Below are positions 1 to 41,827 of a stretch of 41,827 nt of DNA, piece by piece. Below the pieces are notes generated by a model. It saw only the letters and a list, made by a program, of their open reading frames with translations, had not been told where the DNA came from and did not search any database. Location of the stretch: the NCBI GenBank assembly GCA_024181965.1, contig BQXS01012524.1, forward strand, positions 1-41,827. Direction: 5' to 3'. Source of the DNA: Aduncisulcus paluster. Its lineage: Eukaryota. Each line of letters opens with the position of its first letter. Within the stretch, counting starts at the first letter, position 1. Both the position numbers and the translations under genes were made by a program.

Positions 1-643
1 CATCGACATGGGTATTCTATTGTTATTTTGCTTTGTTTGTTGCTCTTTTTGTTGTTTTCCTGTTGGAGCTCTTGTATTCTGTTGTTTGACATTTGTGTAT
101 TCTCCCCAAAACAATTGATTAAACAATATCACTCGTTTTATTATCCATTGCCATTTATTTGATGTATATTTCTATTTTGAATCGATTTGTACCCTTAAAT
201 GCCCATCCTGTGCAGTCTCTCCAAGATTCTGGATGAAATTTGACAATTTCCTGCTGGAGCAAGAAAACTGAGAAGTGAAATAGAATTAAATATAATCACT
301 TTTATTGTGCTAATAATTATCCGTTTCCCTAACCTCGCCAGAATATTCCATCCAATATACTATTCTATACATCTTCTCCAATCTCTACAAACCACACTTC
401 CTCGGCAACATGAATCCCTGCGGCTCTTTGGCAAATACGATAAGCCTCCAGAATATATCCAGAAAGCTCAGATATAATCATATTCTTTCGAGTGATCCAC
501 ACAAGACGATCGCAAGGTTTGACTCTCCTTTCTTCGTGAACATTCAAACCCACAAGACTCAGTGACGCGTTGATCCACGCCCACTCGCCAACAAGGTGTG
601 ATGGAAGGCAGGCAAGTGGGGCCAGATCGTTGAGTTCTTTGAA
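1..643. repeat. Dispersed repeat segment (3' end of the 1086-aa ORF plus its downstream DNA), shared with 17786-18428 and 39937-40579; runs off the left window edge
   Basis: Near-identical sequence from catcgacatggg to gagttctttgaa at all three loci, with only a few substitutions. Confidence 0.97.
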
Positions 644-3595
644 TGCAGACTTTGTACGAGAATAAACATCGCGGATTAGTGGAATCATTTCTGTGTTAGG
701 TGGAAGAGTGAAATGGAATTGTTCATCTTCAGATGCTTTTTCTTCTTCACCTTCTTCTCCCATTTCCTCATCTTTTTCGGGGATGAAGACCTTTTTATCT
801 GCCTTTTCGATCATCTCTTCTTCTTGTTTCATCAACATTGGGTTCACAATGGTCCGATTTATCAGGAATCTCCAAATGAAAGGATCATGAGATATTTTCG
901 TGAAAGATGATGTTTCATAATTCTCGCCTCTCTCTTCCTTCTTCTTCGGACCATTATTTATCTCGAAACAACGGTGGAAGAGAGAAGCAAATGGGAACGC
1001 CCCTTTAATATATAAAACATCTCTTGACTCTTTTGAAACGGTTGGGGTATCACTTTTGCTGTCAGTTGTTGTCATTTCTTTGTCAGCCCTCATTTTCACT
1101 CTAATCGCCTTGAGCTCTTCACGGAACTCAGTCCAAATGACATTCATGCGATTGAAAATAGATGATAAATTTGACTGAAGAAATGATATTCCATCTGAAG
1201 GACCCTCTGTAACCCCGTGGAAAGGGAAACTAGATCGATTGACATAAAAAAGCAGTGAAGCAGGGGAAAAAGAGCATATTTTCGGTCTGTACGTTCTGAT
1301 ACTAGGTGTATCATGTGGTTTGAGACATTGTTCAACATGAAAATATCCATATGCGATACAATGATCAGCATTATTAGGAGATTGATCAAAAGATGACGGA
1401 GAAGCGTATGGCATCTTAGCAATTAGAGAAGAATTATAAGAATAGAGATGGAATCGTACCTGTTCCCACAAAAGTCTCGACATTTGAGTCAAACAACGGG
1501 AAAATAGGGCTTTCCATTCAGCTTCAAGATCATCCGTCCACCAAATACAATTCGATTGAGTGAGGGAGTAATACTCACTCAAAATAAATCGAAGAATTAT
1601 GAGTTGTCGAATTCGGAAGAACAAAGCAACAAAATCTCCAGAAACAATGATATACTGTTTGTCCAAATCTTTGAACAATGTAATAAAATAAGAATAAGAT
1701 TCATTAAATGACTCAATTCCCTTGATAAATTTCTTTGAAGGTGCATCAGATTGAAGAAAATGATATAATGGGAACAAATGAGAAAGTTTGAATGGTATAT
1801 TTTTAGATTTGGGCAAAGATAGATAAAAAGTTTGATAAAATCCAGGCGAAGACAGAGCATATCTATTTGGAGATACAATAACAGAAGATTTTTGAGGGTT
1901 ATTTGTAAAATACGAACTAAATAAATCAACATTATCTTGTTTTGATGGAATATCACTATCAGACAAAGACATTGACAAAAGAGGATATAAATCATTGAAG
2001 GTAGAAATGGTTTTATGAACAATTTTTGGATCACCAAGACACAAATAATCATCATCTTCTTCCTCCTTTTCTTCCTCCTCCTCTTCTTCTTCTTCTTCCT
2101 CCTCCTCTTCTTCTTCTTCCTCTCCTCCTTTCTCTCCTTCTTCCTCTTCCTTTGTGACGAGTAATTGTTGTATGTCTTTTCCCCTCGTCATCTGTGTGAT
2201 CTCAGCCAACACAGCAGCTTGTGAGAGAATGTCTGCACCGTCCATTGCACTGGAGATATCATCATCAAGAGGAACAATAAGATTGTAATCAATTAAAAGC
2301 TTCATATACTCTCGGGATATCGATTCGTTAGATCCGAGAACAGACATATCACGCCGAAATGAAGTCACAAAAGAGGAAACATCTTTGCTACGTGAGTCAA
2401 GGATAAAATTCTCATTTTCATCGATAAAATATCGGCTCGAAACGTTGATACCGGCAATATCTTTCGTCTCTACCTGCATCTTTAACACCCAAGCACACTG
2501 GTCCAAGTACTCTTCCCTATTGAACTCGGAATCGCTAGAGGGCACGTTTTGAAGGAACTGGAGGTCCCAAGTACCCGGAGAATATGGTCGAAGTGAAAGA
2601 CAATGCGCAACGATAGCACCAGTAACACGGACAGGTGTCACGATGGAAGAAGAGGGAGAAGAAGAGGAGGAGGAAGAAGACTTGGTGGTGGGGGGGTCTG
2701 ACTTAACAGGGTAGATTTGGGAAGCATGTTTTTCTGTTGCCGATTCAATGTGTTGAGATCTCGATAGTTTTTCTTCTTCTTCTTCTTTTTCTTCTTCTTC
2801 TTTTTCTTCTTCTTCGTCTTCATCCTTCGGAACCACTCTGAGGAGAAGTATTCGAGAGCCTCGAGATATGACATCACGCCAATATGGCATTGACGATGTT
2901 GTTGGAGCAATAATGGCGGAAGCTGTGACATAAGGAGTTCTTGAGAGAGAAAGAGGGGAGATGGGAGAGATAATCGAGGAGTCGGGGAAGGTCATGGGTG
3001 CATCATGGAGATGGGGTGGGCGGAATGCGGTTTTGAGAAGAATTCCTCTGGTGGAAATTAGTTTGGGGGCATTTTTAAAGGAAAATACAACCTCAGATCC
3101 ACAAACGGATAGGTGGGGTGATACACTTCGTATAGTTGATGAAATAAAAGAAATTAACGATTCTCTCATTTTTTCGTGTAGAATTAGGGATTTCTGATGG
3201 AAATTATTCCCAATTTTAGAAATAAAGGGAGTATGATTGGTATCTGACATGGGAAATATATTGGCAACATCACTATGAATACAATAATGTAAATTTTTGT
3301 TTAATGTTTGCGATATTTTATATATTAAATTTGCATTTTCGGCAATAAATGAAAATAATACTGAACGATCATCACTAAATACTGTTGTTCCACTTATAAC
3401 ACTAGCTAGAGCTAAAATATGTTTAGAAGAAAAGTTTTTAAACATTTTTTGCAACGATGGAATTGATTTAAACTCTTCTAATGGCGATAAAGGAATTCTT
3501 TTGGCAGACTCCCCATATGTTGGAATAAATGAGATGAGAATTGTTTTAAATAAATAAAATCGTTTACAAATGTTATTCCAAGATGATAATAACAT
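365..3595 (-). CDS. Hypothetical protein (~1076 aa) with poly-Glu and poly-Ser tracts
   Basis: Long ORF; the track starts at TTG 3625 and the first in-frame ATG is at 3595. No recognised domain. The last 93 codons lie in the repeat segment. Confidence 0.85.
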   Translation of the reverse strand: MLLSSWNNICKRFYLFKTILISFIPTYGESAKRIPLSPLEEFKSIPSLQKMFKNFSSKHILALASVISGTTVFSDDRSVLFSFIAENANLIYKISQTLNKNLHYCIHSDVANIFPMSDTNHTPFISKIGNNFHQKSLILHEKMRESLISFISSTIRSVSPHLSVCGSEVVFSFKNAPKLISTRGILLKTAFRPPHLHDAPMTFPDSSIISPISPLSLSRTPYVTASAIIAPTTSSMPYWRDVISRGSRILLLRVVPKDEDEEEEKEEEEKEEEEEKLSRSQHIESATEKHASQIYPVKSDPPTTKSSSSSSSSPSSSIVTPVRVTGAIVAHCLSLRPYSPGTWDLQFLQNVPSSDSEFNREEYLDQCAWVLKMQVETKDIAGINVSSRYFIDENENFILDSRSKDVSSFVTSFRRDMSVLGSNESISREYMKLLIDYNLIVPLDDDISSAMDGADILSQAAVLAEITQMTRGKDIQQLLVTKEEEEGEKGGEEEEEEEEEEEEEEEEEEKEEEDDDYLCLGDPKIVHKTISTFNDLYPLLSMSLSDSDIPSKQDNVDLFSSYFTNNPQKSSVIVSPNRYALSSPGFYQTFYLSLPKSKNIPFKLSHLFPLYHFLQSDAPSKKFIKGIESFNESYSYFITLFKDLDKQYIIVSGDFVALFFRIRQLIILRFILSEYYSLTQSNCIWWTDDLEAEWKALFSRCLTQMSRLLWEQVRFHLYSYNSSLIAKMPYASPSSFDQSPNNADHCIAYGYFHVEQCLKPHDTPSIRTYRPKICSFSPASLLFYVNRSSFPFHGVTEGPSDGISFLQSNLSSIFNRMNVIWTEFREELKAIRVKMRADKEMTTTDSKSDTPTVSKESRDVLYIKGAFPFASLFHRCFEINNGPKKKEERGENYETSSFTKISHDPFIWRFLINRTIVNPMLMKQEEEMIEKADKKVFIPEKDEEMGEEGEEEKASEDEQFHFTLPPNTEMIPLIRDVYSRTKSAFKELNDLAPLACLPSHLVGEWAWINASLSLVGLNVHEERRVKPCDRLVWITRKNMIISELSGYILEAYRICQRAAGIHVAEEVWFVEIGEDV

Positions 3596-3669
3596 TGAAA
3601 AATTTCCCAAAGGAATCAAAAACAATAATCATAGTCTGTGGGTGAAACAAATAATTCATATTCAGCATA
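3596..3669. promoter_or_regulatory. Very short head-to-head intergenic region, probable bidirectional promoter
   Basis: Only 74 bp separate the divergent ATGs at 3595 (-) and 3670 (+). Confidence 0.45.
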
Positions 3670-5184
3670 ATGATTGATTTATTATATACATACAAAGAGG
3701 ATGAAAATAATATTTATTTAGATATCAAAATGCCACCGGGTTGCAATGCACATAATTTTGATATTACATGTACGGAATCATATTTATCCGTAAATTGTTT
3801 ATCATCCAGGATAAATATTGATCTTTTTAAAACAATTGATGATGATGCAAGTGAAGTTACACTAACTAATGGGGAGGATGGATACAAACACTTAATATTT
3901 GTTATTGTCAAGAGAGAAAAGGGATTATGGGGGCAATTAAAGTACAAACCATCAGATAAATCATCAATATTTGAAAGAAGAGAGAAATCTATTTCAGAGC
4001 ATCAACAAACCCTCGCCAGTCGTGAGATCGCTCAAGATGCTGAAATTAGTCGGGAAAAACGCCGTGACATCCATAGAGGAATCCAAGAACATTCATTTGA
4101 GAGAGATGAGCTCGCTGAAGCCAAAGCAAAAGAATATTTACATGCTATGGAGGAATTGCGGACAACTGATTCGCAGCAGGAAGATGTCTGCATCGACGTT
4201 GATTCTCTTTCATTTGCTCCTCCCCGTTTATGCTCAGAAACAGTTACTGCTGCTTTTCCTCAGATCACCAGTGATGGAATCCCAAGTGCTATTGCAAGGG
4301 GCTCTCGATCTGTCATTAACCTTTCGGGAGGTAGTAGTTCCCAATCTCCAGATAAATCGTTGTCAAAAATAGCTAAAGATAAAGAAATTGAAAAAAATGA
4401 TAAAGAATCAACTAAATTCCAGCATTCTTCTCCATCAGGCAATTCTTCTGTGGGTGATGATTCTGGTGTTGAAACATCAGTTAAATCATCCAGCAAGCCA
4501 AGATCACGTGTGTTTAATGATCAACTATTAGCTAAAAAACAACCATACATTGAAAAACTGTCAAAACCCAGTGATCCAAGGAAAACTGTCACTCCAGCCG
4601 CCGAATTACTGGGGAGAGCCGTTAGATTCTCCCAAAATGGTGATAAACGTTCAGCTGTCTCTGCATTGGAACAAGTTCTCGTTCTTATTGATAAGAAACG
4701 AGCTGAGGATATGGAAAAAAGGGATAGAGCCATTCTCGATGGGGTTGATCCCGATAGAGTTGACGAGATGATGAGTCAAGATGATGATTTATATGTTCCA
4801 GTGATTTGTTCTGCCTTAGTTGCTTGTCTGATTCGTCTCCAAGAGATTGAGAGAGCTAAGCTGGCCGTCGATAGAGGAATAGAAGAAGTGTATCTTGGTG
4901 AGAAACAAGATAAAATTAAAGAACGAAAGATGAAACAGGCTGGAGAATATGAGAAATGGCAGGAACAAAATGCCCATCACACTCAACGCGTTAAGAGTGC
5001 GTTAGGCCTAATGCATGGTCAAAGAGCCATCATTTTGGCATCAAGCGAAGATTTTGAGGGAGCCTTTAAAGAAGCAGAACTGTGTTATAAGTTTGATAAG
5101 AGTGAACAAGCTAAGAATGATCTCGAAATGCTCAGGGCTGCTAAGGAACATGCTTCTCGAGTTAAGGGAGGGGAAGACAAATGA
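3670..5184 (+). CDS. DNAAF4: Dynein axonemal assembly factor 4 (DYX1C1) orthologue: N-terminal CS/p23 domain, coiled coil, C-terminal TPR-like helices
   Basis: N-terminus YTYKEDENNIYL...CTESYLSVN...IDDDAS...LIFVIVKREKGLWGQL matches the DYX1C1 CS domain pattern (CTENYLKVN...IDDESS...FTLYKKE..MWETL). It also has the APPR motif and TPR-like C-terminal helices. Confidence 0.85.
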   Translation: MIDLLYTYKEDENNIYLDIKMPPGCNAHNFDITCTESYLSVNCLSSRINIDLFKTIDDDASEVTLTNGEDGYKHLIFVIVKREKGLWGQLKYKPSDKSSIFERREKSISEHQQTLASREIAQDAEISREKRRDIHRGIQEHSFERDELAEAKAKEYLHAMEELRTTDSQQEDVCIDVDSLSFAPPRLCSETVTAAFPQITSDGIPSAIARGSRSVINLSGGSSSQSPDKSLSKIAKDKEIEKNDKESTKFQHSSPSGNSSVGDDSGVETSVKSSSKPRSRVFNDQLLAKKQPYIEKLSKPSDPRKTVTPAAELLGRAVRFSQNGDKRSAVSALEQVLVLIDKKRAEDMEKRDRAILDGVDPDRVDEMMSQDDDLYVPVICSALVACLIRLQEIERAKLAVDRGIEEVYLGEKQDKIKERKMKQAGEYEKWQEQNAHHTQRVKSALGLMHGQRAIILASSEDFEGAFKEAELCYKFDKSEQAKNDLEMLRAAKEHASRVKGGEDK

Positions 5185-5298
5185 TTTGGGGGATTTATTC
5201 AACAGATCACATTAAATATTAAATAAAATGATCCAATTGTTATTTTTTTTCGGATATTTTCGTGGAATAAAAATTTTCGGGCATTCTCGACTTCGGTG

Positions 5299-5682
5299 TT
5301 ATTTCTTCTTCCATATTTCTTTTTTAGCACGTTTTACCATCTTTTTAATCTTTTTATCCATTGATCTGGAACATATTTTGGCTTTCTTGTCAGCCATTTT
5401 GATCTTCAACGCTCTTCCTTGAAACCTCTTTCCATTCAAAGATTTCAATGCTAACATGGCATCTTTAATATTTGAAACATAAATGAATCCGTACTCCCTC
5501 GATTTCCTGGTTACTTTGTCATTGATAACGATTGCATCTAAAAATGACGGGAGATGAGAACTAGCAAAAAGAGCAAGAGTTTCTGATGTTACATTAGGAT
5601 GTAAATTTCCGATCCACAGTTTAATTCGAACAGAACCTAGAGATGGATTTGTTTCATGAGAAGGCTTTGGAGAATGAGACAT
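5299..5682 (-). CDS. Single-RRM RNA-binding protein, RBM42-like
   Basis: RNP2 LWIGNL and RNP1 REYGFIYV are present. PSFLDAIVINDKVTRKSREYGF resembles RBM42 PSFLKAKVIRDKRTGKTKGYGF, and the C-terminal tail is basic. The RRM call is secure; orthology is tentative. Confidence 0.8.
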   Translation of the reverse strand: MSHSPKPSHETNPSLGSVRIKLWIGNLHPNVTSETLALFASSHLPSFLDAIVINDKVTRKSREYGFIYVSNIKDAMLALKSLNGKRFQGRALKIKMADKKAKICSRSMDKKIKKMVKRAKKEIWKKK

Positions 5683-5704
5683 TTTAAAAATAAGTAGTTT
5701 CTTT

Positions 5705-5749
5705 CTAAATATTGAATAAATATAAGGATTAATATAATTAATGACTTAC
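5705..5749 (-). other. Candidate 45-nt spliceosomal intron in the 5' leader of the RRM gene
   Basis: Minus strand reads GTAAGT...AT-rich...TATTTAG, ending 22 nt before the ATG. Confidence 0.45.
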
Positions 5750-6133
5750 ACTTTCTTACTAATATGTTTAATGGGTGTCAAAAAAATCGAAAATCCGGAT
5801 TCATTCTTTATTGATATATAAGCTAATATTTCAATATCTCTTCGATAATAAATTATCAAAGTTTCCATTTTGACGGTTCTGAATTATGCGTTGATCCATT
5901 AACATATACTGGAATTTCCAGTTGAACTGAGTTCCATACAGCGATTCGCTGCATGATAATAATAATAATCTCATTTATTTTGCATGATATTTCAAATTAG
6001 CTAAAAAGAAGTGATTATTTATTCTAGCCCCCTCTTGATCGGAGCTCGAAAAAGAAATTTGAGTTTTCTGCACGAATCAAAAAAATAATTTTTTATTACG
6101 TCCATAAATTTTCTTTAATATTGTAATGTGTAT

Positions 6134-9100
6134 ATGAAATTTGAAAAACTTTCCATTGATAATTGTTTATCAAAGGGATTGACCATCGAGGGATTCCTCG
6201 AGGTTCCTCCATTCCAAACTAAGCTTGATATTATGTCCCATAATTTATACAAACCCATTTCTGATTCTATTTCTTTTATGAGTGATTTTTCTGATCCGTA
6301 TAGCATCGGGTCTCCATTTCCTTCCTTTTCTTTTTCAACCGATGGTGGGGATGAATTTGATTCCTTTCAAGAGACCATTGCAAGCAAAATAGCTCGGTCT
6401 ACAGCCTGGTTTATTGATGAATTCCATAGTGAGCGCCTATTTTCAATATTAGTCCAGGCACGTGCAAAAGAGGATTTAAAAGCTTGTCTTGGCTTATTTT
6501 TGATATCAAGATCGATATTCTATCATTGTACTTCTCCATTGCTGTCTTTATATACGTCAAATAGAACATTTGCTCGATATGTTCTCCAATCTTTCGAGTT
6601 CATTTCCCTCTCTTCCTTTCCATCATCTTGGCCAAGATATTACTCAAGAATGCGTAAGATTCGCAGTATAGCTACCGAATTAAGCAAGTATGGTGTATTT
6701 GGTAGGCTTCCAGATTGTCATTATCATTCTTCCAGAAGAATAAGCAAAAGATCCGATTTGTATGGAACTTTCGTACCAAAGTTTGATCAATATTCTTTAT
6801 CAACACCATCCAAATCATACAAGAAATCGAAATATTCCCAAAGTATTGTTAGATCTGATCGTCTCTATCCCTCAAAGTTCTCTGACACCCTCTCCCCAAT
6901 TCCACCCTCAAAAATACCGTATTACTCATCGCTCCAAGGCTGTGCTCCAGGCTGTACGTGCGAGTCTTTCTCCTCCCCTCACCCTTCTCTCTTGCTCCTC
7001 TCTTCCCTTTCGTCTCTCCTCTTCCTCTACCATGAGGTTTTATCAATGAGGAGCGATCTTTGTCTATCCACAAGAGCAGAAGAGGAAATACAAGCTCATG
7101 TGGACAAAGTTCGAAGTGAAAGTTTCAAAGANNNNNNNNNNNNNNNNNNNNTGACACCCTCTCCCCAATTCCACCCTCAAAAATACCGTATTACTCATCG
7201 CTCCAAGGCTGTGCTCCAGGCTGTACGTGCGAGTCTTTCTCCTCCCCTCCCCCTTCTCTCTTGCTCCTCTCTTCCCTTTCGTCTCTCCTCTTCCTCTACC
7301 ATGAGGTTTTATCAATGAGGAGCGATCTTTGTCTATCCACAAGAGCAGAAGAGGAAATACAAGCTCATGTGGACAAAGTTCGAAGTGAAAGTTTCAAAGA
7401 ACTACCTTGGGAACATGTCGGGAAAATCCTATTCAGGTTATGTATCAATTGTTCATCCTTGGCAGAGAAATATAGTACAAACAGAGCGAACTCAACTCAA
7501 AAATATAAAAGTTCACCATCATCTTTTGTTCAGTCAAATGATAATAATTATAATAATGCCATTGATTCTGATTTTGTTGGTTCATCTAAATATAGAACAA
7601 GAAATCCAGTAACATCAAAGTCATTATCTAAATATAGAATGAGTAACTCTGTTTCTATTTCTTCTGTCCCTGATCATCCTGATCATCAATCTCGACCTCA
7701 AGATGCTGTTTCTTCAGCAAACTTTTCTTCCTTGGACCATCAAGCGGCTGGGAGGAAGAGAAGGATGTCTGAATCACACTCAGCCTTTTCACATAAAATC
7801 CACCATGCACCAATTTCTCCATCTTCTTCAGATTCTAGGTACATAATTCATGATTCTGAAGAAGGAGAAGAAGAAGAAGAAGAAGAGAAAGAAAGGGTTG
7901 GTAGGACAATGGATCTTGTACAAGGGAGAAGGACAGATGGGGAAGGAGCGGGAGAAGGAGGAGGAAGTGGTGGTGAAGAGGAAGATGAAGAGGAGGAAGA
8001 TAGCCTTGGAAGGGAAATCGGAGTTAAAAGACAGGCTTTCGATTCCCTTGAAATGATGGCGGATGAGCAGAAAAAAGAATCCATCATCATTGCAGCTGGC
8101 GAGCAACACCAGTCTCCTTCTCTCAGATCCACAGTTTCTCAAGAATCTGCACACCATTCCTCAATTTCAAAGAGGGAAGAATTCTCATCAAACCAACCCA
8201 CAAGTGACGATGGCGTTTGTACTATTAATCGTCCTATTCAGATCCAAACAGTTGAGTCATTATCGTTATTCTCATTTAAAAACTTTCTTAAAACTTTCTC
8301 AAACCCTATTTTTAACCATAACCATCAAGGTGCTACTGTACAATCTTATGATGTTGAGTTACAAGATGGTGCTCGACATGAATTATCTATATTTGGAATG
8401 TCAGCCGGAGATAAATCAATATCAAATCCAATTGTTATGTCTGAACTGAAATCCACAGCCCATGATCTCGATCCCAATGGAATTGAATCTATTTCTGGAA
8501 ACATTTCATCTTCCCAACATCGTATTTTCTCTCCCTCTCCCTCCTCATTATCCTCCGCAAATACCTCCATCGTTAATTCTGAAGCCGAGCGCTATCGTTT
8601 TGAACCGAGAGAAGCAAAAGAACCGGTAGTGTTTGATAGTAGTCGTAGCTTTATAAGTCCTCACAAGGCTTCAATGAGTTCCTTGAAAAGTTGCTCATCG
8701 CTCTCTCTCTTTTCAAATTCAAAGATAAATTATGGATTATCTTCCCTCCTTCCTCTATTAAGAATGCTTATCTATGGCAGCGGCGGAAGGGAAGGAATGG
8801 ATAAGAAAGGATCATCGGAAACCACTGATACCTTTGGAGACAATAAGCTTGGCAGTAGTACGAATAATAATAATACTAATATCTCTACTGATGCTGGAGG
8901 AACCAGTAGAAAAGGGAATATTATCAGAGATCCTCTGCAACCTTCACAGGCCTCTCAACCTTTCGATACCCATTTTACTGATGACAAGGCTGTTAACCTT
9001 CATGTGACTTCGAAGGAACACTTAACTCATCAAGGGGAAGGGAAAGGCTTTAGTTCGTCGAATGTTAGTTCTTTCAGTGGGAATTTTGAGGGATATTTGT

Positions 9101-12100
9101 GCAGAATTCCCGATGAAAAGGAGGAACTTGAAAGAATAGCCAAACGAGAATATTCTATAGATGATGATGGTGATCGTATCAAACAAGCTAATGACCAAAC
9201 CCCCCATCATCATCACGCATCGGCCTCCTCATATTCTCCCATTTCAGTGTCAATGACAATGGTGCCATCATCGTCCCATCACATTTCACAGGCCAACCAA
9301 GGAAGAACAATCATTCAGGGAACGGGAATGACCACTGTTGGAGCAAGTTCATCATCAACAAATAGAACATCTTCTACATCTTCTTCTCATGGTGCTTCTA
9401 AAAATAGATATCTCGATCTAAAACGGGAGGAAGAAGATATGACATTTGAATCGGAATCTGATTTGAGTGAATCCACAATCCAAGTTATTCCATCTGGAGA
9501 GAAACAGTCTTTTTATGTGCGTGATAGAGGAAACGATATGATTGGAATTTCTCAAATGGAATCAATAATGGATATTAATAGAACCACAGATGTTTCTCAC
9601 CCATCAGTGACTGAGAAAGTGCAACTAACTCGTTTGAAGAAAGAACAGAAACGTATCAAGAAAGAANNNNNNNNNNNNNNNNNNNNACTGTTGGAGTAAG
9701 TTCATCATCAACAAATAGAACATCTTCTACATCTTCTTCTCATGGTGCTTCTAAAAATAGATATCTCGATCTAAAACGGGAGGAAGAAGATATGACATTT
9801 GAATCGGAATCTGATTTGAGTGAATCCACAATCCAAGTTATTCCATCTGGAGAGAAACAGTCTTTTTATGTGCGTGATAGAGGAAACGATATGATTGGAA
9901 TTTCTCAAATGGAATCAATAATGGATATTAATAGAACCACAGATGTTTCTCACCCATCAGTGACTGAGAAAGTGCAACTAACTCGTTTGAAGAAAGAACA
10001 GAAACGTATCAAGAAAGAAATAGAGAAAAGGAAAGGAAAAGGTTTAACCCTATCATCAGCCCGTAAAACCCATACTTTCTCTTCAATTGCTTCTCAAACT
10101 TCTAGTTCTTCTTCCTCTCCCTCATCTTCTCAGCAAAAACAACCACCTGATAGCCATAGTCAAGATTACCAGTCCATTCCTCATATTAGATTTATGAGAG
10201 ATAATAATAAGAAACCATCTCCTATCAGCGATATATCTCAAGCCCTCAAGCCTCCTATTATGGATGGTATGATCAGCGATATTCCCACATCAACATCAAT
10301 AGCGCACCATCCAACAATACATTCGAATACAACCTCTCCTTCCTCTTCTTCTCCTTCCTCTTCTTCTCCAAAGATTGTTCTCCCACAATACTCTATATCT
10401 GTGTGTGAGGCATGTATTTTTCTGTGTATATATGGAAAAGGAGACAAGGAACGAGAAAGTGGACGTGAGATGCTTCTTGAGGTTTGGGAGAGGGAAAGAT
10501 CGAGTATCGATGTTGTATGTAAAAATGTGCAGAGAAGAAGTTGGTGGAGATGGATTCAGAAGGAAATAGAGAAGGAAACCTCGATATCTCAATCAAGACA
10601 GCAAAATAACCTTTGTTATGCCAGGTCGTCGGAACCTCATAAACAACGAGAATCAACGAGAAGGGTTGGCCTTAAAAGTTCAGTATCTTCTCATTCCAGT
10701 TATAAAAATAGAAACGGAGAGTTATTATCCCACGCAAAGACGACAACTGTGGGAATTGTCAGTTCACCTGAAGGAATTGATCATTCCTGTGAAAAAACTG
10801 AAGAATCACAAATGAACGAAGTTTCTCAAAAAGGAGGTCTTAGAATTCCTCAAGATGAACCACCCCATGTTCATGAAGAATCAACAAGTTCATCTCAACT
10901 CCCCAATGAGAGTAGAAGGAAACTAAAAGATCAGAGAGATCACCATCCTCCATACTTAGGCCACAATAATAATAGCAATAATAGTAATACTGGTAATCAA
11001 AATATCTTTCCATTTTGGCAAGTTTCAATGCAAGATGAAGTTTCTCAATGGTTATCCAAGAACCTGGGTGAATACAAGAAAGAATGCTCACAATTGGAAA
11101 GTTTGAGAAACACGATTGAGGAAGAAGCTGAAGAAGAAGAGAGGGAACGACAAACATTTGACGATGTTCTGCGAAAAGAAGAGACGACAACGGAAAGCTT
11201 GACAACACAAGGTGCTTCACAGGAGGCAGATAAATTGGGATATCTTTCTCCTCAAGCTCTGATTGGTGAAGATGACCTCGGTGCTTCAAGTCTGGCAATG
11301 GACCCTCAAGAAGGAGTTTCACTCAGTCCTCGGCTCTCTCTGATGTTTGCTGACATTCATACCCAAGATATGACAGGATCTTTACCCTTCGATGGACCAA
11401 ATAATGGAGAGAAGGAGGAAACGACAGATTTAGATATTGAGAAAGAAGAATCTGAGACTGTATCAGGTCCTGGTATTTCCAGTAGTACCAAGCAAACCAG
11501 GAGAAACACTATATATTCCAAACGAAGGGCCCTTCAATCCAATATTATTCAAGATGGTGATCAATTGGACAAATATGTCCAGGATATTGTTTCAAAATGT
11601 GTTCCTCCTCTTCCTTCTTCTTCTTCTCCTCCTCCTCTTCTCCCCCCTTTCTCTCTTCTCTCCTCTTCTTCTCTATCTTCTGCGTTAGCGTCTGGAATAT
11701 TTGGTCTTTGCATATGGTGTATTATAAGGGAGATAGAGAGAGATTCATATGTCAGGAGAATTAACCAATTATGGACAGAATGGCATCACTCACACAAGAA
11801 ACAAGTCATATCCACCATAATTAAACAACATTTGCAGAATAATGGGAATAATCCTCAGTTTCTCAAATATTTTATAAATAGATTGACCAGTTTCAATCAT
11901 GGAAAGCAATCCAATGACCATTTAGATGATTATACTTTATTCAGAGAGAAGCCAAGTCAAGATAATCCCCATCAACATGGTGAAGAAGACTCTGCTTCAT
12001 ACCGTTCACCTCTCAAGCTCTCCCATTTAAGCACGAAACCATCTGGAACAACCCAACAAACAACATCCTCTGCTTGCTCTCCTTCTTGTTCCTATATTCC

Positions 12101-15100
12101 TCCTCTTCCCTCCCCTTCCTCTTCTGCGTTAGCGTCTGGAATATTTGGTCTTTGCATATGGTGTATTATAAGGGAGATAGAGAGAGATTCATATGTCAGG
12201 AGAATTAACCAATTATGGACAGAATGGCATCACTCACACAAGAAACAAGTCATATCCACCATAATTAAACAACATTTGCAGAATAATGGGAATAATCCTC
12301 AGTTTCTCAAATATTTTAGGGAGATAGAGAGAGATTCATATGTCAGGAGAATTAACCAATTATGGACAGAATGGCATCACTCACACAAGAAACAAGTCAT
12401 ATCCACCATAATTAAACAACATTTGCAGAATAATGGGAATAATCCTCAGTTTCTCAAATATTTTATAAATAGATTGACCAGTTTCAATCATGGAAAGCAA
12501 TCCAATGACCATTTAGATGATTATACTTTATTCAGAGAGAAGCCAAGTCAAGATAATCCCCATCAACATGGTGAAGAAGACTCTGCTTCATACCGTTCAC
12601 CTCTCAAGCTCTCCCATTTAAGCACGAAACCATCTGGAACAACCCAACAATGGACAGAATGGCATCACTCACACAAGAAACAAGTCATATCCATTAATGG
12701 GAATAATCCTCAGTTTCTCAAATATTTTATAAATAGATTGACCAGTTTCAATCATGGAAAGCAATCCAATGACCATTTAGATGATTATACTTTATTCAGA
12801 GAGAAGCCAAGTCAAGATAATCCCCATCAACATGGTGAAGAAGACTCTGCTTCATACCGTTCACCTCTCAAGCTCTCCCATTTAAGCACGAAACCATCTG
12901 GAACAACCCAACAAACAACATCCTCTGCTTGCTCTCCTTCTTGTTCCTATATTCCTCCTCTTCCCTCCCCTTCCTTGGATGATGTCAGTAGAGTAGTCTC
13001 GATAATGTTCAGAGATGCCTGTAAAACTATGAAAATGAGTGATAGCGACCTTTCTCTGCTTGAAATACAGCATTCTGAAATCTCAACTGTGTCAAAAGAT
13101 CTCAAGCAGGTCCATCCACCAGCAATATCTCAGATTTTAGCTATTTTATTCGAACATTTACTCGTTATACGGGAATCAATTGAAGAACAATGTCATGGAA
13201 ATGAATCACTTACAAACGAAGGAATAGAAAGAGATCATCAACAAGTATCCGCTTCTACTGATGACATCATGTCGCACTGCCAATCTAAAAATAGATCAAG
13301 CCCGATGCAATCCTCATCTCTAAAAATAGAAAAGGGTTGTGACTCTTCTAAATCCAGTCTTTCTTCCTCTTCTTCTTCTTCTATTTTGAAATCTCTGGAG
13401 TCCCGTCCGATTGTTAATATTCCAGATTCCGTCTGTTCGCTTGCTTGGTGTTCTTTTTGTGTAATTCGAAGTCTTCAGGAAGAAAAAAACAATGAAGACG
13501 TGCTTCGTGCTGCTGAACTGGAAATCCGCAGGAAAGAAGAAGAGAAACTCGCCAAGGAGCATCGAAAACTTCAGAGAGACCGGAGGAGAAGGGAGAAAAC
13601 CATCAGTGGGATTGAGTCAAGTGATTCTGAGACGAAAAAAGAGGAAGAATGCATTCCAGAAGGTATGCTTCTCTCTCCATCTGAGCATGAATCAGATAGC
13701 CAGTCCATTGGATGCATCATTTCAAGTCCTAATCCCTCACCTTCTTCTCTCCACACAGAAAACACACCATCTCTGGCTGCGAATAAGTATATTATTCCAT
13801 CAATTATCCCACCAATATTCAATAGGGGGTTCTTACTCTCTCTTCCAGCATTCTTCCAAATTCCTCATACATCAATATGTCAGGTTTTGCTCTCCATCTG
13901 TATGAATGTGCTTGAAAATGAATTTAAAAGACGTGAAAAAGAATTGAAACAAATTAAAATTTCACTAAAAAATGAATTGAAGAAACAGCGAAGAAAAGAT
14001 AAGGAAATGGCACGAAAACTCCGTCGAAAATCAGGGATAGAAACAATATCTGCAACAACAGACCTACACGGAGATATGAGTACTACCCGACTTACTAGCA
14101 GTTCCCAAAATAGAACAACTGAGAAAGATACTTCTGATTCCAAGCGGCAACAACAACACTCCCCACTCCATCGTTCTCCGACTTCCGAAGAAGCAGGCAT
14201 TGGTGTCGATAGTCGATATATTCAATAGGGGGTTCTTACTCTCTCTTCCAGCATTCTTCCAAATTCCTCATACATCAATATGTCAGGTTTTGCTCTCCAT
14301 CTGTATGAATGTGCTTGAAAATGAATTTAAAAGACGTGAAAAAGAATTGAAACAAATTAAAATTTCACTAAAAAATGAATTGAAGAAACAGCGAAGAAAA
14401 GATAAGGAAATGGCACGAAAACTCCGTCGAAAATCAGGGATAGAAACAATATCTGCAACAACAGACCTACACGGAGATATGAGTACTACCCGACTTACTA
14501 GCAGTTCCCAAAATAGAACAACTGAGAAAGATACTTCTGATTCCAAGCGGCAACAACAACACTCCCCACTCCATCGTTCTCCGACTTCCGAAGAAGCAGG
14601 CATTGGTGTCGATAGTCGATATTCTTCCCCCATTCCATCAATATCCGAGCAGTCAGAAGACAGTGTCAATGCAAATACCCAAGGGATCAGAGGTGGGAAG
14701 CGGCCATTAAATTCGTCAAAAAGAAACCCCCGTGATGAGGAAGACAAAGAGGAGGAAGATGATGGAGAGACGGAAGGAATTCTAATTGATCCGTCTCTTT
14801 TGTTTATTGAACGCAAAAGAAAGGCTGAAATACGACAGTGTGAACGATTATCTGATGTGTTGTTGCATGTTTTACTCCCGATTCTTCATGTGCTGACAGG
14901 AATGTATTGTGATACATCACTTAACGATCAAAATAAGAAGAATCCTCAACCCATCAAAACTTCACTAATTAGTGACCAGCATCTAATGCAAAGACAAGGG
15001 TTTGTTGGAGCCAAAGATGGAAGTCTGTTTCACCAACAACAGAAAGTATCTCCGGTTGTCCCAACCAGATTTCCTCTTCATCTCTCCCTTCTGAAACATG

Positions 15101-15828
15101 CCTTATCTGTCGTATGTGAACATGTTTTGTGTAGTTATGGCGTTCGTTTGAATGCCGTTTGGAGGATTGAAGGGTATTTACACACAGGTGAAGGAGTAAG
15201 AAAAGTGGCACAAACCAAGACTGGTCTGCCTTCCCTTGAGAACTCTGGTATAATAGAGAGCACAAAGGGTGATGAAGACGAAGAATCCAAAATACCTATC
15301 ATTCCCCATTCTGCTGGTATTCATGATCACAAGAAGATCCAAGGTAATGTTGACCAGTCCTCACATATCATGGGAAGCACTCATGTCAAGGAACAACTCC
15401 CAAGGGCCCTGATATCTCTTCTCCAAAGGCTTGAACCAGCGATATTGAAACATTTATCATTCCTTTCTCCTCAGATTCCCACTTTGGCAGCCCTCCTTAC
15501 ACTTATTGATATCGCTTGTGGGCAGGGTAAAAGAGTTAGAAAAGTGAAAAGAGATTCTTCATGGGATGAGATGATCAAAAAATCACAACTTTTGCATATG
15601 AAAGCAATCACCTCCTCATCAACAAAACCCAAGATTAGTGCGTCAGATACTGGCCCAAAGAATCCTCAAAATGGACCAATTTGGGGCTGGTCATCACACT
15701 CAAACGTCCAATATTATGATTCTATGGGATCTGGTGGAATAGAATATGGTGAAGCAAGAAGATTCCGAGGAGAGCGACTGGGAGGGTTAAGAACTCAGAA
15801 AAGAAAGAAAAGAAACACTTTTCTTTAA
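6134..15828 (+). CDS. One very large Ser/Glu-rich hypothetical protein (~2604 aa reconstructed), split into ORFs 6128-7318, 7261-9699, 9792-14228 and 14200-15828 by local duplications and gaps
   Basis: Removing the duplication offsets of 269, 353, 855 and 403 nt from the 9695-nt span leaves 7815 nt, exactly 2605 codons. Peptide overlaps at each junction are identical. Confidence 0.8.
6883..7400 (+). repeat. Direct duplication (offset 269) across the N gap 7132-7151; probable scaffolding overlap artefact
   Basis: 6883-7131 recurs from 7152 with one substitution seen. Confidence 0.9.
9334..10019 (+). repeat. Direct duplication (offset 353) across the N gap 9667-9686; probable scaffolding overlap artefact
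   Basis: 9334-9666 recurs from 9687 (gagcaag vs gagtaag near the edge). Confidence 0.9.
11676..12975 (+). repeat. Nested identical partial tandem repeats (net excess 855 nt, in frame)
   Basis: Blocks encoding ALASGIFGLCIW, REIERDSYVRR, WTEWHHSHKKQVIS and NGNNPQFLKYF recur 2-4 times with no sequence differences seen. Confidence 0.9.
13815..14622 (+). repeat. Identical 403-nt tandem duplication causing a frameshift
   Basis: 13815-14219 recurs from 14218, with atat microhomology at the junction. Confidence 0.9.
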
Positions 15829-16205
15829 GTTTTACTCAATTTTTGATGTTGATACATCACACCTTCAAACTGGATCACTTCAAGGATTGTATGGAATTCA
15901 AACTTACTTTTTGGACGATTTCAATGCTATAAAATACACACGAATTGAACACATTCCACGCTCCTTACCTTCGTTCCTGTTTGACCATCAGTCGAGACAA
16001 TCTGTACTACAGATTCTGTAGGGAAGATGTTGAAGAAAAGATGGAATCATGAATTCTTCACGAATTCAAGATCAGAAAAGACAATTGTGCACTTCTTTGA
16101 TCGGATCAATGTTAATAATTATTAAAAATCAAGAAATTTATCCGACACAGTGTCTGGGAGATAGTCAAAGGTATTACGTCCTTTGAAGACAATAACATCA
16201 TTGAA

Positions 16206-17309
16206 TTATTTCCATGGAAGTAGAGATAATCGTTCAGCTGCAATGGTTTCCTCGGGCATAGTAAATACAAGGGAGTGGATGCAGAAATATCGATTATTCT
16301 TCTCTTTCCACGTTCCTTTCCCTTCAATCTCACACAATACAATATTATCCAAATCAATAGGAAGGAAGTGCCATTCAAACCAATGTTTAGGTTTTGTGAA
16401 TTCATACTTCTTGGATGTCTTCTTACCATCACAATCAGTGAAAGTGAAGAGAAGAGAGGGTGAACTGATATCCCTAATCACACAGATATAGGCACCTCCG
16501 ATGGGACTAGGTGATGGGAAAGGGATGGAAAGATGGGATAAGCGAAGACTATCTTCCCCTTTTAACATTTTTTGTGCATCTGAACTCTGATCATACTTCT
16601 CAAATTCCTTACTATACGAATCATTCTTGCACTTAACCATTGAGAATGAAGGATCAACAAGCTTTGGATCATCTCGTGGAATGGGAATAGAATCTCTGCC
16701 TTTAGATTTTCTATCTCCTTCCTTAACAAACTCTGGTTTCACAACTGGAGTTTCAGACCATAGTTTCTCTCTGGCTTCATGAGATTTGATTTCTTCAGGG
16801 TTTTCTTCTCTACTAATGAAAACAAGGGAGATGATTCCAAAATACTCTTTCCTTCTTCCTTTCCCTGTAATCTCACACAAAACAACATCAGGGAGATCAA
16901 CAGGAAGGAAATACCAATGAAAACCATGAAATTCAGGAAATTCGTATTTCTTGGATCTTTTCTCACCCTTTGAAGATGTGAGAGTGAAGATAAGGTGTGA
17001 TGGAGCGAAATTACCCCGATCCCACAGACAGATGAAAGCCCCTTCCATTGAGGAAGATGAAGAGAAAGGAATGGAGATATGGGTAAATTGTCCTAAATTA
17101 AACTCTCCTTTCATCATCTTTTGTGCATAAGAACTCTGATCGTACTTTTTATCACCTTCTTCCAAGGTTCCATCGATTGCCCCGATTGTTGGAAACTCTG
17201 CACTCTTAATGTTGGGGGAATCTCGAGGAATTGGACAACACCACCGATTTCCTTCATGAACAAACTCAGGTTGCATAGTTTGAATAACGGCATCTGTGGA
17301 TGAACTCAT
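16206..17309 (-). CDS. 367-aa protein made of two tandem homologous ~175-aa domains; member of a multigene family
   Basis: Both halves carry PEFV.EG, PIPRD.P, YDQSS.AQKM.KGE, H.SIPF, GA.IC, KKYEF, W.FLP.DL..VLCEI.GKG and SLVF. Paralogue at 38150-39241. No signal peptide or TM segment is evident. Confidence 0.92.
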   Translation of the reverse strand: MSSSTDAVIQTMQPEFVHEGNRWCCPIPRDSPNIKSAEFPTIGAIDGTLEEGDKKYDQSSYAQKMMKGEFNLGQFTHISIPFSSSSSMEGAFICLWDRGNFAPSHLIFTLTSSKGEKRSKKYEFPEFHGFHWYFLPVDLPDVVLCEITGKGRRKEYFGIISLVFISREENPEEIKSHEAREKLWSETPVVKPEFVKEGDRKSKGRDSIPIPRDDPKLVDPSFSMVKCKNDSYSKEFEKYDQSSDAQKMLKGEDSLRLSHLSIPFPSPSPIGGAYICVIRDISSPSLLFTFTDCDGKKTSKKYEFTKPKHWFEWHFLPIDLDNIVLCEIEGKGTWKEKNNRYFCIHSLVFTMPEETIAAERLSLLPWK

Positions 17310-17439
17310 TTGAATAGCGATAGAATTTCTTATCTAAAAAATGTGAACAAACGGAAAAATTGCGAATTTCAAGGAGAACAGTCCGAGAAACAAAGACAAA
17401 ACGAGCAAAACGAACAAAACGAACAAGAAACGACCACAC

Positions 17440-18441
17440 AGCACAATATAGTTAGTATAATTGAATATCAACGATTAATATATATCTTAATATGTATTTA
17501 ACAACAGATATGACATACAGTAAATATATAATGTGTTATTAACGAAAGAAAAGATAACGACCAAACCCACAACCCCCGATTGGCAAACTCAGGAAGTGAT
17601 ATCGTATAATATATGCATAAAAATATATGAACATTTTCTTTGGAACATATATTACATGCCATCCTTGTGAGTCCACTCCTGACAATGACATTCAAAATCC
17701 GTTTCATTATCTCCCTATTTGCCAACACATCGAATTACAAAGTTCCCATTTACAATGATAAAATCATCTTGTAATCCGTGAATGCCATCGACATGGGTAT
17801 TCTATTGTTATTTTGCTTTGTTTGTTGCTTTGTTTGTTGTTTTCCTGTTGGAGCTCTTGTATTCTGTTGTTTGACATTTGTGTATTCTCCCCAAAACAAT
17901 TGATTAAACAATATCACTCGTTTTATTAACCATTGCCATTTATTTGATGTATATTTCTATTTTGAATCGATTTGTACCCTTAAATGCCCATCCTGTGCAG
18001 TCTCTCCAAGATTCTGGATGAAATTTGACAATTTCCTGCTGGAGCAAGAAAGCTGAGAAGTGAAATAGAATTAAATATAATCACTTTTATTGTGCTAATA
18101 ATTATCCGTTTCCCTAACCTCGCCAGAATATTCCATCCAATATACTATTCTATACATCTTCTCCAATCTCTACAAACCACACTTCCTCGGCAACATGAAT
18201 CCCTGCGGCTCTTTGGCAAATACGATAAGCCTCCAGAATATATCCAGAAAGCTCAGATATAATCATATTCTTTCGAGTGATCCACACAAGACGATCGCAA
18301 GGTTTGACTCTCCTTTCTTCGTGAACATTCAAACCCACAAGACTCAGTGACGCGTTGATCCATGCCCACTCGCCAACAAGGTGTGATGGAAGGCAGGCAA
18401 GTGGGGCCAGATCGTCGAGTTCTTTGAAACTAGATCGTGCT
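17440..18441. repeat. 1002-bp segment bounded by 13-bp inverted repeats (agcacaatatagt at 17440-17452, actagatcgtgct at 18429-18441; 11/13 match)
   Basis: The reverse complement of actagatcgtgct is agcacgatctagt. The match is perfect in copy B. Confidence 0.7.
18150..18428 (-). pseudogene. 5'-truncated duplicate of the last 93 codons of the 365-3595 gene
   Basis: FKELDDLAPLACLPSH...EIGEDV*. The ORF-track start at 18449 is a GTG in unrelated junction sequence. Confidence 0.8.
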
Positions 18442-18570
18442 AATACCACCCATCAACTCAATGTATGAGTGGATCAACAAATGCCTTCGCTCATAAAAAT
18501 AAATGAAAGTGAAGTAAAGAGAGGATTTAGAGCTTGAACTAAGATGTTAGTTGCCAGAAATACTGTCATA

Positions 18571-21036
18571 TTATTCAAGCTCAAATAATTTTCCAACGGC
18601 CAGTGCTAGAGGTTTTGAGATTTTCTTATATTTCGTAATATAATGTTCCTTGTCTTTCTTACAGTGTCTACTTTTCCGAACTTGGAATGCCTCTGGTGGA
18701 GGCGAAGGAGAATTCAATACAACCATTGGAGATATAATCTTCCCATTATGCGAATCCTTTGAAAGTTCCCATCGACCACAAACATGTCGATCCATACCAA
18801 TGATTCCTTCATTGGAGGCATCTTTGACACAGTGAAGAGAAAATCTTCGAACAAATATGCCAGGATTTTTGACACTTATGTATATTTCTCTCTTATGAAA
18901 GGAATTGAATGTGTGAAAATGAATCAATGGTAAAAGAAGAGGATCTTTGGTTTCGAGCCATTTGAGGTAGCTTTTACATTGTTTTTTAGGCGTTTTAAGT
19001 TTTTTGACCTTGCATATATTCCAAATCGTGGCCGACATAGCACGTTCAAAATTCTCAATATGATCACGAAAAATGCGAAGACAATCTTCAGATTCCCTTG
19101 ATTTTCCGATGTCTTTATCATGGGTTAATGAAACAGAGAATCTTGATTTGAATATTTTAATACTGTTTTCGAGGCATTTATCTAAGAGTGCAACATAGGA
19201 TTTGGAGGAAGAAAGTGAGGTTTTCCATTCGGTTTGGAGCTTTTTTGGGAATATATATGGCGGTTGAGACATAAATGTTGATGGAACTGGGTCAGAATAA
19301 TCAACAATATATTTTTTATCATATTCTTTATCCAGAAAAGTAGTAAAATCAAGATATGCTCTAATCCATGTCTCTACCATAAATACCTCAATCTTTTTCA
19401 GTCCCAAGTACTCAACAAGAAGCTTCAAGATATCTTTAATAAACGGCAAAATCTCAGACTGAATCAATGCTCCAAAATCTCGATCAGACATTCCAGTATG
19501 TAAAATGGGGTTTAATCTATCAATATAATACCCCTTTTCCTTGTGCATTTCATCACTAAAAGATTTCTTTTCTTCTTTTCCTGAGAGATTCAGATGTTTT
19601 GCCACCATTCCAGTGTCATCATTTTTGGGTTCATCATGGAAAATATTGCTTAAGTAAGAAACTGGAGGAGCTTGACATAGAGAGTGGATTAGGGCAGGCC
19701 GAAGATCAAAAGACTCATGCATATCAATGTATTCCAAAATACTGGTTAGATTATGCGCTCCAATCTTTCTATTAGCACTGATCCATCTGAATCTTGATGT
19801 CTGTAACCAATCTCTAATGTAATTGCAATAATACATCCCGCTATTTCCAGCAGAAATATCAAGGATGGACGATCTCATTATGCGGTAATAAAATTCGGGA
19901 GAATACTTCATTGATCCATGATGAGGAGTTGAAGAAATAATGCAATCTGTCGCACCATACTTTCTAAATTCTTCACGAGAAAAGAACGTATTTGCTTTAA
20001 TTGAAGCATCTTTATCAAAACAAACGATATCACCAGAGAAAAATGCCTTAAATGGCTGACTATTGGGAGTCAACGCGGGTTTGATTTTTCTAAACGAAGA
20101 CTCAAGTTCAGGACAAGAAAATATCGATGAAATATCAGAAATTGACAAGGAATGGGTTGGATGAGAAAAAAGAATAGAAATGGAATTGGAATTCACACTT
20201 TCGCTATCATCATATTTGATGCTGGGAGAAGGAACAAAAAGAGTAATGTCAAAGGGGCAGAAAATACACGAGGAATCAGAATGGGAGGGAGAGTGAAAAC
20301 GCTGTAAAATACAAGTCCCATATGTTTTCTCATGTGGATCATCTGTTGAACCTTTTTGGAGAAGGAGCGAAAACCCACGGTCACGACATTGATCGATATA
20401 TTCATTATGCTTAGAAATATTGGATCTATCCCACACTTCATCGGTTTTTAATTCCTTTTCGTCTAAATTCGGCAAGTTTAGTTTTCGAGAATAAGCAGAA
20501 GCCAGCCCTCCTCTTCCCCTAATCTCTTCAAGCACGCTATTAATAAATAAGTTATATTTAGCATGTTTTATATGATTATGTATATTATAATACTCAAGAT
20601 ATTGTATTGTTAAGAGATATCTCCCGACATAATGCTTCAAATCATATGGAGAATCAATAGGACCAGAATCTATTATAGCAGCATATGGACCGCACTTTAT
20701 AATGTGTAAGTTATAAAACCAAGGACATCCACATAGAACATGAGCAACTTCAATGGATATCTTGGGATTTATCAACATCACTGTAATGCAAAAAAGAATA
20801 CACGACGATAATATTCAATAATATCTTAATCTTGAATAATGATCAAAATAATTCCTTATTCCAATCAATTAATTTCCAAATAGTTGTTTTAGTAAGAAAT
20901 TGATAGTTGAGTCAATTTGATCGATTTTCAAAATACAGTTTTACTTACCATGGTTAAATAACTTATGAAGAAATTTAATTATTGTATTATATGACGAATT
21001 AGTCTTCATTCTGGAAGAATTGTGTGCCTTCATCAT
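18571..21036 (-). CDS. Hypothetical protein (~765 aa); probable exon 1 at 21036-20949, intron 20948-20781, exon 2 at 20780-18571
   Basis: The 736-aa ORF begins at a TTTTTTGCATTACAG acceptor. An upstream CATG|GTAAGT donor joins in phase 1 to MMKAHNSSR...LFNH. The ORF is secure and exon 1 is tentative; an in-frame ATG also follows the acceptor. Confidence 0.7.
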
Positions 21037-21346
21037 CTCTCATTCTATTGAAGCGTTAGATTTCTGTTTTCAAATATTTTGGGTGGTAATTGTGAAATTA
21101 TCTAATTTTCATCAATTTTTTTGGCATGATATGCCGGCGAACAATGTTGTTGTGTTTTCTTCAATGGGAGACTTTTACCTAAAGTGAAGATGATCCATAC
21201 ATAAATTTAATCTCTTAATGGATATAACATGTGGAATTTTGTGGCAATGATTCGAAGAATATATCCATGATTAATCTTGTCAAATTTGTTGGGGCCATTT
21301 TCTTTTTTTTTTCGCCAGTATTATTCTTTTTTAGAATATATTTTAT

Positions 21347-23584
21347 ATGAAACCTGTATTAATTCTTCATGGATACCTTTTGGAAGGATCTGGAAGTAAT
21401 TTATGGACCAGAAGTGTAGCTAAAGCGTTTTTGAGATCTGGAAGAGATGTCCATCTATTTTGTCAGGAACCAGAACCTGAAAAATATAAATTTATTAACG
21501 AAGCTTACAAATATACCACTGATATCAAAAATCAGTTCAATTTATCAGGATTTATTCTCGGAGCTGCCACTGGTGTTGCAGAGTGTTTTACTCCAAATCA
21601 CCATAAAAGCGGATATCCATTATTTTCAAAAATTCCAGATCTTTTAAAATTTAAAGATCATTCATCTCTTGTATCTCAATCTGAAATATTAACTTCTGAA
21701 CCCTTCCACTGGTCTCATTTCACTCCAACTTCAGAGAAAATATATACTCGAGCTACTCCAGCTTATCCATCGGTTCCAAAATGTATTATTCACAAGCCAA
21801 ATTTATTATCCGACACATTGCCCGTATTTGTCACAGATAAGTATAAAGAATATATTGCAGTCCCAATTCCCTCGTGTTTGCCACCTGTTTTGGGGAAATA
21901 TATTGCCATTAATGCAGCCTGTTTGTTGAAAGTTGTTGAAGAGGTACAACCTAGTATTATTGTTGCAAATCACACGGTTTTGATGCCTACTGTTGCTCAA
22001 TTGGTCATTCACCACCTTAAATCCAAGAAATCTGCATCAATTCCACGTTTAATAATAGTTCCACATGGCTCTGCGCTTGAATATGTTGTGAGAAGGGATG
22101 AACGTGCCTTTGTTCTTGCCTATCTCTCCCTTCTCTCCTCCTCAACCATTTGCTACATTGCCGATGAGATAAAACTTCGTTTAGAATCATATTTTACAGA
22201 ATTGTGCTGTTCTTCACACTACCACACTCATCTAAATACATCGAATCCATCCTCCATCCCTCGTCCCGTGACGTGGCTTGATGAAAAGCTCCTTAAACTT
22301 CCACTTGGAGTCGATACTACATTATTTACTTCAGGTTATACCGATATTGAGAAAAGATCTGCATTAACTAACTTGATTAAGCTTGTATCTCAACCTGAAA
22401 TTGGAATCGCAACAGGAAGAGAGGATGAGGAGGAAGGGATAGCATTGGACCATTGTTCAAAATCTAGAGCCTTACAACGATGCAATGTCATACTGCAGAA
22501 ATATTTGGATTGTCAAACCAAGAAATCGGAGGTCAATCCCGTATCATCATCTCTTTATACTCATTATTCATATACGGAACAGTCAAAGGGCGGTGATGAC
22601 GAGGTTTTGGATGCAGAAAAGACTGATCTTCTGGCATCTTTGCAAGAACAAATCAATCTAATTGCGACTCGAAGTGGAACTCACCATGACATGGATTTTG
22701 CAAAGAAAATGGATTTTTTGAGCAAAGAAAAAATCGGTAAAACCCAACATTTACCTCGAATAATTGCCTTTGTGGGCCGTTTAATCGCTGGGAAAGGTCT
22801 TCAAAACTTATTGTTAGCCATGCCTCTGCTTTTGGAATGTCACCATGATATTTGTCTCGTCGTAGTTGGCTCTGGTCCCCTACGTCCATTGCTTGAATTG
22901 TTCTGGTATTCTCTCTGTGAGGGAGCCAAAGATCGTCTTTTGTTGCTTTGTTCTCTCGTTGAGTTCTTGTCAGACCCGGCTTCAATTAAGTTAAAATCGA
23001 GCATTGGTGATTCAAAATTGCACAAAATATCTTCGTTCCATAAAAACGACATGTTTGAACGATCTCGACTTTTTATTGAATCTGCCCCTGAAACTTACTG
23101 GAAATCCATCAAAGAGATTGGGTTTTCGGCGTATCCGCGTGTTATCTTCGCAGGATATCTCCTCCATCATCAACTAGCTCCACTCTTAACCGCATCTTCA
23201 TGTCTCTGCTGTCCATCCGTTGTGAAGGAAGCTGGGCCCCTTGTGTATCTCGAGGGCTTGGCAAGCTGTTGTATCTGCGTTGGCACCGATATGGGTGGAG
23301 TTCGGAGTATGAAAGCATTCATTCTCAACGAAGCGAGGGAAATTATGGAGAAGCAAATGGAAGTTGATGTAAAAGATGAGGAGGAAAGGAACAGAATAAT
23401 TACAAAGGAGTGCCATCTCTTGGGTCAATGTATGTCCTTTGAACCATCCTGCAATGCTGAATTTATCCATCGGCTGACTTATTGTTTGTTGCGTGGTTTG
23501 GAATTGGATAAAAAACACTTATCTTTAATTGAAGAAATTGTTCGAGAAGAATTTGATTGGGAGAAAATTGTGTCTAAATTATAA
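21347..23584 (+). CDS. Glycosyltransferase family 4 (GT-B fold), bacterial-like
   Basis: N-terminal ILHGYLLEGSGSNLWTRSVA...VHLFCQE, then PHGSALEY, PLGVDTTLF, FVGRLIAGKG, VVGSGP, PSVVKEAGPLVYLEGLAS (E-x7-E motif), GTDMGG and a C-terminal FDWEKI. Confidence 0.92.
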   Translation: MKPVLILHGYLLEGSGSNLWTRSVAKAFLRSGRDVHLFCQEPEPEKYKFINEAYKYTTDIKNQFNLSGFILGAATGVAECFTPNHHKSGYPLFSKIPDLLKFKDHSSLVSQSEILTSEPFHWSHFTPTSEKIYTRATPAYPSVPKCIIHKPNLLSDTLPVFVTDKYKEYIAVPIPSCLPPVLGKYIAINAACLLKVVEEVQPSIIVANHTVLMPTVAQLVIHHLKSKKSASIPRLIIVPHGSALEYVVRRDERAFVLAYLSLLSSSTICYIADEIKLRLESYFTELCCSSHYHTHLNTSNPSSIPRPVTWLDEKLLKLPLGVDTTLFTSGYTDIEKRSALTNLIKLVSQPEIGIATGREDEEEGIALDHCSKSRALQRCNVILQKYLDCQTKKSEVNPVSSSLYTHYSYTEQSKGGDDEVLDAEKTDLLASLQEQINLIATRSGTHHDMDFAKKMDFLSKEKIGKTQHLPRIIAFVGRLIAGKGLQNLLLAMPLLLECHHDICLVVVGSGPLRPLLELFWYSLCEGAKDRLLLLCSLVEFLSDPASIKLKSSIGDSKLHKISSFHKNDMFERSRLFIESAPETYWKSIKEIGFSAYPRVIFAGYLLHHQLAPLLTASSCLCCPSVVKEAGPLVYLEGLASCCICVGTDMGGVRSMKAFILNEAREIMEKQMEVDVKDEEERNRIITKECHLLGQCMSFEPSCNAEFIHRLTYCLLRGLELDKKHLSLIEEIVREEFDWEKIVSKL

Positions 23585-24008
23585 GTATACATTTGCACAT
23601 TTTACTTGGTAGATTACCCATTGATTGTAGGACGAGTAGGACAGTATTTCTTCATTTTCCCCATTATTCTTCGTTTTGATTATACTTCTCAAATGAGGAT
23701 GATTTCTTATCGTCAAGCAATATTTCCGCGCCACATCCTGTGCGTTCAATCTGATCCCATACCGCCTCAAAGATCTTTCCTCATTATATGGCATCTGGGC
23801 AAGTAAATGTTGAGGAGTATTGGAGAAGAAGAGTGTCACCTTTCATGGATCAATGTGATGGAAAAGGAATGGAGAGGGGATAAGAACTCAAGCCAAAAAG
23901 CCAAGCCAAGCGATGCTTATTTATTGTGACATATCTGAAGAATGATTGTGTATGGATTACTAAAATTATAAACTTGTTCACAATCTCCCTTGAAACCTCA
24001 AAGTATTA

Positions 24009-25142
24009 TTAGGGAGCAGGCATTAGTTCGTCCACAATGGAACCATATACAAGATCAAGATCAATGGAAGCTTCTCCAAGATGGCCATGCGAGTGTTCTT
24101 GCCCTTCAATCCCTCTGATATCCTTGCCTCGACAACTGTCAGCAGCAACAAGGATGTCAATGACAGACTGCCCAACAAAGAAGTCCACATTACCATTGAA
24201 TACAGCTGTACAAAGCTCTCCACACAATCCTCGAACAACAAAAATACTTAAATGGGGTACAATAAGCTTTACGAGGGAAAGGAGAGAGGTGGAGAGAGAA
24301 ATGGCTGTCATGAGAGTTGAAGTAGGAGATAGATAGCTATCCTGGTCACTTTTACCTTCTTTATCGTCATCTTCTTCCCCATTCTCACTCACATCTTCGA
24401 GAGCAGCCACTAGAACACTAACACACTCACTCTGGACCTCATCACTAGATTCAAGGGAAGTAGCACGGTTGCATATGTAACACAGAATGACTCCAATGGC
24501 AGGAAGAGTATAATTTGGCTGAGAAAAGCTGGTAAGTGAACAAAAGCTCTGTAATATTCGTTCTTCAAGGGACATCAGGAAGGATCCGAATTCAATGCGT
24601 TTCAATCTTTCTTCAAGGGCAATAATAGATTGTATAGCCAACAAACAATATCTAATAGCAAGTTTTGTGGGAGAGGAACGAAGCAAGAGGTCAAGAAGTC
24701 CATCAAGAATGAAATCACGAAAAGAGGTTGGGAATGTTGTGATAATATTAGAAATACATTTAATGGCTCGCTTATAATGGACTGAAAAACATAAAAATGT
24801 ACTGGCTGCCGCTAGAAAACTAATATCAACGCTAGACTCAAGAGTTTCGTCGAATTCAAAAAAAGATGATGAAATATTTTGTTTAACGGGCTTTGAATCG
24901 AATACTGAGGACGATATCCACAATTCAACAATGATAATCGCCATTAAAGATAACGATGCCTGAGATTCAAAGAATTTGAATGTCCTGATGGTAAACAGTT
25001 CTTTGAACGCCTTTTCCATTTCAATAGCATATTCTTTTTCAATGGGAAGGGCTTTTACATAAATTAATCCTGTTTCGAGAGCTTTTTTCATATCAGAATC
25101 ATCACTTTTAGGGTTTTGGAGAGTTATTATCCATTCTTGCAT
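24009..25142 (-). CDS. Hypothetical 377-aa helical-repeat (ARM/HEAT-like) protein
   Basis: ORF with ATG and Leu/Ile-rich amphipathic helices. Any IFRD-like resemblance is too weak to name. Confidence 0.75.
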   Translation of the reverse strand: MQEWIITLQNPKSDDSDMKKALETGLIYVKALPIEKEYAIEMEKAFKELFTIRTFKFFESQASLSLMAIIIVELWISSSVFDSKPVKQNISSSFFEFDETLESSVDISFLAAASTFLCFSVHYKRAIKCISNIITTFPTSFRDFILDGLLDLLLRSSPTKLAIRYCLLAIQSIIALEERLKRIEFGSFLMSLEERILQSFCSLTSFSQPNYTLPAIGVILCYICNRATSLESSDEVQSECVSVLVAALEDVSENGEEDDDKEGKSDQDSYLSPTSTLMTAISLSTSLLSLVKLIVPHLSIFVVRGLCGELCTAVFNGNVDFFVGQSVIDILVAADSCRGKDIRGIEGQEHSHGHLGEASIDLDLVYGSIVDELMPAP

Positions 25143-25366
25143 TGTAATAAATTAAATAATTCCGTGAATTTGATTAAAAATAAATTAAATAAAAATATTG
25201 AGGTGATTGTACAGAAAACAATGACTAAAATCGGCTATAATCCATTTTCCACCATTCACGAAACAAAATAGATAAATCAACTTAAAATCGATGAGAATCA
25301 ACATATATATATCATAAAACAATCAAATTAATTTGATATTTGAATATAATTGAAGCTATTACTAAA

Positions 25367-26363
25367 CTACTTAGCCCCCATACCTTGCATCTTATCAGCA
25401 TTAGAAGGTTTGTTTTGAAGGGCAAAAGTTTGTTGTCGAACATTTGCACTCTTCATTTTTCGTAATAATTGTTGGAAAGATCCAGCTCCTCCAGCTACAG
25501 ATGGTTTAATCACCTTGAAAGGCGATACCGATTCCATTGGAGCCGTCGATCCTCTTCGAAACGAAGAAACAACCAATGGAGACGGAGATACTTGGGCCGA
25601 AGGCTTTGTGAGCAACGAAACAGAAATTGAAGGCCGTTTATCTGTTGGGATGGGAGGGCGAAGACGATCGAGGGGACTTGGACCTCGAGCGGATCCAGAT
25701 AAACTGTCTCCCTTTGCATAAAACCGGGTATTATGTAAATTGGATGAGTCGTGATCCCTTGATGAGGGGTGAATCGAAGACATAACCCCATATTCCCCAC
25801 TTTCTCTTTCTTTTTCCGCAAATTTTTTTGCTATTTCAGGAGCAGCCTCCATTTCCATATGGGATAGATATTCGTCAATCGTACCCGCCGATGAGGCAGC
25901 AACAAAAGATTGCATTCGCACCAATACACCACGAAGCACTCCATGGAGAATTTGAGCATTTACCACATCAGCTTCATCATTATCGTCGTCTTTTAATTTT
26001 AGTCTTGATCGATCTTTCACTGATTCATCGCTCATTGTATCAGACAAAGAACCATCTTCATCAATAAACTCTTCATCTTGATCTAATTCAGATATAAAGA
26101 AAAAGTTTGTAGAATCTTTTTCTTCAGTTTGATCTACATAGAAAATATTATGATATATGTTTGGAAAGTTTAAGAGTAAAGAAATATTACAATAGATATC
26201 ACAGAGGACAAAACAAACCGTTTATCATGAATAAAGTGTAAGAATTATTATCTAACTAAAAATATATAAAAAAAATCAGCCATGGAAAAGCAAAAAACAT
26301 ACCTGCAACAGACACTGTCTTATCAGTTCCATCAATCGCAACTGAACTCACACAGCAACCCAT
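25367..26363 (-). CDS. Spliced gene for an N-myristoylated/palmitoylated (MGCCVS) protein, 275-286 aa; exons 26363-26303, optional 26251-26219, and 26133-25367
   Basis: ATG GGT TGC TGT GTG AGT...GCA G|GTATGT donor and TATGTAG|AT CAA acceptor are in frame with the 226-aa ORF. An internal 33-nt phase-1 micro-exon is flanked by TTAG and GTTTGT. Confidence 0.8.
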
Positions 26364-26526
26364 AAATTGAAAAATAATTGACTATATAAAAAATATATTT
26401 GTGCAAAAAGATAATTTTTGATAAAATAAAATTTGAAGTTTGACCAAAATCTTGTAAAAAATTAGTTTCGTTTTTTTCTTGAAGCGTAGAAAGATAGACA
26501 TTTCATAATCGGATAAAATACGTTTT

Positions 26527-29500
26527 ATGAACAGTTTTGGTGACAATGGGAGTTCTTTATCGGGTGAAGATCGCTCGATTCACTTTTCACCCCCGAATCA
26601 ATCTAGTAGCTGGTATTCAGAAGTATCATCAATTTCACGAGATTCGTCTTCTGTAAAATTTCCTGTAATTCCAGAATCGAGAAATATTTTACTCCGATTC
26701 ACTCCTTCTACCGCTTCAACTGCACCTTCCTCTTCCTCTTCCTTTTCGAGAAGAAAAGATGAAGAAGACGATCCTATATTTCATCAAGATAAGGAAGACG
26801 ATTTTCGTGTTGATGGGGGCATGGATGGTGCAGGTGTATCATCTCTTGATGATCCTGTTGATGACCCTCCTCAACCTGTCAAACCAAAAAAAGCCAGGAA
26901 ACCTAGAACCCCAAAACGTAAACCCGTGAAACTTGGGCGTCGTGTGAAAGGTCCCTTTGCCTCTATTGAAGCGAGATCAGATATGGACTATTACGATGAT
27001 CTATTCGATGAGGATGGTTCTGATGACAAAAGAATAGAAGACAAAGATCCTTTGGACATTCAAGATACATTTGATGATTTTGATTCTCATGCCATTATGG
27101 CTCGTTCTTCAGCAGTTATTTCCACTAGTAGTACGAAGATCAATAGGCATAAAGATGAGGAGGAATGTTTGGATGTCTCAGAGTCTCAAAGTTTCTCAAT
27201 TGAAGAAATTAACAGTGAAATTGAGTATTTCAATCCATCTTCACATAAACAAGGAACTTTAAATTTCTCTACTTCTCCTCATCCTTCTTCTCGTGATAAA
27301 ATTAGAATTGATAAAGTGAGAAAATCTGAACAACATAATCCCCCAATCATATCTCAGGAGAAATTGGATGGTTTTATTACATCAAATCCTCGTAGAATGC
27401 AAGATCATGCAACAAAGGAGGATAAAACAGCTAAAGTAGAAGAAAATTCTAAAACCGATATTTCATACCATATTATGGTTGAAAACAGGGATAGTGATGC
27501 GGTTTTTACACAATCTATCCACAAAACCGAACCGATTGATCAAAAACCAAAGAATCACTCACTCTTCTTCGCCAATTTTGCTGATGGTTTTAAACATGAA
27601 ACTCTAATGGATGTTCAAAAGAGAGGAATTCGAAAGGATAAACCCATTAAGGAGGATCCTCTTTCCTCTTCTCTCGATTTTGAAGGTGCTAGTGGTGGGT
27701 CGTTTGGATTTGGGTTTTCCCTGACTCCTACTAATCCACAATCACATGTGAACAATCCAATAACTTCTTCTTCAACTTTCGGTTTCTCTTCTCCTTTCAA
27801 TGCAACAGTACCTACATCTTCCTCTTCTTCCTCATCCTCTCTTTCTACTCCTCCTTCGCATGAGGAATTGAAAGGAAGAAACTCTGACAATGGTGTATAT
27901 GTATCATTTGGTCCTTCCCTTTCAAAGACAAAGGAAGAGGACGTATCTCCATTGGGACCAACAACAGTTTCAAGGAATAACAATAATCCAACACTATCCA
28001 TGCCTTCAAAGGATCATTGTTCCGTTGAAATCGAGGACAAGCTTCATGATGATGGTCATCTCATGAGATCTCCTTTGTCTCCAAAAATAACTTATTCGGA
28101 TGAAGATAGTGACATTTATAGCAAACTTGGAAATTTCACAAGTCCGTCTTCCCTTGCCAAAAAGAGTAAGAATGTTGTAACTCAGAGTTGTCAGCATCAA
28201 ACCTCTTTCTCTGCAACATCTACTCATCAAGAAGCTCCAACTCCCACTTCTTTCCCCTCTAAAATGAGTGTCTTTGGAGGGAAAGCAAGGGGGAAAGGAG
28301 ATGATGAAGGAGAAGATGATGATGGATTCGGAGCAATTGACGAAGGATCAGGGGATTATGGCTATGCATATCAATTGAATGAAGATGAGGAATATATCTT
28401 GGGAGAGAAGGAAGGAGAGAAGGGAAAGGAACAACATGAAAATACAAAATGGGATTCAGCACAAGACAAAAAACCAATCTCATCTAACTCTTGTTCGAAA
28501 CCATTGATGGCATTTGGATCAATTCCTGCGGATTGGGGATTAGACGAATCGGTCAATCCTGTTCAACATACTAAAAATGATACCAAGAATATTTGCAAAA
28601 TTGATAATAATTTTTGTTTAACTAAATCTGGTAAAGAAGAAGAGGATGCACCCTCTATTTTCATGTCAAAGCCAGTAGTAGCATCAACAACAGGAACAGA
28701 TCTCTCAGAACCTCCTTCAGGCATTCAGTTTCCCCAACTTGAAGAAGAGGATGATCCTGCCGTCTCTTCATCTTTGTTAACTGACCCTTCGAGGATAACA
28801 TTAAACACGATTCCCAAAGAGATTGTTTCATTGTTGAAACTCTCATCCTCTAAGAACCCGATTCCTGTCACATATTCCCTTTCTTCACCTATAAATGAAG
28901 TCATGATATCCAAGCAGAGTCGTATCAGATTGAAGGATGAGCCTTGGGAAGCCTATGAACAAGATAAGGATGTGATCGACGAATACGATGAAGATGAAGA
29001 AGAAGGATGGCAAATGGAAGGAAAAGAAAAGAAGCATGGAAGAAGACCACAAGGTCGAAAAGAGGAAGATTTTGAGTTTTCATCTTCTTATGAGGGATCC
29101 GATTGTTCATCCTCCGAAGAAAGCGGTGGAATTATCGAGTCTGAGGAAGAATCCGAGATATTCTCGTTTCAAGAAGATAGTGAAACCGATTCTAGTTATT
29201 CAGCAGAACCTATTTTTGGAATTGATAATAATAATAGCGATATTGAAGAAGTTTTTGATATTGAAGAGGAAGAAATAGCATCCGAAATGAAAAAGAAGGC
29301 TAAAATCAAGAGAAACAAGAAAAGAGATGAAAGAATTGCTAGAAAGAAATTAAAACAAAGTATTAAAGCCCAAAAGAAACTGAAATTAAAAGAAAAGAAG
29401 AAAAAAGAGGAAGAAGAAAAGGGTAAAACCAAAGACAATAATTCCATTCCTTCTTCTTTACTTACTTGGAATCCAATATCATGGTTTGAAAAAGCTCTCA

Positions 29501-32500
29501 ATCACGCAGATATGGTTGAAATTGAAATGCGAAAGACCAAAGACTCGTCGAATCCATCTATTGTGCGTCTCCAGAAAGATACTACTCTCCATCCATGTGT
29601 TCAATATACATTATATTTGACTTCTACATCATCTAAGAAAAAAGCATCAATTTCTTCAGGATCAGCACAGAAAAATAAGGATATGGCGAGTAAGCATCAG
29701 GTAGATACCGAGGGGGAACTCATCCTTGAAGCTCAACGTCCATCAAACTGTTCAGATTCAAAGTGGATACAAATCAAACGAATGTTAGTGAGTCACACCA
29801 CCTTCCTTCACTTCCGAACTTGCCAAGCAGATGTTATCTCTGCATCAATGTCTGGGAAGGATGTATTCGCTGTCTTGCCAACTGGTACAGGAAAGACTCT
29901 GTGCTATAGTTTCGCTGCTCTCGGACGTGGGGATGGGGTGTGCATCGTATTGTGTCCATTAATTGCATTGATTGCTGACCAACGGGATAAATTGCGTGGA
30001 ATGGGCATTCGAACGGTGTCAATTGGCGGTGGATCTCAAGGAAACCAAGAACTCAAATTAATACTCAAATCACTGTATAAAAAGCCGTTTGAAGGTGCTC
30101 CATTGCCTCAAATTATTCTAACAACTCCAGAAAAAGTTCTTATGAACAGTTTGTTCCATGAAGTTATCCAAAGTCTCTCAAGGAGAATGTTATTATCATT
30201 AATTGTCGTCGATGAAACTCATGTGGTCTCTGAATGGTCTATTTTTAGACCTCATTATGCACAAATCAGCAGGATCAGAAGTTATGCGCCAAAAGTCCCC
30301 ATGATGTGTTTGACAGCAACGACAACGAAAAGTCAAATGACTCAAATTAAGAAGAGTGTTGGAATTAAAGTGGATTCCAAGAAGAAAAGTCTTTCTTCGT
30401 CCTCTTCTTCCTCTTCATCAACTGCTCAGCCCACATTTTCAATGACATCTAATCCTATTCTTTCGACTGCTTCTTCAAGTTACATGACTTGCCAAGATTT
30501 CTTTTATCCCGGAACTTCCTCAAATATACGTCTGTCAGTGTGTGATCTCAGTGACACGTGGTGTGAATTCTATAAAAATCAAATCATTCAGCCATATACC
30601 CATGAAGTCCAGGAGGGAGCTGACACAATGCGAAAGAGAGATCTTAGACTTCAACGATATGCTCTTCAAAAACGAGATAGCTCTTCTTCTTCTTCTTCTT
30701 CTTCTTCTGTTTCACTACGGAAATCAAAGGATATTGGAGGTAAAGTGGATACATTGAAGTTACCTGTTCGTCATCTCAAAACTTTGTGTGTATTTCTTCG
30801 TCGAAAAAGAAGGTGTGGAAGTGCATTGGTGTATGTTCGAACTTGTCGTGACGCAGAAAACGTCGCTATGTTTCTCAATCCAGGTTATTTCTTCTCAGTT
30901 GACGATAGTACGGATCAAAATCTCCTTCCTTATCCTCCCTTAGCTGATTTTTATGGCTATTCGTTTGGCCCTGCTCCCATTTCTCCCTTTTGTGGCCTCC
31001 GTGTGATCTGCTATCACAGTAAGCTATCCAAGCAGACAAAGCAGCGTCTCTTCTCAATGTGGATGAATAACCTTGTTGATGTGGTTATCTGCACGACTTC
31101 TCTGGGAATGGGAATTGATAAAGGAGATGTTACCAGCGTTGTTCACTTCGGAACTCCTCCGACGCTTCTATCATACGTCCAAGAAGTCGGAAGAGGAGCA
31201 AGAGATGTACGACTCACCTGCGATGGATTGTTTTTGTTCTCTCCTTATGATCTGTCAAAGGTAAAATTTTTGTTGGCTACATCCCATTGTCCTTCAAATG
31301 TCCCTATATCGTGTATGTATGAATTATACAACATGCTGAGATATGTCCTCCTTTGTGGGAAATGCCGAAGACAATATATTGAAAAATACTTTGGAGTGAT
31401 TGGAACAAAAACAACGATTCAAAGGAACAAAAAGGGTTTAAAATCATACGGAAGTAGACCTGTAAAGAAAAAGAAAGCAAAAGGGAAAAATGGAGAAAAA
31501 GAAGAAGAAGAAGAGGAAGAAATTGCTGATATTGCTGAAAAAGATAAGTCAAGTAAGAAATCGGACAAATCTGAAGGATACAGCAGTCTTTCTTGTCCAT
31601 CCTCTCCTTCCCTTTGCTGTGATAGGTGTCATTTGCTCGCCATCGGTGCTGCCAAAATGAAAATGATCGATTTCACTCCGTTGGTCGAATTGGCATTAAG
31701 AGTTGCTCGCAAAAGAGGTTCAATATCTGCATCAACACCGATGGATCAATGCAATCCATTTGGCAGCAAAGAACCCAGAAAGACATTAGTGAAATCATCA
31801 ATTGATGGGGCTAATCTCGCGTTTGATGCTATAAAAGCCGCTTTATCTTCCCAAAACCCTCCAAGAATTAACAATATTGATGAAGGAGAAAATGCTAAAA
31901 AATGTAAGTTTGAAATATTGAGTGATTATAGTTTGCTCGATTTTTGTAAAGAAGTTGTGAATTTATTTGAGAAAATCGATATAAAAAAAGAAGTTCGTCG
32001 TCATGAGAAAGAATCTGAGAAAGAATCTGAAGGAAGAGGAGATGATGAAGAAAGTGATGGAGCTGAAGACTCTTCTTCCATTTCCATTGATATTCCATCT
32101 CGACCTCCAGGTTCAAGCAAATCTCCCCATTCGGACTGGTTTCTCGTGCCAAGATTGATGTTTGCTCTTATTTCGAATGGAGTGTTTAAGGAGACTATAT
32201 CAATCTCTTTCATTGTAGCCGAAGAAGGTGATCAACAGGGAACTGAGTTATCGCTTGATGAGGTCAGGGAACGTGTTGGGCAGACCTTGAGACCTCCAAA
32301 AAGGGGTGAAAATGTCACAGATAGTGAACTTGGAGTGGGAATTAGTCGCCTTGAAAAACAAGGAATCATCGCCAGAAAACTTCATGATCTGTATGAATTT
32401 AACTCGGAATATAAATTATCAAAGAAAATAATATTCAATTGTATGGTTATGACTCAACATGAGAAGAAACCCCCACATGTTCCAAAGTGGCAACGTGAGC

Positions 32501-32565
32501 GAAGCCAGCCAAGGAGTCAATCGGATTTCAATTACCAAAAATTCAAGCATAAACATAAGAAATAA
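26527..32565 (+). CDS. RecQ-family ATP-dependent DNA helicase with a ~1080-aa disordered N-terminus
   Basis: FRTCQ (motif 0), LPTGTGKTLCY (I), PLIALIADQ (Ia), VVDETH..SEW..FRPHY (II), LTAT (III), YHSKL, TTSLGMGIDKGDV (V), YVQEVGRGARD (VI), and RQC zinc ligands CRR..IEKYFG...CCDRC. Confidence 0.95.
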   Translation: MNSFGDNGSSLSGEDRSIHFSPPNQSSSWYSEVSSISRDSSSVKFPVIPESRNILLRFTPSTASTAPSSSSSFSRRKDEEDDPIFHQDKEDDFRVDGGMDGAGVSSLDDPVDDPPQPVKPKKARKPRTPKRKPVKLGRRVKGPFASIEARSDMDYYDDLFDEDGSDDKRIEDKDPLDIQDTFDDFDSHAIMARSSAVISTSSTKINRHKDEEECLDVSESQSFSIEEINSEIEYFNPSSHKQGTLNFSTSPHPSSRDKIRIDKVRKSEQHNPPIISQEKLDGFITSNPRRMQDHATKEDKTAKVEENSKTDISYHIMVENRDSDAVFTQSIHKTEPIDQKPKNHSLFFANFADGFKHETLMDVQKRGIRKDKPIKEDPLSSSLDFEGASGGSFGFGFSLTPTNPQSHVNNPITSSSTFGFSSPFNATVPTSSSSSSSSLSTPPSHEELKGRNSDNGVYVSFGPSLSKTKEEDVSPLGPTTVSRNNNNPTLSMPSKDHCSVEIEDKLHDDGHLMRSPLSPKITYSDEDSDIYSKLGNFTSPSSLAKKSKNVVTQSCQHQTSFSATSTHQEAPTPTSFPSKMSVFGGKARGKGDDEGEDDDGFGAIDEGSGDYGYAYQLNEDEEYILGEKEGEKGKEQHENTKWDSAQDKKPISSNSCSKPLMAFGSIPADWGLDESVNPVQHTKNDTKNICKIDNNFCLTKSGKEEEDAPSIFMSKPVVASTTGTDLSEPPSGIQFPQLEEEDDPAVSSSLLTDPSRITLNTIPKEIVSLLKLSSSKNPIPVTYSLSSPINEVMISKQSRIRLKDEPWEAYEQDKDVIDEYDEDEEEGWQMEGKEKKHGRRPQGRKEEDFEFSSSYEGSDCSSSEESGGIIESEEESEIFSFQEDSETDSSYSAEPIFGIDNNNSDIEEVFDIEEEEIASEMKKKAKIKRNKKRDERIARKKLKQSIKAQKKLKLKEKKKKEEEEKGKTKDNNSIPSSLLTWNPISWFEKALNHADMVEIEMRKTKDSSNPSIVRLQKDTTLHPCVQYTLYLTSTSSKKKASISSGSAQKNKDMASKHQVDTEGELILEAQRPSNCSDSKWIQIKRMLVSHTTFLHFRTCQADVISASMSGKDVFAVLPTGTGKTLCYSFAALGRGDGVCIVLCPLIALIADQRDKLRGMGIRTVSIGGGSQGNQELKLILKSLYKKPFEGAPLPQIILTTPEKVLMNSLFHEVIQSLSRRMLLSLIVVDETHVVSEWSIFRPHYAQISRIRSYAPKVPMMCLTATTTKSQMTQIKKSVGIKVDSKKKSLSSSSSSSSSTAQPTFSMTSNPILSTASSSYMTCQDFFYPGTSSNIRLSVCDLSDTWCEFYKNQIIQPYTHEVQEGADTMRKRDLRLQRYALQKRDSSSSSSSSSSVSLRKSKDIGGKVDTLKLPVRHLKTLCVFLRRKRRCGSALVYVRTCRDAENVAMFLNPGYFFSVDDSTDQNLLPYPPLADFYGYSFGPAPISPFCGLRVICYHSKLSKQTKQRLFSMWMNNLVDVVICTTSLGMGIDKGDVTSVVHFGTPPTLLSYVQEVGRGARDVRLTCDGLFLFSPYDLSKVKFLLATSHCPSNVPISCMYELYNMLRYVLLCGKCRRQYIEKYFGVIGTKTTIQRNKKGLKSYGSRPVKKKKAKGKNGEKEEEEEEEIADIAEKDKSSKKSDKSEGYSSLSCPSSPSLCCDRCHLLAIGAAKMKMIDFTPLVELALRVARKRGSISASTPMDQCNPFGSKEPRKTLVKSSIDGANLAFDAIKAALSSQNPPRINNIDEGENAKKCKFEILSDYSLLDFCKEVVNLFEKIDIKKEVRRHEKESEKESEGRGDDEESDGAEDSSSISIDIPSRPPGSSKSPHSDWFLVPRLMFALISNGVFKETISISFIVAEEGDQQGTELSLDEVRERVGQTLRPPKRGENVTDSELGVGISRLEKQGIIARKLHDLYEFNSEYKLSKKIIFNCMVMTQHEKKPPHVPKWQRERSQPRSQSDFNYQKFKHKHKK

Positions 32566-33127
32566 TGAACCCATTTCATGTCAGATTTTGCTCAACTTTG
32601 ACATTTACTATCTGAAGTCTATGTTTCAGCCTTCATCCAAAATATTGTCATCAAACATCTTTTTTTCCATGGTTATAAGAGGAAAAGGATGTTAATCGTG
32701 AGAGATTTTATGGTTATTCGAGCGGGCCCTAAACCGATTGGGCAGAATAAGAGTCTTATTTCTGTCGTGGCAAATTCACTTATACTGCACAACAATATCA
32801 CAATATGTTAAGAAGGCTTTATTTTATGCATACTTTATAATAAATAATCTTTGCTATATGAGCAAAACGGCTATGAGAACCACGTTATTTTGAAACTTTA
32901 TTCGCACTTAAATATAATATTTATTCTTTGTAATTTGCACTATTTTAAATGTGTAATTTGTTTTAATAAGAAAAGTTTAAACCGCACAATTATTTCGCCA
33001 TTTTTTTTTGTAAATTTTTAAATATGCATTTTGCAAACAAATCATGAGTATGTATTCCATTTATATGCACAAAAGATATTCATTTTTGATTTTTAAGAAT
33101 TTTTTTTATGATATTTTAACATAAAAA

Positions 33128-36100
33128 ATGTTATTTCGTATTTTAGGTATCAAATCTCATAAAAGAGGCGATATTCCTGCTACAACGGATAAAAAAGATG
33201 ACATAAAACAAAGTAGTGATCATAAAAGTGACGTAAAGGCAGCTGATATTTCGACTAGATCAAGAAAAGGGCGTGATACGAAAATTCCTGGGGCAATTGA
33301 TGTTGGAAAAGGCCATTCGGTAAATATTGGCAAAATATCCAGTCCTAGTCGTGATACAAGTGTTTTTGGTGGTAATCCCATATATTCCTTCCCTCATTCC
33401 CCTCTTAGAGTGCCACTTCCCTCCCATAAACGGTCTATCCAATCTCAACCGGATCAAGCGGCATCATTTGCACATAAAAGACGACACACGATATCACATT
33501 CCCCTATATTTCCAAGAGTTGAGGATAGTTTCCATATGAGTGACAGTATCGTCATGGGGGATAGTTTGTGTCTTGGGAGTGGGTTTGAAAGCGATATAAG
33601 TGGGGTGAAAGGTGGAAGTAGCATTGTAATGAACACCCCTTCGATTGCTGGACAATATTCCCCCTCATGCTCTGTCTCATTTATTAAGGGATCACATGTA
33701 CCATCAAATCCCGTTCAAAGTTCATCCATAATTAAAAAATCACAGTCCGAAGTTCCATTTCACGACATATCAAAGTCTCGAATCCAGATAACGAAGAGTG
33801 CAAGTCCAAGAAGGAGTTCGTCTCACGCACATCCAGAAACCTCCACAACCACTTCCTCTCCAAACAGCCTTAGCATTACTGATTTGAGCCACTCACCATT
33901 ACCTTCCTTCAAACAATCATTGAAATCTAAAAATAGAAAATCTATTATTAGAATGTTAGAGCAGGAAGAAGAAGCTCTTGAGGATTCTATCCCTCCTCCT
34001 CCTCCACTCTCACGTAATTCTCATCCTTTGCATTCCTCAAGGGTTTTAAGTGATATTTCTTCTGCAATAAGTGCTGGTGGTGTCAATGAGTTTGAGTCAT
34101 CCTCTCACAGCCTTCGTGAAGAGATTCGTGAACTCAAGGATAAGTTAGAAGCCTTCAAGAAACGTGAAGAGGAATATCAGGCTCTGTGGGAGCAAAGAGA
34201 GGCTTGGAAAGATAAATCGAGGCTTGAAGAAGAGCAGAAACGCAAAAAACAACTTGAATATGAATCGAATCTCAATAGAAGAGAGGAGAAACTCCAACAA
34301 ATCGAAGCGGATTTAACTCAGGGGAAAAAAGAGCTTGCCGACAAGACAAAGGTTATTCTTGAGAAAAGCAAGCAATTAGAACAGGAAAGATTGAGATTTG
34401 ACAAAGAACTTGAAGAAATGCGCTTAGTTCATGAGAAAGAATCGCTCTCGATCGATGAGCAAAAAAATCATATTTCAAACGAACAGATATCCCTTGAGTT
34501 GAAAGAGAAACGTCTTAAAGAAGAACAAACTAGTTTTGAAATGATGCAGAAATCTTTCTTGGATGTTAAAGCAAAACAAGACGCAGATCTGAAAACTCAA
34601 GAGAAGTTGCTTGAATCGAGATGTGAGGAATTACTCAAGGAAAAAGAGCAATTAAGTCAAAATATTAAGGAATTTGAAGCAGAATCTGCTAGAAAAACTG
34701 ATTCTATTTCTGTCCAACTTTCTCAAATTGATCAAGATAGGAGTACATTAGATTCCGAGCGAGAATCTCTGAGAGATGAAAAAGAAGCTTTTCAGAGGCT
34801 CATTGTTTCTGAACAAGAATCTATTGATTGTGAAAAAAAGAAATATAAGGAAAAATGTGAACTTATCGATTCTGAACGGATATCCCTAGAAAAAGCAAAG
34901 AAACAATTCGAATTTGATTGTGAAACTCAAAGAAAAGAAATAGAATCTCAAAAAAGCGATGTTCAACAATCGTTATTGGAATTAGAAAAAGATAAAAATA
35001 GCTTAATTGAGAAAGAAGGAGATCTTAAATCAAAGAAAGAAGATATGGAACGTCAATTGAAAGAGATAGAAATCAAATCAAGAAATTATCTCGAAAAACA
35101 AACCAAATTAATTCAAGAAGATTCAGAATTAAGGGAAAAAATTCAAAAATTTGAAAAGGAATCAATGTTATTCGAACAAGAAAGGTCTCAAAACATGCTA
35201 AAAACTAAGAAAGAATCGGAAAAATTGAAACAATCGCAGATTTCGGTGAGAAAATCTCAAGAAGCTCTTAAAATAGAACAGAGTCAGTTAAAATTGGAGC
35301 AAGATCAGCTAAAAATAGATCAAGAACGACTTATTGAGACTCAAGATTCGCAAACTCAACTCCAAATAGATTTGGATTCTCAAATTGAAGATATTTCTTC
35401 TCAAAAGCTATTATTGGAGGAGAAAATTATTGATATTGAATCCAAATTTACTCAGGTTTCCGAACAAACTCAATATAATTTAATGAAAGAAAGCCAATTA
35501 AGAGATAAAGAATCGAGTCTTTTGGCCTTGAAAGAAGAATTACGTTTGAAAGAGGAAGAAATAGAGCGGCATCGTGCAGACAATGCTACGAAGGAACTTG
35601 ACATCTCCACTGAGCTTGACAAGCAGATATCTTCCCTGAAAACTCGGATAACTGAATATAAACAGACTATTATGGAGAAAGAGAAGGAAATTGAAGCATT
35701 GCATACGAGATTTGATGTTTCTTCGAGTGAACTATCATTGGTGTCCTCAAATTTAGTTGAATTAAAGATGAAATATGAAAGAGAGCAAGAAGGAAAAATT
35801 GAAATCAGTGAAAAATGTTCTGATCTTGAAAAAGAAATTTCGTCTTTAACATTAAAATGCGATAGTCTCTCATCTCAGTCGCGAGAACTCACTTCTGAGT
35901 CCCAAGAACTCAGACGAACTCTGAAACTTTCTCAAAAAAAGAATTGTGAATTAGAAAACAAATGTTCCACAGCAGAAGAACAACTATTTAGCAATGAAAC
36001 CGAAATTCAACTCTTAAATGCTTCTTTAGAAAAGCTAAAAATAGATTTTGAGAAAGAAACTGAGCATTATTCCATAACAATAAGTGATCTCAAATCCAAT

Positions 36101-37666
36101 CTTGAAATTGAACAACAAAAAACTAAAAATATCGATTGTGAGAAGGAACGACTCAGTTCTGATCTCAAGCTTGCCCGAAAAAAATACAGTGAAATGGCGG
36201 AATCGACCAAAGAATTAGAATTTTTACTGAGTGAATCCAAGAAATCATCTACCGAAATATCAACAATTCTCCAACGCAAAGAAAGCGAAATTGTTTCCCT
36301 TCAATCTCTGCTTAAAGTTAAGGAAGATGAAACCATTGAATTGATTTCTAGCATCAAATCGATTCAAGAAAAGCAAGTAGAAAAGGAATCTTTTCGATTG
36401 GATACGATTCGTCAAGAAATCAAACAAAGAGAAGATTCAATTGATCAAAGGCAAAAAGAATTTGAAGAAAAGATGAGGGAATTTGTCGATCTTAAACAAA
36501 AGACTCAGGAAATATCTGATTCCCTTGATGAAATGAAAGCTTCTTTAACGAGTCGAGAGGAGAATCTTGCTTCAAGAAGTATTTTGTTAGAAGAAAAGGA
36601 AAAATCCTTTAGAGAAAAAGAGGAAGAAATTTTACAAAAAACTGCAAAACTTCAGGAACACAAAGACAATATTCAAACCGAATATTCAAAACTAAAAATA
36701 GAACGTGAGGAGTGCGAAGAAATATTATTAACGGCAAGAAAACAGGCTTCAATGATGCTTCAAAATGCTAAATCTGAAATTGCTTCAATGGAAGCGGAAG
36801 AACTCAAATCAATTGCCAGTATGAAAGAAACTGCTGAAATCGAAATTAAAAAGCAGAAAGAATCTCTTCGAATTCTCCGAGAAAATGCCATTTTGGAAGT
36901 TGAGGAAGCTCGAAGACAAAATTTAGAGATTTTAGCTGAAATTGAAAGATTCCATACCCCTTCTCCAGCCTTGACTCTTCATGAAGATGACGAAGACAAA
37001 ACCACCAAAGCTTTGAGGTCGAGTGTGCATGAAGAGAAGAAGAAGAAGAAGCAAGAGAGAAAGACTGAAGAAGACACAGAGGAAATTATTGAAGGTGAAA
37101 TGTCTGATGAAGAGTATAAGAAAATCCTTCTTCTCAATCCGAAATCTATTGTTAGGTCAAGACATCTCCATCTTCAAACGAGAAGAGAAAGGAAAAGTTC
37201 AAATTTGAAATCTCTTGAATCTCTTGTTTCTTTTGGATTTGACAAAGAATCGCTCCCATTATTCTTTTCTTCAGGTCGTTATCAACAAGAAATTGAGAAA
37301 GATGGGTTTCTTGGCGGATCTTATTCGGTTTATAATCTCATTCGAAGATCGGTATCTCCGATACCAGGTGTCTTGCAAAGAGAAGATCAGTCTCGAAAAA
37401 TGGATCAAAACGCACAAGATACCAGGGTTCATCAACTTGTGCCAAAACTACCCGAGTTTAAACCATCGTCTTCATCGGGAGTCGATTCATTTTCAACAAT
37501 AACTGGAGAAAAGATTCTTAAACAAGTTATTGAAAAGAAAGAGCATCAAACAAGAACATTGGAGACAATCGCTCCGAAAACGACAAATATGCTCCCCAAT
37601 TACGACACATTCGATTTGATTATTCCTCAGGGTTTAAGTCAGACCGATTTCTATGAATGGTTCTGA
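33128..37666 (+). CDS. 1512-aa protein with a Ser/Pro-rich N-terminus and a ~950-aa coiled coil
   Basis: Long ORF with an E/K/Q/L heptad-rich centre. No motor or ATPase motif seen. Confidence 0.88.
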   Translation: MLFRILGIKSHKRGDIPATTDKKDDIKQSSDHKSDVKAADISTRSRKGRDTKIPGAIDVGKGHSVNIGKISSPSRDTSVFGGNPIYSFPHSPLRVPLPSHKRSIQSQPDQAASFAHKRRHTISHSPIFPRVEDSFHMSDSIVMGDSLCLGSGFESDISGVKGGSSIVMNTPSIAGQYSPSCSVSFIKGSHVPSNPVQSSSIIKKSQSEVPFHDISKSRIQITKSASPRRSSSHAHPETSTTTSSPNSLSITDLSHSPLPSFKQSLKSKNRKSIIRMLEQEEEALEDSIPPPPPLSRNSHPLHSSRVLSDISSAISAGGVNEFESSSHSLREEIRELKDKLEAFKKREEEYQALWEQREAWKDKSRLEEEQKRKKQLEYESNLNRREEKLQQIEADLTQGKKELADKTKVILEKSKQLEQERLRFDKELEEMRLVHEKESLSIDEQKNHISNEQISLELKEKRLKEEQTSFEMMQKSFLDVKAKQDADLKTQEKLLESRCEELLKEKEQLSQNIKEFEAESARKTDSISVQLSQIDQDRSTLDSERESLRDEKEAFQRLIVSEQESIDCEKKKYKEKCELIDSERISLEKAKKQFEFDCETQRKEIESQKSDVQQSLLELEKDKNSLIEKEGDLKSKKEDMERQLKEIEIKSRNYLEKQTKLIQEDSELREKIQKFEKESMLFEQERSQNMLKTKKESEKLKQSQISVRKSQEALKIEQSQLKLEQDQLKIDQERLIETQDSQTQLQIDLDSQIEDISSQKLLLEEKIIDIESKFTQVSEQTQYNLMKESQLRDKESSLLALKEELRLKEEEIERHRADNATKELDISTELDKQISSLKTRITEYKQTIMEKEKEIEALHTRFDVSSSELSLVSSNLVELKMKYEREQEGKIEISEKCSDLEKEISSLTLKCDSLSSQSRELTSESQELRRTLKLSQKKNCELENKCSTAEEQLFSNETEIQLLNASLEKLKIDFEKETEHYSITISDLKSNLEIEQQKTKNIDCEKERLSSDLKLARKKYSEMAESTKELEFLLSESKKSSTEISTILQRKESEIVSLQSLLKVKEDETIELISSIKSIQEKQVEKESFRLDTIRQEIKQREDSIDQRQKEFEEKMREFVDLKQKTQEISDSLDEMKASLTSREENLASRSILLEEKEKSFREKEEEILQKTAKLQEHKDNIQTEYSKLKIEREECEEILLTARKQASMMLQNAKSEIASMEAEELKSIASMKETAEIEIKKQKESLRILRENAILEVEEARRQNLEILAEIERFHTPSPALTLHEDDEDKTTKALRSSVHEEKKKKKQERKTEEDTEEIIEGEMSDEEYKKILLLNPKSIVRSRHLHLQTRRERKSSNLKSLESLVSFGFDKESLPLFFSSGRYQQEIEKDGFLGGSYSVYNLIRRSVSPIPGVLQREDQSRKMDQNAQDTRVHQLVPKLPEFKPSSSSGVDSFSTITGEKILKQVIEKKEHQTRTLETIAPKTTNMLPNYDTFDLIIPQGLSQTDFYEWF

Positions 37667-37715
37667 GAGTTGAAAGGTTTGGTATATCTTTAATGAAATA
37701 TTCAAGTTGAAACGC

Positions 37716-37798
37716 CAACACTGGGTTTGAATTTTAGGATCAACACTGGGTTTGAATTTTAGGATCAACACTGGGTTTGAATTTTAGGATCAACACTG
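37716..37798 (+). repeat. Tandem repeat, 3 exact copies of caacactgggtttgaattttaggat (25 nt) plus a partial copy
   Basis: Units start at 37716, 37741 and 37766, with a partial unit at 37791. Confidence 0.97.
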
Positions 37799-38149
37799 TT
37801 GATTCAACAGTGTTAGTATATGGTCGACCACCAAATGTCCTCATCTTCTTCCACATCTTATCCACATGAAACAAACTCTTCTTCTTCCTAACTTAGAAGT
37901 TCTAAGAGACCCATTATCCTTTGCTCTTGAAAAGTAAGTACTTTATGTAAGTCTGATCATCAAGGAGCTGTTTTTTCCATACTTTACTTCATGATTCATA
38001 CCCATTGAATATAAACATTGAAGTTCATTGAACAAGTTGTTCAACAGGTTTAATAACAATATTGTTATAACAATAATAAAATTACAAAGCTCGACACTCT
38101 GGTCACATACGAAGGTATAATATCCTTTGCAGACAATACCATCATTGAA

Positions 38150-39241
38150 TTATTTCCACGGACGTAGAGATAATCGTTCAGCTGCAACGGTTTCCTCGGG
38201 CATAGTAAATACAAGGGAGTATATCTCGAACCTTCGACTATTCTTCTCTTTCCACGTTCCTTTCCCTTCAATCTCACACAATACAACGTTAGCCAAATCA
38301 ATAGGAAGGAAGTGCCATTCAAACCAATGTTTAGGTTTTGTGAATTCATACTTCTTGGATGTCTTCTTACCATCACAATCAGTGAAAGTGAAGAGAAGAG
38401 AGGGAGAACTAAAATCCTTAATCACACAGATATAGGCACCTCCGATGGGACTAGGTGATGGGAAAGGGATGGAAAGATGGGATAACCATACATCACATTC
38501 CCCTTTTAACATTGCTTGTGCTTTTGAACTCTGATCATAATACTCAGTTTCCTTACGAAACGCATCATCCTTGCACTTAACCATTGAGAATGAAGGATCA
38601 ACAAGCTTTGGATCATCACGTGCAATGGGAATAGATTCTTTATCTCCTTCCTTAACAAACTCTGGTTTCACGACTGGAGTTTCAGACCATAGTTTCTCTC
38701 TGGCTTCACGAGATTTGATTTCTTCAGGGGTTTCTTCTCTACTAATGAAAACAAGGGAGATGATTCCAAAATACTCTTTCCTTCTTCCTTTCCCTGTAAT
38801 CTCACACAAAACAACATCAGGGAGATCAACAGGAAGGAAATACCAATGAAAACCATGAAATTCAGGAAATTCGTATTTCTTGGATGTTTTCTCACCCTTT
38901 AAAGATGTGAGAGTGAAGATAAGATGTGATGGAGGTGATTCTAAATAAACATCATATAGACAGATGAAAGCCCCTTTCATTGGGGAAGATGAAGAGAAAG
39001 GAATGGAGATATGGGTAAATTGTCCTAAATTAAACTCTCCTTTCATCATCTTTTGTGCATAAGAACTCTGATCGTACGCATATTCACCTTCTTCCAAGGT
39101 TCCATTAATTGCCGTGATAGTTGGAAGCTCTACATTCTTAACATTGGGGGAATCTCGGGGAATTGGACAACAAGTCCAACCTCCTCCATGAACATACTCA
39201 GGTTGCATGGTTTGAATAATAGCATCTGTGGATGAACTCAT
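38150..39241 (-). CDS. 363-aa two-domain family protein, paralogue of 16206-17309
   Basis: Same repeated motifs; about 52 substitutions and 2 indels versus copy A by hand alignment. Confidence 0.92.
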   Translation of the reverse strand: MSSSTDAIIQTMQPEYVHGGGWTCCPIPRDSPNVKNVELPTITAINGTLEEGEYAYDQSSYAQKMMKGEFNLGQFTHISIPFSSSSPMKGAFICLYDVYLESPPSHLIFTLTSLKGEKTSKKYEFPEFHGFHWYFLPVDLPDVVLCEITGKGRRKEYFGIISLVFISREETPEEIKSREAREKLWSETPVVKPEFVKEGDKESIPIARDDPKLVDPSFSMVKCKDDAFRKETEYYDQSSKAQAMLKGECDVWLSHLSIPFPSPSPIGGAYICVIKDFSSPSLLFTFTDCDGKKTSKKYEFTKPKHWFEWHFLPIDLANVVLCEIEGKGTWKEKNSRRFEIYSLVFTMPEETVAAERLSLRPWK

Positions 39242-39400
39242 TTGAATAGCGATAGAATATCTTATCTAAAAAAATAAAAACAAGCAGAATAATAATAGTA
39301 TTTGTGAACAAACAGAATAATTGCGAATTTCAAGGAGAACAGTCCGAGAAACAAAGACAAAAACAAGCACGAACAAGAAACGACCACACAGCACGATCTA

Positions 39401-39744
39401 GTCAGTGAATTTGGATGACAATGATTAATATATATCTTAATATGTATTTAACAACAGATATGACATATAGTAAATATATAATGTGTTATTAACGAAAGAA
39501 AAGATAACGACCAAACCCACAACCCCCGATTGGCAAACTCAGGTGGATGATGTCAGTAGAGTAGTCTCGATAATGTTCAGANNNNNNNNNNNNNNNNNNN
39601 NGTCAGTGAATTTGGATGACAATGATTAATATATATCTTAATATGTATTTAACAACAGATATGACATATAGTAAATATATAATGTGTTATTAACGAAAGA
39701 AAAGATAACGACCAAACCCACAACCCCCGATTGGCAAACTCAGG
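39401..39744 (+). repeat. Gap-associated duplication (offset 201) with a 38-nt chimeric insert before the N gap 39582-39601
   Basis: 39401-39543 recurs from 39602, and 39544-39581 equals 12976-13013. Confidence 0.88.
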
Positions 39745-40300
39745 AAGTAATATCGTATAATATATGCATAAAAATATATGAACATTTTCTTTGGAACATA
39801 TATTAAATGCCATCCTTGTGAGTCCACTCCTGACAATGACATTCAAAATCCGTTTCATTATCTCCCTATTTGCCAACACATCGAATTACAAAGTTCCCCT
39901 TTACAATGATAAAATCATCTTGTAATCCGTGAATGCCATCGACATGGGTATTCTATTGTTATTTTGCTTTGTTTGTTGCTTTGTTTGTTGTTTTCCTGTT
40001 GGAGCTCTTGTATTCTGTTGTTTGACATTTGTGTATTCTCCCCAAAACAATTGATTAAACAATATCACTCGTTTTATTATCCATTGCCATTTATTTGATG
40101 TATATTTCTATTTTGAATCGATTTGTACCCTTAAATGCCCATCCTGTGCAGTCTCTACAAGATGCTGGATGAAATTTGACAATTTCCTGCTGGAGCAAGA
40201 AAACTGAGAAGTGAAATAGAATTAAATATAATCACTTTTATTGTGCTAATAATTATCCGTTTCCCTAACCTCGCCAGAATATTCCATCCAATATACTATT

Positions 40301-40579
40301 CTATACATCTTCTCCAATCTCTACAAACCACACTTCCTCGGCAACATGAATCCCTGCGGCTCTTTGGCAAATACGATAAGCCTCCAGAATATATCCAGAA
40401 AGCTCAGATATAATCATATTCTTTCGAGTGATCCACACAAGACGATCACAAGGTTTGACTCTCCTTTCTTCGTGAATATTCAAACCCACAAGACTCAGTG
40501 ACGCGTTGATCCACGCCCACTCGCCAACAAGGTGTGATGGAAGGCAGGCAAGTGGGGCCAGATCGTCGAGTTCTTTGAA
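40301..40579 (-). pseudogene. Second 5'-truncated duplicate of the last 93 codons of the 365-3595 gene
   Basis: Same breakpoint as copy A; N>D and V>I changes relative to the parent. Confidence 0.8.
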
Positions 40580-41055
40580 ACTAGATCGTGCTAATACCAC
40601 CCATCAACTCGGCGTATCCAGTTGAAACCAATCTGAATGCAAGAGGATCAAATTGGCATGGAACCACGAAGTTAAACAATCATTTTTACTGTTCTTTGAT
40701 CCAAAATAACATAATAGCTACAATTCGTGTCTGTTCCTTCACTTTCAATTAAGAAAAACATACAACGCAATGTTCCATGGAACTTCCATGCGTAATAAGT
40801 TGAATATTCAATATTTAAAATATTATAATAATATGATTATTGCAATGACACAATATCGAACAATTATGGATATTAAGTAGGATCTGTTGTCAAGCAAACA
40901 TCCAATAATAATACTATTATAATAATAATAATAATAAAAAAAAATAGCTTCAAACTATAACAATAATTTCTGATGAAGAAGAATTAAATTGAATATAATA
41001 TGCTATAATTAGAAGATTTGAGAATAACATAATCTAACCATAATACGATATGGAA

Positions 41056-41827
41056 TCACCAGTCCCCTCCAGAATCGTCCATATCAAAATCAAGATCCAT
41101 TTCATCAATGAGATCCATTGGAACATCATCTTCTTGCTTATCCTTGGGTTTAGCAATTGACGAAGAAATCGGAACATGATCTTCTTCCTCAGAGAGATCT
41201 AAAACGGGATCTTGAGAAACAGGAGGTTGAGAAACAGGAGGTTGTTCCTCTGTTTTAGGAATTGCTTGGATTGGAGAATCTTCTTTCTTCTCTTCATCTT
41301 CATCAAAATCGAGATCCCCAAAGTCGAGTAAATCCTCTTCGTTCACCTCGTCAATAATTTTTGCTTCTTCTCTCTTCTTCTCCTCTTCTGCTTTCCTTTG
41401 TATTTCTTCTTCTCTTCTCAACTCCTCTTCTCTTTTCAACTCTTCTTCCAACTTCCTCTCTTCCTCTTGTCTTCTTATCTCTTCTTTCCTTGCTTGTTCC
41501 TTCCTTCTTATTTCTGACTGTTTCCTCTCTTCTTCTCTTCGTTTCTCTGAAGCAATTCTCTCTTCTTCTTCTCTTCTTCTCTCTTCCGCTTCTCTTCTTC
41601 TCTCTTCTTCTTCTCTTCTCTTCCTCTCCTCTTCTTCCTCTCTCCTCTTTCTTTCCTCTTCTTCTCTCTTTCTCTTCTCCTCTTCGTCTTTCCTTTGTCT
41701 CTCTTCCTCTTCCTTCTTCCTCCTTTCCTCTTCTTTTCTTTCCTCTTCTCTCTTCCTCTCGTCTTCTTCTTTCCTCTTTTGCTCCTCAGATTCCTTCTTT
41801 TTCCTCTCTTCTTCGGGAGTCAATATT
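41056..41827 (-). CDS. 3' part of a gene (5' end outside the window): E/R/K-rich single-alpha-helix region and an acidic tail ending DDSGGDW
   Basis: The frame is open to the window edge and the track start is TTG. EEEERKRR-type periodicity. Confidence 0.8.
   Translation of the reverse strand, partial: ILTPEEERKKKESEEQKRKEEDERKREEERKEEERRKKEEEERQRKDEEEKRKREEEERKRREEEEERKRREEEERRREAEERRREEEERIASEKRREEERKQSEIRRKEQARKEEIRRQEEERKLEEELKREEELRREEEIQRKAEEEKKREEAKIIDEVNEEDLLDFGDLDFDEDEEKKEDSPIQAIPKTEEQPPVSQPPVSQDPVLDLSEEEDHVPISSSIAKPKDKQEDDVPMDLIDEMDLDFDMDDSGGDW

What the first reader, a model, noticed from the sequence alone, without database searches (positions are those of the whole stretch)
16143..18459. 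Non-coding flank is far more conserved than the gene it travels with
Seen: about 11 differences in ~985 nt (~99%) between 17473-18459 and 39624-40610, against ~84% amino-acid identity in the adjacent CDS. The CDS also alternates between identical blocks (e.g. ~16806-16955, KKYEFPEFHGF...ISREE) and divergent patches. This is the reverse of normal paralogue decay. Inference: a recent common upstream segment is combined with gene bodies reshuffled by segmental gene conversion, resembling expression-site plus cassette exchange in antigenic variation.
Basis: partly seen in the sequence, partly recalled or inferred. Interest (0 to 1): 0.8.

Follow-up and report, generated by a model that had tools for sequence, protein, structure and literature searches.

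The report
Young flank, reshuffled hypervariable gene body
In a free-living protist, several copies of a gene carry the same recently duplicated upstream DNA, but their coding parts have already been patched with pieces from hundreds of sister genes, which shows how this family of variable binding proteins diversifies and is not a parasite-style antigen switch.

Summary
In detail: 11 differences in 987 nt of flank, against 91.6% nucleotide and 84-86% amino-acid identity in the CDS. The flank is not an expression site, and not wholly non-coding. It is a young duplication, present in 3-4 copies by read depth. It carries the last 93 codons and the downstream spacer of a single-copy gene at window 365-3625, which marks the donor locus. 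The genes belong to a family of several hundred cytosolic tandem DOC/CBM32-fold proteins of Aduncisulcus paluster, with 37 hypervariable codons and frequent kinase fusions. The same contrast holds family-wide, upstream and downstream: 23 pairs with upstream identity of 98% or more average 88.6% in the CDS. Mosaic tracts, linkage lost within about 30-60 nt and variants shared with the family pool point to ectopic gene conversion, very roughly 60-85 times faster per site than point mutation. Segmental conversion is supported; expression-site antigenic variation is not. Gene-flank linkage still needs long reads. The scan found this family before on other DNA; new here are the internal clock and the donor locus.

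The parts
16206..17309 (-). Copy A: 367-aa gene with two tandem ~170-aa beta-sandwich domains (DOC/APC10- and CBM32-like fold) and 37 hypervariable codons
15940..16205 (-). Downstream flank of A, shared over about 270 nt with another member (L040, contig C11201) but not with C or D; B shares only 41 nt
17310..17535 (-). Proximal upstream region common to much of the family (AT-rich box 17472-17535 and the motif just before the ATG). A and D share one type, B and C another.
17536..17831 (-). Further upstream DNA shared at 72-92% with a subset of other family loci
17832..18149 (-). Copy of the spacer downstream of gene X; 4 copies up to 18013, 3 beyond
18150..18428 (-). Captured last 93 codons (with stop) of single-copy gene X; no ATG start in this frame
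18429..18459 (.). 31-nt junction found only in A and B; its first 13 nt are an inverted copy of the B/C-type proximal upstream sequence
   Evidence: depth of 2 copies
365..3625 (-). Gene X, 1086 aa, no Pfam hit, single intact copy; donor of the captured tail
1..643 (-). Donor copy of the flank; bases 1-163 are identical to the start of contig C12477, which carries family copy C
38150..39241 (-). Copy B: 363-aa family gene; near-identical to C over the 5' half, diverged in the 3' half
39242..39543 (-). Proximal upstream region of B (B/C type), holding the 13-mer at 39390-39402
39544..39744 (.). Assembly scar: 38 nt identical to 12976-13013, 20 N, then a 143-nt exact repeat of 39401-39543
39745..40610 (-). 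Distal flank of B, with the gene X tail (40301-40579) and the 31-nt junction (40580-40610)

Best explanation
The flank is young and the gene body is a patchwork of older pieces. A family gene (C) sits just downstream of single-copy gene X. DNA-level copying moved the C upstream region, with up to 1.1 kb including X's tail, to new sites (A, B, then D), leaving a templated junction. The distal flank has only 3-4 possible recombination partners, so it records the short time since copying (about 1%). The CDS has hundreds of partners at about 85% identity with a near-constant framework, so ectopic gene conversion keeps importing patches, most visibly at about 37 hypervariable codons. Part of the contrast may also come from one-sided copying of flank plus 5' half onto older gene ends, since the four copies have different downstream flanks. 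The result is a repertoire of cytosolic binding modules, often fused to kinases, probably for non-self or ligand recognition. Shown: copy numbers, donor, mosaicism, shared variants, fold, lack of a membrane anchor. Inferred: conversion as the molecular route, the order of events, selection on the variable sites, the recognition function.
For: Donor: X is intact once, with two 96-aa tail hits; C12477 overlaps window 1-163 at 100%. Depth in X1: single-copy about 1230-1305; 18083-18296 3726; 17779-17928 4657; junction 2293; SNP 18297 split 1092 vs 2373. Flank is tree-like (16 of 16 informative sites upstream of the ATG group A+D) while the CDS has 29, 9 and 6 sites for the three groupings; runs test p=0.002. 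Longest identical tracts exceed a variability-weighted null in 4 of 6 pairs (p 0.0002-0.007). Synonymous r2 falls from 0.126 (15 nt or less) to 0.02-0.04 beyond 30 nt, p=0.0006. Domain-1 and domain-2 trees share 6 of 95 splits against 12-21 for interleaved halves. 88 of 115 non-hypervariable variants among A-D occur in 3 or more of 97 outside members (null 26%); synonymous 28 of 34 (null 42%). Family-wide: CDS pS is 0.113-0.118 whether upstream identity is 98+% or 90-94%; pairs with both flanks about 98% have CDS 86-88%; linkage to a flank fades into the CDS from either end. The junction 13-mer occurs in 2 of 105 upstream regions (B, C), not in A's.
Against: No laid contig spans CDS and flank, so gene-flank linkage rests on the draft assembly, which has several gap-overlap duplicates in this window. 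Two of six pairs (B-D, C-D) show no excess tract. Short-range r2 is low even at 15 nt or less and four-gamete rates are flat (0.63-0.83), so recurrent mutation contributes. The shared-variant null is crude. Two pairs (L041/L047, L015/L017) have 99% identical CDS with their flanks. Pairs are not independent, and the 101 members are the closest to A among 1,265 candidates. Flanks may be homogenised among themselves, which would inflate the rate estimate. Overall pN/pS is about 1 for A-B, and pN above pS at the variable sites is circular because the sites were picked by entropy.
Confidence: 0.75

Rival explanations
1. Assembly chimeras: the flank copies are real, but the assembler joined them to the wrong gene bodies through identical blocks, creating false mosaics.
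For: Draft of 23,235 contigs; a gap with overlap and 38 foreign bases inside B's flank and other duplicated contig ends; identical blocks up to 283 nt; no contig bridges CDS and flank, and both runs read another base at 16550.
Against: Copy-specific alleles sit on both sides of B's gap. An independent k-mer assembly gives the expected 2, 3 and about 4 copies, and a 99-nt A/D-type CDS tract (16977-17075) at 2 copies. Linkage is lost within 30-60 nt, shorter than a read. Misjoins cannot create the hypervariable codons.
Confidence: 0.1
2. Expression site plus cassette exchange: this upstream segment licenses expression and receives patches from silent copies.
For: Segmental mosaics are present; the flank is near-identical in 4 copies.
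Against: The flank holds a neighbour gene's tail; the same contrast appears for other upstream classes and for downstream flanks; most sampled members are intact and carry the proximal motif; no membrane anchor; species described as free-living.
Confidence: 0.05
3. Point mutation with strong diversifying selection, or a targeted mutator, without much recombination.
For: Variation is focused on equivalent positions of both domains (rho 0.56, Fisher p 3e-10); 15 of 18 changed hypervariable codons between A and B differ at 2-3 bases.
Against: Synonymous framework sites also diverge about 5-7 times more than the flank; variants are shared with the pool; no adenine bias at variable codons and a flat singleton spectrum; distance-dependent linkage and incongruent half-gene trees.
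Confidence: 0.07
4. The gene rides in a transposon (Helitron- or Pack-MULE-like) that captures flanking DNA.
For: Dispersed copies with variable lengths of captured flank and a gene fragment.
Against: No fixed end on either side; same-locus upstream-versus-downstream matches were direct, none inverted (21 hits); the 31-nt junction occurs only twice. It would not explain the CDS divergence by itself.
Confidence: 0.03

Closest known systems
Podospora anserina HNWD/NWD non-self recognition family (het-d, het-e); PMC1805685, passages read
   Same: Intracellular binding modules, highly conserved across loci, exchanged within and between genes, with a few positions per unit varying in i, i+2 pairs around a conserved site.
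   Different: Units here are ~170-aa jelly-roll domains, not WD40 repeats; hundreds of loci instead of 10; no NACHT or HET domain among the 42 proteins scanned, kinase instead; exchange works below the unit level; no function shown.
Borrelia vls (vlsE plus silent cassettes); abstracts of PMC11499132 and PMC2632889 seen in listing
   Same: Segmental gene conversion yields mosaics of variable regions in a constant frame.
   Different: No single expression site, no evidence of silent partial cassettes or of one-way transfer, not a surface protein, no host.
APC10/Doc1 (DOC) and CBM32 / F5-8 type C galactose-binding-like domains
   Same: Predicted fold: yeast APC10 1gqp Z 12.9, rmsd 3.1, 149 residues; tandem CBM32 7jnd Z 13.4, rmsd 11.7, 274 residues.
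   Different: 7-13% identity, no Pfam hit, no sequence match in the PDB; tandem, hypervariable and expanded to hundreds of copies.
One-sided invasion / templated-insertion repair junctions (recalled, no paper read)
   Same: One end in homology, the other a non-homologous junction with a short inverted templated insert.
   Different: The repair pathway and the order of events are inferred from one junction.

Membership tests
Expression-site/cassette antigenic variation (vls type) | Segmental gene conversion into the variable gene | tested here: met
   (mosaics; direction not shown)
Expression-site/cassette antigenic variation (vls type) | One unique expression site distinct from the donors | tested here: not met
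   Flank is a 3-4-copy duplication; other flank classes show the same contrast
Expression-site/cassette antigenic variation (vls type) | Donors are silent, partial or promoterless cassettes | tested here: inconclusive
   101 of 108 sampled are intact and 55 of 74 carry the proximal motif, but the sample favours full-length hits and silence was not measured
Expression-site/cassette antigenic variation (vls type) | Surface-exposed product | tested here: not met
   0 of 101 members with a hydrophobic 19-mer at 1.9 or more; A's maximum is 1.2; no hydrophobic N-terminus in 110 relatives (simple hydropathy, no dedicated predictor)
Expression-site/cassette antigenic variation (vls type) | Only the site-linked copy is expressed | not testable with these tools
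   Only contigs of a run guessed to be RNA were available
HNWD-type fungal NLR repertoire | Exchange of conserved binding units between loci | tested here: met
HNWD-type fungal NLR repertoire | NACHT plus WD40 architecture | tested here: not met
   No such Pfam hit in A, B or 42 relatives; the model is a beta-sandwich
HNWD-type fungal NLR repertoire | Positive selection on binding-surface codons | tested here: inconclusive
   pN 0.55 vs pS 0.38 at sites picked by entropy; equivalent sites vary in both domains; no recombination-aware codon model run
HNWD-type fungal NLR repertoire | Non-self recognition function | not testable with these tools
   Needs experiment
Diversity-generating retroelement | Adenine-specific variation | tested here: not met
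   Variability at consensus A (0.33-0.41) is not above G, C or T at codon positions 1-2
Galactose-binding-like fold (DOC/CBM32) | Jelly-roll beta-sandwich matching solved domains | tested here: met
   pLDDT 91; Z 10-13 to APC10, CBM32, IFT25
Galactose-binding-like fold (DOC/CBM32) | Assignment to DOC versus CBM32 and ligand class | tested here: inconclusive
   Top Z values are tied within 1
TIR transposon or Helitron capture | Shared fixed termini, inverted ends or target duplications | tested here: inconclusive
   None seen within 1.5 kb of sampled genes; many contigs end earlier

The most novel reading that the evidence does not exclude
A free-living protist runs an antibody-like intracellular repertoire: hundreds of DOC-fold sensor genes are actively rebuilt by multi-donor conversion, so fast that new binding surfaces arise within clonal culture, with new genes born as mosaics and wired to kinases.
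Probability: 0.2. Interest if true: 0.85.

Novelty: new variant of a known kind. Interest (0 to 1): 0.5.

Why it matters
The flank-versus-gene contrast itself is what ectopic conversion in a large family predicts. Its value is as an internal clock: a functionless-looking captured gene tail dates the copies at about 1% divergence while about half of the CDS has been exchanged. That ties a mechanism and a rough rate to an undescribed hypervariable binding-domain family in a free-living fornicate. If the family is a recognition repertoire, diversification of this kind would not be confined to parasites, fungi, plants and animals, and loci A-D are ready markers for testing conversion in clonal lines.

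Tried and rejected
No RNA holder listed as such; run X2 is RNA only by guess, so its contigs were not used on expression. A transcriptome source was listed for 0 of the 8 near members found (10 asked) and for 1 of 10 distant ones: no conclusion. Pfam gave nothing for A, B or X. PDB sequence search gave one chance hit. The Atlas gave leads only: best 0.90 unnamed, F5/8 type C and CBM32 at 0.87-0.88. The wide structural search was not run. I tried to exclude misjoins by short overlaps at template switches; the A=D and A=C tracts overlap by 37 nt, long enough for an assembler, so I dropped that argument. DGR-like adenine mutagenesis rejected. A CTAG at the junction suggested a Helitron end; rejected, as the 13 nt are explained as an inverted copy. 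Clustering of variable sites in 3D could not be computed because model coordinates are not returned. The whole genome was not available as a file, so the family was sampled. Paper searches listed no description of this family; only listings were seen, subscription journals are not covered, and no supplements were read.

Full report
Observation. The two genes are 16206-17309 (A, 367 aa) and 38150-39241 (B, 363 aa), both on the minus strand. Like for like, the CDS differs at 91 of 1089 nt with synonymous pS 0.082, against 10 of 835 in the distal flank. The high identity starts about 165 nt upstream of the ATG; the proximal part differs at 17 of 152 sites plus two indels.

What the flank is. It is a composite. 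The proximal 225 nt are common to much of the family, and up to 17831 it is shared at 72-92% with a subset. Beyond that it is host DNA: 17786-18428 matches window 1-643 at 99%, and 18150-18428 encodes the last 93 codons of gene X (365-3625), which is intact only once in G000. Contig C12477 starts with 163 nt identical to window 1-163 and carries a third family gene, C, so the donor layout is X, spacer, C. A fourth gene, D on C12515, has 704 nt of upstream at 99% to A. A and B share 31 further bases found nowhere else, with up to 3 mismatches allowed. The 13-mer occurs in 2 of 105 upstream regions, B and C. A carries the junction but not its template, so A's proximal region probably changed after the junction formed (inference).

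Is it real? The window has several gap-overlap duplicates, and B's flank has a 20-N gap, a 143-nt exact overlap and 38 foreign bases. The overlap carries B/C-type alleles on both sides. In Logan contigs of run X1, single-copy neighbours have depth 1233-1305; the X-tail region has 3726, the region 17779-17928 has 4657, the junction 2293, and SNP 18297 splits 1092 to 2373. The tool warns that summed depth is no copy number; I use single-contig depths, which fit 3, about 4, 2 and 1:2 copies. The flanks are therefore separate copies, not a collapse. A contig of X2 (18364-19300) bridges A's junction, and an A/D-type CDS tract has depth 2686, two copies. No listed piece spans CDS and flank, so that link is untested. 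Both runs read another base at 16550, in hypervariable codon 254.

The family. A tblastn-type search gave 1,265 first-look candidates, 111 scored. I extracted 108 near-full-length copies and kept 101 without stops, N or partial frame; they are the closest to A, not a random sample. Of 367 positions, 269 are near-invariant and 37 have entropy of 2.3 bits or more, often in i, i+2 spacing and rich in Y, W, D, E, N and R. Variable sites fall at equivalent places in both domains (rho 0.56 over 154 pairs). The model (pLDDT 91) matches galactose-binding-like sandwiches: APC10 Z 12.9, rmsd 3.1 over 149 residues; tandem CBM32 Z 13.4, rmsd 11.7 over 274. That the variable loops meet at the binding end is recalled knowledge of the fold, not computed. 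No member of 101 has a membrane-like segment; 6 of 110 longer relatives have a marginal one. A profile found 160 representatives among 1.84 billion proteins; 10 of 10 looked up are named Aduncisulcus paluster, a species called free-living in the abstract listing of PMC9933649. Of 42 longer hits scanned (of 150 listed), 19 have a kinase match at E 1e-4 or better, 15 above the Pfam cut-off. A and B are stand-alone modules.

The contrast is family-wide. Among 714 pairs with 400 nt or more of alignable upstream, the 23 at 98% or more average 88.6% CDS identity and pS 0.113; pS stays 0.113-0.118 down to 90% upstream identity. Downstream flanks behave the same: pairs at 99% have CDS at 86-88%, one at 94%. 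With both flanks near 98%, L010/L013 and L050/L077 have CDS at 86.3% and 87.6%; L015/L017 is an exception at 99.4% (23 pairs), as is L041/L047. Pairs share members and are not independent.

Mechanism. Among A-D, all 16 informative sites upstream of the ATG group A with D; in the CDS 29, 9 and 6 sites support the three groupings, clustered (p=0.002 on 32 collapsed sites). Longest identical tracts beat a variability-weighted null in 4 of 6 pairs. Across 100 members (one near-duplicate dropped), r2 among 59 synonymous sites falls from 0.126 to background beyond 30 nt (p=0.0006), although four-gamete rates are flat, so recurrent mutation also plays a part. Trees of the two domains (98 members, variable codons removed) share 6 of 95 splits, against 14 and 12-21 for interleaved halves. 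Variants among A-D are mostly old: 88 of 115 non-hypervariable alleles occur in 3 or more of 97 other members against a crude null of 26%, and 28 of 34 synonymous ones against 42%. There is no adenine bias. Linkage to a flank fades into the CDS from the 5' end for upstream matches and from the 3' end for downstream matches. Taking the flank as a clock and 15.2% as pool divergence, about half of the A-B CDS has been replaced, giving exchange about 60 times (A-B) to 85 times (family pairs) the point-mutation rate per site. This is rough and too high if flanks homogenise or were grafted later. Grafting is plausible: B equals C over the flank and 5' half only, and A, B, C and D have different downstream flanks, A's shared with L040 and D's with a multi-copy class.

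Comparison. It works most like the Podospora HNWD family, where conserved binding units are exchanged between loci and a few surface codons diversify (PMC1805685, passages), but it lacks that architecture and is not a member. It shares segmental conversion with the Borrelia vls system, defined by a single expression site and silent cassettes (abstract listings), but fails on the unique site and the surface product. Searches listed no paper on this family. Earlier scan notes describe the same family on other contigs; I treat them as leads, not support.

Verdict. Observation confirmed; interpretation partly supported. A young local duplication exposes fast ectopic exchange in a large hypervariable cytosolic family. 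New variant of a known kind; interest 0.5.

Noticed in passing
window 16550: Both runs read A where the window has T, inside hypervariable codon 254; X1 shows only the other base at single-copy depth, X2 shows both. Assembly error, a close paralogue or variation in culture.
   Followed up: no
window 23885-24247 and L129:7748-8112 (contig C12515): A second captured gene tail: the 3' end of the ORF at 24009-25142 is copied at 96.7% onto the contig that carries copy D, so tail capture from this region happened more than once.
   Followed up: partly
window 6883-7400, 9334-10019, 11653-12975, 13815-14622: Exact or near-exact duplicated blocks, two at 20-N gaps, that inflate and split ORFs; probably assembly scars.
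   Followed up: no
window 39544-39581: 38 nt identical to 12976-13013 hang on the contig end before the gap in B's flank, a likely chimeric tail.
   Followed up: partly
window 17310-17340: A T-rich tract ending in AG lies 24 nt before the ATG in many members, in frame with it; it may be an intron acceptor. No spliced contig was listed.
   Followed up: no
family alignment A3: Singleton substitutions in the framework show no transition excess (0.13-0.23 for all 12 classes).
   Followed up: no
L115, L107: Upstream and downstream flanks share direct repeats (451 nt at 99.6% in L115), suggesting tandem arrays with a common spacer.
   Followed up: no
P0002, P0020, P0032: The same domain occurs in predicted proteins with PARP, LRR and thioredoxin matches; some may be gene-model fusions.
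   Followed up: no
window 26527-32565, 21347-23584, 5299-5682: RecQ-like helicase, group 1 glycosyltransferase and RRM protein; ordinary neighbours.
   Followed up: no

Follow-up and report, generated by a model that had tools for sequence, protein, structure and literature searches.

The window, by which we mean the whole 41,827-nt stretch of DNA analyzed here, is one entire short-read scaffold of Aduncisulcus paluster, a fornicate that is free-living, with a G+C content of about 37% and long ORFs without introns. It contains two copies of a segmental duplication, A and B, both of which carry a gene of a variable family, the region upstream of this gene, a captured segment and a junction, and it opens with a source-type locus, L1, to which part of the captured segment corresponds (Table 1). 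In each copy the captured segment is bracketed by two 13-nt sequences in inverted orientation, here named the left and the right arm. The original prediction placed perfect inverted 13-mers at 39390 and 40580, and both are exact. It also described the arms of copy A as 11/13 matches at 17440 and 18429, which is correct for the left arm, while the right arm of A matches at all 13 positions. Its placement of the left repeat 130-150 nt 5' of the ATG of the variable gene agrees with the distances measured in the two copies.

Table 1. Features of the 41,827-nt window (positions are those of the window)
Feature	Positions	Strand	Remarks
L1, source-type locus	1..643		the 364 nt downstream of ORF 365-3625(-) and its last 93 codons
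Copy A of the segmental duplication	16168..18459		contiguous, no gap (self-BLAST)
Variable gene A, 367 aa (P0002)	16206..17309	-	blocks of 100% identity to gene B alternate with diverged blocks
Left arm, copy A, AGCACAATATAGT	17440..17452	+	11/13; 130 nt 5' of the ATG (17309)
L1-like segment in A	17786..18428		99.1% to 1-643
Right arm, copy A	18429..18441	-	13/13
Copy B of the segmental duplication	38112..40610		comprises the variable gene with the region upstream of it, the captured segment and the junction
Variable gene B, 363 aa (P0001)	38150..39241	-	one of at least 167 members of an A. paluster family
Left arm, copy B, AGCACGATCTAGT	39390..39402	+	148 nt 5' of the variable gene ATG (39241)
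Artefact in the B spacer, 201 nt	39544..39744		38-nt chimeric tail, 20 N and 143-nt unmerged overlap
Separate, more abundant repeat inside the bracketed segment	39745..39871		summed contig depth 27-80 times that of the single-copy flanks; four contigs diverge just before 39750
L1-like segment in B	39937..40579		98.9% to 1-643
Right arm, copy B	40580..40592	-	exact reverse complement of the left arm; begins right after the 1-643 homology
3' flank past the right arm	40593..40610	+	18 nt common to B and A (18442-18459); no other match in the window

The genome of A. paluster was sequenced with 150-nt paired Illumina reads from fragments of about 500 bp, and its MaSuRCA assembly comprises 25,863 contigs with an N50 of 4.6 kb (PMC9933649). 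For a short-read assembly of this kind, repeats of about 1 kb at 99% identity lie at the limit of resolution, and the phasing of SNPs between L1, A and B, three copies at that level of identity, is uncertain. Gaps of 20 N occur at three places in the window (7132, 9667 and 39582). By self-BLAST, the sequence in front of each gap recurs beside it as a near-perfect direct repeat, indicating that the gaps are unmerged contig overlaps.

The third of these gaps lies between the arms of copy B. More specifically, the 20 N occupy 39582-39601, and the 143 nt at 39602-39744 repeat 39401-39543 at 100%. The 38 nt in front of the gap (39544-39581) do not match copy A and are identical to 12976-13013 of the same scaffold, which identifies them as a chimeric contig end. 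As assembled, the spacer of B spans 39403-40579 and measures 1177 nt; once the 201-nt artefact is removed, 976 nt remain, equal to the spacer of A, and the arms are 989 nt apart from start to start in both copies. The corrected spacers of A and B differ at 19 positions, with 8 differences in the first 20 nt and 11 in the other 956 nt. The original prediction had the arms bracket a segment of about 1 kb at 39390..40592; both arms are real, but 201 nt of the spacer between them in B are a scaffolding artefact.

Comparison with L1 revealed which of the loci are derived. In L1, ORF 365-3625(-), of 1086 codons, is intact through the breakpoint, while A and B hold only its last 93 codons (40301-40579(-) in B, 18150-18428(-) in A) with no upstream ATG, showing that A and B are the derived copies. 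In both of them an in-frame stop for this gene fragment is found 18 nt outside the right arm. In A, a 39-nt intron is annotated at 18440-18478. The homology to L1 ends at 40579 in B and at 18428 in A; it is followed by the 13-mer and by 18 shared nt, after which A and B diverge fully. The right-arm 13-mer sits exactly at the breakpoint between the L1 homology and unrelated DNA, and the original prediction, in which the 1-643 homology stops one base before the right repeat, is confirmed in A and B (99%). The left limit of the 1-643 homology is, on the other hand, no breakpoint, as base 1 of the window is a contig end. The left side of the captured DNA merges smoothly into family-wide homology, and its right side ends abruptly inside the neighboring gene.

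The homology between A and B is not confined to the bracketed segment. Beyond the left arm it goes on for 1.28 kb, with 21 identical nt directly adjoining the arm and the variable gene farther out; beyond the right arm it goes on for 18 bp. Because the homology continues past both arms and the right arm and the 18 nt behind it are identical, A and B are descendants of one junction and not two insertions. The original prediction had reasoned that its transposon and switch models would fail if the right repeat occurred only in descendants of one junction; within the window this is the case, A and B sharing both flanks. Over the 643 nt, 3 differences are private to L1, 3 to A and 4 to B, so that all three are about 1% apart, and the segmental duplication that produced A and B appears from these alignments to be young and of common descent. 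The "gene capture" breakpoint of the original prediction is exact at its right edge, but the arrangement fits better as a segmental duplication with its right breakpoint inside a neighboring gene.

Copy number was assessed with Logan contigs of two sequencing runs, X1 (DNA-type) and X2 (RNA, by our guess), placed on 38000-41100 at a likeness of at least 90%. Summed contig depth was read as giving rough ratios only, not true copy numbers, and the depths of X2 were not used as an argument about expression. In run X1, the single-copy flanking contigs have depths of 1228 and 1370, and a 214-nt contig in the captured gene fragment (40234-40447) has a depth of 3725, roughly 2.7-3 times that of the flanks. 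The gene fragment is therefore present in about three copies, which matches L1, A and B, all of them within the window. When shorter proteins were searched with the C-terminal 100 residues of the 1086-aa ORF, 1 of 61 candidates matched, a 101-aa gene model on the same contig. The variable gene, in the same run, sums to a depth of 10^5-10^6, consistent with hundreds of paralog contigs.

Depth along the spacer, relative to the single-copy flanks in X1, is about 7x at 39456-39559, 27-80x at 39664-39871, about 10x at 39872-39975 and 3-4.5x over most of 39976-40599. This unevenness indicates that the bracketed segment is a mosaic of repeats and no uniform element, and a separate, more abundant repeat can be delimited inside it (Table 1). 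Base 1 of the window falls where the depth of the homologous part of B climbs leftward from about 4x to about 10-80x, and is a natural stopping place for a short-read assembler. One X2 contig (39867-40163) carries L1-type letters at 39981 and 39983 and starts 70 nt to the left of the position matching base 1. We took this as a hint only, and not as proof, that the L1 homology continues leftward, since a de Bruijn contig can switch copies through identical stretches. Of 54 joints and 322 loose ends of the contigs, 15 and 12 were listed; these are mostly paralog noise inside the gene, and the others may include empty sites or inverted forms.

The variable gene belongs to a large family. Searching 1738 candidate proteins with P0001 gave 167 matches at E <= 0.001, and the named ones among the 120 listed are all hypothetical proteins of A. 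paluster. No Pfam match was found for the variable protein. A structure prediction based on a 45-sequence family alignment gave a predicted fold of two tandem beta-sandwich domains (mean pLDDT 91.5, pTM 0.85), for which the best match among solved structures is to the tandem CBM32 domains in ZmpB of Clostridium perfringens (E = 4e-9). Discoidin/F5-8 type C domains come next. Whole-chain TM-scores are only about 0.29, and the weak leads obtained from the ESM Atlas (scores 0.89-0.91) point the same way.

Genes A and B are 88% identical overall. In 50-nt windows, this identity is distributed in blocks, with stretches of 100% identity that are 100-250 nt long (among them 16350-16449 and 16850-16949) lying between blocks of 66-88%. 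At the columns where A and B disagree, the paralog P0008 goes with B in 22 of 24 cases in columns 1-110 and with A in 16 of 18 cases in columns 111-240. Judging by these patterns, the family is a mosaic, owing either to paralogs that exchange segments or, to some extent, to chimeras of the assembly, from which the mosaics of the variable genes may partly stem. A 33-nt patch at 17440-17472, which includes the degenerate left arm of A, holds 10 A/B differences, of which 2 fall within the arm and the other 8 within the 20 nt that follow it, and looks like one more exchange patch. We also considered whether 88% identity in the gene against 98.5% in the spacer is a sign of a separate, recent insertion, and rejected this, as the gene itself holds 100%-identical blocks of up to 250 nt; patchy exchange between paralogs explains the contrast without a separate insertion.

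We then asked how far the arms depart from chance. Allowing up to 2 mismatches, the 13-mer has 5 matches in the window against 0.50 expected, a number that 0 of 100 shuffles attained. Perfect inverted pairs of 13-mers no more than 1500 nt apart occur 13 times in the window; 11 of the 13 lie in purine/pyrimidine low-complexity runs, and the two in complex sequence are the arms at 39390/40580 and a pair at 14841/16224. In 100 first-order Markov simulations, the number of such pairs per window averaged 2.27 and never exceeded 6, and with about 2.3 pairs expected the inverted repeat on its own is not above chance. The position of the right arm was evaluated with a junction query chosen a priori, the 31 nt from the end of the 1-643 homology to the end of the A/B homology, searched against the window by blastn-short. 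Self matches aside, a single notable match came up in the window, the left-arm 13-mer (39402-39390, E = 0.011), the remaining matches being 9-mers or shorter with E >= 2.7. The unusual feature of the right arm is its exact fit to the junction (E ~0.01), not the repeat itself, and the inverted identity of the arms is probably meaningful, the chance of an accident being about 1 in 8. No inverted identity was found past the 13 nt of the arms, inward or outward. A 9-nt direct match, GTGCTAATA (40243-40251 and 40588-40596), which overlaps the end of the right arm, was tried as a second template and rejected, as it is at chance level (E = 2.7, with many equal matches). The 31-nt junction gave 0 matches in metagenome contigs, as expected for a cultured protist, and this result is uninformative.

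Three options had been offered for the bracketed segment in the original prediction: a Pack-type transposon, an invertible promoter segment and a templated fold-back insertion. In the first of them, the arms would be the terminal inverted repeats of a non-autonomous element that took up part of a gene and inserted in front of two family genes. Pack-MULE and Pack-TIR elements are non-autonomous DNA transposons of this gene-fragment-carrying type, and the likeness lies in the inverted 13-mers that surround a fragment of a host gene, in the greater A/B identity of the spacer compared with the adjacent gene (98.5% versus 88%, for which patchy paralog exchange is sufficient) and in the motif ACCAC, which occurs near both arms. 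However, the duplicated unit does not end at the arms but contains them: the same 18 nt follow on the right and the same 21 nt and the gene on the left, so that there are no independent insertions. As the original prediction had stated, both copies have one orientation and no target-site duplication is visible; no direct repeat abuts the arms, whose flanks read GACCACAC up to the left arm and AATACCAC from the right arm onward, and ACCAC, tried as a 5-nt target-site duplication, was rejected because it lies farther out, separated from the left arm by 2 nt and from the right one by 3 nt. The gene fragment has about three copies, all in the window, and one of these is the intact source without arms. 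Moreover, the left arm of A is only an 11/13 match though the interior is 99% identical, and 17 translated stretches of the window, scanned with Pfam, gave neither a transposase nor a recombinase domain, the only domains being those of a group-1 glycosyltransferase, a helicase of the DEAD/RecQ type and an RRM protein. On these grounds we regard a Pack-type element as very improbable. A switch, in which recombination between the arms flips the 976 nt and thereby turns the downstream variable gene on or off, is the least credible of the explanations considered. Invertible DNA switches are known as the fimS/hin type of bacteria and as the Flp/FRT system of the yeast 2-micron plasmid, and here, too, a segment 5' of a variable gene, at a distance of 130-148 nt, has a short inverted repeat on either side. 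Against this, both copies show a single orientation, the inverted sites are unequal between them (13/13 in B, 11/13 in A), the scanned stretches hold no recombinase domain, and the content of the segment is a pseudogene fragment with the 3' flank of another gene and no sign of promoter function. A 195-nt X2 contig bridges the left arm in the reference orientation, and no strand-changing joint was seen among the 15 of 54 contig joints listed, though contigs could miss a rare inverted form.

We therefore favor, with a probability of roughly 55%, the reading that the arms are the signature of one DNA-repair junction in a young segmental duplication and do not delimit any mobile or invertible unit. 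For the right arm, the likeliest origin is either 13 nt of inverted filler from one repair junction or half of a pre-existing palindrome. For the filler, the history would be as follows. The L1 stretch, composed of intergenic DNA and the last 93 codons of the 1086-codon gene, would have been copied beside a member of the large, recombining gene family, the copying perhaps having begun by strand invasion in the shared upstream region of the family. Copying would then have broken off inside the neighboring gene, and the end would have been joined to unrelated DNA without homology. The 13 nt at this joint would be filler templated on the left-arm sequence 976 nt back, by snap-back or by template switching in end joining. 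The composite of gene, upstream region, captured segment, 13-mer and 18-nt flank would then have been duplicated once more to give A and B, and later patchy exchange with paralogs would have changed parts of the gene and the 33-nt patch with the left arm of A. As this left arm matches at only 11 of 13 positions, the filler model needs either a later change in A or an older B.

One-sided homologous copying of the SDSA/BIR-like kind, ended by end joining, has been described for multigene families. The locus resembles such events in its seamless left side, its abrupt right end in another gene, its mosaic paralogs and the low copy number of its captured flank; it differs in that the invasion step is one that we infer and that the donor locus is visible only from base 1 of the window. 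The repair pathway and the direction of templating are likewise what we infer, while the anatomy, the single origin, the low copy number and the assembly artefact are shown. Templated inserts made by polymerase theta and by SD-MMEJ usually show 1-5 nt of priming homology and have templates within about 100 nt. No microhomology was found at the edges of the 13-mer, where zero bases are shared between the junction (GAA/ACTAG...GTGCT/AAT) and the inverted template context (CTG/ACTAG...GTGCT/GTG). Templated insertions, by snap-back or in trans, are known from alternative end joining by polymerase theta and by SD-MMEJ (PMC4912351, PMC5728401). The junction studied here is alike in being a short exact copy, in this case inverted, of a nearby sequence at a repair junction, and in having arisen in a single event with no target-site duplication; it is unlike them in its lack of edge microhomology and in a template that is 976 nt away instead of tens of bases. 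Of its three options, the templated fold-back insertion of the original prediction is the one left standing, but the usual microhomology is absent and a capture at the center of a palindrome fits equally.

In this second form of capture, a 26-nt perfect palindrome upstream of a family gene would have broken at its center, and 976 nt would have been copied from L1, primed from the left half, with the product blunt-joined to the right half, so that the two halves now bracket the captured DNA. Palindrome-induced double-strand breaks can capture filler DNA, and the arms would here be the halves of a palindrome split by the insertion. Such a capture accounts for the exact bracketing, for the missing target-site duplication and for the absence of microhomology at the right joint, which it suits better than templated filler does; the sub-contig that starts at 39602 begins no more than 2 nt from the inner edge of the left arm, and the single origin and the low copy number also fit. 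We nevertheless consider it unlikely, as it needs a prior 26-nt palindrome, and no intact one was observed, as well as L1 homology that ends exactly at 39403, while the contig ends at the position matching 39937. In addition, the bracketed parts differ in depth (about 7x, 27-80x and 3-4x) and are not obviously one piece. A chance origin of the 13-mer match, in which the inverted identity is meaningless and the 31 nt at the joint would be no more than DNA that already flanked the site of the first insertion, is possible, since about 2.3 perfect inverted 13-mer pairs are expected per window and a second one in complex sequence exists at 14841/16224; the absence of microhomology and the degenerate arm of A are in line with it. 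The agreement of the arm edge with the homology breakpoint to the base makes such an accident rather doubtful, as does the junction query, whose E value of 0.011 is window-wide and would be less if limited to the 2.3-kb unit. A further variant, that the arms are halves of a 26-nt palindromic hotspot upstream of a gene subfamily, subject to repeated breakage with ectopic DNA capture or to occasional inversion of the captured segment, appears improbable to us.

In the reading of a repair junction that we favor, the arms would be the ordinary junction scar of a young duplication and a small piece of genome history. The locus is also a cautionary case, as behind the 20-N gaps of this fragmented assembly there are unmerged overlaps and a chimeric contig end, which inflate the spacing of repeats and can mimic structure. 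If a palindromic hotspot did exist, it would be a built-in device that remodels the upstream regions of a mosaic family of at least 167 members. Quite apart from the 13-mers, this large family of tandem beta-sandwich proteins, in which segments are exchanged and the upstream regions are patchworks made up of repeats, may merit a study of its own.

Self-comparison of the window revealed near-perfect direct repeats on both sides of all three of its 20-N gaps. Judged from sequence, these repeats are contig overlaps left unmerged, so that ORFs spanning the gaps contain false tandem duplications. The same comparison showed that an ORF of 1478 codons (9792-14228) holds tandem duplications, in regions 11653-12975 and 13815-14622, and no N gap is present at either; these duplications may be genuine repeats of the protein, or the assembly may have created them.

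Gap-flanking repeats and tandem duplications found by self-comparison of the window
Feature	Gap	First copy	Second copy	Identity
20-N gap	7132-7151	6883-7131	7152-7400	near-perfect
20-N gap	9667-9686	9334-9666	9687-10019	near-perfect
20-N gap	39582-39601	39401-39543	39602-39744	near-perfect
Tandem duplication		11727-12059	12318-12650	100%
Tandem duplication		13815-14219	14218-14622	100%

The 38 nt just before the third gap (39544-39581) are identical to 12976-13013, 26.5 kb away on the same scaffold, a stretch that starts directly after the tandem-repeat boundary at 12975. Either the contig end is chimeric, or the identity marks a genuine rearrangement variant. Within the spacer, the DNA between the 13-nt inverted arms, the sub-segment 39745-39871 has a summed contig depth of 27-80x the single-copy level (a rough ratio, depth not being true copy number), and other contigs part from the spacer sequence just before 39750. 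The motif TTAAATGCC(C)ATCCT(T)GTG is present twice in the spacer (39803-39820 and 40131-40148), and sub-segment and motif may represent a small dispersed repeat, or they may serve as a 3'-end signal.

At the left arm, 10 differences between the two copies of the segmental duplication, A and B, fall within a 33-nt patch (17440-17472 in A, 39390-39422 in B) that includes the arm itself and is bordered by 21 identical nt on its left and by about 99% A/B identity on its right. Such a patch may be a short conversion tract derived from another paralog. At the right arm of copy A, the public annotation places a 101-aa gene model, P0122 (18150-18494, minus strand), whose predicted first exon of 16 nt, with its ATG at 18494, is drawn from flank unique to A and is joined to the captured gene fragment by a predicted 39-nt GT-AG intron (18478-18440), the acceptor AG of which corresponds to the two outermost bases of the arm. 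Besides the arms, the complex sequence of the window contains a single perfect 13-nt inverted pair no more than 1.5 kb apart, TGAACGATTATCT and AGATAATCGTTCA (14841-14853 and 16224-16236), one member of which falls in the 3' end of the variable gene of copy A; we took this pair as chance background.

The variable gene (16206-17309 in A, 38150-39241 in B, both minus strand) belongs, by protein search, to a family of at least 167 members, whose paralogs are mosaic relative to one another by sequence comparison. Among the matches listed, the source names of some members indicate fusions to NudC, thioredoxin or kinase domains. The sequence carries a two-fold internal repeat, and structure prediction gave two tandem beta-sandwiches (mean pLDDT 91.5), a predicted fold most like CBM32/discoidin domains. 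The family is lineage-specific.
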